Shown here one piece after another: positions 1 through 64,000 of a stretch of DNA of 64,000 nt. The DNA is taken from the NCBI GenBank assembly GCA_035626395.1, contig DASPNR010000013.1, forward strand, positions 89,308-153,307, given 5' to 3'. The DNA comes from Candidatus Limnocylindrales bacterium. Lineage in GTDB: Bacteria > Desulfobacterota > Binatia > UBA1149 > CAITLU01. Position 1 is the first letter of the stretch; each line of letters opens with the position of its first letter. The notes beneath the pieces were generated by a model. It did not search any database. It was not told the origin of the DNA and worked only from the letters and a program-made list of their open reading frames with translations. A program made the translations under genes and the position numbers.

Positions 1-111
1 GGTTTCGAATTGAGCGAGAGCGTGTACGGGCGCGAGCATCGCAAGAGCGAGCGCCGCCGCGTTCATGCCTGAGGCAGCGGCCGCACGGCCGCGCATCCAG
101 CGCGTGTTCAT
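1..111 (-). CDS. First 37 codons of an exported protein; the gene continues past the left edge (partial)
   Basis: ATG (cat at 109-111) has GAGGA about 7 nt upstream on the minus strand. The translation MNTRWMRGRAAAASGMNAAALALAMLAPVHALAQFET looks like a signal peptide. It is too short to appear in the ORF track. Confidence 0.4.
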   Translation of the reverse strand, partial: MNTRWMRGRAAAASGMNAAALALAMLAPVHALAQFET

Positions 112-306
112 ATTGAATCCTCGAACCCCCTGAAACGAAGGACGATGCGAGAAGGGGAGCTCTCGCACTCGTCCGGATCCCCACCTGAAGCTGCGGGCTT
201 TTATCCGCCGGCGGTGAGCGCGGTCAAGACGACATTCGCTGGCGCGGACCATCTGCGCCGGTTTTTCGCCGCGACGCGTGCCGATGGGGGGCAGAAGCCA
301 CAGATA

Positions 307-1914
307 TCAGACCATCGATGGTGCCGACACGGGATCGGCGATGGTGAAGTAGAACGTGGCGCCGTTGCCGAAACTGGCGCGCGCCCACAGCCGCCCGCCG
401 TGCTTGTGAATGATCCGCTGCACGACTGCCAGGCCGGTGCCGTCGCCGGGGAACTCGCGCGCATCGTGCAGGCGTTCGAACGGCGCGAACAGCCGTCCGG
501 CCTGCTTCATGTCGAAGCCGACGCCGTTGTCACGGACGAAGTAGGCCTTGCTGCCGTCGTACTGCATCTCGCAGCCGATCCGGATGTGCGGCGACGCCGC
601 GTTGCCGGCGTACTTCCACGCGTTGTCGAGCAGGTTCTCGAACACGGTCGCCAGCAGATCCGCGTCGCACACCGCGGGCATCGTCTCGTCGACCTCGACG
701 TTCACGAGTCGGTCGGGATGCTTCGTGCGCAGATCCTCGACGACGCTGCGGGCGATCGCCGCCAGGTCGACGTGACGCGCGTGCAGCGGTGCCCGGCTGA
801 TCTTGGCCAGCTCGAGCATCTTCGCGACGAGGCGCTCCATGCTTTCGCCGGTGACGCGCGCCTGCTCGAGCCGCGCACGGTAATCGGCGGCATCGCCGCC
901 AACGATTTCCGTGGCCGCGCGAATCGCCTGCAGCGGCGCCTGCAGCTGCGCACACACCGCGCTCGAGAACGCGTCCAGCTCACGCTGGACGACCTCGAGC
1001 TGACGCGACCGGTCCTGCAGCCGCTGCTCGAGCTCGCTGCGCGCGGAAGTGTTCTCCATGGCCATCGCCACGGTCTCCGCCAGCGCCTGGAGCAGCTCGG
1101 TCTCGTGAGGCTCGGCGCGATGCCTGCGCGCCCAGTAGACGCCGATCGCGCCGACCGGACTGGTGCGCCGGATCGGCAACATGAGCAGGCTCTTGACGAA
1201 CGTCGGCCTATAGACCTCCGGCAGCACACGCGCATCGTCCAGAACGTCCTCGATCATCGCGGGCTGGCCCCGCAGCATGCTCCAGCCGCTGATGCAGCTG
1301 GTGATGGGGAAGCGACTGCCTTTCCACAGTGGCGCAACGGCATCCTCGGCGAGGTAGTGGCAGTAGTCGCCCTCGCGCAGGACGAAGGTGGCGCCGTCGG
1401 CGGCCGCGATCTCGCGCGCCGCGCTGCGCACGATCGTGGCAACCGATGCGAGGCTGGGGGCGGAGGCCAGGTCTTGCACCGCGCGCACCAGGCGCCGGGT
1501 GGCGCGCATGTGATCGCTCATGCGGCGCTGCTCGCGCTTGTCCTGCCCGACACGCAGCTCGCGCTGTGCCACCGCGATCAGCCGCCACTCGTGGTCCTTC
1601 AGGACGTAGTCGGCGGCGCCGGCCGCCAGCATCGCCTTGACGTTGTTCTCCTCGGCCGAGCCCGACAGGCAGACGAAAGGGGCATCCGGCTGCAGCTGGC
1701 GGGCCAGGTGCAGGGCTTCCAGAGGCGCCATTCCAGGAACGCTGCTGTCGGCCAGGACGAGGTCGTATTCGCCGCTCGTCAGACAGCTGCGGTAGGAGTC
1801 GGCGTCGGAGGCGAGCGTGACGTCGGCATCGATGCCGCCGGCGCTCAGCCAATGGCCGATCAAAAAGGCGTCGCTGGCGTTGTCCTCGAAATGCAGAATT
1901 CGACCACGGTTCAT
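307..1914 (-). CDS. Hybrid sensor kinase homolog: REC - GAF - HisKA-like - HATPase_c (H-box His missing)
   Basis: ORF 307..1965; the best start is the internal ATG at 1914 (MNRGRILHFEDN). Receiver motifs are present (FEDN, LVLADSSVPGM, VCLSG, YVLKD). A GAF-like core follows (GATFVLREGDY...IGVYWARRH). ATP-binding motifs are NLLDNAWKY, YFVRDNGVGFD, GDGTGLAVVQRI and GATFYF. Confidence 0.9.
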   Translation of the reverse strand: MNRGRILHFEDNASDAFLIGHWLSAGGIDADVTLASDADSYRSCLTSGEYDLVLADSSVPGMAPLEALHLARQLQPDAPFVCLSGSAEENNVKAMLAAGAADYVLKDHEWRLIAVAQRELRVGQDKREQRRMSDHMRATRRLVRAVQDLASAPSLASVATIVRSAAREIAAADGATFVLREGDYCHYLAEDAVAPLWKGSRFPITSCISGWSMLRGQPAMIEDVLDDARVLPEVYRPTFVKSLLMLPIRRTSPVGAIGVYWARRHRAEPHETELLQALAETVAMAMENTSARSELEQRLQDRSRQLEVVQRELDAFSSAVCAQLQAPLQAIRAATEIVGGDAADYRARLEQARVTGESMERLVAKMLELAKISRAPLHARHVDLAAIARSVVEDLRTKHPDRLVNVEVDETMPAVCDADLLATVFENLLDNAWKYAGNAASPHIRIGCEMQYDGSKAYFVRDNGVGFDMKQAGRLFAPFERLHDAREFPGDGTGLAVVQRIIHKHGGRLWARASFGNGATFYFTIADPVSAPSMV

Positions 1915-2038
1915 CGTGTGCCAAGCCCCCCTCGCACACTCCCAAGCTAGCGCGGAGTTTGCCACGCAGCCATGCCGTTTGTTCGCGCCGGCGCGGAAAC
2001 GAAGGAAGTGGCGGCGCGGTGTCGCTTCCGGCAGAGGC

Positions 2039-2989
2039 TCAGGAATGGTCCGCGCCGTGGACCTGCGATGCGGTCTCTTCGGCTGCTGACACCGAGTTCA
2101 CTGACGCGATGGTCGTGCCTACGGACGCGAAAAAACCCCGCAGCGGTCGGCCCGGGCCCACCTCGAGAATGCGCGCGTCGCGTCCGAGCAGCGCTCGCAT
2201 GTTGGCGACCCACTGCACCGTGGCCGTCACCTGGCGCGTCAGCGCGTCCTCGAGCGCCGGGCGTGATCCCGTGTGAAAACCGCCGCTCGTATTGGACAGG
2301 ACGGAGGTGGCTTTGGACGCGTTCGTAAGCGGCAGCTCCGCCAGCGCCTCCGCCAGCGGTTCGGCCACGGGCTGCATGTAGCGCGAGTGGAAGGGCGCCG
2401 AGACGCGCAGCGCGATCGTCCTGGCCTTCCACGACGGGTGCTGCCGCACTGCCTCCACCGCTCGCGCGACGTCGCCGGCCGTGCCGCTGATGACGGCCTG
2501 ATCCGGCGCATTGTGGTTGGCGATGTCCACATTCATGGGCGCGACGAGCTCGGCCAGCGCCTCGACGTCGAGATCGCGCTGCAAGATCGCCGTCATGGCT
2601 CCCTCGCCCGGCGCCACCGCTTCCTGCATCAGGCGGCCGCGCAGGCGCACCAGCCGAACCGCATCGCCGAGCGCGAGCGCGCCGGCGGCCACGAGCGCCG
2701 CATATTCGCCGAGGCTGTGGCCGCCGAAGAGTGTGGGATGGACGCCGAAGTGCGAGCGCAGCGCTTCGCACATGGCGATCTCGACGGTGAGAATGGCCGG
2801 CTGCTGGAACTCGGTCAGCGCCAGCCTCGTCTCATCGGCGAAGCAGATCGCGGCGAGGTCGAGCCCGCTGGCGTCGGAAGCTTCCTCGAACACGCGTGCG
2901 GACTCGGCGAAGGCTTCGACGAAGTCGCGGCCCATGCCGAGGCGCTGGCAGCCCTGGCCGGGGAACACGAAAGCGACGGCAGTCGTCAT
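2039..2989 (-). CDS. fabD: Malonyl-CoA:ACP transacylase-type acyltransferase
   Basis: MTTAVAFVFPGQGCQ, the GHSLGEYAAL nucleophile elbow, VSAPFHS, and about 316 aa. It is not next to other fab genes in this window. Confidence 0.8.
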   Translation of the reverse strand: MTTAVAFVFPGQGCQRLGMGRDFVEAFAESARVFEEASDASGLDLAAICFADETRLALTEFQQPAILTVEIAMCEALRSHFGVHPTLFGGHSLGEYAALVAAGALALGDAVRLVRLRGRLMQEAVAPGEGAMTAILQRDLDVEALAELVAPMNVDIANHNAPDQAVISGTAGDVARAVEAVRQHPSWKARTIALRVSAPFHSRYMQPVAEPLAEALAELPLTNASKATSVLSNTSGGFHTGSRPALEDALTRQVTATVQWVANMRALLGRDARILEVGPGRPLRGFFASVGTTIASVNSVSAAEETASQVHGADHS

Positions 2990-2999
2990 GAACGCGCGC

Positions 3000-3422
3000 T
3001 CAGTTGGCCGCCGGCGGGCTGATCGCCGCGGGCGCGCTCGGCGGGCCTTCCTGCCCGTCGGCCGTCACGGCGCGCACGCGATACCAGACCGTGGCTGCGC
3101 CGGCAGGCGGATCGTCGACGTGGCGGAAGCGCGTGCGGCGCCGGAAGCGCTCCTGATCGACGACGTCGACGCGCGCCACCGGTGCGAACTCCCCGGGCTG
3201 CTCCGCCCGCTCGACCACGAACGCCGCGAGGTCCTCGAGACGTCGTCCATCGGCACTGCGGTCGGCGCGCTTCCACGTCAGCTCGACCTTTCCATCGCTG
3301 GCCTGGGCCGTGACCTGGCCTTCCATGACCGGGGCCGTGTCCTCGGGCGGGCGCGGAGCGGTACGAAGGCCGCACGCACACACCAGCATCAGCGCGGCCG
3401 CCGTCAGCGCGAAACGACTCAT
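3000..3422 (-). CDS. Small lipoprotein, beta-sandwich-like, function unknown
   Basis: Internal ATG at 3422 of ORF 3000..4817 gives MSRFALTAAALMLVCACG, a lipobox (L-V-C-A-C). Its ATG overlaps the argH stop (ATGA at 3419-3422). The product is 140 aa. Confidence 0.6.
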   Translation of the reverse strand: MSRFALTAAALMLVCACGLRTAPRPPEDTAPVMEGQVTAQASDGKVELTWKRADRSADGRRLEDLAAFVVERAEQPGEFAPVARVDVVDQERFRRRTRFRHVDDPPAGAATVWYRVRAVTADGQEGPPSAPAAISPPAAN

Positions 3423-4924
3423 GGCGTGCGCACTCCATGGCGCCTGGCCAGCGTCCGCAGTCGTCGCTTGACCAGTGCCGGCGAGGTGCCGCCGAGCGAA
3501 GCGCGGCGCGCGACGCTGCGGTCGAGCGTCAGCAGCTGGGCCACGGTCTCCCCGGCGCGCCGATCGGCATCGGCACCGAGCAAGGGCGAGAATGCCGCAA
3601 GCTCGCGCGAGTCGAGCTCGGTCAGCGCCTTGCCGCTGTCGAGGCAGTGGCGAACGATCTTTCCCACCACCGCGTGCGCCTGCCGAAACGGCATGCCGCG
3701 CGCGACGAGGATTTCGGCAAGGTCGGTCGCGAGCAGCATCGGATCGGATGCCGCAGTCCGCATCGTGTCCTCGACGAAAGTCAGCGAGCGCACCATCGCT
3801 GCAAGGATGGTCAGGCAAGAAAGAGTCGTGTCGACGCTGTCGAAGAGCGGCTCCTTGTCCTCCTGCAGGTCGAAGTTGTATGTCAGCGGCAGCCCTTTGA
3901 CCGCCGTCAGCACCGACACGAGGTTTCCGTAGACGCGCCCGGTCTTGCCGCGCACCAGCTCGGCAATGTCGGGGTTCTTCTTCTGCGGCATCATCGAGCT
4001 GCCGGTGGAGAATGCGTCGTGCAGGCGCACGAAGCCGTACTCGCTGGTCGCCCACAGCACGATCTCGGCCGACAGCCGCGAAAGGTGGCTGAAGAGCGTT
4101 GCCGCCGCCGCCAGCGGCTCGATGACGAAGTCCCGATCGGCCACCGCGTCCATGCTGTTCTCGGCGACGCGCGCGAAGCCGAGTTCGCGTGCGACGTGCT
4201 CGCGATCGATCGGCAGCGTCGTGCCGGCGATGGCACCGGCGCCGAGCGGCAGCACGTCGGCACGGTCGCGGGCGGCGGCAAAGCGCTGGCGGTCGCGCGA
4301 GAGCATTTCGTAATAAGCCAGCAGATGGTGGGCGAGCAGCACGGGCTGCGCTCGCTGCATGTGCGTGTAGCCGGGCAGCACCGCCGACTCGTTGGCCAGT
4401 GCGACTTCCAGCAGCGCACGCTGCAGATCGTCGATGGCGCCGTCGATCTGAGTCAACGCGTCCTTCACGTAGAGTCGCAGGTCCGTGACGCTCTGATCGT
4501 TGCGCGACCGCGCAGTATGCAGCTTGGCGCCCGCATCGCCGATGGCGGCGGTGAGCTGGCGCTCGATCGCCATGTGGATGTCCTCGTCGGCAACGTCGAA
4601 GACGAAACGTCCGGCGTCGATGTCGGCTTCGATCTTGCGAAGGCCGATCTCGATCTTGCGCGCCTCTGCCTTGGTGAGCAGCCCGACGGCTGCCAGCATG
4701 TTCGCATGCGCGACGCTGCCGCGGATGTCGTAGCGATACAGCCGGCGGTCGAAGCCGATCGATGCGGTGAAGCCTTGCATCGCCGTATCGGGCGCGGCGT
4801 CGAAGCGGCCGCCCCACGAACGGTTGGTGGCGTCGGCGGGGGCAGCGGGCATGTCCGCGACGGCGGCGGTGCCTGTGGATCTGGTCGTACGGTTCTTGGA
4901 AGCCGCTGTCTTCTTCTTGGCCAC
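3419..4924 (-). CDS. argH: Argininosuccinate lyase
   Basis: SWGGRFD...YRYDIRGSVAHANMLA...TGSSMMPQKKNPD signature. The start is uncertain: ATG 4924 gives a Lys-rich ~35-aa extension, and the alternative is ATG 4852 (MPAAPADATNRSWGGRF). Confidence 0.95.
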   Translation of the reverse strand: MAKKKTAASKNRTTRSTGTAAVADMPAAPADATNRSWGGRFDAAPDTAMQGFTASIGFDRRLYRYDIRGSVAHANMLAAVGLLTKAEARKIEIGLRKIEADIDAGRFVFDVADEDIHMAIERQLTAAIGDAGAKLHTARSRNDQSVTDLRLYVKDALTQIDGAIDDLQRALLEVALANESAVLPGYTHMQRAQPVLLAHHLLAYYEMLSRDRQRFAAARDRADVLPLGAGAIAGTTLPIDREHVARELGFARVAENSMDAVADRDFVIEPLAAAATLFSHLSRLSAEIVLWATSEYGFVRLHDAFSTGSSMMPQKKNPDIAELVRGKTGRVYGNLVSVLTAVKGLPLTYNFDLQEDKEPLFDSVDTTLSCLTILAAMVRSLTFVEDTMRTAASDPMLLATDLAEILVARGMPFRQAHAVVGKIVRHCLDSGKALTELDSRELAAFSPLLGADADRRAGETVAQLLTLDRSVARRASLGGTSPALVKRRLRTLARRHGVRTP

Positions 4925-4983
4925 TACGAGGCGCTTTGTTTCGCGAAAATGGGGACAGGTCCAGCGGGTCCCTGTCGTTGCCG

Positions 4984-6255
<1,272 letters not shown>

Positions 6256-6314
6256 TTCGTGTGCAACCGGGTCGGGCGCAATTTGGGCCGGGTGGTGGCT
6301 GATGCCGCGAGACG

Positions 6315-6809
6315 ATGCGAAGACTGGAGGCGATGGTGATGCCTCGCACGACCGCCAGCGCCGGCTCGAAGGTTCCAGCCTGGGCCGAGCGGCTGGTCCT
6401 CTTTCTCGACGACGGCTTCGTCCTGCCCGGCACGTCGTTCCGCGTCGGCTTCGATGCCGTGCTCGGCCTCATCCCCGGCATCGGCGACCTCATCACGACG
6501 AGCACCAGCCTCTCCCTTCTGTATCTGGCTCACGAGCGCGGCGTGCCCAAGCCCGTCATTGCCAGGATGGTCCTCAACGTCGCGGTCGACGCGGCCGTCG
6601 GCGCCATCCCCGTTCTCGGCGACGTCTTCGACGTCGTCTTCAAGGCCAATCGCCGCAACCTGACCCTGCTGCAGCGCTACGATGTCGCGCCCCGCCAGGC
6701 CACGGTCCGAGACAGCATCTTCCTGATCACGGCTGCGATGGTCATGCTTGCCGTCCTCATGATCCCGATGGTTCTGGCCGTGCTGCTGGTACGCGCTCTG
6801 CTCGCCTGA
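6315..6809 (+). CDS. DUF4112-family membrane protein
   Basis: [28 protein letters not shown]...[22 protein letters not shown] matches the DUF4112 pattern as I remember it. It has a C-terminal TM segment. Confidence 0.7.
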
Positions 6810-7117
6810 GCGGAAGTGGTCGGCTGGCCCTGCTGAGCGGCGGTCGGTTGGCCGGACGTCTTCTGATCATCCGCGGCACGCTTTGGACCTCGCACGATCG
6901 CGGCCCCGCCGCGCCCGCTCGCGAAGCAGACGTGCGCGCTGGCCCTTTTTTCGCCGTCTTCGCCGGATGACGGCCCTCACCTGGCCAGCGCGCCCACTCG
7001 TTCGCGCTTCGCTGGCTCGACCGTCATCGGGAAAACTCCTAATTTGACGTCATCGTCGGGCGCGACTGGCGTTGGCCGGAGAATGCGCGCGAACGTCGGG
7101 GCAAAAGGAGACAGACG

Positions 7118-7606
7118 ATGATGATGAAGCCGATGGCTGGAGTCGTGTTCTCGCTGGGCCTGGTGATCGCCGCCGCAACGACGGCCAACGCGCAGGCAAC
7201 CGAGCTGACGTGCGACGAGTGGCGCTGCGAGTTCCAGGACCGCGTCGAGGCGCGCTGTCCGTGCAGCGAGCAGACCAACCACGGCCGATACGTCAGCTGC
7301 GTCGCGCACGTGGTCAAGGAGCTGGTGGCCGACGGCCTGCCGACCAGGTGCAAAGGCAAGCTCAAGCGCTGCGCCGCCAAGTCGGTGTGCGGCAAGGAAG
7401 GCTTCTCCACCTGCACGATCCACGAGTACGGCACGTGCGTCGAAGGCGTGTGCTCGCACGACTCGAACATCACCTGCAGCGCCGACACCGACTGCCTGGT
7501 ATCCAGCCAGTGCAGGATCACCCGCGACACCGCGCGCTGCGAAGCCGCCGGCGGCGTGGCCAACCTGTCGCCGACCTGCTGCTCGAGCTGCAACACGGGC
7601 GAGTAG
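7118..7606 (+). CDS. Secreted cysteine-rich protein (18 Cys in the mature part), function unknown
   Basis: Strong SD (AAGGAG at 7105-7110) lies 7 nt before the ATG. The signal peptide is MMMKPMAGVVFSLGLVIAAATTANA|QA. It contains an NHGRYVSCVAHVVKEL motif. Confidence 0.7.
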   Translation: MMMKPMAGVVFSLGLVIAAATTANAQATELTCDEWRCEFQDRVEARCPCSEQTNHGRYVSCVAHVVKELVADGLPTRCKGKLKRCAAKSVCGKEGFSTCTIHEYGTCVEGVCSHDSNITCSADTDCLVSSQCRITRDTARCEAAGGVANLSPTCCSSCNTGE

Positions 7607-7629
7607 CCTCACCGACCACGGCCGAAGAC

Positions 7630-7657
7630 GCGGGGCCGGGATCGCTCCCGGCCCCGC
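7630..7657. terminator. Perfect 12-bp GC hairpin between convergent genes (possible bidirectional terminator)
   Basis: GCGGGGCCGGGA-tcgc-TCCCGGCCCCGC lies between the stop at 7606 (+) and the stop at 7671 (-). There is no U-tract. Confidence 0.4.
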
Positions 7658-7670
7658 CGTTGCCGTCGCC

Positions 7671-8420
7671 TCAGGAACGATCGACGCCGAGCTCGCGCAG
7701 CACCGCGATGCGAAGGTCCTGGACCTGCGGGCTGGTCAGCTTGCGAGGGTGCGGGAAAGGGACGTCGAAGCTCGACTGGATGCGCGTCGGGCGCTCCGAA
7801 AGCACCAGCACGCGATCGGCCATGTGGATCGCCTCCTCGACGTCGTGCGTGATCAGCAGCACCGTGTGCCGCTCCTCCTCGAGGATACGCAGCAGCTCGC
7901 CGCGCATGCGAAGGTTCATCAGCGCATCGAGTGCCGAGAACGGTTCGTCCATGTAAAGGATCTCGGGCTTGACGACGAGCGCACGCGCCAGCTCGGCGCG
8001 CTTGAGCATTCCTCCCGACAGCTCGTGCGGGTAGCTGTTCTCGAAGCCCTTGAGGCCGACGATGCCGGCATAGTGGTCGGCCAGGCCGGCCTTGTCGCCG
8101 TGGGCGTGACCGTTGAGGCCGAACATCAGGTTCCTGCGGACGGTCAGCCACGGGAACACCGATCCGTGCTGCGAGATCACGATGCCATCCGGGCTCGGAC
8201 GAGTGTGCTCGACGCCGTCGATGCGCACGCTTCCGCGGTCGGGCCGCACGAAGCCGGCGACGATGTTGAGCAGCGTCGATTTGCCGCACCCCGAAGGACC
8301 GACGATCGCCACCAGCTCCCCGTCGCCCACCGTGAAGCTGACGTCGTCGACGACCGGCAGCGGCCCCTTGTCCGTGACGAAGCCCTTGGTTATGCCGCTG
8401 ACTTCAATCTTGGTGCGCAT
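7671..8420 (-). CDS. ABC transporter ATP-binding protein (NitT/TauT, SsuB/TauB-like)
   Basis: Walker A GPSGCGKSTLLN, signature LSGGMLKRAELARAL, Walker B ILYMDEPFSALD. Confidence 0.9.
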   Translation of the reverse strand: MRTKIEVSGITKGFVTDKGPLPVVDDVSFTVGDGELVAIVGPSGCGKSTLLNIVAGFVRPDRGSVRIDGVEHTRPSPDGIVISQHGSVFPWLTVRRNLMFGLNGHAHGDKAGLADHYAGIVGLKGFENSYPHELSGGMLKRAELARALVVKPEILYMDEPFSALDALMNLRMRGELLRILEEERHTVLLITHDVEEAIHMADRVLVLSERPTRIQSSFDVPFPHPRKLTSPQVQDLRIAVLRELGVDRS

Positions 8421-9168
8421 AGCGCCACTTGACCCACTTCAGCCCTTCGAGCAGCCGCATGATCCCGTCGAGCAACAGCCCGATCAGACCGATGATGATC
8501 ATGCCGGCGATGACCAGGTCGTAACGGTTCCCGGCGTTGCGTGAATCGATGATGAGATAGCCCAGCCCCGACCGCAGCGCGATCATCTCGGCCGCCACCA
8601 CCACCAGCCACGCCACGCCCAGGCCGATGCGCATGCCCACGATGATCTGCGGCAGCACGGCCGGGATGATCACCTGCGTGAACAGCGTGTAGCGCGAGAC
8701 GCCGAAGTTCTGGGCAGCCTGCAGATAGCGCTTCTCGATCGTGTGCACGCCGGCGGTGGTCTGCACGACCATCGGGAAGACCGACGAGATGAAGATCAGG
8801 AAGATGGGCGAGGCGTTGCCGACGCCGAACCACAGGATCGCGATAGGAATCCAGGCAATCGGCGAGATCGGCCGCAGGATCTGGAAGAGCGGGTTCAGGG
8901 TCCGAAAGGCGCCTCGCACCCATCCCATCCACAGCCCCAGCGGCAGCGCCACGCAAACCGCCAGCAGGAATCCTGCGCCGACGCGGAACAGCGAAGCGCC
9001 GATGTGCTCGAACAGCGTGCCGTCGGCGACCAGCTCGAGCGTTCCCGTCACCACCTGCCACGGCGTCGGGAAGATGACGCTGCCGCTGGCGGTCACGGTC
9101 AGCCACCACACCGCCAGGAGCATCGCCAGCACCGCCAGCGACGGAAGGTACTTGCCGAGACCGTTCAT
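8404..9168 (-). CDS. ABC transporter permease (SsuC/TauC-like, BPD_transp_1)
   Basis: Internal ATG at 9168 (MNGLGKYLPSLAVLAMLL). The protein is multi-TM with an EAA-like loop region (AAQNFGVSRYTLFTQVIIPAVLP). Its ATG overlaps the upstream stop (ATGA 9165-9168). Confidence 0.9.
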   Translation of the reverse strand: MNGLGKYLPSLAVLAMLLAVWWLTVTASGSVIFPTPWQVVTGTLELVADGTLFEHIGASLFRVGAGFLLAVCVALPLGLWMGWVRGAFRTLNPLFQILRPISPIAWIPIAILWFGVGNASPIFLIFISSVFPMVVQTTAGVHTIEKRYLQAAQNFGVSRYTLFTQVIIPAVLPQIIVGMRIGLGVAWLVVVAAEMIALRSGLGYLIIDSRNAGNRYDLVIAGMIIIGLIGLLLDGIMRLLEGLKWVKWRYAHQD

Positions 9169-9656
9169 GCTGCGCTGTCGCCGGCCGCCGCAGCGCCGCC
9201 CGCTGCCGCTGCAGGCCGCGTCAGCTCGCGAATGCGCCACAGGAGGCGCGCCCAAGGCGTGTCGGGATACGGATCGACGATGACGGTCATCTGACCGCTG
9301 GGATGGGCGGTGCAATCGAACTGGTAGCTCGAGGCCACGGCGAACGGCAGCCGGAAGCTCTGGCCGGGCATCATCAGCGTCGGCCCGAAAATCTGGGGCA
9401 CGTCATCGAGGTTGCGCAGGACCAGGACGTCGCGAAGGCCAAGGGTCAGACGGATGTTCTCGGGCAGGATGCTCAGGTCCTCGCCCGCCATGCGTCGCTG
9501 CCAGGTTCCGTTCGGGATCTCGAACAGCTCGTCGCGGCTCGCGGACTGCACCGGAGCCATGGCCGCGACCGCCGCCAGCATCGCCACGATCACGGCCGCG
9601 CCGGCGCCGGCGCGGCGGGCCCAGGTTCTGGCCACCGGTGTTTGCCGCACCCGCAC
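9165..9656 (-). CDS. Membrane-anchored or secreted cupredoxin-like protein (function uncertain)
   Basis: GTG start at 9656 has GAGG about 8 nt upstream. It has an N-terminal hydrophobic anchor and a beta-rich core ending in FDCTAHPSGQMTVIV (C-x2-H-x4-M). Confidence 0.6.
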   Translation of the reverse strand: MRVRQTPVARTWARRAGAGAAVIVAMLAAVAAMAPVQSASRDELFEIPNGTWQRRMAGEDLSILPENIRLTLGLRDVLVLRNLDDVPQIFGPTLMMPGQSFRLPFAVASSYQFDCTAHPSGQMTVIVDPYPDTPWARLLWRIRELTRPAAAAGGAAAAGDSAA

Positions 9657-9663
9657 CTCGGCC

Positions 9664-10332
9664 TCACTTCCGCAGCAGGATGCGCAGGTCGTGCACGTAG
9701 TCCTCGGCGCTCTGCCCGTACGGCATCAGCGCGACCAGCCTGCCTGCGGGGTCGATCAGGTGCGTGGACGCCGAGTGACTGTACATATAGCTGGCACCGA
9801 CGTTCTCGCGCGTGGCCGAGATGCCGAAATCGCGCCGCACGGCCGCCAGCTGGTCCTCGCTGCCGGTGCCGCCGACGAACGTCGCATCGAAGCCGCCGAG
9901 GTACTCGCGCATGCGCGCTTCGGTGTCGCGTTCCGGATCCACGGTGACGTACACGATCTGCACCTGCTCGGCATCCGCGCCCAGCTGCTTGCGCGCCCGG
10001 GCCAGCGTCGACAGCGTGGTCGGGCAGACCGCCGGGCAATTGGTGAAGCCGAAGAAGATCACGACGACCTTGCCGCGAAAGCGCTCGAGCGTCAGCTCCT
10101 GCCCGTCCGAGCCGCGCAATCGGAAATCGGGCGCCATGCGCGCGGGGCTGAACGTACCGGCCTTGAGCGGAAGCGGTTCCTCACCGGGCCCGCCTGCCTC
10201 GAGCGGCGGCGTTTGCTCATCGGACGTGCCGGCCTCCAGCGCCGGCGCTCCCTCGACGCGCCCGGCAACCGCCAGCGGCGCAAGCGACAGCGCCGCCGCA
10301 AGGACGAGCGGAAAGACCGTCCCGGCTCGCAT
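9664..10332 (-). CDS. SCO1/SenC-family thioredoxin-fold copper chaperone / thiol-disulfide protein
   Basis: FRGKVVVIFFGFTNCPAVCPTTL (CxxxC), VTVDPERD, and a conserved His in SHSASTHLIDP. The start is taken at the internal ATG 10332, 1 nt after the upstream stop. Confidence 0.85.
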   Translation of the reverse strand: MRAGTVFPLVLAAALSLAPLAVAGRVEGAPALEAGTSDEQTPPLEAGGPGEEPLPLKAGTFSPARMAPDFRLRGSDGQELTLERFRGKVVVIFFGFTNCPAVCPTTLSTLARARKQLGADAEQVQIVYVTVDPERDTEARMREYLGGFDATFVGGTGSEDQLAAVRRDFGISATRENVGASYMYSHSASTHLIDPAGRLVALMPYGQSAEDYVHDLRILLRK

Positions 10333-10333
10333 C

Positions 10334-11356
10334 TCAGATCCGGATCGCAATCGGCTGCGCATTCCTGGCGAAACTCTCGTCCATGTAGGTCTCGTACGGC
10401 ACCGGGTGCGCGAGCGTGCCGGCCTCCACCGACAGCTGCATCAGCTCCTCGAACTCGGATCGGATCATTCGCAGGTCGCCGTAAGTGACGCGGTCGGTCG
10501 GGTTCTCCATCACGAACTTGATGATGTTGGGATCCTGATTGAAGAAGTCGCGCCCGGCAGCAATTTCGGCCGCCTTGTCCCGGTTGGCCTGCTGCTGGTC
10601 CAGCCACACGCCGGCTCCCAGCACGTGGTTGACGAGGTCCTGCACGAGCGGACGGTCGGCGGCGATCAGCTCCTCGCGCACGGTGAGGACGCAGCAGATG
10701 TATTTCGGCCACTCATCCCGCGTCATGCGGATGGGCCTGGCATAACCGGCGCGCTGCGCGGCGGCCCCGAAAGGCTCGCCGGTGCAATAGGCGTCGACGG
10801 CGTTCGCATACAGCGCCGCCGGCATGTCGGGCGGCGCCATCTCGACGATCTCGATCTGGTCGACCGTCATGTTCTCTTCCGCCAGCATCTTGCGCAGGAA
10901 AAGAAAGTCGACGGCGAATCGGCTCGGAATGGCGATGCGCCTGCCTGCCAGGCCGCGGAACGTGTGATACGGCGAATCCGTCCGCACCATGATGACGGCG
11001 CCCGAGCGGTGGCCGAGCGAGACGATCTTCACGGGAATCTTCCTGTCGGCAAGGTCCATGACGAGCGGCGCCAGCATGTAGCCGGCCTGGATGCGGCCGG
11101 CCATCAGCGATTCCTTGATCTCGGGCCAGCCGCTGTACTTGCTGTACTCGTACTCGAATCGCGCCGCGCCCGGCGCCGCGCCGCGGTTGGCGGCCGCTTT
11201 GGCTGCGCACGCCACCGGCAGCGTCAGATTGCACGTCACCGGCAGCCCGCCGACCTGCAGCGGCCCATCGGCCTGCTCGTTGGTGCAAGAGGCCGCAGTC
11301 CACGGCAGCGCCGCGGCCGCCAGGCCGATCTTGAGCACTTGCCTGCGCGTCAGCAT
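10334..11356 (-). CDS. ABC substrate-binding lipoprotein, NMT1/SsuA/NrtA-like, Tat-type signal
   Basis: Internal ATG 11356 gives MLTRRQVLKIGLAAAALPWTAASC (RR motif plus lipobox). The fold pattern is periplasmic binding (KIVSLGHRSG, GRRIAIP, DAYCTGEPF). Confidence 0.85.
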   Translation of the reverse strand: MLTRRQVLKIGLAAAALPWTAASCTNEQADGPLQVGGLPVTCNLTLPVACAAKAAANRGAAPGAARFEYEYSKYSGWPEIKESLMAGRIQAGYMLAPLVMDLADRKIPVKIVSLGHRSGAVIMVRTDSPYHTFRGLAGRRIAIPSRFAVDFLFLRKMLAEENMTVDQIEIVEMAPPDMPAALYANAVDAYCTGEPFGAAAQRAGYARPIRMTRDEWPKYICCVLTVREELIAADRPLVQDLVNHVLGAGVWLDQQQANRDKAAEIAAGRDFFNQDPNIIKFVMENPTDRVTYGDLRMIRSEFEELMQLSVEAGTLAHPVPYETYMDESFARNAQPIAIRI

Positions 11357-11468
11357 GCTCTCGCCATGCAAGAGATCATCCGGGCATGAATGCCCACGAA
11401 AGTCGCGGCAAGCAAATGGTCCGATCGTGCGATTTGCTACCACCGATCGCTCGGGTCATGCGCGCTCG

Positions 11469-12395
11469 ATGGTGCAGGAAGAGCGGCGCCGCGAAGTGCT
11501 CGGCATGGCGGCGCTCGGCGCCACGGTGCTGATGTGGGGAATGAGCGCGGTGGCGATCAAGGCCGTGTCCACCGGCGGTCTGGCTACCGCGACGTACCGG
11601 CTGTGGCTGGCGATTCCGGCGCTGTGGCTGACGATGCTCGCGCCGAGCATGCGGCGGCGGCTGGACGCGCAGTGGCTGCGCGCGTCCATCATCGGCGGCG
11701 CGCTGTTCAGCATCCACCAGATCCTTTATTTCGTCAGTCTCAAGCTCACCAGCGTTGCCAACGTCACCATCATCGGCGCGCTGCAGCCGGCGCTGGTCCT
11801 GCTGCTGGCGCGGCGCATGTTCGGGGAGCCGGCGAGCCGCGCGGCGGTGTCGTGGTCGGGCGTGGCTTTCGTCGGAACGGCCATGGTGGTGATGGGATCG
11901 CCGCACGCGACGCGCTCGAGCCTCGTCGGCGATGCGATGGCCTTCGTCAACCTTTTCGCGTTCACTGCGTATTTCCTGGCATCCAAGCGCTTCCGCCAGA
12001 GCGTGCGCGCCTGGGACTACGTCGTCGGAATGACGACCGTCTCCGGCTTCGTCATCGCCGCCATCACGATCGCGACGCGGCAGGAGCTGGGCTCACCGGC
12101 GCCCTGGGAATGGCTGGTGCTCGCGTTCATCGCCATCTTCCCCGGCACGCTCGGGCACGTGCTGACCAACTGGGCGCACGCGCACGTTCCGGCCTTCGTC
12201 GCCTCGATGATCCTGCTTGCGGTGCCTGTGATCGCTGCCGCCGGCGCCTGGCTGCTGGTGGGCGAGAGCATCGGGGCGATGCAGATTGCGGGCGGCGCCA
12301 TCGTGCTCGGGTCGATCACCCGCATCGTGCGCACCGACCGCCGCGCACGCACCGAAGTGCTGGTCGAAGGCGCCGCCTTCACCGAGTCGCCCTGA
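11469..12395 (+). CDS. EamA/DMT-family transporter
   Basis: Internal ATG 11469 (MVQEERRREVLGMAALGATVLMWGMSAVAIK). About 10 TM segments in two EamA-like halves. Confidence 0.85.
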   Translation: MVQEERRREVLGMAALGATVLMWGMSAVAIKAVSTGGLATATYRLWLAIPALWLTMLAPSMRRRLDAQWLRASIIGGALFSIHQILYFVSLKLTSVANVTIIGALQPALVLLLARRMFGEPASRAAVSWSGVAFVGTAMVVMGSPHATRSSLVGDAMAFVNLFAFTAYFLASKRFRQSVRAWDYVVGMTTVSGFVIAAITIATRQELGSPAPWEWLVLAFIAIFPGTLGHVLTNWAHAHVPAFVASMILLAVPVIAAAGAWLLVGESIGAMQIAGGAIVLGSITRIVRTDRRARTEVLVEGAAFTESP

Positions 12396-12573
12396 ATGCA
12401 CGCACGTCGCTGCGGCGCATGCGCAGGTTCGCCCATGCCTGCCCGCCGGTGAGACCGGCGGGTCCCCGGCCGCACGAAGCATGGCTGTCACGGGTGCGCG
12501 AACGGTCTCGGCGCGCGCTCGGCCATGACCACACGGTGGCTGGCGGCGCAGCCTCGCTGTAACGTGAGCCGGT

Positions 12574-13836
12574 ATGCTCGAGACGCTGGCCACCATTGTC
12601 GGAACGCTGGTGGTCGTCTTCGTCGCCATCAATCTGTCGCGGCCCGAAAAGAAGATTCAGCGGCGCATGGAGCCGCTCTTTGGCACCGAGGACGAACAGC
12701 TCGAGCGCGAGATGGGTGCCCTGCTGGGGCCGGCCATTCTGGCCGGCAACCGCATCGAGGCGCTGCAGAACGGCGACGAGATCTTTCCCGCAATGCTGTC
12801 GGCCATCGCGGATGCGCGGCGCACGATCACCTTGGAGACCTACATCTACTGGTCGGGCGAGATCGGCCGGCGCTTCGCCGAGGCGCTGACCGAGCGCGCT
12901 CGCGCCGGCGTCCGCGTGCACGTGATGCTGGACTGGCTCGGCAGCGCACGGATCGACAAGGAGCTCCTCGACATGATGAGCGGCGCAGGTGTGGAGGTGG
13001 AGCGTTATCACCCGCTGCGGTGGTACAACCTGGGGCGGCTCAACAACCGCACCCATCGCAAGGTCATGCTCGTGGACGGCGCGGTCGGCTTCACCGGCGG
13101 CGTCGGCATTGCCGACCAGTGGACGGGGCATGCGCAGGACGCCGAGCACTGGCGCGACATCCACTTTCGGGTGCGTGGGCCGGTGGTAGCCCAGATGCAG
13201 GCGGCGTTCCTGGACAACTGGATCAAGAGCACCGGCCGCGTGCTGCACGGAATCGACTATTTCCCGCCGCTGCGCGAGGAAGGCACCCTCAAGGCCCATC
13301 TCTTCATGAGCTCGCCTGCCGGAGGCAGCGAAAGCATGCGCCTGATGTACCTGACCGCCATCACCGCGGCCCGGCGCAGCATCGACATCGCCTCGGCCTA
13401 CTTCGTGCCGGATCAGCTCATGAGCGAGGAGCTTTTGCGTGCGCGCGAGCGCGGCGTGCGCATCCGCATCATCCTTCCCGACCGCCACATCGACGCGGTC
13501 ACCGTCGGCATCGCCTCCAAGCGCGCATGGGGACCGCTGCTCGAGGGCGGCGTGGAGATCCACGAGTACGAGCCGACGATGTTCCACTGCAAGATGCTGA
13601 TCTTCGACCGGCGCGTGGTCTCGGCCGGCTCCACCAACTTCGACATGCGCTCCTTCGAGCTCAACGACGAAGCCAGCCTCAACGTCTACGACTCCGTCTT
13701 CGCCGAGGAGATGACGGCGGTCTTCGAGCGCGACCTCGCTCGTACCCGCAAGTACACCTACCGCATGTGGAAGCAGCGGCCGCTGCGGCAGAAGCTCTCC
13801 GAGATCGTCATCGCTCCCATCCGCTCGCAGCTGTGA
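12574..13836 (+). CDS. Cardiolipin synthase-type phospholipase D family protein
   Basis: One N-terminal TM segment. Two HKD motifs: THRKVMLVDG...GGVGI and FHCKMLIFDRRVVSAGSTNFDMRS. Confidence 0.9.
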   Translation: MLETLATIVGTLVVVFVAINLSRPEKKIQRRMEPLFGTEDEQLEREMGALLGPAILAGNRIEALQNGDEIFPAMLSAIADARRTITLETYIYWSGEIGRRFAEALTERARAGVRVHVMLDWLGSARIDKELLDMMSGAGVEVERYHPLRWYNLGRLNNRTHRKVMLVDGAVGFTGGVGIADQWTGHAQDAEHWRDIHFRVRGPVVAQMQAAFLDNWIKSTGRVLHGIDYFPPLREEGTLKAHLFMSSPAGGSESMRLMYLTAITAARRSIDIASAYFVPDQLMSEELLRARERGVRIRIILPDRHIDAVTVGIASKRAWGPLLEGGVEIHEYEPTMFHCKMLIFDRRVVSAGSTNFDMRSFELNDEASLNVYDSVFAEEMTAVFERDLARTRKYTYRMWKQRPLRQKLSEIVIAPIRSQL

Positions 13837-14148
13837 CGCATCGCTGGCACCGCCTGCAGCCGTGACTGGTCGACGGCATCGCACGCAGGCGTGGGACTCG
13901 TCGACGGCATCGGGCGCCGCGTGTGACTCATCCCTTCCCTGCTCGCGGCCGTGACCGCCGGCCCCTTGCAGCGCATGCCGCGTCGCTCGCGCATCAAGCT
14001 GGGACATGCCGCCTCGCTTCGATCCGCCGCCGGCCGTTTCATTGTGGGACCTCGCCGCTCCACCATCGAGCAAAACGTCGACATTCCGCCGTCATGGCTC
14101 GTGCCGCCGAACTGGCCCGCGCATTGCTCTTCCACAGCCATCGTTCGC

Positions 14149-14387
14149 GCGAAGCCGAAGAGGGAACGGCAGGGGAGGCGGACGAGTTGGGGAGCGGCGG
14201 TTCGAGGAGAGCCCACGCTTTCGAAAGTGGGGAACCTGGGGAGCCGCGGGGGCGGTTTCACGGGGGACGAAGGGAAGGAATTGGCGGTCGGTCACGGGTG
14301 GTTTCAGACCGATAGCCAATGAAAGAGAGACCCCGTGCTCAGGCTCGCAGCGTGCAGGCGACCCCGAGCGCGGGGTTTCTCTTTTTC
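14149..14387 (+). promoter_or_regulatory. G/A-rich candidate structured leader or small RNA ending in an intrinsic terminator; class unassigned
   Basis: It sits in a 705-nt non-coding gap. Six GGGG(A) tracts occur at 14172-14266, and a hairpin CCCAC...GUGGG surrounds a UUCGAAAG palindrome. The segment ends with the terminator at 14361-14387. Confidence 0.3.
14361..14387 (+). terminator. Rho-independent terminator-like hairpin plus T-tract
   Basis: ACCCCG-agcg-CGGGGT is followed by TTCTCTTTTTC. The upstream sequence AAAGAGAGACCCCG (14323-14336) can pair alternatively with CGGGGTTTCTCTTT. Confidence 0.5.
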
Positions 14388-14541
14388 GGTGTCCACTTTG
14401 CGCTGGCGGAAGAATGGACGCGCAGCGAGCGCGCCAAGCGGCGATACGGCGATGCGGCGACGCGGCATCGAAAATCGGCATGACTGACGGTGAGCGCTCG
14501 CGTAGCATCGGGAGCTTCGGGAGGCCCCTTTCACGTTCGAC

Positions 14542-16131
14542 ATGGATCAATCGGTGACCGCGCGACGGTTCTGTCGCGCCGGCCGCGCCGGCGCCCTGGC
14601 TGCCGCGGCATTCTTCCTGACTCTGCCGGGTGCAACCGCGGGCCGCGCCATCGACGCCGGTTCCGGCCGCGCCGCCATCTGCGACCACGCGCAGCGACCG
14701 TGGTTGACCGAGCCCGATGCGGGTACGGGCGGCGCACATTCCAAGGAGCAGACCGGTGCCGCCGACGCAGGCGTTATGGTGGCCCGGGTGCTCGGCCCCC
14801 GCGACGCGGCATCTGCTCTTGCGCCCGACGTACTGGAAACGGCCTCCCGATCTGCAGCCGTCGGCGCTGCCCCCGCGTTGCGTGTCGTCACCTACAACAT
14901 CCACAGCGGCCTCGGCGAGAAGCACGCGCTGCGACGCGCGCGCGAGGAGGTCGAGGCCAACCTGCGGGTAATCGCGCGCGACATCGCCGGCGGATCGGCC
15001 GAGCCGGCCGACGTCGTCGCACTGAATGAGGTCGACTTCGACTCGCGCCGCAGCGCGGGCATCGATCAGGCCGCATTCATGGCCGCCGAGCTCGAGCGCA
15101 TCAGCGGCCATGCCTACGGCGTCGTGCGCGGCGAGACATGGAGGCGCAGCTTCCCCGGCCTCGATGTCCGCTTCGGCAACGCTCTGCTGACCCGCCTGCC
15201 CATCGTCTCCGCCAGCGCCTGCCTTCTCACGGACGACGGCGAGTGCGAGGCCGCGGCGGCGGCCGCCGAGCTGCCGTCGCTGCGCATCGGCGGCTGGCGC
15301 AGCCTGCTCAGCGAGCGGCGCGGCGTGATCAAGGCGACCGTGCGTGCCGCCGATCGCGACGTCGACGTTCTGGTCACGCACCTGGACCCCTTCCACGCCG
15401 CGGCGCGCGAGCGGCAGGCCCTGCACATCCTGCGACGCTTCATCGATCCCGCCCGCACCACGCTGCTGCTCGGCGATCTGAACGCGGTCTCGACCTCGCT
15501 TACCGGCAAGCGCCGCTTCTTCGCGAGCGACCGCACGATGGACATCCTGACCAGCGACACGCTCGCCGACGTGCGCGTCAGCTACGCCGCCGAGCACGGC
15601 CTGGATTCGCTCAACCGCTGGCCGACCTATCCGGCCGCCGCGCCTCAGTGGCCGCTGGATGCCGTGCTGGCATCGGTCGATCTTGCCGCGCGCGACATCC
15701 GCGTCATCGGCAGCACCGCCTCCGACCATCGCGGCCTCACGGCCAACCTGACGTTGATCGGCGGTGCCGGCCTGGCCGAGCGCCGTGCCCGACATGACCG
15801 CATCCGCGAGCGGCAGCTCGAACGCATCGTGCACTGCGACCTTGCCGGCGGCGATTCCTCGCGGGAATGGCTGGTGGCCATGACGGGATTCCGCGCGCTG
15901 CTCGCGACGGCGCAGGCAGGGCGCGATGCCTCCGCGGTCGCCACGCTGTCTGGCGCTGCCGGGGCCGAACCTGTCGCTGCCACGAGCCTGCCGCTCTATG
16001 CTGGCCATGTGGACCGTTTGATCGCAGCACGCGCCGCCGATTCGGCAGAGCATGCCATACAGCCTCAGTCGACGCGCATGCCGGTGAGGGATCCGTCCGC
16101 TGCGGGTGCACGGAGAGCGCCCCTGCTGTGA
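14542..16131 (+). CDS. Endonuclease/exonuclease/phosphatase (EEP) family protein with signal peptide and ~130-aa C-terminal extension
   Basis: LRVVTYNIHSG, VVALNEVDF, LLGDLNA and SDHRGLTANL are the catalytic EEP motifs. The N-terminal hydrophobic signal is ALAAAAFFLTLPGATAG. Confidence 0.85.
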   Translation: MDQSVTARRFCRAGRAGALAAAAFFLTLPGATAGRAIDAGSGRAAICDHAQRPWLTEPDAGTGGAHSKEQTGAADAGVMVARVLGPRDAASALAPDVLETASRSAAVGAAPALRVVTYNIHSGLGEKHALRRAREEVEANLRVIARDIAGGSAEPADVVALNEVDFDSRRSAGIDQAAFMAAELERISGHAYGVVRGETWRRSFPGLDVRFGNALLTRLPIVSASACLLTDDGECEAAAAAAELPSLRIGGWRSLLSERRGVIKATVRAADRDVDVLVTHLDPFHAAARERQALHILRRFIDPARTTLLLGDLNAVSTSLTGKRRFFASDRTMDILTSDTLADVRVSYAAEHGLDSLNRWPTYPAAAPQWPLDAVLASVDLAARDIRVIGSTASDHRGLTANLTLIGGAGLAERRARHDRIRERQLERIVHCDLAGGDSSREWLVAMTGFRALLATAQAGRDASAVATLSGAAGAEPVAATSLPLYAGHVDRLIAARAADSAEHAIQPQSTRMPVRDPSAAGARRAPLL

Positions 16132-17711
16132 CGCCGCGGTGGCGCCGCATCCAGCCGGCGCGCTTGATGCTTGGCCTGCTCGTCGTCGCCGCAGGCGCCG
16201 CACTCTGGGCCTCCTGGCCGCAGCGTCCCGAGCCGGCACCGCCGCCGTTGCCGCCATTCCAGCGAGGCCTGAGCCTGCGAGAGACTTTCGAGACGCTGCC
16301 CGGTCCCGGTCAGGAGGCTTCGCTGCGGCTGTTCACCGACAACACCGAGGCGTGGGCCGAGCGCTGGCGATTGCTCGAGAGCGCCGAGCACAGCATCGAC
16401 GTCAGCTACTTCATCCTGCACGAGGACATCTTCGGCCTGTCGTTCCTCGGGCATCTGCTCGAGCGCGCCCGCAACGGCGTTTCCGTGCGCATGCTCCTGG
16501 ATGCGCTCGGCACCAAGATGTCGCGCGAGATCGCCGGCAACGGCTATCTCCAGGAGCTCGGCGCCGGCAAGCGCGTCAGCCTGCGCACCTACCGCCCGCT
16601 GTGGCGCCGCTGGACCGAAGGGCTGCTGACGCTGCGACCGAGCGCGATCGTGGCCAGCGAGCACGACAAGATCATGGTCATCGACGGCAGGCGCAGCCTG
16701 ACGGGCGGCCGCAACATCGCCGTCGAGTACTTCTCCGACCCACGCAAGGACGATCATGCCTTCAAGGACGTCGACGTGCGCATCGACAGCAAGCCGGTGG
16801 CCGCCGCGCTCGTGCGCGCGTTCGAGCATCAGTTCGCCAGCGAGGATGCCGTCTCCGCCAGCGGCGCCGAGTCCGAGGCCTCGCGCAGCTCCGAGCTGCT
16901 GCGCGCCTACGCCGCCATGGACCGCTGGCTGCACGGCAAGGATCCGGAGGCGGCGGATGACAGCGCCGACTGGCTCGCGCAGCTTCGCGAGCACACGCGG
17001 CTGCGCGGCGCGCTGCTGCGCGAGCCCGCACCGCCGCTGCGCGCCGAGACGCGCATCCTGGACAGCCACACCCGCTTCAACGCCCCCGACGACCAGATCA
17101 CCGAGGGCCTGTGGCGGCTGGTGCAGGCGGCCACGCGCGAGATCTTCGTGCAGACGCCGTACGTCGTGCTGTCCGAGCAGGGCGTGCGCGCGCTCGAAGA
17201 TGCCGCGGCGCGCGGCGTCGCCATCACCCTCGTCACCAACAGCCCGGTTTCCAGCGACAATGCCCTGAGTCAGGCGTTCTTCCTCGAGCAGTGGCCCGAG
17301 CTGCTCGCGCGCGTGCCGACGCTGCGCCTGTTCGTGGCCGGGCGCGAGCACAACCTGCACGCCAAGGCCGTGACCTTCGACGGAGAGGTGGCGCTGGTCG
17401 GCACCTACAATCTCGATCCCGTCAGCATGGCCTTCAACAGCGAAGTGATGGCAGCTGCGTGGTCGCAGCAGGTCGCGGGTCAGGTCGAAGCCACTGCCCG
17501 CGCCGCAATCGCGCGCGGGGCGCCCGAGCTCTTCGAGTATCGGATCGAACGCGATTCGGCGGGCAGGGCCGTGCGGGGTGAGGATGGACGCGTGGCCGTC
17601 CGTTTCGGCCCGCGCGATCACTGCACGCCCGAGGAGTGGGCGGCGCTGGGCGCGTACTGGACCGTTCTGAAGGCGGCGAAGGACTTCGTGGGATTCTCGC
17701 CGATTCTGTAG
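16128..17711 (+). CDS. Phospholipase D / cardiolipin-synthase-like family protein (membrane-anchored)
   Basis: GTG 16128 overlaps the EEP stop (GTGA); the alternative is ATG 16167. HKD motifs: SEHDKIMVIDGRRSLTGGRNI and LHAKAVTFDGEVALVGTYNLD. Confidence 0.85.
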   Translation: MTPRWRRIQPARLMLGLLVVAAGAALWASWPQRPEPAPPPLPPFQRGLSLRETFETLPGPGQEASLRLFTDNTEAWAERWRLLESAEHSIDVSYFILHEDIFGLSFLGHLLERARNGVSVRMLLDALGTKMSREIAGNGYLQELGAGKRVSLRTYRPLWRRWTEGLLTLRPSAIVASEHDKIMVIDGRRSLTGGRNIAVEYFSDPRKDDHAFKDVDVRIDSKPVAAALVRAFEHQFASEDAVSASGAESEASRSSELLRAYAAMDRWLHGKDPEAADDSADWLAQLREHTRLRGALLREPAPPLRAETRILDSHTRFNAPDDQITEGLWRLVQAATREIFVQTPYVVLSEQGVRALEDAAARGVAITLVTNSPVSSDNALSQAFFLEQWPELLARVPTLRLFVAGREHNLHAKAVTFDGEVALVGTYNLDPVSMAFNSEVMAAAWSQQVAGQVEATARAAIARGAPELFEYRIERDSAGRAVRGEDGRVAVRFGPRDHCTPEEWAALGAYWTVLKAAKDFVGFSPIL

Positions 17712-17783
17712 GCGGCGGATTTCGCGGCCGTTCCGTGCGATACGCGAGGACGCGGGTGGCACGGCCGCGGGGCGAGGGAGCAG

Positions 17784-18662
17784 ATGTTGAGCAGACTCGG
17801 TGTGGGGACGTTGTTGCTTGCGGGGGTTTTCCTTCTTCCCACCCTTGCCGATCCGTGCGGGCGGCCGCTGACCTATCGGATCGGCGAACTGGATCTGCGC
17901 TTCGGGCTGCCGCGTCACGAACTGATGGAGGCCATGCGACAGGCCGAGGCAGTCTGGGAGGAGGCCGCCGGGAGGAACCTCTTCGATTACGCCGCCGACG
18001 GCGAGATCGCCGTCCATCTCGTCTACGACGAGCGCCAGGAGACGGCCACGACCAACGAGAAGCGGAAGGACGTCATCGACCGGGTCAGCGAGACCGCCGA
18101 GCAGGTACGGGAGCGCCGTGAGGCGCTGATCGACAGGCACGAGCGCGCACAGAAGAAGTACCTGGAGGCGCGCGCGGAGTTCGACCGGCTTCTGGATGAA
18201 CACAACCGCGACGTGAAGCGATGGAACGCTCGCGGCGGCGCCACCGGAGCGCAGCTGCAGGCGCTGCGGCTCGAGGCCGAGGAGCTCGAAGAGTCGGCCG
18301 CGGCGCTCGAAGAGGAGCGCCTGCGTGTCAATGCGATGGCCGAGGAAGCCAACGCGCTCGCCAACCGCTACAACGAGCTCGCCCACAAGGTCAACGAGCA
18401 CGTGGAGGCCATCAACGCGACGGCAGGCCAGGAGTTCAAGCAGGGCCGCTACGTGCGCGATCGCGACGGCACGCGCATCTACATCTTCGAGTTCATCGGC
18501 GAGAAGGACCTGGTGCACGTGCTCGCGCACGAGCTCGGGCACGCGCTGGGCCTCGAGCACGACGACGACCCGCAGGCCATCATGTACGGCTTGAACGCCA
18601 CTGTGGCGGTGGAGCCGACGCCCGGCGACATCGCGGCCTTGCGCGAGCGCTGCCGGCTCTAG
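17784..18662 (+). CDS. Matrixin (M10)-like zinc metalloprotease with a long coiled-coil insertion
   Basis: SD GAGGGAG at 17774-17780. Signal or lipobox-like LLPTLADPC. Zinc motif VLAHELGHALGLEHDDDPQAIMY (HExxHxxGxxH plus Met-turn). Confidence 0.85.
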   Translation: MLSRLGVGTLLLAGVFLLPTLADPCGRPLTYRIGELDLRFGLPRHELMEAMRQAEAVWEEAAGRNLFDYAADGEIAVHLVYDERQETATTNEKRKDVIDRVSETAEQVRERREALIDRHERAQKKYLEARAEFDRLLDEHNRDVKRWNARGGATGAQLQALRLEAEELEESAAALEEERLRVNAMAEEANALANRYNELAHKVNEHVEAINATAGQEFKQGRYVRDRDGTRIYIFEFIGEKDLVHVLAHELGHALGLEHDDDPQAIMYGLNATVAVEPTPGDIAALRERCRL

Positions 18663-18788
18663 CGCCGCGACTGATACACATCCGAAGCTCGCGTCCGCTT
18701 CGGCTGCGATCGGCAATGGCAGCCGAGCCTGGTCGATCGGCGTTCGGAATCGGGAGACACCGCATCAGGTCGGGTGTACATCGTCGCC

Positions 18789-19523
18789 ATGCGAAAGATC
18801 GCCGTGGTTACCGGAGCATCGGCAGGCATCGGGGCAGCAAGCGCGCGGCGGCTGGCGGCCGACGGCTTCGACGTCGTCATCGGCGCCCGCCGCACCGATC
18901 GGCTGGCCGCACTGGCAAGCGAGATCGGCGCGCGATGGGCGCCGCTGGACGTGACGAATCAGGCCAGCGTCGATGCGTTCTGCGCACCGCTGCCCACCGT
19001 GCACGTGCTGGTGAACAACGCAGGCGGCGCCAAGGGCCTGGCGCCGCTGGCCGAGGCGAACGAAGAGCACTGGCGGTGGATGTACGAAACCAACGTTCTC
19101 GGACTGATGCGCATGACGCGCGGGCTGCTACCGGCGCTGGAACGCTCCGGCGACGGCCACGTCGTCAACGTCGGCTCGATTGCCGGCATCGAGACCTACG
19201 CCGGCGGCGCGGGCTACACGAGCGTCAAGCACGCGGTGCGTGCGATCAGTCACACGCTGCGTCTCGAGCTGCTGGGCCGGCCCGTCCGCGTAACCGAGAT
19301 CGCGCCCGGACTGGTGGAGACCGAGTTCAGCCTCGTGCGATTCGATGGCGATGCTGAACGCGCATCCAAGGTGTATGCGGGCATGCAGCCGCTGACGGCC
19401 GACGATATCGCGGACTGCATCTCCTGGGCCGTGACGCGCCCGAGCCACGTCAACATCGACTACATGCTGGTCAACCCACGCGCGCAGGCGCGCGCGACCC
19501 TGGTTCACCGCGAGCAGAAATAG
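18789..19523 (+). CDS. Short-chain dehydrogenase/reductase (SDR)
   Basis: MRKIAVVTGASAGIG (TGxxxGxG), NNAG, and YTSVKHAV (YxxxK). Confidence 0.9.
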   Translation: MRKIAVVTGASAGIGAASARRLAADGFDVVIGARRTDRLAALASEIGARWAPLDVTNQASVDAFCAPLPTVHVLVNNAGGAKGLAPLAEANEEHWRWMYETNVLGLMRMTRGLLPALERSGDGHVVNVGSIAGIETYAGGAGYTSVKHAVRAISHTLRLELLGRPVRVTEIAPGLVETEFSLVRFDGDAERASKVYAGMQPLTADDIADCISWAVTRPSHVNIDYMLVNPRAQARATLVHREQK

Positions 19524-19547
19524 CCGCGCGGCTCGTCGGCACGAACT

Positions 19548-21749
19548 TCACGCCACGCTCGGCTGAGCTTCCTGCGCGCAGTCGGCTACGTATCGCTCCA
19601 GGCAGCTCTGCAGCGAGGGCAGCAGCACGCCGCGCTCGCTGCCGAGCGCCGAGTAGCGCGGGCGCGGCGCTACCGACGTGCGCGCGCGCGTGGCGCGCAC
19701 GAGCGAGGCCGGGTAGCCCTGCAGCGCGGCCAGCCGCAATGCCAGCTCCGCCCAGCTCACCGCATCCGGATTGGCGACGTGCCACAGGCCGGTCTCGCCG
19801 TCGATGAGCAGGTCGAGGCAGATGCGCGCGAGCTCGGGCACGTACGTAGGAGTGACGACCTGCTCGGGATCGGCTTCGACGACGGTGCCCGAGCGCCAGC
19901 AGCGCGTGGCGTGCTTGAGGAAGTTGTGCTCGTCCCACGGGCCGAAGAACGCGCTGGTGCGAACGATCAGCGCGCCGTCCCACGACGACAGCACCAGCTT
20001 CTCGGCCTCGGCCTTGCTCTCGCCGTATGCGTTGAGCGGGCGAGGGCGGTCGCTCTCGACGTACGGCCGACTGCTCGAGCCGTCGAAGACCAGGTCGGTC
20101 GAGAACGTCATCATCGGAAGTTCCAGGCGGCGGCACTCGCGCGCCAGCACCGCCGCACCTTCGGTGTTTTCGCGGAAGCAGCGCATGCGGTCGGACTCGG
20201 CATCGTCGACGCGCACGTAGCCGGCCGTATTGACGACGGCCCACGGCCGTATGCGCTTCAACGTGGCGAGTACCGATTCCGGATCGGCGATGTCCATCTC
20301 CTTGCGGCTGACGAGTCGATACGGGATCGCGCGCTGGCGGCACAGCCTGGCAAAGGCGCGGCCGAGAGTGCCGGTGGCGCCGGTGATCAGGAGCGGCGTT
20401 CCACCCTCGTCCTGCTCGAGGCAGTCCTGGTCGGCTTCGCGACTGGTGCCCGCGAACGCGCGGCAGGGGCGTCGCCACCACCCGCGATGCGACAGCACCG
20501 GGTGTGCGTAGGCTCCGGCGATCGAATAGCTGCGGATCATGTCGGCCACCGCGGTACGGCGGGGCTGGCGGTCGGGCGTTCGCAGGTCGAACGCGCCCGA
20601 CTCGTAATAGCCGGCGTCGCGCGTGACCAGTGAGTTCCAGTCAAAGGATCCCAGCAGCGCCCACGGCGTGATCGCCCGCACGTCGGCGCCGGCGTCGCGC
20701 GCGCGGTGCGCGCCGTACCACGCCTCCTGCAGCCAGCGCAGCTGGTCTTCGCGCGTGCTGTCGATGTGCACCTCGGTCAGCGCCACGGGAATCCGGTACC
20801 GTTCCCACGCCGCCGACAGCGCCTTCTCGTGTCCGCTGATCTCGATTCCCAGCACGCGCACGGTTTCGACGTCGGCATAGACATCGCGGCCGTTGCCGCC
20901 ATGGCTCCACGCCGGATAGGCGGCCAGGTTCTCGTCGAGGTGGCGGTCGCTGGTGACGTAATAGTTGATGCCGATGATATCGGGCGGGCACGGCCGCTCG
21001 AGCAGGTCCGCGAGCGCGCGTTCGCCGACGGCCTGAGCCAGCGCCGGCCAGAAAGGATGATCGACATCGACCCTTCCGCACAACAGGTCGAAGCCGAGCC
21101 AACGCCGCGCGTTATCGAAGTCGGCCTGATAGCGCAGCCGCGGCGTCGACGTGGTGGTGCCGAGGTCCTCGGTCTGCACGAGCCGCGCCTGCGGCTGCAC
21201 GGCACGGATTTCGCGCATGGCGGCGGCGGTGGCCAGACACTGGTTGACCAGCGCGCGCAGGAAGCACGCGTGGTCCTGCATGTGCGGATACCAGTGTCCG
21301 TACAGCGCGCTGAAGCGGGCAGTGGTCAGGGGCTCGTTGATCGGGGTGTAGTCGAGCATCCACGGATACCGCTCTGCGACGGCGCGAGCGTACTGCGCGA
21401 GCTTCTGCGGAAGGTCGACGTCGAGCAGATCGGTGTTGGAGGGACCGCTTCCGTGGTGAATGAGGCCTGCGATCGGCTCCAGTCCGAGCGTTCGCAGGCG
21501 TTGCAGGCGCTCGTCGGGCCAGCTCCAATCGGCGCGAGCAAGATCGCCTTCGGGAGCGACGGTCTCCCACAACACCGGATACCGCAGGCGGCGCGGCGCG
21601 AGCTCGGCAAAAAGATCGAGATCTTCGATGCGCCATCGGTGGCCGGACCGTGCCATCTGATCGAAGCGCTGGTCGCGCACACGGTTGACGGTGCATTCCA
21701 CACCCGCCCAGATTTCGATGTCGCCTCGCACAGGAGTCAGGGATCGCAT
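19548..21749 (-). CDS. Fusion protein: N-terminal GH1-like TIM-barrel domain plus C-terminal RmlD-like (dTDP-4-dehydrorhamnose reductase-type) NAD(P)-binding domain
   Basis: The N half has YTPINEP (GH1 acid/base-like NEP) and ALTEVH. The C half has LLITGATGTLG, DIADPESV, VVNTAGY and NAYGESKAEAE (YxxxK). Confidence 0.8.
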   Translation of the reverse strand: MRSLTPVRGDIEIWAGVECTVNRVRDQRFDQMARSGHRWRIEDLDLFAELAPRRLRYPVLWETVAPEGDLARADWSWPDERLQRLRTLGLEPIAGLIHHGSGPSNTDLLDVDLPQKLAQYARAVAERYPWMLDYTPINEPLTTARFSALYGHWYPHMQDHACFLRALVNQCLATAAAMREIRAVQPQARLVQTEDLGTTTSTPRLRYQADFDNARRWLGFDLLCGRVDVDHPFWPALAQAVGERALADLLERPCPPDIIGINYYVTSDRHLDENLAAYPAWSHGGNGRDVYADVETVRVLGIEISGHEKALSAAWERYRIPVALTEVHIDSTREDQLRWLQEAWYGAHRARDAGADVRAITPWALLGSFDWNSLVTRDAGYYESGAFDLRTPDRQPRRTAVADMIRSYSIAGAYAHPVLSHRGWWRRPCRAFAGTSREADQDCLEQDEGGTPLLITGATGTLGRAFARLCRQRAIPYRLVSRKEMDIADPESVLATLKRIRPWAVVNTAGYVRVDDAESDRMRCFRENTEGAAVLARECRRLELPMMTFSTDLVFDGSSSRPYVESDRPRPLNAYGESKAEAEKLVLSSWDGALIVRTSAFFGPWDEHNFLKHATRCWRSGTVVEADPEQVVTPTYVPELARICLDLLIDGETGLWHVANPDAVSWAELALRLAALQGYPASLVRATRARTSVAPRPRYSALGSERGVLLPSLQSCLERYVADCAQEAQPSVA

Positions 21750-21926
21750 GAGGTAAATGCTACGTTGGCCCGTGCAGGCCGTGAAGACGGTTGCCGGCGG
21801 CGGTGGGGCGCGTGGGGACGATGCCTCGATTTCTACCCGGGTTGTGGGTACGATCGTGCGCGTCGCCGCACCTGAACGGTCCGCATTACCGATGGTGCCC
21901 GCTGTCGAACGAGGACGCGGGCGCGG

Positions 21927-22787
21927 CTACTCGTCGCCCATGACGAGGCCTTCGATGTCGTGCTTCTGAATGACGGGCTCGAGCTTGTCGACGATGCGGC
22001 ACACCAGATGCTCCCGCACCGACGCCGGCAGCGCATCGTAATACTCGCGCGTCACCATCGGGTCGTGCAATGCGGCGTGCCCTGCACCTGGCGCGTCGAC
22101 ACCGAGCACCAGCACCGGGCGCGCGATCGGCGACGGATGCGGCGTGCCTCGATGCACCGTCAGCGCCGACCTGCAGCTGATGTCGCCCGCCTTCGGATAT
22201 TTGCGGACGCCGCGCTCCTCGTAGCGCGGCCATTCTTCCCTGGGCGGAAACATCTCGTGCTTCCAATGCCGCCCGTCGTCCCACTGCGTGCCCGGCGCGA
22301 TCTCGAACGGTCCCATGTCGGGCGTGACGTCGACACCGGTCATGTTGAACGCCAGCGAGGTGATGCGGCGCTGCTCGTACGTCTCGGGCGGAGACGGAAA
22401 GTCGCGGTGCCAGGGCTGGCGCCGGGCTCCCTGGAATGGAACGTCGAAGCCCAGCTCGACGACCTCGTAGTCCGGGCCCAGAACCTGCTCGCACATCGCC
22501 GTCACCCACGGATGCGTCACGAGATCGACGAAACCCGCAAGCTGTTGCGGGTGGATCTCGACATACCAGCGCCGCGGGCCGCGGCCGACCGAGCCGCCCG
22601 GAATCTGAATGGCCGCCCAGAACGCGGTCATGATGTCCTCTCGCATCTGCTCGACCCACTCGCGAGAGAAGGCGCCCGAGAGCGCGGTGATGCCGTCGCG
22701 GTAGAGCTCGGCGACGGCAGAGGCTGCATGGGGGTTGGTGGCGAGCTTCGTGTCCGCTTCGTTTGCGCGATCGGTCGAGGTGCTCAT
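21927..22787 (-). CDS. Phytanoyl-CoA dioxygenase (PhyH)-like Fe(II)/2-oxoglutarate oxygenase
   Basis: Internal ATG 22787 (MSTSTDRANE). QPWHRDFP (HxD), RSALTVHRGTPH (distal His) and the overall PhyH-like pattern. Confidence 0.7.
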   Translation of the reverse strand: MSTSTDRANEADTKLATNPHAASAVAELYRDGITALSGAFSREWVEQMREDIMTAFWAAIQIPGGSVGRGPRRWYVEIHPQQLAGFVDLVTHPWVTAMCEQVLGPDYEVVELGFDVPFQGARRQPWHRDFPSPPETYEQRRITSLAFNMTGVDVTPDMGPFEIAPGTQWDDGRHWKHEMFPPREEWPRYEERGVRKYPKAGDISCRSALTVHRGTPHPSPIARPVLVLGVDAPGAGHAALHDPMVTREYYDALPASVREHLVCRIVDKLEPVIQKHDIEGLVMGDE

Positions 22788-23037
22788 GGCGGCCCACAGT
22801 GTGCGACCGCCGGCTGCGAATTTCCATGGCCGAACGCGGCGTGCACCCTCACCGGCGGCTGCGATGCGCGCCGCGCGTGCGCGCCACACACCCGAAAGAC
22901 TCAACGCGCACGCTGGTCCTGGATCTGGAACAGACGGAGTTTCCCGCCTCCGCGACCGCACCGACGCACGCAGGCGCATCGATGCTGCCTCGGCAAGGGC
23001 GGCAGGCAATGCCGCCGTGACCGCGGCGAGGCCGCCG

Positions 23038-23889
23038 CTACTCCACGTACACCACGAGGGAACGCACGTTCGTCACGCCCGTGGAGTTGAAGATGTACTC
23101 GCCGGTCTGGCCCTTGGCCAGAGTGGTGATCGCACCGCCGAGCGCCACCAGGCCATCACTCTGGCGCAGGTAGTCCAGCCCCATGCCATTGATGGCGATG
23201 TCGACGACGTGAGCGAGAGAGCTGTCGGCGACGAGGGTTCCATAGACGGTGCCGTCGCCAAGATCGGCAAAGGCGGCCAGGCCGCCGGCGCCGGTGAGCG
23301 TGGCGATCGGTGTGGCGATGGCAAAGAGCGTGTACGTCTCGCTCGGATCGGCGCTGTTGTACGGGGCCTGAACATCCGGCGCGGTCGATAGATGGAGCAG
23401 CCCGCTGGTGATGTAGCCATCCAGCGAAGACAGGTCGAAGACCAGATAGTTGCGAAGCTCGCTGCCGTTGACGCCGGCGTACCAGCCCACCGCGTAGCCA
23501 TTCGAGCTGCGAGTGCCGGCGGCGTTGTAGAAGCCGACCGAGGTTGCCGCAAAGCCGCGCTGATTGCTGCAGCTGAGCGTGGGCGGCAGGCTGCCGACGG
23601 CGACGCGCAGCACTGCCAGCGCATCGACGGCCGTGACCTGGCCGTCCAGGCTCAGGTCCGCCTCCGGGACTTCCTCGACCTGTCCGACGCCCATCTTCAG
23701 AGCCAGCAGCCCGTCGCTCGCGCTGACGTTGCAGTCGCCGGTCAGCTCGCCGCAGAAGAAGATGGTCTGGTAGCCGGGACAGTTGCCGCCGGCGCGCGCC
23801 GGCAGCGTCGTCAGGATCAGCGCCAGCGCGGCAGCGAGGCCGGCCAGCGCCGCAATGCGCGGGTTGCGTGCAGTGAATGCGGAGATCAT
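23038..23889 (-). CDS. Secreted protein with an N-terminal dockerin-like repeat pair and an unknown C-terminal domain
   Basis: Internal ATG 23889 gives the signal peptide MISAFTARNPRIAALAGLAAALALILTTLPARA. Two dockerin/EF-hand-like segments are GDCNVSASDGLLALKMGVG and DLSLDGQVTAVDALAVLRVAVG. Confidence 0.6.
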   Translation of the reverse strand: MISAFTARNPRIAALAGLAAALALILTTLPARAGGNCPGYQTIFFCGELTGDCNVSASDGLLALKMGVGQVEEVPEADLSLDGQVTAVDALAVLRVAVGSLPPTLSCSNQRGFAATSVGFYNAAGTRSSNGYAVGWYAGVNGSELRNYLVFDLSSLDGYITSGLLHLSTAPDVQAPYNSADPSETYTLFAIATPIATLTGAGGLAAFADLGDGTVYGTLVADSSLAHVVDIAINGMGLDYLRQSDGLVALGGAITTLAKGQTGEYIFNSTGVTNVRSLVVYVE

Positions 23890-24121
23890 CGTTGGTGCCC
23901 TCCGTGCGCTAATTAGCGCAAGATCCTTCGGCACGCCACGGTGTGGCCGTGCAAAGTCGCGGCTGCAGCGTCGATGCCGGGCGCTCGAGGTGCCGTCGTC
24001 CATCGTCGCGCCAGAGGAACGACGAGAAGCTGAAGATTTCTTACGGCTACGCCGTCTTGCTGGCAGCAGGATGAAGCGTCACTATCGCACGAACGGCTCC
24101 GCGGGCCCGACGGGATGATCG

Positions 24122-24334
24122 ATGAAATTTAGAATCGTCTTAGGAATGGCTGCGGATGGAACGATGGTGGCGGCGGTCCCGTCCTTGCCCGGCTGCATCT
24201 CGCACGGCACCACACGCAAGGAGGCGGTGATGAACGCCCGCGAAGCCATCGCGGGCTACCTCGAGAGCCTGCGCGAACGCGGCGAGCCGATCCCGCCGTT
24301 CACCGACGAAGAGATCATCGACATTCCGACCTGA
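24122..24334 (+). CDS. hicB: HicB-like antitoxin (UPF0150 / HicB_lk domain only)
   Basis: MKFRIVL..DGTMVAAVPSLPGCISHGTTRKEAVMNAREAIAGYLESL fits the HicB N-domain pattern. The product is 70 aa, in a locally lower-GC context. Confidence 0.8.
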   Translation: MKFRIVLGMAADGTMVAAVPSLPGCISHGTTRKEAVMNAREAIAGYLESLRERGEPIPPFTDEEIIDIPT

Positions 24335-24351
24335 GTGCGTGCCGGGGCTGT

Positions 24352-25320
24352 TCATGGCCCATCCTGGCTGCAGACTCCCCAGTCATCGTCCGCATCGCCA
24401 AGGGCGGCGTGGCTGCGTTCGCACACGGTTTTGGTGACGCGGGGCTTGTCGCAGCTCTCGATGTCGACGCAGACGACGCCGGAATCGCAATCCGGATCGG
24501 AGCCATTGGCGGAGAGCTCGCTGTCGCGCACACCGATCGGCAGCGATGGGTCGCACTCGCTCACGCGCATGCCCGACAGGCCGTTGCCGCGGATGACGGA
24601 GTCGGTGATGCGCACCAGCAGGTCGGCGTAGCGCACGCCGTCGCTGGCGTTGTTCAGAATGGCCGAGCCGTCGATGCGCAGCCGGCCGGGATGATAGGCG
24701 GACCCGAAATAACTGACGATGCCGTTGTCGCCGTTGCCGTCGATGGTGGAGTCGAAGACGTTGACGCGGCCGAAAATGCGAAGGCCGTCGAGGCGGTTGC
24801 CAGTGACGCGCGAATTCGACAGTCGCAGGCCCTTCGGCGCACACACGCCGGTGCCGCCGCTGGAGATCGTGCTGTCGGAGATGATGACCTTGTTGCCGTC
24901 GACCAGACAGCCGTTGCCCGTCTCGGCGCCCGAGACGTCCATGTTGCGCGCGATCAACTGTCCTCCCAGCGCAAGCACCGTCCCTTCCTGCGTGAAGCGA
25001 TCGAGGATGATTCGCCCGGGGCGTCCGCTGACCTGGTTGTCCAGGATGGCTCCGCGATGCGTGCCTGGGCCTCGGATTTCGCACGACCAGAGGCAGTAGA
25101 TGCGGTTGCCGCTGATCGTGAAGCCGCGAAGGTCGAGGCTGGCGTTTTCGAGCCGGACGGAGTCGGCGGTGGTGCAGCTCAGGTTGCGCGTCAGAAAGCC
25201 CGTATCGTTGACCACGGCCTGTCCGCAGGAGGTGATGGCTACTTCGGCGCCGCCTGCCGATGCCCGGATCGTGATGGCAATGACGAGCGCGGCACGAGCA
25301 CCGAGTGATGCGTGTTTCAT
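24352..25320 (-). CDS. Secreted right-handed parallel beta-helix repeat protein with a Cys-rich C-terminal tail
   Basis: It has a signal peptide (MKHASLGARAALVIAITIRASA). Repeated ~22-aa turns end in N/D-G motifs (ISGNRI, VSGAETGNG, STISSGG, VTGNRLDG, IDGNGDNG, ILNNASDG, IRGNGLSG). Confidence 0.75.
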   Translation of the reverse strand: MKHASLGARAALVIAITIRASAGGAEVAITSCGQAVVNDTGFLTRNLSCTTADSVRLENASLDLRGFTISGNRIYCLWSCEIRGPGTHRGAILDNQVSGRPGRIILDRFTQEGTVLALGGQLIARNMDVSGAETGNGCLVDGNKVIISDSTISSGGTGVCAPKGLRLSNSRVTGNRLDGLRIFGRVNVFDSTIDGNGDNGIVSYFGSAYHPGRLRIDGSAILNNASDGVRYADLLVRITDSVIRGNGLSGMRVSECDPSLPIGVRDSELSANGSDPDCDSGVVCVDIESCDKPRVTKTVCERSHAALGDADDDWGVCSQDGP

Positions 25321-25504
25321 GGCGAGGCCCTCCGCCGTCTCGACTAGCAGGGTGGCCGAAGACCGGTCAACGGCGTTTCTGGCTCCGATGCGAAAAGACG
25401 CCGAACCCAGGCTGTCCGTGGCGTAGACAGCGCCTGACGAACGTCACAGCGGTGTTTCGCACATGGCACGGCGGCCACCGCCGCAGGCCCTGCCCGGCGC
25501 TCCT

Positions 25505-26431
25505 CTAGCGAGCCTCTTCGGTCCCCACCAGCCAGGCCAGGATCGCCTTCTGGATGTGAAGGCGGTTCTCGGCCTGCTCGAGCACGATCGAGCGCGGGCC
25601 GTCGATGACGCTGGCGGTGATTTCCTCTCCACGATGGGCAGGCAGGCAGTGCATGACGACTGCATCGGACGCGGCCTTCGCGACCACCGCGTCGTTGATC
25701 TGATAGCGCGCGAACGCCTTTCGGCGCCGCTCGGCCTCCACCTCCTGCCCCATGCTCGTCCACACGTCGGTGTAGAGCACGTCCGCGCCTTTGACGGCCG
25801 CGGCCACGTCGTGCGTGATCAGGATGCGGCCTGGCGCGGCGGCTTCGGCCTCGGCCAGGATGTCGGCGTCGGGCTCGTAGCCGGCGGGGCAGGCCAGGCG
25901 GAAGTCGAAGCCGAGCTTGACGGTGGCAAGCAGCCAGGAGTGAACCATGTTGTTGCCGTCGCCCACGAACGCGACCTTGAGACCCTCGGTGTTCTCGCGC
26001 AGTTCGATCAGCGTCAGGACGTCGGCCAGCACCTGACACGGATGATAGAGGTCGGAGAGGCCGTTGATGACGGGTACCGTGGAGTTCTGCGCCAGATCGA
26101 CCACCGACTTGTGCGAGAACGTGCGTGCCACGATGACGTCGACCCAGCGCGAGAGGTTGGCGGCGATGTCGGAGACCGGCTCGCGCGTTCCGAGCTGGAT
26201 GTCGCCGGGCGCAAGGTAGATGGCATCGCCGCCGAGCTGGTACATGCCGGTCTCGAACGTCACCCGCGTTCGCAGGCTCGGTTTTTCGAAGATCATCGCC
26301 AGCGTGCGTCCCGTCAGCCAGCGGTGCGGCCGACGATTGCGCACGTCGTCCTTCATGCGGCGCGCGAGCGCGACCAGGTGCAGGATCTCCTCGCGCGACA
26401 GATCGCGCAGCGTGACGAGGTCTCTCTTCAT
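25505..26431 (-). CDS. argF: Ornithine carbamoyltransferase
   Basis: Internal ATG 26431 overlaps the argD stop (ATGA). Motifs are FEKPSLRTR, HPCQVLAD and HCLPAHRGEE. Confidence 0.95.
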   Translation of the reverse strand: MKRDLVTLRDLSREEILHLVALARRMKDDVRNRRPHRWLTGRTLAMIFEKPSLRTRVTFETGMYQLGGDAIYLAPGDIQLGTREPVSDIAANLSRWVDVIVARTFSHKSVVDLAQNSTVPVINGLSDLYHPCQVLADVLTLIELRENTEGLKVAFVGDGNNMVHSWLLATVKLGFDFRLACPAGYEPDADILAEAEAAAPGRILITHDVAAAVKGADVLYTDVWTSMGQEVEAERRRKAFARYQINDAVVAKAASDAVVMHCLPAHRGEEITASVIDGPRSIVLEQAENRLHIQKAILAWLVGTEEAR

Positions 26432-27600
26432 GACTTCACCGCCTCGGCGATGGCCAAAGCGCCTTCTTCGGCCTCCGCCTGCGTCAGCACCAGCGGCGGC
26501 AGCAACCGCAGGACGCAGCCGGCCGTGGCGTTGGCGATGACACCGCGCTCGAGCAGCCGCTGCACCACCGGCCGCGCCTCGCTCGTCAACTCCACGCCGA
26601 TCATCAGGCCCTTGCCACGAATGTCGACGACCTTGTCGCAGCCGGCCAGCAGCTTGCGCAGCCGGTTCATCAGGTAGTCGCCGACGCGCGCGGCGTTCTC
26701 GGTAACGCCGCCTTCGACGAGCTCGCGCAGGACGGCCACGCCAGCCGCGCAGCAGACGGGGTTGGCGCCGAACGTGGTGCCGTGCGAACCCGGAACCAGG
26801 CCCGCCGCCACTTCCTCGCGCGCGATCACTGCACCGAGCGGAAGACCGGCCGCGATGCCCTTGGCCGTGGTCAGGATGTCGGGCATCACGCCTTCGTGCT
26901 CGTAGGCGAAGAGCTTGCCGGTGCGGCCGTTGCCGGTCTGCACTTCGTCGAGGATCAGCAGCACGCCGCTGTCGTCGCAGATCCTGCGCAGCGCCTTCAG
27001 ATAGCCCGGCGGCGGCACCAGGATCCCGCCCTCGCCGATGATGGGCTCGACCAGCACGGCGGCCGTGTCGGCATCGATGGCGGCGGCGATCGCATCGGCG
27101 CTGCACGGCTCCACGTGCACGAACCCCTCGAGCATCGGGCCGAAGCCTTCCTTGAGGCCGTCCTGCCCCGTGGCCGACAGCGCGCCGTAGGTGCGGCCGT
27201 GAAAGGAGCGGTGCACCGAGACGATCTTGTAGCGTCCCTTCGCATGCCGGCGCGCCATCTTGATCGCGGCCTCGTTGGCCTCGGCGCCGCTGTTGCAGAA
27301 GAAGGCACGGTCGCCGAACGTCAGCTCCACCAGCCGCTCCGCCAACGCCGCGCCGGGCTCGTGGTAGTAGAGGTTGGACGTGTGCATCAGCCGCTCGCTC
27401 TGCTCGCGGATGGCGGCAGTGACGCGAGGATGCGCGCATCCCATCGAGGAGACGCCGAGGCCCGAGAACAGGTCGAGGTAGTCGCGGCCGTCCTCGCCGC
27501 GCAGTCGGCAGCCCTTGCCCGAGACGAACGCGACCGGGAACCGCGCGTAGTTGCCGACCAGGTACCGATCGCTGCGCGTGATGATGGAGCTGGTGCTCAC
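26428..27600 (-). CDS. argD: Acetylornithine aminotransferase
   Basis: There is no ATG in frame, so GTG 27600 overlapping the argB stop (GTGA) is the likely start (VSTSSIITRSDRYLVGNYARFP). It is a class-III aminotransferase pattern (FCNSGAEANEAAIK, LILDEVQTGNGRTG, TTAKG). Confidence 0.9.
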   Translation of the reverse strand: MSTSSIITRSDRYLVGNYARFPVAFVSGKGCRLRGEDGRDYLDLFSGLGVSSMGCAHPRVTAAIREQSERLMHTSNLYYHEPGAALAERLVELTFGDRAFFCNSGAEANEAAIKMARRHAKGRYKIVSVHRSFHGRTYGALSATGQDGLKEGFGPMLEGFVHVEPCSADAIAAAIDADTAAVLVEPIIGEGGILVPPPGYLKALRRICDDSGVLLILDEVQTGNGRTGKLFAYEHEGVMPDILTTAKGIAAGLPLGAVIAREEVAAGLVPGSHGTTFGANPVCCAAGVAVLRELVEGGVTENAARVGDYLMNRLRKLLAGCDKVVDIRGKGLMIGVELTSEARPVVQRLLERGVIANATAGCVLRLLPPLVLTQAEAEEGALAIAEAVKS

Positions 27601-28628
27601 TTCTTCGCTCTGGCGGCCGACATCGGTCCGCTCTTCTTGGCTGCACGGCCCGGCGCAGCCGCTTGCTTGATTGCGCCGGCGCCGGCCTTGTTGCCGCCAG
27701 CGGTCCTTGCGCCCGCGGCCGTCGCGCCCTTGCCGGCCGTCGATCTCTTGTCGAGAAGCACCTCGGTGCCGACGCCGCCGGTGGTGAAGATCTCCAGCAG
27801 CACCGCGTGCTTCACTCGTCCGTCGATGATGTGCACCTGCCCGACGCCGTTCTCCAGCGCATGAATCGCGCACTCGACCTTGGGAACCATGCCCGAGGCG
27901 ATGGAGCCGGCCTTGATCTGCCGGCGTGCCTCCTCCGCCGACAGGTACGGCTGCACGTCGCCTGCGCCGTCCTTGATGCCCGCAACGTCGGTCAGGAGAA
28001 TCAGCTTGTCGGCCTTCAGCGCCGCAGCGATCTCTCCTGCGGCCACGTCGGCGTTGACGTTGTACGTCCCGCCGTCGTCGTCGGTCGCGATCGGCGCGAT
28101 CACCGGAATGAAGTCGGTGCCGGCGATGCGCTCGATGATCTCGGCATCGACGCGCTCGATCTTGCCCACCAGGCCAACGTCGACGAGCTCGGCCTTCCTG
28201 CCTTTCTCCTCGACCTTGACCTTGAGCTTGCTGGCATGCAGCAGGCGGCCGTCCTTGCCAGTCAGGCCGATGGCCTTGCCGCCGTGTCGATGGATCATGC
28301 CGACGATGGTCTTGTTGATCTGGCCGCCGAGCACCATCTCGACGATCTCCATCGTGTCCTCGTCGGTCACGCGCATGCCGCGCACGAAGTGGGTCTTGAT
28401 GCCGTGCTTGGACAGCGCCTGCTCGATCTGTGGGCCGCCGCCGTGGACGATCACGGGCCGCAGCCCGATCGAGCGCAGCAGGACCACGTCCTCGGCAAAG
28501 CCGGACTGGAGCTGCTCGTCCAGCATGGCATGGCCGCCGTACTTGATGACGACCGTGCGGCCGGCAAAGCGACGCAGGTATGGCAGGGTCTCCAGCAGTA
28601 CGTCGGCTTTGGCGATCAGCTCATCCAT
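27597..28628 (-). CDS. argB: Acetylglutamate kinase with an Ala/Gly/Lys-rich C-terminal tail
   Basis: Internal ATG 28628 (MDELIAKADVLLETLPYLRRFAGRTVVIKYGGHAM), VIVHGGGPQI, YNVNADVAAG. Confidence 0.95.
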   Translation of the reverse strand: MDELIAKADVLLETLPYLRRFAGRTVVIKYGGHAMLDEQLQSGFAEDVVLLRSIGLRPVIVHGGGPQIEQALSKHGIKTHFVRGMRVTDEDTMEIVEMVLGGQINKTIVGMIHRHGGKAIGLTGKDGRLLHASKLKVKVEEKGRKAELVDVGLVGKIERVDAEIIERIAGTDFIPVIAPIATDDDGGTYNVNADVAAGEIAAALKADKLILLTDVAGIKDGAGDVQPYLSAEEARRQIKAGSIASGMVPKVECAIHALENGVGQVHIIDGRVKHAVLLEIFTTGGVGTEVLLDKRSTAGKGATAAGARTAGGNKAGAGAIKQAAAPGRAAKKSGPMSAARAKK

Positions 28629-28911
28629 GGTGGCCGTCCTTGCGCGCGGGATCTGCGCCGCCACACGGTGTCGGCATCCATCTGGTGGCTTTGGGCCGCG
28701 CGCGAAGCGCGAGGTTATAGCGCGGCAGGTGAATGCCTGCCAGCCGTTCGGCGATGCACTGTTGCTCCTCGGCCGGCGCATCGCCGGCCGGGCGGCCCAG
28801 GCGCGGCCGCGCGCTGCGCGTGCGGTCGTCGCCGGCGCCGTAGCGTCCGCCAGAGCCGCGGAGTGTCGGAGACGCTGCATCGGCGGCGCGGGGCGGCACG
28901 GCGGTGCAGCA

Positions 28912-30489
28912 TCAGCGGATTCGCTGCGCGTCGGCGGGAGCAGGGTCGCGCTGCGGGTGTCTCCGAGGGCGCGTCGCTGCAGGAAGCGGGGTCGGCTTGA
29001 CGTCCTTGCGGAGGCGATGGACCGCGATGCCCTGCGCGCGCATCAGCGGCCGGCGAAGCTCGCGGTAGCTGCGCAGCAGCGTCGGCATGCCCGGCGGCTG
29101 CATGCGCGAGGTCAGGATGAAGTCCGGGAGACGTCCGTCCTTGAGCGGCAGGAAGCGGCCCTCCTCGCGGACGCGTTCGGCCATGTACCTGCGGATGCGC
29201 ACCGGGAAAAAACCGTGCTGCGTGTGATTGGCAGTACGGTTCATCGCCAGCAGGTGCAGCGAGCTGACCACATAAACGGCCTTTCCCTTCTCCAACAGGC
29301 TGCCGACATAGGCCGCCGCTTGTCGCTGCTCGGCCAGTCCGCGCCCCCGATACTGCTGATAAGGCCGCGTGGCAGCCCAGCCGAGCGCGATGACTGCAGC
29401 CAGCACGAGGCCGCCGGCACGCAGCGCACCCTTGGGCATCGCGACCGCGCGGGCCGCCAGCGGTCGCAACGCGTTTGCCACAGCTGCCAGCGCCCATGCA
29501 TCGGCCAGCGCGATGAAAGGCAGGATCAAGAAACGATCCGGAAAGCCCTGGTAATCGAGCACGATGAACGTCAGGGTGCCCGTGGCCGCAAGCATCAGCG
29601 CGATGCGGTCGGGACGCGCGCTCGTCCACCGTCGCCGCAACGCGGGCGCAGCGAGAGCCAGCACCCACCACGTCGCCAGCACCGCCGAGTACAGAGCCAT
29701 CGCGACCATGCGCACGCCGCGCCCTTCCTCCATCGAGAAGATGCGCGTGAGGTTGAGCTCGAGATCGGGCGCGTCCTTTCCGTACTGCGCCGGGAAGATC
29801 AGGCTCTGGTACAGCTGCTCGCGCAGCGCGCCGTGTGCGAGAAAGTACGTCTCGTAGCACAGCAGGGGCAAGACGGCGCCTGCCAGCATCATGGCGACGT
29901 CACGCCTGGCACGCGTGCTGGTCCAGCCCACGGCGAGCAGCGCCACCGGCAGCACGAGCAGCGCCGGCTGCCAGGTCAGGAAGCAGGTCGAGGCGAGGGC
30001 GCCGATCAGGAGCGGCCGCCGCGTCGTCATGGCCAGCATCCACGCGATCAGGAAGAAGACCAGGACCACCTTGGGCCGTGAGCCGGCGACGGCGAGCGAC
30101 AGATAGTCGGTGAAGAGCAGCAGGACCATTGGCGCCACGAAAGCGGCCAGCCGGCTTGCGAAGAGCCTCCACGCGCACAGCCAGAGCATCGGAAATGCGG
30201 CGGCGGTCACCGCCATCGAAAGCGCCCGCGCCGACATCAGATCGTCGGCGCCGACGATGCGGCCCAGGCGGATGGCCGCCGCCGTCAGCAGCATGCTCAG
30301 CGCGTTCTTCGGATCGAACTCGGAGATATGGGGCGGCACGCCCGAGGCGGCGCGCTCGGCAATGAAGAAGTAGACCTGCGTATCGACGATGACCGGCATG
30401 TCGGCCGGGTTGAGCTTCCAGAACGTCACCGCCGCGGCCAGCACGAACGTGGCGGCGACGGCGAGATCGGTTCGGGTCATCGCAGGCAT
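28912..30489 (-). CDS. Polytopic membrane protein, GT-C (ArnT/PMT-like) glycosyltransferase-like; family uncertain
   Basis: About 10-12 TM segments are followed by a soluble C-terminal domain. An early loop carries an acidic motif (VIVDTQVYFF). The start is ATG 30489 or 30480. Confidence 0.5.
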   Translation of the reverse strand: MPAMTRTDLAVAATFVLAAAVTFWKLNPADMPVIVDTQVYFFIAERAASGVPPHISEFDPKNALSMLLTAAAIRLGRIVGADDLMSARALSMAVTAAAFPMLWLCAWRLFASRLAAFVAPMVLLLFTDYLSLAVAGSRPKVVLVFFLIAWMLAMTTRRPLLIGALASTCFLTWQPALLVLPVALLAVGWTSTRARRDVAMMLAGAVLPLLCYETYFLAHGALREQLYQSLIFPAQYGKDAPDLELNLTRIFSMEEGRGVRMVAMALYSAVLATWWVLALAAPALRRRWTSARPDRIALMLAATGTLTFIVLDYQGFPDRFLILPFIALADAWALAAVANALRPLAARAVAMPKGALRAGGLVLAAVIALGWAATRPYQQYRGRGLAEQRQAAAYVGSLLEKGKAVYVVSSLHLLAMNRTANHTQHGFFPVRIRRYMAERVREEGRFLPLKDGRLPDFILTSRMQPPGMPTLLRSYRELRRPLMRAQGIAVHRLRKDVKPTPLPAATRPRRHPQRDPAPADAQRIR

Positions 30490-30573
30490 CGGGGCATGGC
30501 AATCGGTTCGCAGAGCAACGGTTTCGGGCCGACGTCGCGTCAGTCTATACAAGCCGCTGCCGGTTTCCGACTC

Positions 30574-31977
30574 ATGGACGAGCGCTCGCGCATTCCTGCC
30601 TCTTCATCGATCCGCAGATTGGCCGCCGTTCTGGCATGTTCCCTGGCGGTGATGGTGGCGGGGCTTTCGTGCACCTCCAGTGAGCCTGCCGCGCGCCATC
30701 CCGTGTTCATCATCGGCGTGGACGGGCTGGAATGGCGGCTGGTGCGCGAGATGCTGGCCGAGCGCCAGCTGCCGAACCTGGCGGCGCTGCTGGAGCGCGG
30801 GCGCTATGGGCAGCTGGAGACGATGCATCCGAGCATGTCCCCGGCAATCTGGACCAGCATCGCCACCGGTGTCTCGCCCAGGCGTCACGGCATCCGCACC
30901 TTTCTGAAGCCGCGCGGGCAGCTCTACACGAACCGCGACCGACGCACGAAGGCGCTGTGGAACATCGCGAGCGAGCACGGCCGCCGCTCGCACGTGATCG
31001 GCTGGTGGATGACGTTCCCGGTCGAGCCGATCAGCGGCATCATGGTCGCGCAGGTGAACTCGTCGGTGAGCGGTGACCGGCAGCCCGATGCGATCTACAA
31101 GGGCGGCATGGTTTCGAGCCTCGAGCATCAGGTGCATCCGCCCGAGCTGTCGCAGCGAATGCTCGGCATCGCGGCCGAGGTCGAGGCGGACCTGAACGTC
31201 ATCGCCGATTCCATCTTCGCGGCGCCCGTCCAGCCGCACGCCGATGTGGCGACGCTGTGGAAGCAGAGCCTGTGGTCGGTGCGCGCCGACGCGACCTACG
31301 AGCGCGTGTCGCTCGAGGCCCTGAAAGTGCAGCCGGACGTGGATCTGTTCATGGTCTACTTCGGCGGAACCGACGTGCTCGGCCACCGTTTCTGGCGCTG
31401 GACCTATCCGCGCGAGTTCCGCTTCCCGCCCTCGGCCGAGAGCCTGGCGGCGTACGGCAGCGTGATGACCGACTACTACCGGTACATGGACGAGGTCATC
31501 GGCCGTATCGTGGAGGTCGCGCCCGAGGATGCGACGATCATCGTCATCAGCGATCACGGCATGGGCCCGGCCAATCGCAAATCACCGTACGATCCGGAGG
31601 CCAAGGGCACGCGAGCTCGTTCGGGAGCGCATGGCCGCACAGAGGCGTTCCTCGCGCTTGCCGGTGCCAACATCGCGCCGACCGAGCCGGAGCGCGACCT
31701 GACGCGGCTCCAGCCGGAGGATGTCGACGACCTCGGATCGATCTTCGACGTGGCGCCCACCGTTCTGGCCCTGCTCGACCTGCCGGTTGGCCGCGACATG
31801 GAAGGGAAGGTGCGAAGCGAGCTTCTCGATCCGGCTTTCCTGGCTGCGCATCCGCTGCGCTACGTTCCCACGCACACGCCGCCTGACTGGAAGGAGGCGC
31901 GCCGGATGCCGCAGGCGCAGACGCCGGCCGAGCAGGAGCGACTCGAGCAGTTGCGCTCGCTCGGCTACATCCAGTGA
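30574..31977 (+). CDS. Alkaline-phosphatase-superfamily lipoprotein (type I phosphodiesterase / nucleotide pyrophosphatase-like)
   Basis: Internal ATG 30574. Lipobox VAGLSC. Motifs are VFIIGVDGLEW, MSPAIWTSIATG (nucleophile region) and VISDHGMG. Confidence 0.8.
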   Translation: MDERSRIPASSSIRRLAAVLACSLAVMVAGLSCTSSEPAARHPVFIIGVDGLEWRLVREMLAERQLPNLAALLERGRYGQLETMHPSMSPAIWTSIATGVSPRRHGIRTFLKPRGQLYTNRDRRTKALWNIASEHGRRSHVIGWWMTFPVEPISGIMVAQVNSSVSGDRQPDAIYKGGMVSSLEHQVHPPELSQRMLGIAAEVEADLNVIADSIFAAPVQPHADVATLWKQSLWSVRADATYERVSLEALKVQPDVDLFMVYFGGTDVLGHRFWRWTYPREFRFPPSAESLAAYGSVMTDYYRYMDEVIGRIVEVAPEDATIIVISDHGMGPANRKSPYDPEAKGTRARSGAHGRTEAFLALAGANIAPTEPERDLTRLQPEDVDDLGSIFDVAPTVLALLDLPVGRDMEGKVRSELLDPAFLAAHPLRYVPTHTPPDWKEARRMPQAQTPAEQERLEQLRSLGYIQ

Positions 31978-31999
31978 GCGAGCCTGCCTGCCACGCGAG

Positions 32000-33385
32000 C
32001 TACAAGATGTAGCGGGACAGATCCTGGTCGTCGAGCACCGGCCCGAGCTTCTCGCGCACGTACGCCGCATCGATCCGCAGCTCGGTGCCGCCGCGCTCGG
32101 GCGCATGAAAGCCGATCTCGTCCAGCAGCCGTTCCATGATCGTGTGCAGCCGCCGCGCTCCCACGTTCTCGCTGCGGCCGTTGACCTCGGCCGCGATCGC
32201 CGCGATCTCGCCGATGCCGGATTCCTCGAACTCCAGCGTCACGCCCTCGGTAGCCAGCAGCGCCTTGTACTGGCGCACGAGCGAGTTCTGCGGCTCGGTC
32301 AGGATGCGAACGAAATCCTCGCGCCCGAGCGCATCCAGCTCCACGCGCACCGGAAAGCGTCCCTGGAACTCGGGGATCAGGTCGGACGGCTTTGCCAGAT
32401 TGAAGGCACCCGAGGCGATGAAGAGGATGTGATCGGTGCGCACCATCCCGTGGCGGGTCTTGACCTGCGATCCTTCGACGATCGGCAGCAGGTCGCGCTG
32501 GACGCCTTCGCGGGAAACGTCCGGCCCGGAATAGGCGCCCTGCCGCGAGCAGATCTTGTCGATCTCGTCGAGAAACACGATGCCGTTCTGCTCGACGCGC
32601 CTGACCGCTTCCTGCGCGACCTTCTCCTGATCGATCAGGCCCTGCGCTTCCTGCTTGGTGAGCAGCTCGAGCGCATCCTTGACCGGCACCTTGCGCCGCG
32701 GTCGATCGCGGCCGCCGCCCAGCGGCGAGCCGCCGCCGAACAGGTTGGCCAGCGTGTCCTTCAGGCTCTGGCCCGCCTCCTCCATGTTCTGCGGCGTGAT
32801 GACCTCGAAGAACGCTCCACCGGGGAGCTGCGGCGGCGGCGGCACGATTTCGACCATTCGGTCGTCGAGCTGCCCGTCGCGTAGCAGGCGCCGCATCTTC
32901 TCGAAGGTCGCCTGCGTCTCCGGATTGGTCGCCGGCCCGCCGGGACCCGTCATCGACGGCGTTGCCGGCAGCAGCTCGCCGATGATGCGGTCCTCGGCGC
33001 GCTCGCGCGCCTTCGTGTGAACCTTCTCCGTCTCCTCCTCGCGCACCAGCTCGATGGCAATGTCGACGAGGTCGCGGATGATCGACTCGACGTCGCGGCC
33101 GACGTAGCCGACCTCGGTGAAGCGGGACGCTTCGACCTTCACGAACGGCGCCTGCGCAAGGCGCGCCAGGCGCCGCGAGATCTCGGTCTTCCCGACGCCG
33201 GTGGGCCCGATCATGATGATGTTCTTCGGCGCGATCTCCTCGCGCAGCTCGCCGGGCACCTGCAGGCGCCGCCAGCGGTTGCGAAGCGCGATTGCCACCG
33301 CGCGTTTGGCCGCCGCCTGCCCGACGATGTAGCGGTCCAGCTCCGAGACGATCTCGCGCGGGGTCATGGGATAGCTGTTTGTCAT
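32000..33385 (-). CDS. hslU: ATP-dependent protease ATPase subunit HslU
   Basis: [34 protein letters not shown], Walker [20 protein letters not shown]. The start is taken at ATG 33385 ([13 protein letters not shown]). Confidence 0.95.
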
Positions 33386-33436
33386 CGGACGGCTCCGCTG
33401 CCGCTCATCGTCGCGCCCGGTCACGGCGCCGGCCGC

Positions 33437-33979
33437 TCACGACAGCTCCTCCACGGTGAGCTGGCCATTGGTGTACACGCAGATGGCGGCGGCGATGCGC
33501 ATGGCCTCTTCGGCAACCGTTCGCGGCTCCAGCTCGGTGTGCGCGATCAGCGCCCGCGCCGCGGCGAGCGCGAAATTGCCGCCCGAGCCGATGGCAACGA
33601 TGCCGTCGTCGGGCTCGATGACGTCGCCGGCCCCCGTGATCAGGAGCGTCGCCGTCGCATCCGCGACGACCAGCATAGCGTCCAGGCGCCGCAGCATCCG
33701 GTCGCTGCGCCAATCCTTGGCCAGCTCCACGGCCGCGCGCGACAGGTTGCCGCTGTACTTGTCGAGCTTGCCCTCGAACCGTTCGAACAGCGTCAGCGCA
33801 TCGGCAGTGGCGCCGGCGAAGCCTCCGAGCACCTTGCCGCCGTGCAGCCGCCGGACCTTGCGAGCCGACGCCTTCAGAATGGTTCCGCCTGCGCTGACCT
33901 GTCCGTCGCCCGCCATGACCACGCGCTGCTGGCGGCGCACGGCAAGAATGGTCGTTCCGTGGATGTCCTGGCTCGCCAC
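33437..33979 (-). CDS. hslV: ATP-dependent protease subunit HslV
   Basis: [10 protein letters not shown]...GDGQVS...GFAGATADA...GSGG. GTG 33979 ([12 protein letters not shown]) gives a short CodW-like pro-sequence. The ORF track start at 34027 is also GTG. Confidence 0.9.
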
Positions 33980-34078
33980 GCGCTCGACCTTTGCCGATTC
34001 ACTGGCCGATTGCCAGTCACCGCGCACGAGCGCGCCGGCTACGGCGGCGTGCGCGGCAGCGACGCACGACGCGCGCGA

Positions 34079-35011
34079 TCAAGCTCGCGGATGAGCCTTG
34101 CCGTGCACCGCAGCCAGGCGTGCCAGCTCGAGGTGCGTGTATCGCTGAGTCGTGGCGATGGACGCGTGCCCGAGCATCTCCTGGATCGCGCGCAGATCGG
34201 CGCCGCTCTCGAGCAGGTGCGTGGCAAACGAGTGTCGCAGCGAATGCGGCGTGGCGTGGCTGACGATTCCGCTGCGACGAAGATGCAGCTCGACGACGCG
34301 TCCGACGCTTCGGGTGGTCAGGCGACCGCCCTTGGCGTTGAGAAAGACCGCCTGCTCGTCGCACCGCGGTCCTTTCCAGCCCTCCCGGTACACGCGCAGC
34401 GCGCGCAGGGCCTCGGCGCCGATGGGCACGACCCGTTCCCTGCTCCCCTTGCCGCGTACGCGTGCCACGCCGATGCCTTCGTGCAGCGAGCTCCAGTTCA
34501 GCCCGACCGCCTCCGCGGCGCGCAGGCCGCACGAGTACAGGACTTCCAGCAACGCGCGGTCGCGACGCCCCAGCGACGTATCCGTGTCGGGCGAGGCGAG
34601 AAGACGGGCGAGGTCATCGACCGACAGGTGCACGGGCAGCATGCGCGGCACCTTGGGGGCGCTGACGGCGTCGGAGGGATTGCCGAGGCGCCCCTCGCGC
34701 CCGACCCAGGCGAAAAAGGCTCTGAGCGCGGCGAGCTTTCGAGCCGACGTCGCGCGCGAGGAGTCACGCAGCCTGGCCGCAAGAAACGCGCGAATGGCGG
34801 CCACGCCCGCGGCTACGATCCGTCCCGCATCCGGGGCCCGATCGTCGATCTCGCCGCGTTCGGCCAGAAACCCGAGAAACTGACGCAGGTCGGTCCGGTA
34901 GGCGCGGCGGGTGTTGGCGGAGAGGCCAGCCTCGCTGCGCAGCGCGCGCTCGAACGCATCGAGGAGCGCGTGCTCGGCAGAGGCTTCAGCTTCGGACGCC
35001 ATCGCTCTCAT
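34079..35011 (-). CDS. xerC: Tyrosine recombinase XerC/XerD
   Basis: The C-terminal catalytic pattern is ARSLRHSFATHLL...LGHASIATTQRYTHL. It sits immediately upstream of hslVU, a common xerC synteny. The start is ATG 35011 or 35002. Confidence 0.85.
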   Translation of the reverse strand: MRAMASEAEASAEHALLDAFERALRSEAGLSANTRRAYRTDLRQFLGFLAERGEIDDRAPDAGRIVAAGVAAIRAFLAARLRDSSRATSARKLAALRAFFAWVGREGRLGNPSDAVSAPKVPRMLPVHLSVDDLARLLASPDTDTSLGRRDRALLEVLYSCGLRAAEAVGLNWSSLHEGIGVARVRGKGSRERVVPIGAEALRALRVYREGWKGPRCDEQAVFLNAKGGRLTTRSVGRVVELHLRRSGIVSHATPHSLRHSFATHLLESGADLRAIQEMLGHASIATTQRYTHLELARLAAVHGKAHPRA

Positions 35012-35828
35012 GGTATCAACCCGGATCGTGGCGGCACAACAGTCCGCGCCCATTTCGGGCATCGCCGGTGAGAGCGTCGAGTTTCCTTCGCGACGCGGCA
35101 ACCGTCTGGTCGGCGACCTGCATCGCGTCGGCACCGGCGCGGGCCGCTGGCTGGTGCTGTGTCACGGGATGGAGTCCACGCGCGGCGGCACCAAGCAGCA
35201 GGCGATCGTGCAGCGCATGGTCCCGCGCGGCTACAACGTGCTGCGGTTCGACTTCTCCTTCGTGGGCGACTCCGAAGGCGACTACGAGGATCTCACCGTC
35301 ACCGGCGAGGTGGGCGACGTCCTGGGCGCGCTCGACTTCATGAGTGAATTCGCCGCCAGCGACTGCACGCTCGTCGGCTCCAGCCTCGGCGGGCTGGTGG
35401 CGCTGCTGGCGGCGGCGCAGGCGCCGCACGTCGTCAGCCGCGTGGCCACGATCGCAGCCGTGGCCGATACGCGCCTGTTCACGGAAAACCTCGGCGACAA
35501 GGCGATCGCCGACTGGCGGCGCCGCGGCCGTCATCGCATCGGCTCCGGCTTCCTCAAGCCCACCTTCCTCGACGACGTGCTGCGCATCGACGCTCCGGCC
35601 ACCCTGGCCAAGGTGGCGATGCCGGTGCTGGTCATGCACGGAGACGCCGACACCGTCGTGCCGCTGCGTCATGCGCACATCATTGCCGACAGCGTCTCGG
35701 GCCCGGTCAAGGTCGAGACGTTTGCCGGCGTGGGCCACCGCTTCGAAGAGCCGGGCGCGCTCGAGCGCCTGCTCGACGTCCTGGAGCGCTGGCTCGAGCC
35801 GGGCGCCGCGCCGGCCAAGGGAGGGTGA
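35010..35828 (+). CDS. Alpha/beta hydrolase
   Basis: LVLCHGMES, the nucleophile elbow LVGSSLGG, VLVMHGDADTVVP, GVGHRF. Confidence 0.75.
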   Translation: MVSTRIVAAQQSAPISGIAGESVEFPSRRGNRLVGDLHRVGTGAGRWLVLCHGMESTRGGTKQQAIVQRMVPRGYNVLRFDFSFVGDSEGDYEDLTVTGEVGDVLGALDFMSEFAASDCTLVGSSLGGLVALLAAAQAPHVVSRVATIAAVADTRLFTENLGDKAIADWRRRGRHRIGSGFLKPTFLDDVLRIDAPATLAKVAMPVLVMHGDADTVVPLRHAHIIADSVSGPVKVETFAGVGHRFEEPGALERLLDVLERWLEPGAAPAKGG

Positions 35829-35831
35829 GTC

Positions 35832-36134
35832 ATGCCCGAGCGGTGCGTGATCTGCTACGCCTGCGGCTCTCCGACCACGTTCGACGCGACGGTCTCGCGC
35901 AACGCGCGCTGCGACGGCTGCGGCATGGACCTGCGCTGCTGCCGCACCTGCAGGTTCTACGACTCCTCCGCCTACAACGAATGCAGCGAGCCGTCGGCGG
36001 AGCGAGTCGTCGACAAGGAGCGTGCCAACTTCTGCGACTACTACACGCCGCGCGGCGCGACCGGCGCTGCCGCCGCCCCTGCGCCTTCCGACGACGCCCA
36101 GAGCGCTCTCGAGAACCTGTTCCGCAAAGGATGA
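35832..36134 (+). CDS. Cys-rich zinc-ribbon protein, function unknown
   Basis: MPERCVICYACG...CDGCGMDLRCCRTCRFY...FCDYY. It starts 3 nt after the hydrolase stop. Confidence 0.6.
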   Translation: MPERCVICYACGSPTTFDATVSRNARCDGCGMDLRCCRTCRFYDSSAYNECSEPSAERVVDKERANFCDYYTPRGATGAAAAPAPSDDAQSALENLFRKG

Positions 36135-36544
36135 GCACGTTGCGCGCGCTTCTCCTTCTCTTGTGCCTGCTCATGGGGCCGCCGCTTGCCGGCTGCACCG
36201 CCGACGACAGCACCGCGCGAGGCACCGCCGAAGCTTTCCTCGACGATCACTACGTTCGCATCCAACTCACCGATGCGCTCGCGCACACCACCGATCTTGC
36301 GCGACAGAAGGTCGAGAAGGAGATCGAGCTGGCCCGCGATTCCGCCATCGACGGCGAGACCGCCAAGCCGCACGTCTCCTACACGCAAAAGCTCGCACGG
36401 GAAGACGCGCAGCGGGCGACGTTCGAGTACGAGCTGCTGATCCGTCCCGAAGGGATGGAGCCGTTCCGCCGTCTGGTGCTGGTGGTCCTCAAGCCGGCCG
36501 GCGACGTCTGGCGCGTCACCAACTTCTCCGAGAAGACGGACTGA
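36131..36544 (+). CDS. Lipoprotein, function unknown
   Basis: ATG 36131 overlaps the upstream stop (ATGA). MSTLRALLLLLCLLMGPPLAGC is a lipobox. Confidence 0.6.
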   Translation: MSTLRALLLLLCLLMGPPLAGCTADDSTARGTAEAFLDDHYVRIQLTDALAHTTDLARQKVEKEIELARDSAIDGETAKPHVSYTQKLAREDAQRATFEYELLIRPEGMEPFRRLVLVVLKPAGDVWRVTNFSEKTD

Positions 36545-36560
36545 TCGCCCGCGGGCAGCC

Positions 36561-37349
36561 TCAGCGTCCGGTGAACTGCGGCGTCCTCTTTTCGCGCATC
36601 GCCTGGATTCCTTCGGCTGCATCGGCGGTGGCGAACGTCGTGGCCTGCACGCTCGCTTCGCGGACCAGCGCATCGTCGAGCGAGCGCTGCTCGGTGGCCG
36701 ACAGCGTCTGCTTGAGGCCTCGCACCGCCAGCGGGGCGGCGGCGGCGATGCCCGCGGCCAATTCCTCGACGGCGGCATCGAAGTCGTCTCCGGCGACGCG
36801 GTTGACCAGGCCCATGGCCAGCGCTTCTTCGGCGCCCACCATGCGTCCCGAATAGAGCAGGTCGGCGGCGCGGCTGGGACCGATCAGCCGCGGCAGCGTC
36901 CAGGTGGCCGCCATGCCCGGATGAATGCCGAGCCGGACGAACGTCATTCCCACCTTGGCGTCCCGATGCATCACGCGCAGGTCGGCGCCCAGCGCGAAGC
37001 ACAGCCCTGCGCCCACGGCATGGCCATTGATGGCGGCGATCGACGGAACGCGAAGGTCGCGAATCGACAGGAACGCCCGGTAGAAGTTCTCGCCTCCTCC
37101 GAGGCCTTCCTCGCCGCTGCCCGCGCTCGTCTCGGCACCGAGCGTGCGAAGATCGGCGCCGGAGCAGAAGCCCTTGCCGGCGCCGCGAATGACCACCACG
37201 CGCACGCCGTGATCGGCGTTGAGCTCGGCCACGGCTCGCCTCATCTCCTGCCCCATCCTGGGCGTCATCGCATTGCGCTCGGCGGGACGGTTCAGCGTCA
37301 TGCGGCCGATGCCACCGGAGGTCTCCACCAGAATCTGCTCGTAAGGCAT
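36561..37349 (-). CDS. Enoyl-CoA hydratase/isomerase (crotonase) family protein
   Basis: GIGRMTLNRPAERNAM, VVVIRGAGKGFCSGADL, INGHAVGAGLCFAL. Confidence 0.9.
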   Translation of the reverse strand: MPYEQILVETSGGIGRMTLNRPAERNAMTPRMGQEMRRAVAELNADHGVRVVVIRGAGKGFCSGADLRTLGAETSAGSGEEGLGGGENFYRAFLSIRDLRVPSIAAINGHAVGAGLCFALGADLRVMHRDAKVGMTFVRLGIHPGMAATWTLPRLIGPSRAADLLYSGRMVGAEEALAMGLVNRVAGDDFDAAVEELAAGIAAAAPLAVRGLKQTLSATEQRSLDDALVREASVQATTFATADAAEGIQAMREKRTPQFTGR

Positions 37350-37455
37350 CGCGTTGCTCCCCCCGCGGCAGGAACGTAGAATTCGCGTCCACTAACGCGC
37401 CAGGTTCCTGCAGTCAAAGCAGGTGACGCCGAAGCGCGCTCCCGGAAGCCTCGAG

Positions 37456-39483
37456 ATGAAAGCGAAGCGGAACACGAAATGGACGGTGCTGGTCTGCCTG
37501 GTCGTGGCGGCAGTGGCGCTGGCGGAGGTTTCCGACACCGCCGCCGCACGCAAGCAGCGCGGCGCTGCTCGGCAGGCAACCGAGCGGAGCGACGCGGCGG
37601 GCGAGGCAGGCACGCGCGATGCGCGCGAGGCGGCACCGGCCGGCGCTGCAGCCGGCGAGGCCGGCAGCGGGCAGGGCACGGACGATCTGATCGGACGATG
37701 GCGCAAGCTGGTCGGCAACGCTGCGCCTTCGCGCATCACCACTCTGCTCGGCATCGTGCATCCGGTCCAGGGTCAGGATCTGGCCGCGCGGTTTGAGCCG
37801 GACCCGTCCGGCGGCGCGCGCTACGTCGCCGACGATCTGGCGCTCGACATCCACCTTCCCATTGCGAGGCCTTTTCGCGTCGAGGACGCACGCATCGTGC
37901 TGGAGCCGTCGGCCGACGGCGCATCCATGCGCTTCGAGATCAGCGGCTCGGCCTTCGGCGCACCCACGCGCCCGCTCACTGACGGAACGGTCGTCTGGGG
38001 TGCCGGTCCGCTGGGCGGCGACAAGCTCACGGCAAGGCTCCATCTGCAGAACGCGCAGGTGGAGGCGCTGCGCGCGGCATTCCCCGAACGCTTCGATCCG
38101 AGCTTCACGGGCGCGATGTCGATGCAGGTGGACGCCGACGGCATCGTCGGCGAGAGCACGAGCGAGGAAGCGCCGGCCACGCCGCTTCGAGGCAAGATCA
38201 GCGGCAGCATCGACTGGAGCCTGTTCGGCCGCACCGCGCCGCTGCAGTTCTCGAGCGACTTCTCGATCGACGATCGCATGCTGCGTCTGAGCGGCGGCCA
38301 GATGGCCTGGCAGAACCTGACGCTGTCGCAGGTCAAAGGCACTGCGGGCGTGCGCACCAGCGGGGACTTCCGGCTCAGCGCCGCCTTCGGCGACGTCGAT
38401 GCGGGCAAGGTCGCCGCCGACTGGGACGTGCCGGAGCCGTGGAGGCCGCAGGCGATCGTGCGCGGCAAGATCGAGTTCTTCGGCAAGCCGGGCGAGTCGT
38501 TCATCGCGTACGATGCGGAATCACCCGAGATCTTCGTTCCCGCCATGGCCGGATATCCGGTGCGGCTGAAGCCGACGCGCATCGCGGGCCGCCTGGCGGC
38601 CATCAACGGCGACGTGATCGCGAGCTTTCGTCCCGGTTCCTTCCACGTCGGCCCGTTCGATCTCGGCGACGTGGGCTTCGGCCTGCGCTGGTTTCGTGAA
38701 CATCTGCAGGTCAATATCGCCAACACCACGCTCTGGGGCAGCGATGCGGCGGTGACGGCGACGTACCGTGCACCCGAGCACCCGGCAGCGACGTTCACGG
38801 GAAAGATCGGGCCGATCGCGATGAACGATCTGGCGCCGCGCGTGGTGCCCGCGCTGTCGCTGGACGTCGAAGGCATGGGCGAGGCGGCGTTTCGCGCGGG
38901 CCAGGACATCGCACGCAACAAGTATTTCGTGGGCCGCGCCGGCATCCGCAACGGTCGCTGGGGAAGCGACAATCTCTTCGAGAAGCTGATGGAGGCTCTG
39001 GCGGCGGCCGATCCCGCGCTAGCGCTGCCCGCCGCTTCCGCTTCGCTGGTGCCGCGGCACAAATCGGGTCGCGGCACGCCCGGCGACCGCATCCTGTTCG
39101 CATTCGCGCAGCGCGAACAGGACTACGAGATCGGCGGCGTGCTCGTGCGAGCCGGTGAGACGCAGCTCGAAGCCGACGGTCGCATGACGCGCGACGGTGC
39201 GCTGCAGCTCCAGGGCCACGTCCACCTGCCGGCGCAGGTGACGGATGCGCTCGTCTCGTCGGCTCCGTGGGCGAAGGCGCTGCGCGTCGCGCCGGCCGCC
39301 GGGACGTACGTCCACGTGTTCATCGGCGGCACGGCGGCTGCGCCGACGATCGCGCTGACTCCCCAGTACGTGGAGCTGGTGGCGCAGGCCAAGGCGGGGC
39401 GGCCCGTCGAGGCGCCGCGCAACGTGGCCGTCAAGAGCCTTGCCGACGATCAGCTTCCGACTTTGGGCATCGACATCGAGTGA
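37456..39483 (+). CDS. Large membrane-anchored periplasmic protein, possibly AsmA-like; function unknown
   Basis: ATG 37456 (MKAKRNTKWTVLVCLVVAAVALA) provides an N-terminal anchor. A low-complexity linker and a long beta-rich body follow. The C-terminal segment VHVFIGGTAAAPTIALTPQY resembles AsmA-family C-termini. Confidence 0.55.
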   Translation: MKAKRNTKWTVLVCLVVAAVALAEVSDTAAARKQRGAARQATERSDAAGEAGTRDAREAAPAGAAAGEAGSGQGTDDLIGRWRKLVGNAAPSRITTLLGIVHPVQGQDLAARFEPDPSGGARYVADDLALDIHLPIARPFRVEDARIVLEPSADGASMRFEISGSAFGAPTRPLTDGTVVWGAGPLGGDKLTARLHLQNAQVEALRAAFPERFDPSFTGAMSMQVDADGIVGESTSEEAPATPLRGKISGSIDWSLFGRTAPLQFSSDFSIDDRMLRLSGGQMAWQNLTLSQVKGTAGVRTSGDFRLSAAFGDVDAGKVAADWDVPEPWRPQAIVRGKIEFFGKPGESFIAYDAESPEIFVPAMAGYPVRLKPTRIAGRLAAINGDVIASFRPGSFHVGPFDLGDVGFGLRWFREHLQVNIANTTLWGSDAAVTATYRAPEHPAATFTGKIGPIAMNDLAPRVVPALSLDVEGMGEAAFRAGQDIARNKYFVGRAGIRNGRWGSDNLFEKLMEALAAADPALALPAASASLVPRHKSGRGTPGDRILFAFAQREQDYEIGGVLVRAGETQLEADGRMTRDGALQLQGHVHLPAQVTDALVSSAPWAKALRVAPAAGTYVHVFIGGTAAAPTIALTPQYVELVAQAKAGRPVEAPRNVAVKSLADDQLPTLGIDIE

Positions 39484-39800
39484 CCGGGCTGCTGCTGACG
39501 CTGGCGCTGCTGGCGGCGCTTGCGGCGAGCGCGTATCGCTGGCTGCGCCGGCGGCGCTTCCGTCAGGCACTGGCCGCGCTTCCGGGCGGCAGTCCCGCCA
39601 CCGCCATCGAGGTCGAAGGCTTTGGAGAGATCGACTTCCACGTCCACCAGCGCATCTGTCCGTGCGGCGGGCGTGTGCAAAGCCTCGGCGAGCGCTCCTC
39701 GCCCGCCGGCCAGCAAGTGCTGCGCGTGGTTCGGGTCGAATGCCGCTCCTGCGAGGAGATCGCCGAGATCTGGTTCGACGCCTCGCGCGCCTATCATTGA
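39480..39800 (+). CDS. Small TM-anchored zinc-ribbon protein
   Basis: GTG 39480 overlaps the upstream stop (GTGA). VTGLLLTLALLAALAASAY is the TM segment, and CPCGG...CRSCEE are paired Cys motifs. Confidence 0.5.
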   Translation: MTGLLLTLALLAALAASAYRWLRRRRFRQALAALPGGSPATAIEVEGFGEIDFHVHQRICPCGGRVQSLGERSSPAGQQVLRVVRVECRSCEEIAEIWFDASRAYH

Positions 39801-39809
39801 GCCATCTTC

Positions 39810-40139
39810 ATGAGCGAGAGGCGACGAGAAGTGGACGTTTCGGAGGCCGAGCTGGACGCCGGCCTCGGCGTCTACACGCTGTTCTTCTCGGTGCCACGCT
39901 TCGAGATCGTCTTCTTCAAGCTGGTCATCGAGTCCTACGAGGGCCTCGCGTCGGGCCGCTCGATGGACCGCCACCCCGGCGACGACGAGGGTCGGGTGCT
40001 CGAGGCGGTGCTGGCAGTGCCCGATCTGATCGAGGACACGCGCCGCATGCTCAGCTGGCTGCTCGAGGCTACCGACGCGGTGCAGGTGCCTTCGTCCTCG
40101 GCGCTGCGGCGCGAGCTGCGCGAGGCGTTGTCACTCTGA
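39810..40139 (+). CDS. DUF4911-like protein
   Basis: FEIVFFKLVIESYEGLA matches the DUF4911 core pattern (I-x-F-x-K-F-I-x-E-x-Y-D/E-G-L-A) as I remember it. The product is 109 aa. Confidence 0.55.
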   Translation: MSERRREVDVSEAELDAGLGVYTLFFSVPRFEIVFFKLVIESYEGLASGRSMDRHPGDDEGRVLEAVLAVPDLIEDTRRMLSWLLEATDAVQVPSSSALRRELREALSL

Positions 40140-40239
40140 GGCAGGCGGCACGGTTGCCGGCGTGAAAGCGGGCGCTTCGAGACCAGCATCGATGGCCGGA
40201 CGCATTGCATCTTGCGGCTGCGCCCGCGCGGCGATGTTG

Positions 40240-41019
40240 TCATGCGCCGCCGTCGCTCGCGGCGGCGCCGGCCTCCCCGGCCACCGCCTCGGTGCGGCGG
40301 CCGCACGTGTACGCCACGCCGATCGACAGCACGTACAGGATCAGCAGCGGCACCGCCATCATCATCTGGGAGGCGACGTCGGGAGGCGTCAGGATGGCGG
40401 CCACGATGAAGATCGCCAGCACCGCGAAGCGCGCATAGTCGATCAGCATCCGGTGCGTGACCACGCCGGCGCGCGCCAGGAAATACGTCAGCACCGGCAT
40501 CTCGAACGTGATGCCGAAGGCCAGCATCATGCGCGAGGAGAACGAAAGATATTCGCTGATGCGCAGCACCGGCGTCGCGCCGATGTTCTCGTACTCCTGC
40601 AGGAAGAACGGGAAGCCGACCGGGAAGACCACGCGGTAGCAGAAGGATGCGCCGGCCAGGAAGAAGAACGTGCCGGCGATGGTGAACCAGCGTGCGAAGC
40701 CCGCCTCGCTCTCCTTGAGGCCGGGCACGATGAACTTCCACAGCTGGTACAGCACCACCGGCAGCGCCAGGAACACCGCGGCCACGGCGCACACCGCGAT
40801 GCGCGTGAAGAACGCCTCTGCCACGCCGGTGCCGACGATCTGCACTTCGTATCCGGAGCTGGCGGCGCTGGTTAGCAGCGGAGCTTCGAGAAACTCGAAA
40901 AGCTGGCGCGAATACGGATAGCAGAACGCGAAAGCGACGGTGATCGCGCCGAGGGCGATGGCGATACGCCGGCGAAGCTCGGCGAGATGGCCGGTCAGTG
41001 GCAGCTCGACGTCGGCCAT
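40240..41019 (-). CDS. tatC: Twin-arginine translocase subunit TatC
   Basis: Internal ATG 41019 (MADVELPLTGHLAELRRRI), six TM segments, and TPPDVASQ near the C-terminus. Confidence 0.95.
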   Translation of the reverse strand: MADVELPLTGHLAELRRRIAIALGAITVAFAFCYPYSRQLFEFLEAPLLTSAASSGYEVQIVGTGVAEAFFTRIAVCAVAAVFLALPVVLYQLWKFIVPGLKESEAGFARWFTIAGTFFFLAGASFCYRVVFPVGFPFFLQEYENIGATPVLRISEYLSFSSRMMLAFGITFEMPVLTYFLARAGVVTHRMLIDYARFAVLAIFIVAAILTPPDVASQMMMAVPLLILYVLSIGVAYTCGRRTEAVAGEAGAAASDGGA

Positions 41020-41029
41020 CGTCGCGGCG

Positions 41030-41518
41030 TCAGGAGGCTTTGTCGGAGGTTGCGGGCGCCGGAGGCGGCATCGGGCGATCGGTGGCTGCCGAAGTCTGCG
41101 GTGCGGCCGACGGCGACGACGAAGCGTCGAGCGCGACATCGGCAGCCGGCGCCGGCGCGCCAGGACCCGCCGGCGCCGTGTGGACGGCGGCGGCTGCGCC
41201 TCGGGAAGCCAGGCCGGTTGCGGCTGCAGCGCCCGACGCACTCGCGGCATCGGGCGTCGTCGAAGCGGGTTTCTCCTCGACCCGCTGCGTGCGCGAGACG
41301 CGCTTGTCGGGCTGCGCTGCCTTGGCCGTCTGCCGGGTTTCCTCCTCGAGCATGATGCGCGCGTTCTCCAGCTCCTCGCTGATGTCGGAAGTGGCGCGAC
41401 GGAACTCGCCCATGGCCTTGCCGAGAGCACGCGCCAGCTCGGGCAGGCGCGTGGGCCCGAGCACGAGCAGCGCGATGACGAGAATGACGATGAGCTCGCT
41501 GGGGCCGATGCCGAACAT
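41030..41518 (-). CDS. tatB: TatA/TatB-family translocase subunit (length suggests TatB)
   Basis: [42 protein letters not shown] is followed by a long Ala/Pro-rich tail. Confidence 0.85.
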
Positions 41519-41605
41519 CCGCGTCGCACGCTAGGAGCACGTGGGCAGAGTGTCAACCCTGCTGCAGCGCTGGCATGCGCGCCGCTGCTGCCTAAGAATC
41601 GTCTC

Positions 41606-42628
41606 GTGCGCGACACCGTCCTGCTGATCGATCCGCGTTTCCGCCAGCATCTCACCGGCAGCCACCACCCCGAACGGCCCGAACGACTCGAAGTGCTCGA
41701 GAGGCTCTTTGCCACCGAGGGCTTCGCCGATCTGCGCCGTCTCGCTCCGCGAGCGGCCGAGGAAGAGGAGCTGCGGCGCGTGCACGAGCACGATCACGTG
41801 GCCGCGGTGGCCGCCAGCGCTGCACGCGCGCACACCCAGTTCGACGCCGACACGCCCGCCTCCACCGGTTCCTTCGAAGCGGCGCGGCTGGCGGCCGGCG
41901 GCGCCATCGCCATGGCCGATGCCATTCTCGCCGGCGAAGCGGACAACGGTTTTGCCGCCCTGCGCCCGCCGGGCCATCACGCCGAGGCATGGCGACCGAT
42001 GGGGTTCTGCCTGTTCAACAACGTGGCGGTGGTCGCACGCCATCTTCGCCAGGCGCGAGGCCTGGACCGCGTGCTCATCGTCGATTGGGACGTGCATCAC
42101 GGCAACGGCACGCAGAACACCTTCTACGACGACGATTCGGTGATGTACGTGTCCACGCACCAGTATCCGTTCTATCCCGGCACCGGCTCGGCGGCCGAGA
42201 TCGGGCGCGGCGCGGGCACCGGCTACAACATCAACGTCCCGATGCCCGCGGGGGCCGGTGACGAGCACTACTACGCAGCCTTTCGCGATCTCATCCTGCC
42301 GGTGGCGCGCCGGTTCCGGCCGCAGTTCGTTCTGGTGTCGGCCGGATTCGACGCGCATCGCAGCGATCCGCTTGCATCGATGCAGCTGAGCACCGAGGCG
42401 TTCGGCGAGATGACCAACGCGCTCGTCGAAGTGGCCGACGAGCACGCGCAGGGAAGAATCCTTCTTCTGCTCGAGGGCGGCTACGATCTTTCGGCGCTGG
42501 CGGCGTCGGTCGAGCGTTCGGTGGACGCGTTGCGCCGGCCCGCGCGCTTCGAGCGCAGCGAGGGCGAGCTCACTGCATGGGGACGTCAGGCGGCCGAGGC
42601 GGCGGCGGCCGTGTGGGATACGGAATGA
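41606..42628 (+). CDS. Histone deacetylase-family (HDAC/AcuC/Aph-like) deacetylase
   Basis: GTG 41606 (VRDTVLLIDPRF...HPERPERL), RPPGHHA, DWDVHHGNGTQ, SAGFDAH, EGGY. Confidence 0.9.
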   Translation: MRDTVLLIDPRFRQHLTGSHHPERPERLEVLERLFATEGFADLRRLAPRAAEEEELRRVHEHDHVAAVAASAARAHTQFDADTPASTGSFEAARLAAGGAIAMADAILAGEADNGFAALRPPGHHAEAWRPMGFCLFNNVAVVARHLRQARGLDRVLIVDWDVHHGNGTQNTFYDDDSVMYVSTHQYPFYPGTGSAAEIGRGAGTGYNINVPMPAGAGDEHYYAAFRDLILPVARRFRPQFVLVSAGFDAHRSDPLASMQLSTEAFGEMTNALVEVADEHAQGRILLLLEGGYDLSALAASVERSVDALRRPARFERSEGELTAWGRQAAEAAAAVWDTE

Positions 42629-45600
42629 ACCCGGGCTCGGCCCGGCGCGCGCTCTCCTGATCCGGCGGCGAGGGCGGCGGCGCCACGGTGCCCGGCGGGC
42701 GCACGCGCGCGCCCGGCGGCGGCGCGGTTGGCTTGGGCGGGCGCTGCTCGGGCAGCGTCGGCGACGGCCCACCGCTGGGCAGATCGTCCGGCGGTCTTCG
42801 CTGCAGATCCTCTTCGGCCATCGGCGCCGTCAGCATGCGCTGGCGTTCCTGCGGCGTCGGATGGCGCGGCGCCATGTAGCGCTCCTCGATGATGGGCCGC
42901 GACGGCGTCGGCACGGCCGGCCTGCTCGGGCTCGGCGGCCGGTAGCTCGAGGAGGGCGGCTGGAAGTCGGGCGGCGGCCCCGGCGCGCGTGCACTCGGCG
43001 GCGGCGGCGTGCGGTGCGTCGGCGGGCTCACGGGCGGCCGGTCCGGCGGGCGCGGCGCCGGAACCGGCTCGCCGGTGCGAAGGTCGACGAAATCGTCCTC
43101 GTCGCGCGCCTCGTCCCGCTGCTCGCCATAGCGATCGATGATGCGCGGCCCGCGGCGCACGGGCTCCTCGACGCTCTCTTCGCGCGGCTCGAAGGGATCG
43201 TCGCGTTCCTGCGGGCTCGGCCGGCCGGAAGCATCCGCTGGCGGCGCTCCCGGCTCACGCGACGGCCGCTCGTACCGCTCCGCGTGCGGCCGCGGCTCCA
43301 CCCGCTCGAAATCGTCCTCCGACATCGTTCTCGGAGGATCCGGCGGCGGCAGCGGCAGGCGGCTGGGCGCGTAGCGGCTCGGCGGCGGCGCCGAGTACCG
43401 GGCGACCGGCGGCGGCCCCGCGCGATCCGCTGGGGGCGGCTCGCGGTCGGCCGGCGCCAAATAGCGGTCGCCGTCGGGAGGAGCCGAGTGCCGCTCGGCT
43501 CTCGGCGGTGCGGAATAGCGGGCAGCCGGCGGCGCGGAGTAGCGGCCCGGCGCCGGGTAACGGTCGGGCGGCGCGTCTCGGTCGGGCGGCGGCACGTATC
43601 GCTCCGGCGGAGGCGCCGCGTGTCGATCGGGCGGAGGCGCGGGCGGCGGCGGCGGAATGTAGCGGTCGGGCGGGCGCGGAGAGGAGCCCTGGGCCGGGAC
43701 GCGGAAGCGGCTGTCGTAGACGGGGCCGGCAGGGCGCTGGTAGCGCGGATCGGGCTCGGCCTCGGCCTCGTCGGGGATGCGGTAGACGCCGTCGTCCTCG
43801 CTTTCGAGGGGCACGCGATACGGATCGTTCTCGGCGGCCTCGACCTCTTCGCGGAAGCCGTCGTCGGGCTGCGTGTCGGGAAAGGTGTCCTCGGTGGCGC
43901 CGTCCTCGCCGGGCTCGGCGAGGATGGGTCTGCGAGGCTCGCGCCTCTCGTTCGCCCACACCGTCGGCGGCTCGATCGGTTCGGTGCCTTCCTTGAAGCA
44001 TTCCAGGAAGGCATCGGTCGTCGCTTCGCTGGCGCGCGTGCCGGAGCCCGCATCGATGTTGACGCAGCGGATGCCGTCGGGAAGCTCGAAGTCGCGCACG
44101 GGCCGAGACTGCAGCGCCGCCTTCATGAACTCGAGCCACACCGGCGCGGCCACGCGTCCACCGGTTCCCATCTTTCCCATGGAACGCGTCTGATCGTCGA
44201 AGCCGACCCAGACGCCCACGACGAGGTCGGGCGTGTAGCCGACGAACCACGCATCCCGCTGGTCGTTGGTGGTGCCGGTCTTGCCGGCAACGGGCCGGCC
44301 CAGCGCCTTGATGGTGGTTGCCGTACCGCGCTGCACGACGCCTTCGAGAATGTACGTCATCAGCGCGGCGGTCTGCGGCGACAACACCTCGCGGCGCCGC
44401 GCCTGCGCCTGGAAGAAGACGGTGCCGGCCTTGTCCTCCACTTTCTTGACGATGACGGGCTCGACCTTGACGCCGCCGCCGGCGAAAGCCGTGTAGCCGG
44501 CGGTCAGGTCCAGCAGCGACATCTCGGAGGTTCCCAGTGCGATCGAGAGGTTGGCGCCGAGCTCGGCGTCGAAGTGAAAGCGCTCCAGATAATCGACCAC
44601 GGTGTCGACACCGACCGCATCGACGAGCTTGACCGAGACCACGTTGCGCGACTGCTCGAGAGCCTGACGGAAGCTGATGGGCCCGCGGTAGTCGCGCGTG
44701 TAGTTTCGGGGCTGCCACGGCTTGCCGTTGTCCATGTACTCGACCGGCGAGTCGCGAAGCATGCTCGCCGGGGTGTAACCGTGGTCGAGGCCGGCTGCGT
44801 AGACGAACGGCTTGAACGCCGAGCCCGGCTGGCGCTTGGCCTGCAGCGCACGGTTGAACTGGGTGCGCAGGAAGTCGTAGCCGCCGACCATGGCCGCCAC
44901 TCCGCCATCCTTCATGTCGATGGCAACCAGCGCCGCCTCGATCTCCGGGGTCTGCGCGAGGTAGAGCTTGTCGGCGGAGGCCGGCTGCTGCGCGGGCGGC
45001 TCCTTGTCGGCTTCGCCGTCGCCGTCTTCGTCGAGATTGATGAACTGGCGCGGCGCCGATTCGCCCGGCTTGCGCGTGCGTACCTCGACGACGTCTCCGA
45101 CCTTGAACGACCTGCTCTTGACCTTCGAGCTCCAGCTGACCGAGGAGGTGTCGACCTTGCCTCGATGCGGGCCCACCACCACCTCGATGCTTCCCGAAGA
45201 GGCCGACGTGACCACGCCCTGATAGATGCGCTCGCGATCGAGCGTGGCCAGGGAAGGATCGGTGGCGTCGCGATCGATGCGCGACTGCATGCTCGTGGCG
45301 TCCAGGTGCTCGAGAGGGCCGCGATAGCCCAGGGCAGTATCGACGCGCTCGATGCCGTTGCGCACGGCGGCCTCGGCCAGGCCCTGCAGCCGCGGATCCA
45401 TCGCCGTGTGCACGGTGTAGCCCTGGTTGTACGGCGCATCCTCGCCGAACATCTCCTCGAGCTGCAGGCGCACCGCCTCGGTGTAGTAATTCCGCACCGA
45501 CTGCCGCTGGTCGGCCTGGGGCGCAAGGGTGAGCTCTTCGCGCAGCGCATTCTGGTAGTCGCCGGCGCTGAGGAAGTTCTCCTCGACCATGCGCCGCAGC

Positions 45601-46277
45601 ACGTAGCGCTGACGCTTCATGGCGGCTTCAGGGTTTCGGCGAGGAGAATATCGACTCGGAGCCGCCGGCAGGCCCGCCAGCAGCGCGGCCTGCGCGGGGG
45701 TCAGCTCGGAGACCTGCTTGTCGAAGTAGCTGCGGGCCGCGGCGCCGACGCCGTGATTGCCTTCGCCGAAGTAGATCTGGTTGAGGTACAGCTCCAGGAT
45801 CTGATCCTTGCTGAGGTGCTGCTCCAGGCGCAGCGCCAGCAGGATCTCCTTCATCTTTCGTTCGTAACTGCGCTCGGGTGTCAGCAGCAGGACCTTGACC
45901 ACCTGCTGCGTGATGGTGCTGCCGCCCTGCACGACCGAGCCGGCGCTGAGGTTGGCGGCGAATGCGCGCGCGATGCCGATGAAATCGACGCCGGAATGGC
46001 TGTAGAAGTCGGCGTCTTCGGAGGCCAGGAACGCGTTGCGCACCACCGGCGGGATCTTCTCGATGGGCACCAGGTAGCGGCGCTCGCGGTAGAACTCCTC
46101 GACCAGGGCGCCGTCGCTGGCAAAAACCCTGGTGGCAACCGGCGGCTCGTATTGAAGCAGGCGTTCGATGGGCGGCAGCGCCGAGGTCATTTCGTCGTAG
46201 GTGGCGAGCACGATCACGCCACCCACCGCGCACACGAGCGACAGCATCACTGCCACCATCCACTTCAGCATCCGCAT
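42570..46277 (-). CDS. mrcA: Penicillin-binding protein 1A (bifunctional transglycosylase/transpeptidase) with a ~466-aa Pro/Arg-rich C-terminal extension
   Basis: GT51 motifs are ASEDADFYSHSGVD, GGSTITQQVVK and RKMKE. Transpeptidase motifs are SAFKP (SxxK), SRN and KTGTT. Confidence 0.95.
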   Translation of the reverse strand: MRMLKWMVAVMLSLVCAVGGVIVLATYDEMTSALPPIERLLQYEPPVATRVFASDGALVEEFYRERRYLVPIEKIPPVVRNAFLASEDADFYSHSGVDFIGIARAFAANLSAGSVVQGGSTITQQVVKVLLLTPERSYERKMKEILLALRLEQHLSKDQILELYLNQIYFGEGNHGVGAAARSYFDKQVSELTPAQAALLAGLPAAPSRYSPRRNPEAAMKRQRYVLRRMVEENFLSAGDYQNALREELTLAPQADQRQSVRNYYTEAVRLQLEEMFGEDAPYNQGYTVHTAMDPRLQGLAEAAVRNGIERVDTALGYRGPLEHLDATSMQSRIDRDATDPSLATLDRERIYQGVVTSASSGSIEVVVGPHRGKVDTSSVSWSSKVKSRSFKVGDVVEVRTRKPGESAPRQFINLDEDGDGEADKEPPAQQPASADKLYLAQTPEIEAALVAIDMKDGGVAAMVGGYDFLRTQFNRALQAKRQPGSAFKPFVYAAGLDHGYTPASMLRDSPVEYMDNGKPWQPRNYTRDYRGPISFRQALEQSRNVVSVKLVDAVGVDTVVDYLERFHFDAELGANLSIALGTSEMSLLDLTAGYTAFAGGGVKVEPVIVKKVEDKAGTVFFQAQARRREVLSPQTAALMTYILEGVVQRGTATTIKALGRPVAGKTGTTNDQRDAWFVGYTPDLVVGVWVGFDDQTRSMGKMGTGGRVAAPVWLEFMKAALQSRPVRDFELPDGIRCVNIDAGSGTRASEATTDAFLECFKEGTEPIEPPTVWANERREPRRPILAEPGEDGATEDTFPDTQPDDGFREEVEAAENDPYRVPLESEDDGVYRIPDEAEAEPDPRYQRPAGPVYDSRFRVPAQGSSPRPPDRYIPPPPPAPPPDRHAAPPPERYVPPPDRDAPPDRYPAPGRYSAPPAARYSAPPRAERHSAPPDGDRYLAPADREPPPADRAGPPPVARYSAPPPSRYAPSRLPLPPPDPPRTMSEDDFERVEPRPHAERYERPSREPGAPPADASGRPSPQERDDPFEPREESVEEPVRRGPRIIDRYGEQRDEARDEDDFVDLRTGEPVPAPRPPDRPPVSPPTHRTPPPPSARAPGPPPDFQPPSSSYRPPSPSRPAVPTPSRPIIEERYMAPRHPTPQERQRMLTAPMAEEDLQRRPPDDLPSGGPSPTLPEQRPPKPTAPPPGARVRPPGTVAPPPSPPDQESARRAEPGFIPYPTRPPPPRPPDVPMQ
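42573..43970 (-). repeat. Low-complexity Pro/Arg/Asp/Glu-rich coding region with degenerate (D/E)RY...PP repeats (PBP1A tail)
   Basis: The region is aa ~770-1235 of PBP1A. An example stretch is PPDRYIPPPPPAPPPDRHAAPPPERYVPPPDRDAPPDRYPAPGRYSAPPAARYSAPPRAERHSAPP. Confidence 0.8.
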
Positions 46278-46410
46278 CGCTCGTATGTCCTTTATAAACC
46301 TTTCGAAAAGCTACCCGCGGTGGCACCGGCGCGCAACACGCCCGCCTGCGCGCGCACGGCCGTTGCGCGGAAGTTGTGAGCGTATGGGCGTCCGGTTATA
46401 GCCCCTCGAC

Positions 46411-47199
46411 GTGAACGCAGACGGGTTCTCCGGCGCCATTCGCCAGGCAGCGGCACTTCTCGCGCAAGCTCGCAGCGTAGTCGTCCTGACCGGCGCCGGC
46501 GTTTCGACCGAGTCGGGCATCCCCGACTTTCGTTCCCCTGGCGGCCTCTGGACCAGATACGATCCGCGCAAGCTGACATTCGATCTCTTCTGCGCGTACG
46601 AAGCCACGCGGCGCGACTACTGGAAGATGTCGACGGAGTCGTATCCGGTCCTGCGCGATGCCGAGCCCAATGCCGCGCACCATGCGATCGTGGCGATCGA
46701 GAAGGCCGGCAAGCTCTTGCGGCTGGTCACGCAGAACGTGGACGGCCTGCACCGAAAGGCGGGCAGCTCGCCCGAGCGCACCACCGAGATCCACGGCTCG
46801 TCGCTGCGCGCCGGCTGCATCGATTGCGGCGCCAGCCACGATCGCGAGCAGCTCCACCGCAGGCTGGTCGCGGGCGAGGTCGTGGTGCCCTCGTGCGACG
46901 TGTGCGGCGGGCGCGTCAAGCCGGCCACGATCTCGTTCGGCCAGTCGATGCCCGAGCGCGAGACGGCGCAGGCGTTCGAGGCGGCCGAAGCCTGCGACCT
47001 GATGCTGGTGGTCGGATCGTCGCTGCAGGTGTATCCGGCCGCCGCGCTTCCGGACACCGCCGTGGCGGCCGGATCGCGCCTGATCATCGTCAACAACGAG
47101 GAGACGCCCAAGGACGACATCGCCGACGTGCTGCTGCGCGGCTCGGCCGGCGAGTCGATGTCGCTGCTCGTGCGCGCGGCGGGTCTCGAGCTTCCTTGA
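46411..47199 (+). CDS. cobB: NAD-dependent protein deacylase (Sir2/CobB)
   Basis: GTG start. GAGVSTESGIPDFRSPGGLW, QNVDGLH, and the Zn-ribbon CIDCG...CDVCGG. Confidence 0.9.
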   Translation: MNADGFSGAIRQAAALLAQARSVVVLTGAGVSTESGIPDFRSPGGLWTRYDPRKLTFDLFCAYEATRRDYWKMSTESYPVLRDAEPNAAHHAIVAIEKAGKLLRLVTQNVDGLHRKAGSSPERTTEIHGSSLRAGCIDCGASHDREQLHRRLVAGEVVVPSCDVCGGRVKPATISFGQSMPERETAQAFEAAEACDLMLVVGSSLQVYPAAALPDTAVAAGSRLIIVNNEETPKDDIADVLLRGSAGESMSLLVRAAGLELP

Positions 47200-48371
47200 T
47201 CCCCTTCGTCGACCTGGCCTCGGATTTCGCGCTCGTCGAAAAGCAGGCGCGAAAGCGCATCGATGACGTGCTCGCTCGCCAGCTGTTCGTGCACGGGCCG
47301 CAGACCGCCGAGCTGGAGCGCGCCATCCAGGAGCTGACCGGCGCCCGCTTTGCCATCGCGTGCTCGTCGGGCAGCGATGCCCTCTACCTGGCGCTGCTCG
47401 CGCTCGGGATCGGGCCTGGCGATGCGGTGATCGTTCCCGCCTTCACGTTCTTCGCCAGCGCCGGCGCCGTCGTTCGCGCGGGCGCCCAGCCGGTCTTCTG
47501 CGACATCGATGACCGCACCTTCCTTGCCGGCGCCGCCCAAATGGCAGCCGCCGTGGATCGCCATTTCGACGGGTCGCTTCGTCACCGCCGCACGCGCGCA
47601 CGGCTGCGCGCGCTGCTGCCGGTGCATCTCTACGGGCGCATGACGGCAATGGACGAGTTGGTGTCGTATGCACGCGAGCGCGATCTGCGCGTGATCGAGG
47701 ATGCGGCGCAGGCCCTGGGCGCGCGGTCGGACGCGGGAGCGGCCGCGGCGGTCGGTGACGCCGGTTGTCTTTCGTTCTATCCGACCAAGAACCTGGGCGG
47801 CCCGGGCGACGGGGGCATGGTCGTGACCAATGACCAGACGCTGGCGCGCCGCCTCTCGCGCCTGCGCGTTCACGGCGCGGCGCCAGGCAGCTACGAGCAC
47901 GAGGACGCCGGAATCAACGCGCGCATGAATGAGCTGGTGGCCGCCGTTCTCAATGCCAAGCTTTCGCACCTGGCGGCCTGGAACGCGCGGCGGCAGGAGA
48001 TCGCCGCTCTGTATGAGCGGCATCTGGCACCGGCGGCCGCGGCCAACATCCTCATCCTGCCGCAGCCGGCCACGGGCAAGGAGCACGTCTGGCACCAGCT
48101 CACGGTGCGTGTGCCCTGCGGCCGCGATGCCGTGCAGGCGCGCCTGGAGCGCGAAGGGATCGCGACGCGGGTTTTTTATCCGCTTCCCCTCCATCTGCAG
48201 CCATGCCTGGCCGCCGAGGGCGGTGCACGCGGCGATCTGCCGGTCAGCGAGCGCATGGCTGAGCAGGTGCTGAGCCTGCCGATCTATCCGTCGCTTGCCG
48301 ACGAGGCGGTGGCGGCAGTCTGCGCCGGCCTGTCCGCTGCGTGCGGCGACGCTGCGCACGGGCAACGATGA
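47196..48371 (+). CDS. DegT/DnrJ/EryC1/StrS-family PLP aminotransferase
   Basis: TTG 47196 overlaps the cobB stop (TTGA) and gives LIPFVDL. SGSDALYLAL, EDAAQALG, SFYPTKNLGGPGDGG (PLP Lys). Confidence 0.85.
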   Translation: MIPFVDLASDFALVEKQARKRIDDVLARQLFVHGPQTAELERAIQELTGARFAIACSSGSDALYLALLALGIGPGDAVIVPAFTFFASAGAVVRAGAQPVFCDIDDRTFLAGAAQMAAAVDRHFDGSLRHRRTRARLRALLPVHLYGRMTAMDELVSYARERDLRVIEDAAQALGARSDAGAAAAVGDAGCLSFYPTKNLGGPGDGGMVVTNDQTLARRLSRLRVHGAAPGSYEHEDAGINARMNELVAAVLNAKLSHLAAWNARRQEIAALYERHLAPAAAANILILPQPATGKEHVWHQLTVRVPCGRDAVQARLEREGIATRVFYPLPLHLQPCLAAEGGARGDLPVSERMAEQVLSLPIYPSLADEAVAAVCAGLSAACGDAAHGQR

Positions 48372-48498
48372 CCAACGTGCGTGCGCGAGCGCGGCGTTGC
48401 CCGAAGGCAGCGTGGACGATGGCCGCAACGCGGCGCCGTCGCCGCGCGCTCGTCCCCGCAGCGACGGTGCCGAGGCGCGCGTCGCGGGGCCTGCCGCG

Positions 48499-49284
48499 AT
48501 GAAGAGGCCACCGTTCGTTCTTGCCATCGGCGGCCTCGATCCGAGCTGCGGCGCCGGCATCGTGGCCGACGCGCGCACGCTCGAGCGGCTCGAAGTCATG
48601 CCGCTCGCCGTCGCCACCGCGGTGACCGTGCAATCGGGAGGCGGCGTGCGAGCCACGCACCCGGTTCCCGTTCCGCAAGTGACGGCACAGCTGCGCGAGC
48701 TTCTGCGCGCCTTTCCCGCATCGGCAATCAAGATCGGCCAGGTGCCGTCGGCGGCTTGCGCCGCCGCGCTGGCCGCTACGCTGCGCCCGCTGACTGCGCG
48801 AGTGCCGCTGGTGCTCGATCCTGTCTTGCGTGCTTCGGGCGGCGGCGAGCTGGCTGGGCCCGCGGCGGCGCGCGCCATCCTTGCGCGGCTCCTGCCGCTG
48901 GCGGCGGTGGTGACGGTCAACCTCGACGAGGCGGCCGTGCTGACCGGTATGGCGGTGCGCGACGTGGACGGGATGTCGGCCGCGGCGCGCCGCCTCTCGT
49001 CGCGGACGACCGGAGCCATCGTCATCAAGGGCGGGCACCTGCGCGGCCAGCCTCTCGACATGCTGTTGCACGAAGGCTGCGAGCGGATTTTTCGCGGCAC
49101 GCGGCTGCGCGGTTCGATGCACGGGACCGGGTGCGCATTCGCCAGCGCGATGGCGGCGGCGCTGGCGCGCGGCATGAGCGTCGAAGCCGCACTGGTCGGC
49201 GCGAGAAAGCACGTGCGCGAATTGCTGACGCACGCCGTCACTGCCGGCGGCGCACGATTGCGCGCGCCCCGCCGCGTTCGTTGA
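48499..49284 (+). CDS. thiD: Hydroxymethylpyrimidine/phosphomethylpyrimidine kinase
   Basis: Internal ATG 48499 (MKRPPFVLAIGGLDPSCGAGIVAD), IKIG, VLDPV, GTGCAFASAMAA. Confidence 0.85.
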   Translation: MKRPPFVLAIGGLDPSCGAGIVADARTLERLEVMPLAVATAVTVQSGGGVRATHPVPVPQVTAQLRELLRAFPASAIKIGQVPSAACAAALAATLRPLTARVPLVLDPVLRASGGGELAGPAAARAILARLLPLAAVVTVNLDEAAVLTGMAVRDVDGMSAAARRLSSRTTGAIVIKGGHLRGQPLDMLLHEGCERIFRGTRLRGSMHGTGCAFASAMAAALARGMSVEAALVGARKHVRELLTHAVTAGGARLRAPRRVR

Positions 49285-49463
49285 GATTGGCGTGTGGGCA
49301 CTGATATAGGTGCGTCATCAAAGACGCACCGCCCACCTCCCTGTCCGACAAGGCCGCGGCCGCTTCCGAGCGCCATCGCGGCACGCGCCGTCATCTGCGG
49401 CTTCTCGAAGAGCTGACGCTGTTTCTCGGACGCACGCCCGATTCCCAGGAAGCGCTCGAGGGT

Positions 49464-51746
49464 GTGGTACGCATGCTCGCCAGCGCCTTCGATTGCGAAG
49501 TCTGCTCGCTCTACAGCTTCGATCCAGGGACCGAAATCCTCAGCCTTGCAGCAACGCACGGCCTGCCCTCACGCAGCATCGGCCGCGTGACCATGAGCAA
49601 GAACGAAGGCCTGGTCGGTCTCGTGGTCGAGCAGCAGTCGCCGGTCGTCGTCGTGGATGCGCTGACGCATCCGCGCTTCAAGTTCTTCCCGGAAACGGGA
49701 GAAGAGAAGTACCACTCCTTCCTCGGCGTGCCGGTGGGCGAAGGCCTCGGCACGATCGGCGTGCTCGTCCTGCAGAGCCGGCGCCGCCGCCGCTTCACCA
49801 ACGAAGAGATCATGCTGGCGCGCTCGGTCGCGGGTCAGGCGCGCGCGCTGATGGTGAACGCGCACCTGTCCGAGCGCCTGCAGCACCAGGAAGAGGAGCG
49901 CGAGCGTTACCGGCGCGAGATGCAGAAGGCGATCCAGCGCCTGGAGGCGTTCGAGATCGGCAAGCGTCGCATCGACCGCCATCTCGACAGCGGCGGCGTG
50001 CTGCATCTGTCGGGCCTGGGTGCGTCGCCGGGATTCGGCATCGGACGCGCACACCGACTGGAGAAGCCCGTCGAGATCGAACGCATCGAGCTCAAGCCCG
50101 GACGCGGATACGAAAGCGAGCGCAGCCGCTTCGAAGCCGCGCTGGCCGAGGCCATCAAGGAAGTGGACGAGGCGCGCGAGCGCATGGGCGAGCTGGTGCC
50201 GGAGGTTGGCGGCGCCATGTTCGAAGCGCTGCGGATGATGATCGAGGACCGCTCCTTCACCAGCCGCATTCACGAGGAGATGGAGAAGGGCCTCTGCGCC
50301 GAAAGCGCGGTGCGCGTGGTGGTGCTCGACTACGTGCAGCGCTTCAGCACGATGAGCGACGACTACCTGCGCGAGCGCGTCTCCGACGTTCGCGAAACCG
50401 GGCAGCGCATCCTGCACCACCTGCTCGGCGTGGACGCACCGGTCCCCGAGGTGCGCGAGCACGCGGTGCTGGTGGCCTCCGAGCTCACCATCACCGATCT
50501 GGCGGCGATCGATCATTCCAAGCTCGAAGGCATCGTCACCTCGGCCGGCGGCGTCACCTCGCACGCCGCCATTCTCGCGAAGTCGCTCGGCATCCCGACC
50601 GTGGTCGGCGCGGCCGGCGTCTACGAGGCCGCGCGCGAGGGTTACGAAGTCATCGTCGACGGCAACTCGGGCACGGTCTACGTGCGCCCGGGCGCCGACG
50701 TCATCGCCGAATACCGCCGTCTGGACACCGAGTATCGCGAATTCCAGCGAGGGCTCGCCCATCTTCGCGACCTGCCGGCCGAGACCCTCGACGGTCACCG
50801 CGTAAGCCTGCTCGCCAACGTCGGATTGATCAGCGAGCTCGATCTGGTCGAGCGCTTCGGCGCCGAGGGCATCGGCCTTTATCGCACCGAGTTTCCGTTC
50901 CTTTCGTACCGCGATTTTCCGACGGAGGAGGAGCAGCTGCGGCTCTACAAGCGCGTGATGACGCGCATGCGCGGCCGCCCTGTCACCATTCGCACGCTCG
51001 ATCTCGGGGCGGACAAGTATCCGCTGTTCGCGCAGCAGACGCGCGAGGGCAACCCCTTTCTCGGCCTGCGCTCGATTCGCGTTTCGCTCGAATCGGAAGA
51101 CACGTTCCTCGATCAGCTTCGCGCCATCCTTCGGGCCGCCAGCGAGTTTCCCGTTCGCATCCTGTTCCCGATGATCACGAGCGTCGAGGAGCTGCGGCGC
51201 GTGCGCGAGCTCTACGCGGAGTGCCTCTCCGACCTGTCGCAGAACGGTTTTGTGCCCGCGCCAGGCATCGAGCTGGGAGCGATGATTGAGGTGCCGGCGG
51301 CCGTCTTGCGCGCGCCCGAGATCCTGCGCGAGGTCGACTTCGTCTCCATCGGCACCAACGACCTGATCCAGTACACGCTGGCGGTGGACCGCGACAATCT
51401 GAAGGTCGCCTCGATGTACGAGCCGCTGCATCCGGCCGTGCTGCAGTCGATCCGCATCGTGGTAGACGCCGCGCGCGAGGCGGGCCGCCGCGTCGGCATG
51501 TGCGGCGAGATGGCGGGCAACCCGCTGTGCACGCTGCTGCTGGTGGGAATGGGGCTGGACGAGCTGAGCATGGGGTCGCTCTACATTCCGGTGGTCAAGC
51601 AGATCATCCGCAGCGCGCGCTACGATGACGCGCAGCGCATCGCCCAGGACGTCCTGCGCTGCGACACGGTCGAGGAAGTCAAAGGCTACGTCTTTTCCGC
51701 CCTGCGGGAGCGCGGGCTCATCGAGCTGGTCGAGACGTTCACCTGA
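49464..51746 (+). CDS. ptsP: Phosphoenolpyruvate-protein phosphotransferase PtsP (GAF + Enzyme I); the true start is probably upstream of 49464
   Basis: GAF region (CEVCSLYSFD...GVLVLQS). EI motifs are GGVTSHAAILAKSLGIPTVVG (active His), GLYRTEF and IGTNDLIQYTLAVDR. Confidence 0.9.
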   Translation: MVRMLASAFDCEVCSLYSFDPGTEILSLAATHGLPSRSIGRVTMSKNEGLVGLVVEQQSPVVVVDALTHPRFKFFPETGEEKYHSFLGVPVGEGLGTIGVLVLQSRRRRRFTNEEIMLARSVAGQARALMVNAHLSERLQHQEEERERYRREMQKAIQRLEAFEIGKRRIDRHLDSGGVLHLSGLGASPGFGIGRAHRLEKPVEIERIELKPGRGYESERSRFEAALAEAIKEVDEARERMGELVPEVGGAMFEALRMMIEDRSFTSRIHEEMEKGLCAESAVRVVVLDYVQRFSTMSDDYLRERVSDVRETGQRILHHLLGVDAPVPEVREHAVLVASELTITDLAAIDHSKLEGIVTSAGGVTSHAAILAKSLGIPTVVGAAGVYEAAREGYEVIVDGNSGTVYVRPGADVIAEYRRLDTEYREFQRGLAHLRDLPAETLDGHRVSLLANVGLISELDLVERFGAEGIGLYRTEFPFLSYRDFPTEEEQLRLYKRVMTRMRGRPVTIRTLDLGADKYPLFAQQTREGNPFLGLRSIRVSLESEDTFLDQLRAILRAASEFPVRILFPMITSVEELRRVRELYAECLSDLSQNGFVPAPGIELGAMIEVPAAVLRAPEILREVDFVSIGTNDLIQYTLAVDRDNLKVASMYEPLHPAVLQSIRIVVDAAREAGRRVGMCGEMAGNPLCTLLLVGMGLDELSMGSLYIPVVKQIIRSARYDDAQRIAQDVLRCDTVEEVKGYVFSALRERGLIELVETFT

Positions 51747-51866
51747 TCCCCTGCCCGAGTGAAGCCCGGATCGATCGCCCGTCGGCGCCTCGGGCGCGGC
51801 CGGTTCGAATCGACTCCGGGCCGGAAGAGAAGCTGCGCTGACGGAATACGCGCAGGCGGGGCAGCG

Positions 51867-52673
51867 TTAGGTCGGCGTGCCGCCGGTGTGCGCCTGAAGC
51901 CATTCGATGACCGCATCGACCGCACGCGGGTCGAGCAGCATGTTCTTGCCGCCTCCTGACTTCTCCACCGGCGCGAGCAGCGTCGGTTCGGCGGCGGGAA
52001 TCGTCACCAGCTTGGTTTCGAGCTTCTTGTCCTTGAAGTTGTCGCGCGCATCGGCCGGAAAGCGGCCGCGCTGGTAGAGGTCGTCGGGCAGCTTGTCGGA
52101 GACGACGATCAGCGTGGGCGCATCCACCTGCACGATGTCGGTCTCTCCGACCATGTTCGAGAACAGGATGACGCCTGCCGGCGGCTTCACCTGCGCATAG
52201 CGCGAGTAGATTCCCACGATCGTGTCGGTGCCCCAGGCGTGGCCGAACAGGAAGACCTTGTCCGGATCCACCTTGGCGTGCTCGACCGCGTGCGTGTACG
52301 CCTCCAGCGCATTGGAGCGGACGGTGGCATAGCGGCCCGGGCTGCTGCGACCGGTGCCGGGAGAGTCGAAGCGAAAGACGGCGAAGCCCGCGGCGACCAG
52401 CCGCTTGGCGAGCTGCGCGTAGATGCCGGTGTCGAGGTCGGCGCCGTAGCCCGGGGGCAGGCCGTGTCGGTCCAGCGCCTCCGATGCCGGGATCAGCACC
52501 ACCAGCGGCGCGGGCGTTCGCGCGGGAAATTCCCACTGCGCTGCCACGGTGGCATCGACGCTCTTGAACGTCGTCTCGACGACCTCACCGCGAGCGGTTG
52601 GGTCGGCGATGGTGACGGCTTGGGCGGTACGCGCAGGATGGAGCGAAGCTGCCGCGGCCAGGGCGAGAACCAT
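51867..52673 (-). CDS. Secreted alpha/beta hydrolase-like protein
   Basis: ATG 52673 (MVLALAAAASLHPARTAQA); an alternative TTG at 52733 adds an n-region. LVVLIPAS, FRFDSPGTGRS, and the elbow-like FLFGHAWGT (His-Ala-Trp in place of the classic GxSxG). Confidence 0.65.
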   Translation of the reverse strand: MVLALAAAASLHPARTAQAVTIADPTARGEVVETTFKSVDATVAAQWEFPARTPAPLVVLIPASEALDRHGLPPGYGADLDTGIYAQLAKRLVAAGFAVFRFDSPGTGRSSPGRYATVRSNALEAYTHAVEHAKVDPDKVFLFGHAWGTDTIVGIYSRYAQVKPPAGVILFSNMVGETDIVQVDAPTLIVVSDKLPDDLYQRGRFPADARDNFKDKKLETKLVTIPAAEPTLLAPVEKSGGGKNMLLDPRAVDAVIEWLQAHTGGTPT

Positions 52674-52744
52674 GACGACGCGTCTTCCGGCGAGGAGATG
52701 ACGGCCGGCGCCGGCCTTGTTCGTGGTGACCAAGCGAGCGCCGC

Positions 52745-53401
52745 TCAGAGGGGTTTCTTGGCGAAGTACCAGTCGGTGACTTCGAACTGCGGATCCCTGG
52801 CGCGATCCTCGGCGCCCTTGGCCGTCAGCGGCGGCGGCTGGATGACCTTGTCGCCAGGCCTCCATCCCTCGGGCGTCGCCACGCCGTGCTGCGTGGAGGT
52901 CTGCAGCGAGTTCACCAGGCGAAAGATCTCGTCGACGCTGCGGCCGTTGGTGAGAGGGTAGTAGACCATCGCCCGCAGGTTCTGGTCGGGATCGATCACG
53001 AAGACGCAGCGGACGGTCGCCGTGGAGGACGCGCCGGGATGAACCATGCCGTAAAGCTGCGCCACCTTCATGTCGAGGTCGGCGATCATGGGATAGCGGA
53101 TCTCGATGCCGAATTTGTCCTTGATGTTCCGAGTCCAGGCGATGTGCGCGTAGATGCTGTCGATGGACAGGCCGATGAGCTGGACGCCGAGCTTCTCGAA
53201 ATCGTCCTGCCGCCGCGCGAACTCCATGAGCTCGGTGGTGCACACGGGCGTGAAGTCGGCGGGGTGGGAGAACAGCACCACCCATTTCCCCTTGTAGTCG
53301 GAGAGCTTGATCGGACCGTGCGTGGAGACCGCTTCGAACTGCGGTGCCGGCTCCAGGAGCCGCGGCAGCGAAGGTTTGGGAGCGGCTTGGGCTTCGGTCA
53401 T
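52745..53401 (-). CDS. 1-Cys peroxiredoxin (Prx6-like)
   Basis: Internal ATG 53401 (MTEAQAAPKP). WVVLFSHPADFTPVCTTE, and a C-terminal extension typical of the Prx6 type. Confidence 0.9.
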   Translation of the reverse strand: MTEAQAAPKPSLPRLLEPAPQFEAVSTHGPIKLSDYKGKWVVLFSHPADFTPVCTTELMEFARRQDDFEKLGVQLIGLSIDSIYAHIAWTRNIKDKFGIEIRYPMIADLDMKVAQLYGMVHPGASSTATVRCVFVIDPDQNLRAMVYYPLTNGRSVDEIFRLVNSLQTSTQHGVATPEGWRPGDKVIQPPPLTAKGAEDRARDPQFEVTDWYFAKKPL

Positions 53402-54230
53402 GGGAGCAACCTCCGAACGTTCTTGCGCAGCCGAAGGCGCGCCGAGGGTGAGTTTCCGCGGAGGGGCAGGGTTGTCAAACAGGAGGCACGAGCATGCGAA
53501 AGACCGGTTCCTCCTGCCGTTCGAGCTCATGGCGCGCCCCTCGAGCTGGCGCTCGTCGTGTCATTCCACCTCCCGCGTCAACCGACATGGGCATCGAACG
53601 CAGCGCCGGACGCCGAACACTGACGTTCCAGAACACCGCCCGCTACGAATCCGCCAGCGCCTTCTCGAGCTTTCCGGCCTCGGTCTTGGCCCGTTGCTGC
53701 CCGCCGTGCGAGCGGCAGTAGGCGATCACGATCGGTGTCAGCGTACCGCGGGAACGGACGACGGCGAAGGCCTCAGGCGATCTGCAGCACCGGCTTCGGA
53801 AGCCGTTTTCGAGCGCCGGAATCTGCACGACCTGGCAACGGAAGCAGCTGCCTTCTCTGACTACAGTTCCAACCATTCTTCGCCACGATGCATGCGAAGG
53901 GTAGCGCGGCGGGTGGATGGTGCCAGGGATGCTTGTGCGGCGTCCTGTGCGATGCACACGCTCTTGGTTGGACGAATGACGGATCGATAGCGCATATCGA
54001 CGCAGTCGCAGCCGGCATCACCGGTATCGGACGCGGACTTGTCACAGGCAGATTCGAGCCGTTGTCGTTCCATGAGACCGGATCCCGGCCAGCCACGTTC
54101 CGCTCTGGTCTGGCGTCCGGGAGCGAAACCGGCTGCCCGCAGGCGCAACCATGCGGCCGCCGGGACTGCCGGCCACCCCTAGCGCGGTGGCGAGACGCGG
54201 AAGCCGCGACCCGGTGCCAGAACGGATCGG

Positions 54231-57200
54231 GTGCGAGAGCGCGAATTTGCGCTGGCGGTGCGTTTTTTTCGTCGTTCCAGTCGCGACTATGGGGTGCGCC
54301 CTGTGATAGGGGTCTGTCGCGTGAAAAGGGCTGCTTCTTCGAATGCCCGGCGTCATCCCGCCTCGCCCGTCGGGCACGGCGGGATCCCCGCCGTTTTGCT
54401 CGCCCGCTGGCAGACGTTCCTCGATGAGCTGGCGGAGTTGCTGCAGGTGCCCTCCGTTTTGATTCGCGCCGCCGAAGCGAGCGAAATCGTCGTCCTGGTA
54501 TCCAGCCTGTCCGCGGGAAATCCCTATCGGGCTGGCGCAAGCTGGCGGCGTGGGCGCGACATCTACTGCGAGGCGGCCGTGCAGACCTCCGATGCGGTCC
54601 ACATCGCGGACGCCCGCGAGCACCCGCAATGGAAGAACAGCCCCGATGCGCGTGCAGGTCTCATCGCCTATCTCGGCGTGAACGTCCGGTGGCCCGACGG
54701 AGCCGTCCTCGGCACGATCTGCGTGCTCGACAGCAAGCCCAACGTATTCGGCGAAACCGAGCGCCGGTTGCTGCTGCGGTTTCGCGACCTCTGCCAGCTC
54801 GATCTCGAGTCGCTCCAATCCGAGGGCAACGCCGATACACGATCGGGCCAATCCTGGTGTGAGTCCGGTACCTCCCTGCAGCCGCTGGCCGCACTCAGCC
54901 ATCAGTCCATGGCCGCACGCGAGGCGCTGGAGCGCTCGCGGCTGCACTATGAACAGCTCGTATCCTCGATCGATGGCATCGTCTGGGAAGCCGACGCCAG
55001 CACGTTCCAATTCACCTTCGTCAGCCAGCAGGCCGAGCGTCTGCTCGGTTATCCGCTGTCGCGCTGGCTCGATGAGCCGAACTTCTGGCGCGAGCACGTC
55101 CATCCAGCCGATCGCGAATGGGTCACCGATCTGTGCACAGGAGCTACGCGGGAATCGCGCTCGCACGATTTCGAGTATCGCATGATTGCAGCTGACGGCG
55201 GCGTCGTCTGGCTGCGCGACATCGTCAAGGTGGTCTCCGAGCATGGTCAGCCTTCCCGGCTGCGCGGCATCATGATCGACATCACCGAACGCAAGCACGC
55301 CGAGGAAGAGCGGCGACGTTCCGAGGAGCGCTACCGGACGCTGATCGAGAACGTCAACGACGTCGTCTTCGCGACCGACCGCTCGGGCAGGTTCACCTAC
55401 GTCAGCCCCGTCATCGAGCGCATCAGCGGCTATCGGGTGGAGGATCTGCTCGGCAAACCGTTGATCGAGATCGTCTACGCCGAAGACGCGGCTTATCTGG
55501 AGGAGGCGGCGCGGCGTACCATGGCAGGCCAGGCCGAGCCTCGTGAATTCCGGATTCAGGAGAAGGACGGACGAATCCGCTGGGTGCGCAGCTCGAGCAG
55601 GCCGCGCTACGAGAATGGCGAGCTGGTGGGAATGATCGGGATCGTCACCGACATCAACGATCGTAAGCGGGCCGAGGAAGCGGTCCAGGAGAGCGAGGCC
55701 CGGTACAGACAGCTCGTGGAGTTGTCACCCTATGGCATCGTCGTGCATGCGCGAGGCAAAGTGATGTTTGCCAACAATGCGGCCGCTCGGCTGATGGGCG
55801 CCGCAGACGCATCCGACCTGGTGGGACGGTCGATCATGGAAGTCGTCCGGCCCGAGCGCCGCCAGCAACTCGCCGAAAGGATCCGGACCATGCTCGAGAC
55901 CGGGACCCCGGCAGAGGCCCGTGAAGATCAGCTCCTGCGCTTGGACGGCGTTCCCATCGACGTGGAGACTACGGGCATGCCCATGATCTTCGGCGGCGAG
56001 CCGGCCGTCCAGGTGGTCATCCATGACATCACCGAGCGAAAGCGGACCGAGGACGCACTGCGAGCGAGCGAGGAGCGCTACCGCTATCTCGTCGAGAACG
56101 TCAACGATGTCGTCTATACCATGGATACGCTCGGCAACTTCACTTACGTCAGTCCAGCCATCAGTTCGGTTTCTTCGTACTCTGCCGACGAGGTGAAGAG
56201 CCTGGGCGTTGCACACTTCGTCCATCCTGACGATTTGCCGGCACTGGAACAGCATCGCGGCCGCAACTTGTTGGGCGAGGCTGGACAGATCGATTTCCGG
56301 GTCTTCGACAAGGCCGGCGATCTGCGCTGGATTCGCGCGTCCACCAGCCCACGCGTGGAAAACGGCCAGGTCGTCGGATTGAACGGCATCTTCAGCGACA
56401 TCACCGAGCGCAAGCTTACCGAGAATGCGTTGCACGAGAGCGAGGAGCGCTATCGCCAGCTCTTCGAGAACGCGCACGAAATCATCTACTGCCACGACCT
56501 TGCCGGCAATTTCGTCTCAATCAATCCGGCGGCCGAGGTGGCGCTTGGATACACCCAGACCGAAGTCGAAAGCATGAGTCTCGGTCAGATCATCGCGCCA
56601 AACAGCCGCGGCTATGTTGCCGACCTGATCGACCGCGTACTCAGCAAACGCGCGATCCCCGCCGCCGTCGAGGTGGAGGTCATCACCAAGCAAGGTGACA
56701 GCGTCCTGCTGGAAGCGAGCCCGCGCGTGGTCGAGCGCGACGGCGTTCCCATCGCGGTCCAGGGGATCGCGCGCGATGTCACCGAACGCAAGAGGGCCCA
56801 GAAGGAAATCCAGCGGCTCAATGAGCAACTCGAGGAGCGTGTTCGCGAGCGCACTGCCGAGTTGCGAGCCGCCAACAAGGAACTGGAGGCATTCAGTTAT
56901 TCGGTATCGCACGATTTGCGCGCGCCTTTACGCGTGATCGAAGGCTTCAGCCACGTGCTGCTCGAGGAGTACGGCCCTCTCGTCGATCAACAGGGGCAGT
57001 ACTACATGAGCCGGATCCAGGCGACGAGTACGCGAATGGGGCATCTCATCCGCGACCTGCTCGCGCTGGCCCGCGTCACGCGCAGCAGGATGGCCTGGAC
57101 GACGGTGGACTTGAGTGCGATCGGCCACGCAATTGCCGGCGAGCTCGCGAACTCGGACGCGCAGCGCGATGTCCAGTTCATCATCGAAAACGGTGTGTGC

Positions 57201-57587
57201 GTGGAAGGTGATGCCTCGCTTCTGCGGGTGGTGCTGGAAAACCTGTTTGAGAATGCGTGGAAATACACGAGCAGGCACGAACGCGCACGCATAGAGTTCG
57301 GCACACGCGACGCGGACGGCGAAACGATCTATTTCGTTCGCGACGACGGCGCCGGCTTCGACATGGAGCACGCGAGCAAGCTCTTCGGAGCCTTCGAGCG
57401 ACTGCATCCGGTAAGCGAATTCGAGGGGACCGGGATCGGACTTGCCACGGTTCAGCGCATCGTGGAGCGACACGGCGGACATGTTTGGGCGGAGGCCGAA
57501 CCCGAGAAAGGCGCGACGTTCTATTTCACATTGCTGCCCACCAGATCGGCGAGCGCGCGATCGAAACGGTTGGAACCCGGTAGCTGA
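54231..57587 (+). CDS. Sensor histidine kinase: GAF-like + 5 PAS + HisKA + HATPase_c (no adjacent response regulator)
   Basis: There are five PAS units, each ending in DITERK/DINDRK/DVTERK followed by an SEERYR linker. The H-box is AFSYSVSHDLRAPL. ATP-binding motifs are NLFENAWKY, YFVRDDGAGFD and GTGIGLATVQRI. The start is uncertain (GTG 54231 or GTG 54321). Confidence 0.9.
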   Translation: MREREFALAVRFFRRSSRDYGVRPVIGVCRVKRAASSNARRHPASPVGHGGIPAVLLARWQTFLDELAELLQVPSVLIRAAEASEIVVLVSSLSAGNPYRAGASWRRGRDIYCEAAVQTSDAVHIADAREHPQWKNSPDARAGLIAYLGVNVRWPDGAVLGTICVLDSKPNVFGETERRLLLRFRDLCQLDLESLQSEGNADTRSGQSWCESGTSLQPLAALSHQSMAAREALERSRLHYEQLVSSIDGIVWEADASTFQFTFVSQQAERLLGYPLSRWLDEPNFWREHVHPADREWVTDLCTGATRESRSHDFEYRMIAADGGVVWLRDIVKVVSEHGQPSRLRGIMIDITERKHAEEERRRSEERYRTLIENVNDVVFATDRSGRFTYVSPVIERISGYRVEDLLGKPLIEIVYAEDAAYLEEAARRTMAGQAEPREFRIQEKDGRIRWVRSSSRPRYENGELVGMIGIVTDINDRKRAEEAVQESEARYRQLVELSPYGIVVHARGKVMFANNAAARLMGAADASDLVGRSIMEVVRPERRQQLAERIRTMLETGTPAEAREDQLLRLDGVPIDVETTGMPMIFGGEPAVQVVIHDITERKRTEDALRASEERYRYLVENVNDVVYTMDTLGNFTYVSPAISSVSSYSADEVKSLGVAHFVHPDDLPALEQHRGRNLLGEAGQIDFRVFDKAGDLRWIRASTSPRVENGQVVGLNGIFSDITERKLTENALHESEERYRQLFENAHEIIYCHDLAGNFVSINPAAEVALGYTQTEVESMSLGQIIAPNSRGYVADLIDRVLSKRAIPAAVEVEVITKQGDSVLLEASPRVVERDGVPIAVQGIARDVTERKRAQKEIQRLNEQLEERVRERTAELRAANKELEAFSYSVSHDLRAPLRVIEGFSHVLLEEYGPLVDQQGQYYMSRIQATSTRMGHLIRDLLALARVTRSRMAWTTVDLSAIGHAIAGELANSDAQRDVQFIIENGVCVEGDASLLRVVLENLFENAWKYTSRHERARIEFGTRDADGETIYFVRDDGAGFDMEHASKLFGAFERLHPVSEFEGTGIGLATVQRIVERHGGHVWAEAEPEKGATFYFTLLPTRSASARSKRLEPGS

Positions 57588-57865
57588 GCCGCGTCGCCGC
57601 TGCGCGGCCTTCGCAACGGTTCGCTGCCGTTCGAGCACACGGCCGGCGCGAGGATAGGGCATACGCACGCGGCCGACCGCCGTTCCGGTCTTACGGGCGG
57701 ATGTTGCCGCGGCGCGGACTGACGCGGTGCGGCATGCGGACGGAACGCGTGCACCGCTTCGTATAGTGCGATTTGTCACTTGGCGCAGCCGCGCCAACTC
57801 GCTACCTTTCGGCACCATTTTTTAGGACGTCCAAAACCGAAACCCATGGTGGGAGGGTCAGGGGC

Positions 57866-60800
57866 ATGTCTTACACTTCGTCGCGCCTCGCGATTCTTTG
57901 CTTTGGTTTGTCCGTCGCCGTCCAGGCGTTCCCCGAACGTGCGCCGGCTGCCGAAGTCGGTACCAACGACTTTCGGATCAGCGTCATGGGCACGGACGGC
58001 GACACGACGGTCAACGTCAACACACAGGCCGTCGCGTACAACGGTGATCAGACCGAATACCTGGTCGTCTGGTCGGCCGATGAGATGCTCAACGGCGAGT
58101 TCGAGATCTACGGCCAGATCGTCGCCGCCGACGGCTCCCTTCTAGGTTCCGATTTCCGGCTGAGCGACATGGGGCCGGATCTGAACGCGAGTTATGACGC
58201 CACCGTGCCGGCCGTCGCGTACAACGCGGCGACGAACGAGTACCTCGTCGTCTGGCGCGGCAACGACGGGACGAGCGAGAACGACATCTACGGCCAGCGC
58301 GTGGACGCCGATGGTGTCGAGGTCGGCACGAACGATTTCCGCATCAGCGACGTCGGCTCGCTCAGCTACGCGGCCAATGCGCCGGCCGTAACGTGTCACG
58401 ATACCAACGGCGAATGCCTGGTGGTCTGGGAGGCCGACTACGAGACGGTGACGGCGAACGATGAAATCGAGATTTTCGGACAGCTTCTCGACGGCACCGG
58501 CAACGCCATCGGCACGAACGACTTCCGCATCAGCCGCATGGGCCCCGACAACAACGCCAATTACGATGCCGATGCCCCGCGCGTGGTCTACAACAGCGCC
58601 AACGACGAATACTTCGTCGTGTGGGTGGCCGAGGATGACAGCCTGCCGCTGATCGACGGCGAGTTCGAGGTGTACGGCCAGCGTCTGACGTCGGCCGGAG
58701 CCGAGACCGGCAACGACGACTTCCGCATCAGCGACGTCGGCATCGACGGAATCGCCGCCACCAGCGCCAGTGCTCCCGCCGTCGCCTACGACCCGGACGC
58801 CGGCGAGTACCTCGTCGTGTGGTCGGCCGACGAGACGAGCGGGCAGAGCGAGATCCACGGCCAGCGCTTGACCGCATCGACGGGCGCCGAGGTGGGGACC
58901 AACGACTTCCGCATCAGCGACATGGGGCCCGATGGCAGCTCCTCCTACGGCGCCTTCACGCCGGCCGTGGCCTACAACGGCATCAACGACGAATTTTTCG
59001 TTGTCTGGCAGGGGGACGACGACACCTCGCCTCTGGTCAACAACGAGTTCGAGGTCTTCGGCCAGCGCATCGCGAGCGGCACCGGCGCCGCGGTGGGCGC
59101 CAACGACATGCGGCTGAGCGACATGGGCGTCGACGGCAACGTGGCATTCAACGTGGCTGCCGGCGTCAGCGTCGCCTTCAACGCCGCCAGCCTCGAGTAT
59201 CTCGTTGCGTGGACGGGCGACGACACGACCGATGGCGAATTCGAGGCGTACGGCCAGCGCGTCTCCAACTGCGGCGATTCCACCATCGACACAGGGGAAC
59301 AGTGTGACGCCGGCGCCAGCAACGGCGCCGCGGCATCGTGCTGCTCGGCAACCTGCAGCTATCGCCCGGTCGACTACATCTGTCGCGGCGCCGCCGGCGA
59401 GTGCGACGTGGCCGAAACCTGCACGGGCGCGAGCGCGAGCTGCCCGTCCGACTCCTTGCAGCCCGCGGATTCCACCTGCACCGATGACGGCAACGCCTGC
59501 ACCAGCGACCGCTGCGACGGCAGCAGCACGGCGTGCCAGCACGCGGCGGGCAATGCCGGCGCCGTCTGCCGTGCAGCCGTCGACGACTGCGACGCTGCCG
59601 AGGTGTGCGACGGCTCTTCCACGTCGTGCCCGGCCGATGTGCTCGATGCCGCCGGCACGGCGTGCGCCAGCGACGGCAATCCCTGCACCGTCGACCAGTG
59701 CGACGGCGTCAACACCGCCTGCCAACATCCCGCCGGCAATGCCGGCGCGACCTGCCGCGCAGCAGCCGGCGAGTGCGACGCCGCCGAGATCTGCGACGGT
59801 GCCGACCCTGCCTGCCCCGTGGATGCGAAGGTCGCCTCCGGCACGTCCTGCAGCGACGACGGCAACGCCTGCACGGAGGATCGCTGTGACGGGAGCGGCG
59901 ATGCGTGCCAGCATCCCGCCGGCAACGTCGGCGCCGTCTGTCGCGCGGCCGCCGGCGAATGCGACGTCGCCGAGACCTGCGACGGCACCGCCACGTGCCC
60001 GACCGATGGGCTGACCGATGCCGGGACGTCGTGCAGCAGCGATGGAAATCCCTGCACGATCGACCAGTGCGACGGCGCGAGCGCACTGTGCCAGCACCCT
60101 GCCGGCAACGCCGGCGCCACCTGCCGAGCGGCCGCCGACGAGTGCGATGCGGCCGAACTGTGCGACGGCGCCAGCACGACCTGTCCGGGCGATGCCAAGC
60201 AGTCGGCCGACACCGCATGCACGGACGACGGCAACGCCTGCACGCTCGACCGCTGCGACGGCTCCAGCGACGCATGCCAGCACCCCGCCGGCAATACCGG
60301 TACGGTCTGCCGCGCCGCGGCCGGAGAGTGCGATATCGCCGAGACCTGCGACGGCACCGCCACGTGCCCGTCCGACGCGCTCGTGCCGGCCGATTCCTCG
60401 TGCACCAGCGACGGGAACGTCTGCACGAGGGACGTCTGCGACGGCTCGAGCCCGCTGTGCCAGCATCCGGCCGGCAATGCCGGAACCGTCTGCCGGGCCG
60501 CGGCCGGCGAGTGCGACACCGCCGAGACCTGCAGCGGGGAAGCCGCCGAGTGCCCCGCCGACGCCAAGGCGCCCGCGGACACGACCTGCTCGAGCGACGG
60601 CAACGTCTGCACGCTCGATCGCTGCGACGGCTCCAGCGACACCTGCCAGCACCCGGCCGGCAACGCCGGCACGGTCTGCCGCGCTGGCTCCGGTGATCTG
60701 TGCGACCCCGACGAGCTGTGCACCGGCTCGGAGGCCGACTGCCCCGCCGACGTCGTCCAGCCCGCCGGCACCGTCTGCCGCGCCGGCTCGGGTGATCTCT

Positions 60801-62017
60801 GCAACAGCGACGAGACCTGCAGCGGAACGGCGGGGGCCGCGTGTCCGGCCGATGCGTTCGAGCCATCCACGACGGTTTGCCGCTCGGCTGCGCATGACTG
60901 TGACTCCGCCGAGCTATGTCCCGGCACGCCGGCGGGGTGCCCGTCGGATGCAGATCTGCCCGATGGAACGAGCTGCGACGACGGCGACGATTGCACGATC
61001 GACGAAGTCTGCAGCGGCGGCGTCTGCGGCGATGCCACGCGCATCTGCATCGATGAGTTCGTTGCCTATCGCGTCAACTCCTCCGATGCCGCCGACACGC
61101 TCCCCAAAGGATGGAACGTCACGTTGAACGATGAGCACGTTGCCGACGGCGACGGAGACGATCCGGAAAACCACGCCGCCAAGAAGACGATGGGCCTGCT
61201 CACTCCGGCGGGCAGCGATGGAACTGGCATGGCGGTCGAGCCCGCGCTGCATTACCTGCGCTACCAGGTCGGCCCTGCCGGTGACGGCGCCAGCGCGATG
61301 CTCGCGAACGGCGCGTTCCCGCCTACGGTGGCGCACATCCCCCGACGCTGGGAGCTCACCAACCAGTTCGGCACGATCGTCGTCGACTCGCGCAAGGTGA
61401 CGGCGATGCTGGTGCCCGCCGCTACCGGCGACACCGGCCCGCTCGTCGCCCCCAGCGGCAAGAACCACTTCCTGTGCTACCAGGTGCGTACGGCCAAGGG
61501 AGTCGCCAGCGATCAGACTCCCGAACTTGCTCCCGGCGTCACCAAGTTCCGCACCGATCTGCAGGGATACTTCCGCGACACGTTCGACGACTGCGCCACC
61601 GACGCCGACGGCGGCATCGGCTTCGAGGGTACCAGCGTGGAAGGGCACTGCCTCTATGATCTCAAAATCCCCGTGGAGCTGTGCAGCCCGGCGGCGATGA
61701 GCGAGGTCGAGCCGCCGCGGGAGAGTGCGGCGACGATCGAAGAGTCGAACCCGGTCACGCCGTTCGCGCTGCTCTGCTACAAGTCCGGCCTCGCGCGCGT
61801 CTGGAAGAGCGAGGAGGTGGCGGCGCTTGCCGGCGGAACGGCCGGCGCGCGCATTGAACCGAACCAGTCGCCGCACCAGGTGCACTCGCTGACGACGGGC
61901 AATCCAGTCGAGGTGGCTCCTGCCAGCGGCTTCATCTCGCCGTCGGCGCTCGACACGGTGCCCTCGCGCACGATCTGCGTATCGACGGCGGTGACGGACG
62001 TTCAGATGCTGCCTTGA
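57866..62017 (+). CDS. 1,383-aa secreted mosaic protein: 7 propeller-like repeats + disintegrin-like Cys-module array + 4 C-terminal modules; function unknown
   Basis: ATG 57866 follows GGGAGGG (57851-57857). The signal peptide is MSYTSSRLAILCFGLSVAVQA|F. The ORF track start (TTG 57773) lacks both an SD and a signal peptide. The internal repeat structure is given in the findings. Confidence 0.85.
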   Translation: MSYTSSRLAILCFGLSVAVQAFPERAPAAEVGTNDFRISVMGTDGDTTVNVNTQAVAYNGDQTEYLVVWSADEMLNGEFEIYGQIVAADGSLLGSDFRLSDMGPDLNASYDATVPAVAYNAATNEYLVVWRGNDGTSENDIYGQRVDADGVEVGTNDFRISDVGSLSYAANAPAVTCHDTNGECLVVWEADYETVTANDEIEIFGQLLDGTGNAIGTNDFRISRMGPDNNANYDADAPRVVYNSANDEYFVVWVAEDDSLPLIDGEFEVYGQRLTSAGAETGNDDFRISDVGIDGIAATSASAPAVAYDPDAGEYLVVWSADETSGQSEIHGQRLTASTGAEVGTNDFRISDMGPDGSSSYGAFTPAVAYNGINDEFFVVWQGDDDTSPLVNNEFEVFGQRIASGTGAAVGANDMRLSDMGVDGNVAFNVAAGVSVAFNAASLEYLVAWTGDDTTDGEFEAYGQRVSNCGDSTIDTGEQCDAGASNGAAASCCSATCSYRPVDYICRGAAGECDVAETCTGASASCPSDSLQPADSTCTDDGNACTSDRCDGSSTACQHAAGNAGAVCRAAVDDCDAAEVCDGSSTSCPADVLDAAGTACASDGNPCTVDQCDGVNTACQHPAGNAGATCRAAAGECDAAEICDGADPACPVDAKVASGTSCSDDGNACTEDRCDGSGDACQHPAGNVGAVCRAAAGECDVAETCDGTATCPTDGLTDAGTSCSSDGNPCTIDQCDGASALCQHPAGNAGATCRAAADECDAAELCDGASTTCPGDAKQSADTACTDDGNACTLDRCDGSSDACQHPAGNTGTVCRAAAGECDIAETCDGTATCPSDALVPADSSCTSDGNVCTRDVCDGSSPLCQHPAGNAGTVCRAAAGECDTAETCSGEAAECPADAKAPADTTCSSDGNVCTLDRCDGSSDTCQHPAGNAGTVCRAGSGDLCDPDELCTGSEADCPADVVQPAGTVCRAGSGDLCNSDETCSGTAGAACPADAFEPSTTVCRSAAHDCDSAELCPGTPAGCPSDADLPDGTSCDDGDDCTIDEVCSGGVCGDATRICIDEFVAYRVNSSDAADTLPKGWNVTLNDEHVADGDGDDPENHAAKKTMGLLTPAGSDGTGMAVEPALHYLRYQVGPAGDGASAMLANGAFPPTVAHIPRRWELTNQFGTIVVDSRKVTAMLVPAATGDTGPLVAPSGKNHFLCYQVRTAKGVASDQTPELAPGVTKFRTDLQGYFRDTFDDCATDADGGIGFEGTSVEGHCLYDLKIPVELCSPAAMSEVEPPRESAATIEESNPVTPFALLCYKSGLARVWKSEEVAALAGGTAGARIEPNQSPHQVHSLTTGNPVEVAPASGFISPSALDTVPSRTICVSTAVTDVQMLP
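57956..59266 (+). repeat. Seven ~55-65-aa coding repeats (NDFRISDMGPDG...PAVAYN...EYLVVW...EFEIYGQR)
   Basis: Repeat starts read directly at ORF-track residues 62, 127, 248, 315 and 377, plus 187 and 443. Each has four conserved beta-strand-like segments. Confidence 0.8.
59381..61027 (+). repeat. Seven 61-62-aa (about 186-bp) tandem Cys-rich coding repeats followed by three 33-34-aa half-units
   Basis: The unit is CRAAAGECDxAExCDGxxxxCPxDxxxxxGTxCxxDGNxCTxDxCDGxxxxCQHPAGNAGxx. CR positions in ORF-track numbering are 537, 599, 661, 723, 784, 846, 907, 969, 1002 and 1036. Confidence 0.9.
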
Positions 62018-62056
62018 ACGTGCCATCGGGGAGCCGGCCGTGCCGCGCTTGCGCGA

Positions 62057-63115
62057 CTAATTCGCGTCGTTCGCGGTTTCTGCCGCTTCGGAGGTTTCCA
62101 GTGCTGCCTCCTCGGCTTCCAGTGCTTCGAGATCGTCGGGGAAGATGCCGAAGTGCGCAGCCACGTCCGGCGCATAACGCAGGAGATCGACGCGAAGCTT
62201 GAGCAGGCTCATGTCCTTGGCCTTGCTCTCGAGCATGACGTCGAAACTAAGGCCTTCCGCGTCTCGCATGAAGCGTGCGAATTCGAACGGATTGGTGAAG
62301 TCCGCATGATTCGTGAGGATCGGCGGCAGCTGCACCGTTTTCTTGCGCTTGGTTCTCGGGTCCCGCCGCTGCACATCGCGCAGTTCGGTCCGGGGTGACG
62401 AGTAGTGGATCTTGGGCCGCTGCGGCTCGGGCCACGTCTCCACGATTCGTCGAAGCGTGTCCACCATGCCGAGGCGCTCTGGATTCAAGCACCAGAAGTG
62501 CTGGTAATCGAAGACGAGCCGCACGCCCGTGTGCTCGTAGATCCAAAGGACATCGGCCGCACTGAACCGGATGTCGTCGTGTTCGAGCACCAGTCGGTTC
62601 TGCACGTGCTTTGGAAGACGCTTCCAGTTCTCGACCCAGCGCGCACGGCTCGCCTGGTGGTCGCCGTAGACACCGCCGACGTGCGTCACCATGACCGCTT
62701 CAGGTCCCAGCTCCATGCGATCGAGCATTTCCGCCTGAGACGAGAAGTCCCAGATGCTCTTCCTGGTCAGCGTCTCGTCCGGACTGTTGAGCAGCACGTA
62801 TTGCGAGGGATGGAATGAGAGGCGGATGTCCAGCTGCCGCGCCTTGGCACCGAGCGCCTGCAACTCGGCGTCGCTCTCCGCCACCATCTTGTGAAACTGC
62901 GGCATGTCGGGATGGGTGGCATACGGCGCCAGATCCGACGACAGCCGGTACATCTTGATCTCGTGCTCGGCGAGATAGTCGAAGATCGCGTCGACGTATT
63001 CCAGCGAGACCTTGAGATGCGGATTCTTTTGCCAGCGCCGTGCGTCGTTCGACTTCAAGCCGGGCTTCCCCATCACCTTCACGGCAAAACCCAGCCGTGG
63101 TGGCACTTGCGTCAT
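62057..63115 (-). CDS. uvdE: UV damage endonuclease (UvdE/UvsE family)
   Basis: LGFAVKVMG, MYRLSSDLAPY, RLSFHPSQYVLLNS, HVGG, LVLEHDD - the UvdE TIM-barrel pattern. Its ATG 63115 overlaps the upstream stop. Confidence 0.9.
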   Translation of the reverse strand: MTQVPPRLGFAVKVMGKPGLKSNDARRWQKNPHLKVSLEYVDAIFDYLAEHEIKMYRLSSDLAPYATHPDMPQFHKMVAESDAELQALGAKARQLDIRLSFHPSQYVLLNSPDETLTRKSIWDFSSQAEMLDRMELGPEAVMVTHVGGVYGDHQASRARWVENWKRLPKHVQNRLVLEHDDIRFSAADVLWIYEHTGVRLVFDYQHFWCLNPERLGMVDTLRRIVETWPEPQRPKIHYSSPRTELRDVQRRDPRTKRKKTVQLPPILTNHADFTNPFEFARFMRDAEGLSFDVMLESKAKDMSLLKLRVDLLRYAPDVAAHFGIFPDDLEALEAEEAALETSEAAETANDAN

Positions 63116-64000
63116 GGCTGCACCTGGCTTTCCGGTCCGAAGCCGAGTCCGACAATGAATGCGTTCCAGTCATCGGGTCGGAGAGCACCTCCAGTGGCCG
63201 CAACGTGTCCACTTCCGTAGTTCTCGTCCGCACCCGCCGGTTTGTGCTCGGCGAGGAACTCGATCAGGTCGACGTCACGTGCGCTTCTCGCAGCGAAGTG
63301 GATCCAGCCGGGTCGATACCCTGTGTTGGCGGCGAGCACGATTTCGTTCTTCAACCGTCCACGCCATTGCTGTGCGATCAGCGGATGAATCTGACACGGT
63401 GAATCGAACAGGATCAGCGCGACACCATTGCGCACCTTGGGAGCAATGCGGCGTGCGCCCGCCATAGCTGCCTTGACTTCCTCGCGAGCGGCCTGGAGCT
63501 TCGCGGTCTCAGGGTAGCGGCCGGACAGCAGATCTTTGGGGCTCTCCGCGTGCAGCAGCAGATGCAACGCGGGACTCGCATCGCCGGACGCCGATCGCCG
63601 TGGTGCGTTGATCAACGTCGTCGCTTCGCGAAGCGCAGTGATGCCGTAGCGCTTTCGTGCCAGCGAGAGCTCGGGGAAATCCGCACCTTCTGCCATGTCG
63701 CCGATGAGCCCGATGGCGGCGATCCACAACCATCGGTCGGCGTCCGCTATTTCGCTTGCACACCAGAACGCGAGCAGGCTCGACGTCGGAACGGGCGAAT
63801 GACCGTATCCGCTGATCACCGCGCCATCTGCCAACGCTGTCGACGGCACATGATGGTCTATGATGATGGTCGGTGCGTCGGACTTGATTGTCCCGGGACG
63901 CACACCAAGATCGGCGACCATCAGCCCCGCCAGCGCCAGCGGCTCGAGCTCTGCTGCCATGCTCTTCGACCAAGGGTTCTCGCCGCGACCAACAATGCGC
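63112..64000 (-). CDS. DHH-family phosphoesterase (RecJ/NrnA-like), N-terminus beyond the right edge (partial)
   Basis: IIIDHHVP is DHH motif III and LMVADLG is motif II-like. The reading frame stays open to nt 64000, so motif I should lie outside the window. Confidence 0.8.
   Translation of the reverse strand, partial: RIVGRGENPWSKSMAAELEPLALAGLMVADLGVRPGTIKSDAPTIIIDHHVPSTALADGAVISGYGHSPVPTSSLLAFWCASEIADADRWLWIAAIGLIGDMAEGADFPELSLARKRYGITALREATTLINAPRRSASGDASPALHLLLHAESPKDLLSGRYPETAKLQAAREEVKAAMAGARRIAPKVRNGVALILFDSPCQIHPLIAQQWRGRLKNEIVLAANTGYRPGWIHFAARSARDVDLIEFLAEHKPAGADENYGSGHVAATGGALRPDDWNAFIVGLGFGPESQVQP

Follow-up and report, generated by a model that had tools for sequence, protein, structure and literature searches.

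Judged from its sequence, the gene at positions 57866..62017 (+ strand, as are all features below) of the 64,000-nt window analysed here encodes a real, exported, bacterial and disulfide-rich protein of 1383 residues with three distinct repeat regions, an N-terminal head, a stalk of disintegrin-like modules and a C-terminal domain (CTD). Each of these parts is a member of a large, uncharacterised family of environmental bacteria, and the whole is thus a rare combination of common modules. The head repeat is common to more than 1000 proteins, tandem disintegrin-like arrays already tagged PF00200 to at least 2979 proteins, and an exhaustive HMMER search with the CTD gave 482 clusters at E<=1e-3 (104 at E<=1e-30), so that a preliminary description of the gene as the most unusual one in the window needs tempering. 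All three parts were found in just one other protein among those sampled. Profile searches did not assign the whole protein to any characterised family, and literature searches retrieved no experiment for the head, stalk or CTD family. Most likely, the protein is a surface or extracellular binding protein, though it could be retained in the periplasm; the fuller proposal of a Sec-exported, oxidatively folded and Ca2+-loaded extracytoplasmic binding protein with head, stalk and base has, in our estimate, about even chances of being correct.

The coding sequence is complete (1383 codons plus stop) and lies within an open frame spanning 57773-62017, with its start at the ATG at 57866. Direct reading of the upstream sequence revealed a Shine-Dalgarno motif, GGGAGGG (57851..57857), whose GGAGG core ends 9 nt before this ATG. 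In the public annotation, the gene (P0001, 1369 aa) begins at a TTG 14 codons downstream and therefore misses the signal peptide. With MSYTSSRLAILCFGLSVAVQA followed by FPE at the N-terminus, aa 1-22 (57866..57931) can be recognised as a signal peptide of Sec type I, which the translation resolves into MSYTSSR, LAILCFGLSVAV and QA; there is no lipobox. Signal-peptide-like N-termini were also recognised by a crude test in 69 of 83 homologues. The good ribosome-binding site and signal peptide noted earlier are thus both borne out, as are the "about 90" cysteines (87 counted, 77 of them within aa 476-1075) and the lack of a transmembrane segment: past the signal peptide, no hydrophobic segment was found in the whole protein (best 19-residue Kyte-Doolittle mean 1.46). 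The mature protein is strongly acidic, with a pI of 4.05 and a net charge of about -160.

It is exceedingly improbable that the gene is an assembly chimera, a collapsed repeat or a decaying pseudogene, as its highly repetitive and GC-rich DNA (72-74% GC in the array) might suggest. The frame stays open across 4.15 kb, and Tandem Repeats Finder (TRF) detected periods of 186 and 369 nt in the stalk DNA with copies that are just 71-76% identical, the 369-nt super-repeat corresponding to two A-B module pairs (see below). The codon usage of the gene is native (GC3 of 0.86, like the nearby housekeeping genes). Furthermore, the same head-array-CTD order recurs in P0103, a protein present in two independent assemblies, and P0035 has the head and the array.

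The stalk (aa 469-1061) matches the Pfam Disintegrin family (PF00200) in 10 stretches with E=9e-41 and 139 bits (cut-off 35.1), and Dicty_CTDC matches it in 6-8 stretches. Its first segment (aa 469-505; 59270..59380) is equivalent to the "shoulder" or Ds-like half, the N-terminal one, of a D domain of ADAM type, as indicated by phmmer and a relaxed Ca2+-site-II regex that matches at aa 469; its sequence, CGDSTIDTGEQCD...CC...C, is a near match to the site-II consensus XCGN(X)3EXGEXCD (PMC4885070). The array itself (aa 506-1061; 59381..61048) was parsed into ten "A" and seven "B" modules plus a degenerate B' copy that ends the stalk (aa 1037-1061). The A modules (CRx4-5[ED]CDxxExCxGx3-5CPxD) are Da-like with four cysteines each and start at aa 506, 568, 630, 692, 753, 815, 876, 938, 971 and 1005, while the B modules (CxxDGNxCTxDxCDGx4CQHPAGNxG), also with four cysteines each, are Dicty_CTDC/Cw-like. 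The tandem ADAM-type motif CR-x4-ECD-x2-E-x-C-x-G...CP-x-D of the preliminary description is present in ten copies if small length variation is allowed. Seven of these ten match the Ca2+-site-III consensus strictly and all ten in relaxed form, compared to 0.0025 consensus matches per sequence in composition-preserving shuffles used as a control. In sum, aa 469-537 of the stalk make up a single shortened D domain of ADAM type, and nine further copies of just its C-terminal "arm" half come after it.

By these matches, the stalk is a genuine member of the disintegrin-like family of ADAM and snake-venom sequences. In the PDB, it is most closely related to the D/C domains of P-III metalloproteinases from snake venom (SVMPs; the group includes K-like 3k7n, RVV-X 2e3x, atragin 3k7l and VAP1), and residues 215-290 of K-like align with the stalk start at E=2.6e-8 (phmmer), running from CGN..GEECD through CR..ECD..E.C.G.S..CP.D into Cw. 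Shared features are thus the CGx..GExCD start, the CR..ECD..E.C.G....CP.D arm with its Ca2+-site-III ligand pattern, the 4-Cys module that comes next in Cw position and, presumably, the role of a rigid scaffold held together by disulfides and Ca2+. However, our protein is bacterial and lacks a metalloproteinase domain, a hyper-variable region, an EGF module and a transmembrane tail, and its first D domain is shortened and has no central loop segment. While ADAMs have one D domain, the stalk iterates the arm half alone ten times, alternating with Dicty_CTDC-type modules. Lacking both a protease domain and an RGD-type loop, the protein is not an ADAM and not a disintegrin of the integrin-binding kind.

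No RGD, KGD, MLD or similar motif occurs in the protein, and this bears on the idea that the disintegrin modules mimic eukaryotic proteins by binding to integrin-like receptors on eukaryotes that serve as host or prey. We consider this very unlikely in spite of the genuine sequence homology with the D domains of metazoan ADAMs and SVMPs and of a similar array in an oomycete protein (P0322 of Thraustotheca clavata), given also the native codon usage and the thousands of array homologues in free-living soil/sediment-type MAG lineages (Binatia, Myxococcota, Deltaproteobacteria and Limnocylindria). Of the functions floated in the preliminary description, adhesin or scaffold remains the most reasonable class, but receptor mimicry finds no support in a protein that lacks an RGD-type loop. 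Among the closest known relatives of the array are uncharacterised, PF00200-tagged bacterial proteins from metagenomes and MAGs that are named "cysteine-rich repeat" or "slime mold repeat-containing" (e.g., P0276-P0395); they are secreted, 800-1000 aa long and carry 4-16 tandem A modules with 38-63% identity over 40-100% of the stalk array. Most of them differ from our protein in having another N-domain (about 280 aa) and another C-domain (about 240 aa, ...CWEGSFATPxKN...), with a distant CTD-like match in only 4 of 120 and the seven-repeat head in none of these 120.

The head (aa 32-468; 57959..59269) was parsed into seven tandem repeats of 58-67 aa with the pattern GxNDFRISDMGPDG...PAVAYN...EYLVVW...EFEIYGQR and a mean pairwise identity of 48%. 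Among 120 relatives, the copy number is 14 in 108 and 7 in the three with disintegrin arrays, and this quantisation at 7 or 14 argues for closed seven-bladed propellers; the head is thus probably one closed seven-bladed beta-propeller. No PDB relative was found for it by sequence. T9SS or dockerin tails on members of the head-repeat family place those members outside the cell, and CBM-type tails are seen as well. Such tails are typical of secreted carbohydrate-active enzymes and, like the CBM96 and beta-helix heads within the CTD family, would fit an enzyme whose head is a glycosidase propeller related to GH43 and whose Cys-rich array and CTD serve for linkage and substrate binding. Precomputed Pfam annotation indeed labels the head repeats PF22847 (Glyco_hydro_43_rel), but all GH43-type matches are faint or non-significant (in our local Pfam scan, GH43 at E=0.011 and 15.6 bits, below the cut-off of 32.2). 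GH43 propellers have five divergent blades, whereas the 7 or 14 blades seen here, 48% mutually identical, fit multivalent binders better. With no enzyme found in the PDB by sequence or profile either, a role as such an enzyme appears unlikely.

The CTD (aa 1062-1383; 61049..62014) is all-beta and comprises four homologous modules. Module 1 (FVAYRV ... DDPENH ... GLLTPA; 61046..61231) lacks the Cys pair, module 2 (HYLRYQV ... NQFGTIVVDSRKVTAMLVPA; 61235..61444) is followed by module 3 (HFLCYQV ... DLQGYF.D.FDDC ... VELCSPA; 61451..61723; invariant C1204 and C1273), and module 4 (ALLCYKS ... Q.PH ... RTICVSTAV...LP; 61751..62014; invariant C1304 and C1371) reaches the C-terminus of the protein. 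Profile-profile comparison with hhalign linked five of the six module pairs at 77-95% probability and E-values of 6e-8 to 2e-5 (M1-M2 92.8%, M1-M3 90.8%, M2-M3 88.4%, M2-M4 94.7%, M3-M4 77.2%), so that three internally repetitive regions built from different units are present as described before. Besides the four family-invariant cysteines there are further ones at aa 1243 and 1262. AlphaFold2 predicted a confident single-domain fold from 52 sequences (pLDDT 96.2, pTM 0.93). The CTD is terminal in 84 of 88 family members, behind passengers of 0-2347 aa (other domains follow it in the remaining 4), and proline is the last residue in 44 of 84 members. The earlier remark that there is no recognisable sorting tail is literally true, but the C-terminal modules make up one conserved and almost always terminal domain. 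It is combined with Kelch, YWTD, FG-GAP, lectin, beta-helix or CBM heads and with TSP3, EGF or disintegrin stalks, and several paralogues with different heads can lie on one contig (L007 and L025 share a contig; L001 has two copies). Across the family, the median pI is 4.15 for passenger regions versus 7.2 for the CTD, while the CTD of the 1383-aa protein is itself acidic (pI 4.7).

A constant C-terminus with a variable N-terminus, together with secreted proteins that consist of the CTD alone behind a signal peptide (P0183, P0200 and P0187), could also be expected of targeted toxins or effectors in which exchangeable, receptor-binding heads bring a membrane-active or otherwise harmful CTD to target cells, as in aerolysin-family architectures. 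Searching with the CTD model, Foldseek found no match in PDB or BFVD, and the lysenin and class-II fusion proteins among its weak top rows are noise (E>=0.17, probability <=0.03, TM about 0.1). With its invariant disulfides and four compact homologous modules, the CTD shows no evident amphipathic insertion hairpin, and it would be atypical of a pore-former to have its head and effector held apart by a rigid stalk of some 590 aa. Among 25 loci, we found no conserved neighbour or partner gene, including immunity-like ones. A toxin seems distinctly unlikely. The same-strand gene upstream does encode a GAF/multi-PAS histidine kinase, matching the multi-PAS kinase reported before, yet this linkage is kept at no related locus.

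In the preferred reading as a binding protein, the gene product crosses the inner membrane by means of its signal peptide and carries no membrane anchor; no outer-membrane translocation route is evident. The head repeats probably close into a seven-bladed propeller, and its blades are similar enough (48% identity) that a repetitive ligand, e.g., a glycan or polymer, would probably find a number of equivalent sites on it. By homology, the stalk starts with the shortened D domain, the arm half of which counts as the first of ten Da-like modules, each predicted from the consensus match to carry buried structural Ca2+-site-III ligands and interleaved with Cw/Dicty_CTDC-like modules. The Da/Cw pair in ADAMs is a continuous rigid unit and, extrapolating from this single pair to a tandem array, the stalk should form a stiff and strongly acidic rod of tens of nanometres that holds the head off the base. 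The 322-aa CTD with its four modules is the constant part of its family and, as suggested by its constant position, most likely provides the function that the members share: it would either attach the protein to the envelope or matrix of the producer or mediate self-assembly. We rejected a cleavable sorting signal since the CTD also occurs as a stand-alone secreted protein.

Overall, the protein may work like TraA or flocculin-type surface receptors with their head, Cys-rich stalk and C-terminal attachment. TraA of Myxococcus xanthus has a signal sequence, a PA14 lectin head, a stalk of Cys-rich tandem repeats proposed to be rigid (TIGR04201, said to resemble Pfam00526) and a C-terminal sorting tag (PMC3325183). 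Like TraA and yeast Flo1/Flo5, our protein would thus present an exported N-terminal binding head on a Cys-rich repeat stalk with a C-terminal surface-attachment element, though TraA and the flocculins are not homologous to it in head or anchor. The head is a seven-repeat, propeller-like region instead of PA14, the stalk modules are ADAM-type, and at the C-terminus there is a folded domain of 322 aa that has neither a transmembrane helix nor MYXO-CTERM. No NCBIfam model matched the protein (TIGR04201 and TIGR03901 included, provided that the library contains them), a check for the TIGR02232-type Myxococcus Cys-rich repeat raised earlier gave no match, and no TraB-like partner lies near the gene.

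The CTD has a weak Pfam likeness to DUF7450 (PF24247), a "repeat of unknown function" for which a literature search gave no function and no publications. CTD module 2 matches profile positions 16-71 with 16-20 bits (19.9 for the protein's PF24247 match), which remains below the cut-off of 27, and the match extends over fewer than half of the profile's 151 positions. Nevertheless, 14 of 52 CTD family members match DUF7450 (best E=2.8e-8), the CTD-only protein P0183 exceeds the gathering cut-off (30.7 vs 27), and a "QFG...LCxPxxK" strand motif is common to the CTD and the DUF7450-tagged tails of other disintegrin-array proteins.

The giant protein is encoded within an open reading frame at 57773-62017 (+) that holds a 1383-aa coding sequence from the ATG at 57866, preceded by the Shine-Dalgarno sequence GGGAGGG (57851-57857, +). 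As read from the translation, the protein opens with MSYTSSRLAILCFGLSVAVQA|FPE, in which the n-, h- and c-regions of a Sec type-I signal peptide can be recognised, in agreement with the preliminary description of this gene, which had also noted a good ribosome-binding site, about 90 cysteines and no transmembrane segment; we count 87 cysteines, 77 of them within aa 476-1075, and find neither a hydrophobic segment past the signal peptide nor any membrane anchor. In the public annotation, this gene (P0001, 1369 aa) begins at an internal TTG (aa 15), 14 codons further on, and lacks the signal peptide, which the ATG at 57866 with its proper Shine-Dalgarno sequence brings back (57866-57910). The annotated start should therefore be moved to 57866. 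The mature chain is a strongly acidic polypeptide of ~138 kDa (pI 4.05, net charge about -160). The GC3 of its gene (0.86) equals that of neighbouring housekeeping genes (PBP1A, 0.87; PtsP, 0.87), and the window is ordinary chromosome that also encodes ArgG, TatC, an AAA+ ATPase and RmlD. Promoter, terminator and Rfam scans of 57300-62300 gave nothing above chance.

Three regions make up the mature protein: a head (aa 32-468), a stalk (aa 469-1061) and a tail (aa ~1062-1383). By its sequence, the stalk belongs to the Pfam Disintegrin family, as had been supposed from its cysteine pattern: PF00200 matches the whole protein with 139 bits (E=8.9e-41; gathering threshold 35.1 bits) in 10 stretches, the first covering profile positions 22-75 of 75, and the stalk region scored alone reaches 150 bits, while Dicty_CTDC matches it in 6-8 stretches. 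Residues 469-505 (CGDSTIDTGEQCD...CC...C) correspond to the first half of an ADAM D domain and are followed by ten "arm" modules of the pattern CRx4-5[ED]CDxxExCxGx3-5CPxD. The first seven of these alternate with seven "wrist" modules (CxxDGNxCTxDxCDGx4CQHPAGNxG), after which come three lone arms and a degenerate wrist. In the PDB, the stalk has its best relatives among snake-venom P-III metalloproteinases (K-like 3k7n, E=2.6e-8; RVV-X, atragin, ecarin), and since the alignment spans the D-domain start, the CR..ECD..CP.D arm and the first cysteines of the cysteine-rich wrist, each arm-wrist pair corresponds in position to the Da and Cw subdomains of these proteins.

A structural review of ADAMs and snake-venom metalloproteinases gives CD(X)2(E/D)XCXG(X)4C(X)2(D/N) as the consensus of Ca2+-site III and XCGN(X)3EXGEXCD as that of site II in the shoulder subdomain (PMC4885070). 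The Ca2+-ligand pattern is intact in the stalk: predicted site III is matched exactly in seven of the ten arms and in all ten if G(X)3-5C and C[DN] are allowed, compared with a mean of 0.0025 matches in shuffled sequences. A candidate site II occurs once (aa 469); because of conservative N->D and E->D exchanges the strict pattern fails, and a relaxed one matches. In ADAMs and snake-venom metalloproteinases, the structural Ca2+ ions are deeply buried and EDTA-resistant and Da/Cw form a continuous rigid structure (PMC4885070), and the stalk may work like this arm/wrist scaffold. Bacteria here repeat just the site-III arm and a wrist of the ADAM scaffold, which points to a simple modular unit from which stiff rods outside the cell could be built.

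At the DNA level, the array repeats with periods of 186 and 369 nt at an identity of just 71-76%, which argues that it is old and not the product of an assembly collapse. The 369-nt super-repeat comprises two arm-wrist pairs (59474-60684; 3.3 copies, 76% matches) and outscores the 186-nt period, indicating that the array grew through the copying of two-pair units. Along the array, CPxDAK motifs alternate with CPxDxL. That so repetitive a gene might be an artefact such as an assembly chimera had been considered from the outset, and its chance is negligible given both this divergence and the same three-part order in P0103, a "Terriglobales" MAG protein recovered from two independent assemblies.

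In the ADAM/reprolysin family (M12B), the D domain is preceded by a reprolysin-type zinc metalloproteinase domain. No Reprolysin or Pep_M12B match was found in the giant protein by Pfam at E<=1-10 and the head occupies that place; it is thus not an ADAM or reprolysin. Similarly, true integrin-blocking disintegrins expose an RGD/KGD/MLD-type tripeptide loop, and the protein is not a pharmacological disintegrin because it contains no RGD, KGD, MGD, VGD, WGD, MLD, KTS or RTS. Its loops instead read xECD/xDCD like those of ADAMs, in which loops of the xECD type are buried (PMC4885070). An integrin or eukaryote mimic, to which the resemblance with venom proteins might point, is for these reasons very improbable. 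A relationship to the Myxococcus Cys-rich repeat TIGR02232, also raised initially, or to TIGR04201 or MYXO-CTERM finds no backing either: NCBIfam returned no family at E<=1 for the whole protein, a scan that covers TIGR02232, TIGR04201 and TIGR03901 only if they are part of that release. With Pfam, PF13948 (DUF4215) gave no match in this protein, although it does match others that share its tail.

The head consists of seven tandem repeats of 58-67 aa (mean pairwise identity 48%) with the motif GxNDFRISDMGPDG...PAVAYN...EYLVVW...EFEIYGQR, each showing four hydrophobic strand-like segments. More than 1000 database proteins match the giant protein in this region only, from MAGs named Anaerolineales, Eisenbacteria, Gaiellaceae and Planctomycetota, and the T9SS or dockerin tails on some of them imply that they are extracellular. 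The repeat count is exactly 14 in 108 of the 120 best head relatives (P0002-P0120 family; repeats of ~66 aa) and exactly seven in the three carriers of a disintegrin array, i.e., our protein, P0035 and P0103. Because a closed toroid requires a fixed number of repeats, this quantisation at 7 and 14 makes it likely that the head is one closed seven-bladed propeller (and that the 14-repeat proteins have two). The high blade-to-blade identity further suggests one equivalent site per blade and hence multivalent binding. Searches of Pfam propeller families and of the PDB, the latter with the whole head region and with a single-repeat profile, detected no significant match or solved relative. Many head-family proteins share a ~230-aa pre-domain that our protein lacks.

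The repeat family has no real Pfam model, and what annotation there is points to glycoside hydrolases: GH43 is the only hit of a local Pfam scan of the head, and the precomputed tag is PF22847 ("Glyco_hydro_43_rel"). GH43 and its relatives (PF04616/PF22847) are five-bladed propellers with a catalytic Asp/Glu/Asp triad. A GH43-like enzyme is nevertheless unlikely, as the score stays below the cut-off (15.6 versus 32.2 bits, E=0.011), the precomputed matches are flagged as "faint" and the head would have seven blades instead of five, so we do not regard it as a confirmed GH43 relative.

The tail had been described as four unnamed modules, and we find that these are mutually homologous (hhalign 77-95% in five of six pairs of family sub-alignments) and together form one conserved, mostly terminal C-terminal domain (CTD) of 322 aa. 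Each module opens with an h-x-[CRA]-Y-x-h strand and closes with an h-h-[CV]-x-P strand, and the cysteines at aa 1204, 1273, 1304 and 1371 are invariant across the family. A word-indexed search had given a single relative, and an exhaustive HMMER search with a three-sequence profile retrieved 482 cluster representatives carrying the CTD at E<=1e-3 (104 at E<=1e-30). Among 88 full-length matches, the CTD stops 0-8 residues from the C-terminus in 84 and is followed by further domains in four, and the preceding passengers range from 0 to 2347 aa. While the CTD stays constant, these passengers comprise propellers (Kelch, LDL-receptor YWTD, FG-GAP, SGL, GSDH, SBBP), other heads (beta-helix/NosD, CBM96, CHRD, legume lectin) and stalk-type repeats (12 thrombospondin type-3 repeats, Ca-binding EGF, DUF4215), with disintegrin arrays in P0103, P0174 and P0195. 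Family-wide, the median pI is 4.15 for the acidic passengers and 7.2 for the near-neutral CTD. Metazoan matrix-like Ca2+-binding stalks precede the CTD among P0158, P0135, P0174 and P0148 (12 TSP3; TSP3 plus cbEGF; legume lectin plus disintegrin array plus FG-GAP), as do DUF7933/DUF11 arrays.

AlphaFold2 predicts the CTD from a 52-sequence alignment as an all-beta domain (pLDDT 96.2, pTM 0.93), in which apparent strands of 17-21 residues read as hairpins in the sequence. This confidently predicted fold appears unlike anything solved: Foldseek found nothing in the PDB (best E=0.17, probability <=0.03) or BFVD, and a CTD sequence profile had no match in the PDB. Rows for lysenin and flavivirus E in the Foldseek output could hint at a pore-former and thereby at a targeted toxin in which the tail would be the effector, but with probabilities <=0.03 we rejected the hint and judge such a toxin to be quite improbable. 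DUF7450 (PF24247) matches 14 of 52 CTD-family members, one of them above the cut-off (P0183, 30.7 bits), and scores 16.3-19.9 bits in our protein (gathering threshold 27). Since this cut-off is passed within the family, the giant protein is probably a distant, sub-threshold relative of DUF7450.

P0183, P0200 and P0187 consist of a signal peptide and the CTD, nothing else. Together with the four members in which other domains follow, they indicate that the CTD is an autonomous functional domain and not a cleaved sorting peptide. The giant protein has no Pfam or NCBIfam match to T9SS CTD, PEP-CTERM, LPXTG, autotransporter barrel, SLH or dockerin and neither a terminal transmembrane helix nor an aromatic-terminal OMP signature; the C-terminal residue across the family is mostly Pro, not Phe/Trp, and the invariant cysteines are of the disulfide type. 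In P0226, the CTD is N-terminal and a Cys-rich region comes after it.

We propose that the giant protein is a surface or extracellular binding protein of head, stalk and base, a reading that in our judgement has about an even chance of being right. Following Sec export and oxidative folding, it would bind about 11 structural Ca2+ ions, the stalk would form a stiff acidic rod with the multivalent propeller head at its distal end, and the four-module CTD at the proximal end would supply the function shared across its family, either fixing the protein to the envelope or matrix of its producer or letting it self-assemble. TraA is proposed to follow the same logic: behind its signal sequence come a PA14 head, a "rigid stalk" of Cys-rich repeats and a C-terminal tag (PMC3325183). 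The giant protein is built from unrelated head and base modules.

Tandem arrays of arm modules are found in at least 2979 proteins at E<=1e-5 (8000 scored), with sources named Candidatus Binatia, Deltaproteobacteria, Myxococcota, Margulisiibacteriota, Limnocylindria, Alphaproteobacteria MAGs and one oomycete. These proteins hold 4-16 arms between other terminal domains. Nearly all of the best 120 are tagged with PF00200; four of the 120 have a distant CTD-like tail and none the seven-repeat head. The oomycete protein (P0322, Thraustotheca clavata, "Disintegrin domain-containing protein"; 11 arms by regular expression) aligns with 38% identity over 95% of the bacterial array, showing that tandem arm arrays are not confined to bacteria or animals. 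Many of P0276-P0395 share an unnamed ~240-aa C-domain ending in ...CWEGSFATPxKN..FKxKxP along with a ~280-aa N-domain, and a subset of these array proteins ends in a DUF7450-like "QFG....LCVPxxK" strand. Among the proteins sampled, all three parts occur together only in the giant protein and P0103, and P0035 has head and array without a CTD. A genome scan for relatives found just two distant loci, in a Deltaproteobacteria MAG and a Terriglobales MAG.

The full three-part order is rare, yet no part of it is unique, and its initial description as the most unusual gene in the window should be toned down: each belongs to a large and entirely uncharacterised family, and the disintegrin tag had already been assigned automatically. 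Literature on PF22847, DUF7450 and bacterial disintegrin proteins yielded no characterisation, and one genome paper merely lists the Pfam family in Minicystis rosea. What we add is the breakdown of the stalk into arms with Ca2+-site III and wrists, the 7/14 quantisation of head repeats and the unification of the four tail modules into a single domain behind many different heads. The giant protein therefore offers a clearly bounded representative of three large families without known function, i.e., the 7/14-repeat heads (>1000 proteins), the tandem disintegrin-arm arrays (~3000 or more, PF00200-tagged and never studied) and the CTD. More tentatively, and with greater doubt than belief, we suggest that the CTD could be a hitherto unrecognised, autonomously folding platform for surface attachment or self-assembly that shows interchangeable heads on Ca2+/disulfide stalks independently of known sorting tags. 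If true, environmental bacteria would display propellers, lectins, CBMs and beta-helices on stalks drawn from the module pool of metazoan matrix proteins (disintegrin, TSP3, cbEGF), CTD-only proteins would be the bulk subunit or a competitor, and a new bacterial way to present binding modules would emerge. As a corollary, the ADAM arm/wrist unit would be one of many modules that radiated widely in bacteria, a point relevant to how the metazoan disintegrin-like and cysteine-rich region arose. The protein also raises the question of whether that region and the bacterial modules go back to a common origin.

Several contigs bear two CTD-family genes with different heads, suggesting paralogue families within one genome: at locus L001, genes at 7260-8981 and 15810-16901 with differing N-terminal parts are separated by ~7 kb that include the gene of an RTX-repeat protein, and L007 and L025, again with differing N-terminal parts, share contig Ga0315338_1000248. 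When the ORFs of 25 CTD-family loci (window, L001, L004, L006-L027) were clustered, the gene itself was all that these loci had in common. The widest cluster of neighbours, a redoxin-like one, spanned four loci and was judged coincidental, its member in the window being a cytoplasmic 1-Cys peroxiredoxin. Neither the upstream histidine kinase (54231-57587, +; GAF, 4-5 PAS, HisKA and HATPase_c, no receiver domain) nor the convergent UvdE gene is kept beside P0035 or P0103.

Elsewhere in the window, no Pfam match at the thresholds used was found for the ORFs 37396-39480 (+), 28915-30603 (-), 2502-3929 (+) and 46617-49559 (-). The first three have GC3 values of 0.83-0.85, and the last, 980 aa long, overlaps high-GC3 plus-strand ORFs and may be a shadow frame. 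The peroxiredoxin ORF (AhpC-TSA plus 1-cysPrx_C; 52748-53530, -) overlaps the 5' part of ORF 51867-53285 (-), whose alpha/beta-hydrolase gene is probably shorter than this longest frame. At 40243-41793 (-), the TatC domain fills just residues 269-482 of a 517-codon frame, which has either a long N-terminal extension or fusion or a true start far downstream.

Follow-up and report, generated by a model that had tools for sequence, protein, structure and literature searches.

The disintegrin and cysteine-rich arm of the ADAM proteins is commonly presented as an innovation of eukaryotes. The disintegrins of snake venoms carry RGD/KGD on a mobile loop, have no structural Ca2+ sites and bind integrins, and in ADAMs the loop is buried and sterically inaccessible and the arm is rigid (PMC4885070). 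In dictyostelids, the EcmA/EcmB-family proteins have Cys-rich repeats behind a signal peptide (PMC4406040). We followed up a sequence-only reading of a 64,000-nucleotide stretch of DNA (the window), which had proposed a tandem array of disintegrin-like modules at 59270–61048. The observation is confirmed, and its interpretation is supported in part. The interval lies inside a single gene (Table 1) and its limits are exact, nt 59270 being the first base of Cys500 (numbering of the ORF 57773..62017) and nt 61048 the last base of Cys1092, the final Cys of the cap. This mechanical ORF, on the + strand, starts at a TTG at 57773, and a GGGAGGG lies about 10 nt upstream of the ATG. By inspection, the N-terminus resembles a signal peptide: it begins with a few polar residues that include Arg, continues into a hydrophobic core and has AVQA ahead of FPER. 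Homologues were found for the N-terminal part, for the array and for the C-terminal part of the protein, which is most likely secreted, from a soil-type Candidatus Binatia bacterium, with the array in its middle. The gene neighbours (a PAS histidine kinase, UvsE and PtsP) gave no clue to function.

Table 1. Features of the array gene, in window coordinates.
Feature	Coordinates (nt)	Strand	Basis or content
Whole-protein gene	57866..62017	+	ATG 57866, stop 62017, 1383 aa from ATG
Signal-peptide-like N-terminus MSYTSSRLAILCFGLSVAVQA	57866..57928	+	Inspection of translation
Beta-propeller head	57935..59269	+	Seven ~62-aa repeats, AlphaFold2 model
Entry module CGDSTIDTGEQCD...CC..C	59270..59380	+	aa 500-536, 5 Cys
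Array A1-B1-A2-B2-...-A7-B7-A8-A9-A10	59381..60949	+	10 A + 7 B modules
Cap module CDDGDDCTIDEVCSGGVCGDATRIC	60974..61048	+	aa 1068-1092, 5 Cys, degenerate B-like
C-terminal region, 322 aa	61049..62014	+	Four divergent DUF7450-like units

The array is built from two kinds of four-Cys module, A (pattern CR..xCD..E.C..CPxD, 10 copies) and B (C..DGN.CT.D.CDG....C, 7 copies), which together with entry and cap hold 78 Cys. The half module said to be reiterated 10 times (CR...ECD...CP-x-D) corresponds to A1–A10, and the division into seven double and three half modules also stands. The doubles are not all 62 aa as first described: the CR-to-CR period runs 62, 62, 62, 61, 62, 61 and 62 aa, so that two are 61 aa long, and then 33 and 34 aa through the three A-only units. 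The cap that ends the array had been left unnamed. Tandem Repeats Finder reported a period of 186 nt with 6.5 copies (71% matches, score 906) and one of 369 nt with 3.3 copies (76%, score 1190). The loop motif C[DN]..[ED].C.G.{3,6}C..[DN] occurs 10 times, against 0.0035 occurrences expected from composition-preserving shuffles of the same region. Its tetrapeptides are GECD, which we counted five times rather than six, DECD, DDCD, HDCD, DLCD and DLCN.

The disintegrin relationship was borne out by the Pfam Disintegrin profile (PF00200), which scored 138.4 bits over 10 stretches of the whole protein (E=1.4e-40; cut-off 35.1) and 40.3 bits on entry plus A1 alone. An A module covers positions 47–75 of that model, B+A 23–75 and entry plus A1 34–75, and the best stretch extends over positions 22–75, so that the full 75-position domain is not covered; judged by this coverage, the repeats are part-domains, comprising the loop hairpin and the segment ahead of it. 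The protein as a whole also passes Pfam Dicty_CTDC (PF00526; 47.2 bits over 6 stretches, cut-off 27 bits), single B modules scoring 19.9–22.7 bits, under the cut-off. PDB sequence matches were limited to P-III snake-venom metalloproteinases (SVMPs) and ADAM22, to which A+B aligned ungapped through all four Cys of the 'wrist' (Cw). A+B and 3k7n share exactly the same Cys spacing, 6-5-6-11-6-4-6. An AlphaFold2 model of aa 496–690 (pLDDT 93.6) shows the disintegrin fold. Foldseek matches of this model in the PDB at E<=0.001 were exclusively ADAM or SVMP D/C regions (ADAM10, ADAM17, ADAM22, VAP1, RVV-X and K-like proteinase), free disintegrins coming lower in the list. [quoted passage not shown] Because A+B aligns gap-free to the ADAM loop hairpin plus Cw, the natural unit of the repeat, as read from these alignments, is A+B and not B+A, and B is not a foreign element. 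Of the two other profiles proposed at the outset, PF08516, the ADAM_CR 'hand', gave nothing in the window protein at E<=10 in Pfam, and TIGR02232 (cut-off 20.8 bits) was likewise not hit, no NCBIfam family of any kind matching at E<=10; the Pfam and NCBIfam scans of this protein also returned no peptidase family that would correspond to an upstream zinc metalloproteinase of the reprolysin type.

Seven of the 10 A modules match the ADAM Ca2+ site III consensus, CD(X)2(E/D)XCXG(X)4C(X)2(D/N), exactly and all 10 match it loosely, the three non-exact modules having a one-residue change in loop length or a D->N replacement. The site II consensus, XCGN(X)3EXGEXCD, is matched once, by the entry (NCGDSTIDTGEQCD), with D in place of N and of E, each an oxygen ligand; by this match the entry appears equivalent to the ADAM 'shoulder', that is, Ca2+ site II plus the CC segment. 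From these consensus sequences and from homology, we infer that the modules bind Ca2+ and derive their putative disulfide map. In 980 A modules from 120 relatives, CD is preceded by V in 285, E in 191, A in 99 and D in 89. In A modules it is the site III consensus that is conserved and not 'ECD', whose retention in the array does not speak for integrin binding. By sequence and by analogy with the ADAM arm, the conserved xCD loop is most likely a structural element rather than an integrin-binding site.

The array is flanked by two further domains. The head repeat (GTNDFRISDMG...PAVAYN...EYLVVW...EFEIYGQR) is common to more than 1400 proteins, a subset of which also has T9SS sorting or dockerin domains, and the AlphaFold2 model of the head is a seven-bladed beta-propeller (pTM 0.91, 28 strands) for which Foldseek found generic propeller matches only, at 8–14% identity. 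The C-terminal region, with the motifs F.AYRV, HYLRYQV, HFLCYQV and LLCYKSG, scores under the Pfam DUF7450 (PF24247) cut-off of 27 bits, at 16.3 bits in the whole protein and 19.7 bits when searched alone. It is linked by phmmer to the relatives P0102 (E=2e-63), P0343 (5e-17) and P0148 (1e-13), and the latter two have tails that align with the tails of P0132 and P0146, both of which pass the DUF7450 cut-off.

Arrays of this kind are neither unique nor rare. Our A+B profile matches 6202 representative protein clusters, mainly from Binatia and Myxococcota; the bacterial relatives span these groups, Planctomycetota and others, and oomycete relatives exist (P0167). The array belongs to a kind found in thousands of uncharacterised bacterial proteins already visible in databases, among them one with 24 consecutive A modules encoded by the cultured Sorangium cellulosum So ce56. 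The shortest arrays have a few matched stretches and the longest 46, genomes carry several paralogues each, and some relatives are almost wholly array, which suggests that the array itself can be the functional part and not a spacer. Relatives retain entry, array and cap together with one of a few C-terminal domains, and swap the N-terminal head, which may be a propeller, CBM96, DUF3466/HAF repeats or a putative metalloprotease. The 12 commonest patterns cover 132 array ends, and in 109 of these the last A is followed 8 residues on by a B/cap-like Cys module. P0102, from a Terriglobales MAG, has the same head, an array and the C-terminal region, and the best full-length relative is 40–47% identical to the window protein. 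In P0137 the putative metalloprotease lies directly upstream of the array, and its entry passes TIGR02232 at 41.1 bits. What is specific to the window protein is the combination of head, module number and order, and divergent C-terminal region. Our literature search found no paper on the function of array proteins and no experiment on any bacterial member, in agreement with the sequence-only reading, which knew of no described function.

A model that accommodates these data, and to which we give a probability of about 0.6, is that the array would be a Ca2+- and disulfide-stiffened extracellular stalk joining the propeller head to the DUF7450-like region. The protein would be exported by Sec and its 78 Cys then oxidised; one structural Ca2+ would be buried in each A module and one in the entry, about 11 in total, and each loop would pack on the next module, as in the Da/Cw arm of ADAMs. 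The Cys of 'xCD' would probably bond forward and that of 'E.C' backward, stapling neighbouring modules into one continuous stiff rod that would serve as a stalk or spacer, keeping the N-terminal propeller away from the C-terminal region. We favor this model because relatives swap heads and keep entry-array-cap plus a C-terminal domain, because array length varies widely among them, because the residue before CD is variable and because the ADAM loop is buried within a rigid arm (PMC4885070). The Cys parity (5 each in entry and cap, 4 in each A and B) also argues for it, being compatible with a chain of inter-module bonds and with a disulfide between the xCD Cys of the loop and a Cys of the wrist, as does the module order: 94% of 3070 A modules directly precede another A or a B/cap-like module. 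More tentatively, the A+B units could represent an undescribed rod, in which ADAM-type 'arm tip plus wrist' segments, each with a buried Ca2+, are daisy-chained by forward and backward disulfides. The eukaryotic ADAM disintegrin/wrist arm may descend from a bacterial module and not the other way round, an idea raised by the abundance and diversity of the building block in Binatia and Myxococcota; P0137 would then be a bacterial counterpart of the M-D arrangement. We regard this extension as less likely than not.

The array could instead be a multivalent adhesin, its variable module surfaces binding polysaccharide, a prey or host surface or an integrin-like receptor and its repetition providing avidity. 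ADAM D/C regions and free disintegrins participate in adhesion (PMC4885070), units differ in the residue preceding CD, in the G-x4-C loop and in their linkers, and both the oomycete relatives and the carbohydrate-binding CBM96 heads are in line with such a role. We nevertheless consider it unlikely: the residues that are conserved are exactly those of the buried Ca2+ site, the equivalent loop is sterically inaccessible in ADAMs (PMC4885070), no loop of the array contains RGD or KGD, and the host belongs to an uncultured Binatia lineage without known animal association. A structural matrix or sheath component, whose Cys-rich arrays would cross-link mutually or with polysaccharide as proposed for Dictyostelium EcmA/EcmB, is harder still to reconcile with a protein that has distinct head and tail domains, with even Cys counts that fit closed internal pairing and so leave no obvious free Cys for cross-links, and with a neighbourhood devoid of polysaccharide-synthesis genes. 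We judge it improbable, even though the B modules pass Dicty_CTDC at the whole-protein level, the signal peptide and Cys-rich repeats recall the dictyostelid proteins, many relatives consist of little but a very long array and there are several paralogues per genome. Recent transfer from an animal ADAM gene to yield an effector against eukaryotic integrins, for which the similarity to ADAMs and SVMPs in sequence and fold might speak, is highly improbable given the diversity of the bacterial relatives, which number in the thousands (Binatia, Myxococcota, Planctomycetota and others), an array G+C of 0.68–0.70 that equals that of the remaining window, an identity to animal proteins of only ~17–34% in the Foldseek alignments, and the lack of both a metalloproteinase and the ADAM_CR 'hand' domain.

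These findings bear on how such proteins are annotated and studied. 'Disintegrin' matches in Binatia and Myxococcota would be better described as structural Cys-rich repeats than as integrin ligands. The exact loop-plus-wrist segment of the ADAM arm is repeated in tandem in thousands of proteins secreted by bacteria, with the same Cys spacing and, apparently, both structural Ca2+ motifs. With these arrays, the role of the buried 'ECD' loop can be studied in a natural setting, and our results suggest that this role is structural and not integrin binding. The arrays also open a way into the question of how the ADAM arm evolved, and may constitute a family of stiff protein rods of tunable length.

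[quoted passage not shown] Unlike ADAMs, the window protein lacks a metalloproteinase, the ADAM_CR 'hand', a transmembrane segment and a cytoplasmic tail, and whereas loop and wrist occur once in ADAMs and SVMPs, the array, which is bacterial, has seven in tandem plus three that are loop-only, the shoulder being present once, in the entry. The A hairpin superposes on free snake-venom disintegrins (rhodostomin, acostatin, trimucrin) at ~2 Å over ~55 residues, but its loop, unlike theirs, has a Cys and a Ca2+ motif, as in ADAMs. The B modules match the Dictyostelium 24-residue Cys-rich repeat (Dicty_CTDC, EcmA/EcmB), both being found in secreted Cys-rich proteins; unlike in pure Dicty_CTDC arrays, B alternates here with disintegrin-loop modules. 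The first half of the entry (CG..x..GE.CD) resembles the TIGR02232/DUF4215 Myxococcus cysteine-rich acidic repeat. Finally, the same entry-array-cap grammar, with both A and B modules, is found in the bacterial proteins annotated as 'cysteine-rich repeat', 'slime mold repeat-containing' or Disintegrin-domain proteins of Binatia and Myxococcota, such as those of Sorangium cellulosum So ce56 (locus L003) and of a Binatia locus (L001).

At whole-protein thresholds, the array protein is a member of the Pfam families Disintegrin (PF00200; 138.4 bits, cut-off 35.1, 10 stretches) and Dicty_CTDC (47.2 bits, cut-off 27, 6 stretches). Scanned singly, the entry module with A1 also exceeds the Disintegrin cut-off (40.3 bits), an A module alone covers model positions 47-75 and B+A covers positions 23-75. 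Two other profiles that the sequence-only reading had proposed as checks have no match in the array protein: ADAM_CR (PF08516) in Pfam and TIGR02232 in NCBIfam, the latter collection giving no match at all. Searches of PDB sequences with the array matched P-III snake-venom metalloproteinases (SVMPs) and ADAM22 only. A profile of the seven A+B units aligned to PDB sequences (E-values 2e-9 to 1e-5) in one gap-free stretch that starts at the 'CR' Cys, takes in the loop, CPxD and linker, and includes each of the four wrist (Cw) Cys of ADAMs; the A+B Cys spacing, 6-5-6-11-6-4-6, is that of K-like proteinase 3k7n. Our assignment of B as the wrist rests on this alignment and spacing, a lone B module being too short to match any PDB sequence. 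An AlphaFold2 model of aa 496-690, made from 17 in-register homologous segments, has a mean pLDDT of 93.6; at E<=0.001 in the PDB, Foldseek matched it to nothing but ADAM10, ADAM17, ADAM22, VAP1 and K-like proteinase, to RVV-X, VAP2 and other SVMPs just beyond E 0.001, and lower in the list to free disintegrins (superposition about 2 A over 55 residues). The profile, spacing and fold matches show that the disintegrin reading of the array was right. The natural unit is A+B, which corresponds to the tip and wrist of the ADAM arm. B, the equivalent of Cw, is at the same time a Dicty_CTDC-type repeat.

The module layout, established by parsing with regular expressions and by a table drawn up by hand, runs from nt 59270, the first base of Cys500, to nt 61048, the last base of Cys1092, with 78 Cys in 593 residues from entry through cap. 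The array has 10 copies of the loop motif, where shuffled sequences would give 0.0035, and there are no additional A or entry modules elsewhere in the 64-kb window in any frame. The earlier description of the array stands apart from small miscounts: GECD occurs five times rather than six, and two units have 61 aa.

Features of the array-protein gene (nucleotide positions in the window unless marked aa)
Feature	Position	Strand	Description
Array-protein ORF	57773..62017	+	single long ORF holding the whole array
Seven head repeats of ~62 aa (GTNDFRISDMG...EYLVVW...EFEIYGQR)	57935-59269	+	modelled as a seven-bladed beta-propeller, pTM 0.91
Entry module	aa 500-536	+	CGDSTIDTGEQCD...CC..C, 5 Cys
A modules (n=10)		+	CR....xCD..E.C.G....CP.D, 4 Cys each
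B modules (n=7)		+	C..DGN.CT.D.CDG....C, 4 Cys each, alternating with A1-A8
Cap	aa 1068-1092	+	B-like, 5 Cys

The array carries a higher-order repeat at 59474-60684 (+), in which a two-unit period of 369 nt (3.3 copies, 76% matches in Tandem Repeats Finder) beats the 186-nt period (6.5 copies, 71%). Over the same stretch, B modules alternate between an odd form, DDGNAC..DRC, and an even form, SDGNPC..DQC, and A4 and A6 have the same one-residue deletion. Units two apart are more alike in DNA sequence (identity 0.747 at lag 2) than adjacent units (0.703 at lag 1), which indicates that the array grew partly by duplication of two-unit blocks.

ATG 57866 is the likely start codon of the gene, as judged by inspection of the sequence: it is preceded by GGGAGGG and the resulting N-terminus resembles a signal peptide. 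Long antisense and off-frame ORFs over the array (58142-61050, minus and other plus frames; 917, 558, 385 aa and others) were rejected; these are Ala/Arg/Gly-rich, homologues and domain matches occur in the + frame of the array protein only, and they look like by-products of G+C-rich repeats. Upstream of the gene is a PAS histidine kinase, preceded at a greater distance by PtsP and a class A PBP (PBP1A); downstream is a UvsE gene in convergent orientation. None of these neighbours offered an operon-level clue to the role of the array protein, and promoter and terminator scans around the gene gave background levels. The PBP gene, 42570-46277 (-), is itself unusually long (1235 aa); its PBP1A-family model match stops at residue 722, and the roughly 500 unmatched C-terminal residues coincide with a G+C peak of 0.74 at 42001-44000. 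The window PtsP is 92% identical to a Candidatus Binatia MAG protein, and later named matches are mostly from Binatia too; on the strength of PtsP, the host was assigned to Binatia. Synteny with this MAG (GCA_035626675, locus L081) extends over 42429-53405 of the window and breaks from about 53405, and the histidine kinase and array genes are absent from the corresponding place, which puts the array gene in a variable segment.

Relatives of the array are numerous. More than 3000 proteins were among the matches listed in the array search, which took in at most 8000 candidates, and those with names are called 'hypothetical', 'cysteine-rich repeat protein' or 'slime mold repeat-containing protein'. 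The A+B profile, run against 1.84 billion representatives, gave 6202 matches at E<=1e-3, of which 1119 also reach E<=1e-30; a single protein has as many as 46 stretches. In a genome scan, 145 loci were confirmed, the majority of them from Binatia, Myxococcota and MAGs labelled 'Deltaproteobacteria'. Consecutive A modules number 24 in Sorangium cellulosum So ce56 and 32 in one MAG. There are often several loci per genome (L037, L041, L042, L060 and L071 in one MAG; L024, L038 and L067 in another), which points to multi-copy paralogue families. Tandem disintegrin-loop arrays also exist beyond bacteria and animals, as shown by an oomycete protein of 956 aa (P0167, Thraustotheca clavata) whose 11 Pfam Disintegrin stretches consist of A-like modules in alternation with another type of Cys-rich module. 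The earlier statement that bacterial poly-disintegrin arrays have no described function held in the literature searched: searches for publications on disintegrin or Cys-rich arrays of bacteria, on the ADAM counterpart of these arrays and on the Dictyostelium repeat yielded none that describes what a bacterial member does, and one genome paper lists the Pfam family and no more. A 2026 preprint on 'CysRReps' was ruled out as a description of such arrays, its Cys pattern being different. The array protein is one of a large class of secreted bacterial proteins with Cys-rich arrays, a class visible in databases but unstudied.

In ADAMs and SVMPs, two buried structural Ca2+ sites have the consensus XCGN(X)3EXGEXCD (site II) and CD(X)2(E/D)XCXG(X)4C(X)2(D/N) (site III), and the (D/S)xCD loop packs onto Cw, is bonded to it by the disulfide Cys468-Cys499 and is inaccessible for protein-protein interaction (PMC4885070). 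Seven of the 10 A modules match site III exactly, the other three differing by a one-residue loop change or D->N, and the entry module fits site II apart from N->D and E->D. The sequence-only reading had described the ECD tripeptide as kept in most units of the array. In the 980 A modules from 120 relatives, the position preceding CD is occupied by V in 285, E in 191, A in 99, D in 89 and others in the rest, so that ECD is not conserved as such. By consensus comparison, the conserved residues of A modules are the Cys and the putative Ca2+ ligands, which argues for a structural xCD loop.

The Cys number is odd in entry and cap (5 each) and four in each A and B module. In medium disintegrins, one disulfide links the 'CR' and 'CP' Cys, and another runs from the 'E.C' Cys back to the CC segment upstream. 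Combined with the loop-to-wrist bond of ADAMs (PMC4885070), this pattern predicts one forward and one backward inter-module disulfide for each A module. The modules would then form a continuous disulfide-stapled chain that needs a starter and a cap. In a check of this predicted disulfide map by correlated Cys loss over 1304 distinct A-B-A instances, most of the apparent losses were single and look like alignment shifts.

The relatives have a common grammar, consisting of signal peptide, variable head, entry, array, cap and one of a few C-terminal domains; in 241 proteins, 3070 A modules are followed directly by another A in 72% of cases and by a B/cap-like module in 22%. The propeller head of the array protein found only generic propellers in fold searches (8-14% identity). 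Its repeat family is very large (at least 1423 matches), elsewhere accompanies T9SS sorting and dockerin domains, and has a precomputed PF22847 tag that our Pfam scan did not reproduce. Beyond the cap lies a region homologous to the C-terminal parts of three relatives (P0102, P0343, P0148); it resembles the DUF7450 repeats found at the end of many array proteins, its own score being below the Pfam cut-off. Other relatives (P0130, P0135-P0137, P0140, P0153, P0215) end in thrombospondin type 3-like Asp-rich repeats, then a beta-rich domain closing in ...C(K/R), and still others, such as P0127 and P0142, carry the motif K.K.D..KDKL.WKW.KG after the array.

The most likely role of the array, we propose, is that of a stiff extracellular stalk stabilised by Ca2+ and disulfides; tunable in length, it would separate an exchangeable head from a conserved base. 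The array may instead be a multivalent adhesin, or the protein may be a matrix component comparable to Dictyostelium EcmA/B. It is unlikely that the array was recently transferred from animals, because the range of bacterial relatives is broad, the G+C of the array is that of the remaining window and identity to animal proteins is low.

Our analysis adds the equation of A+B with arm tip and wrist, a Ca2+-site account of the conserved loop, the starter and cap grammar and the scale of the family. One bacterial relative, P0137 (991 aa), has the same order as an ADAM, a putative protease and then a disintegrin: a domain at about 20-310 contains HEIGHGLGF and matches the karilysin active site and, weakly, the NF038122 'metallo_LGF' metalloprotease model (40 bits against a cut-off of 80); it is followed directly by an entry module, which passes TIGR02232, and a disintegrin-like array (311 onward). 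The array protein of the window is not an ADAM: metalloproteinase, ADAM_CR hand and membrane tail are all missing from it.
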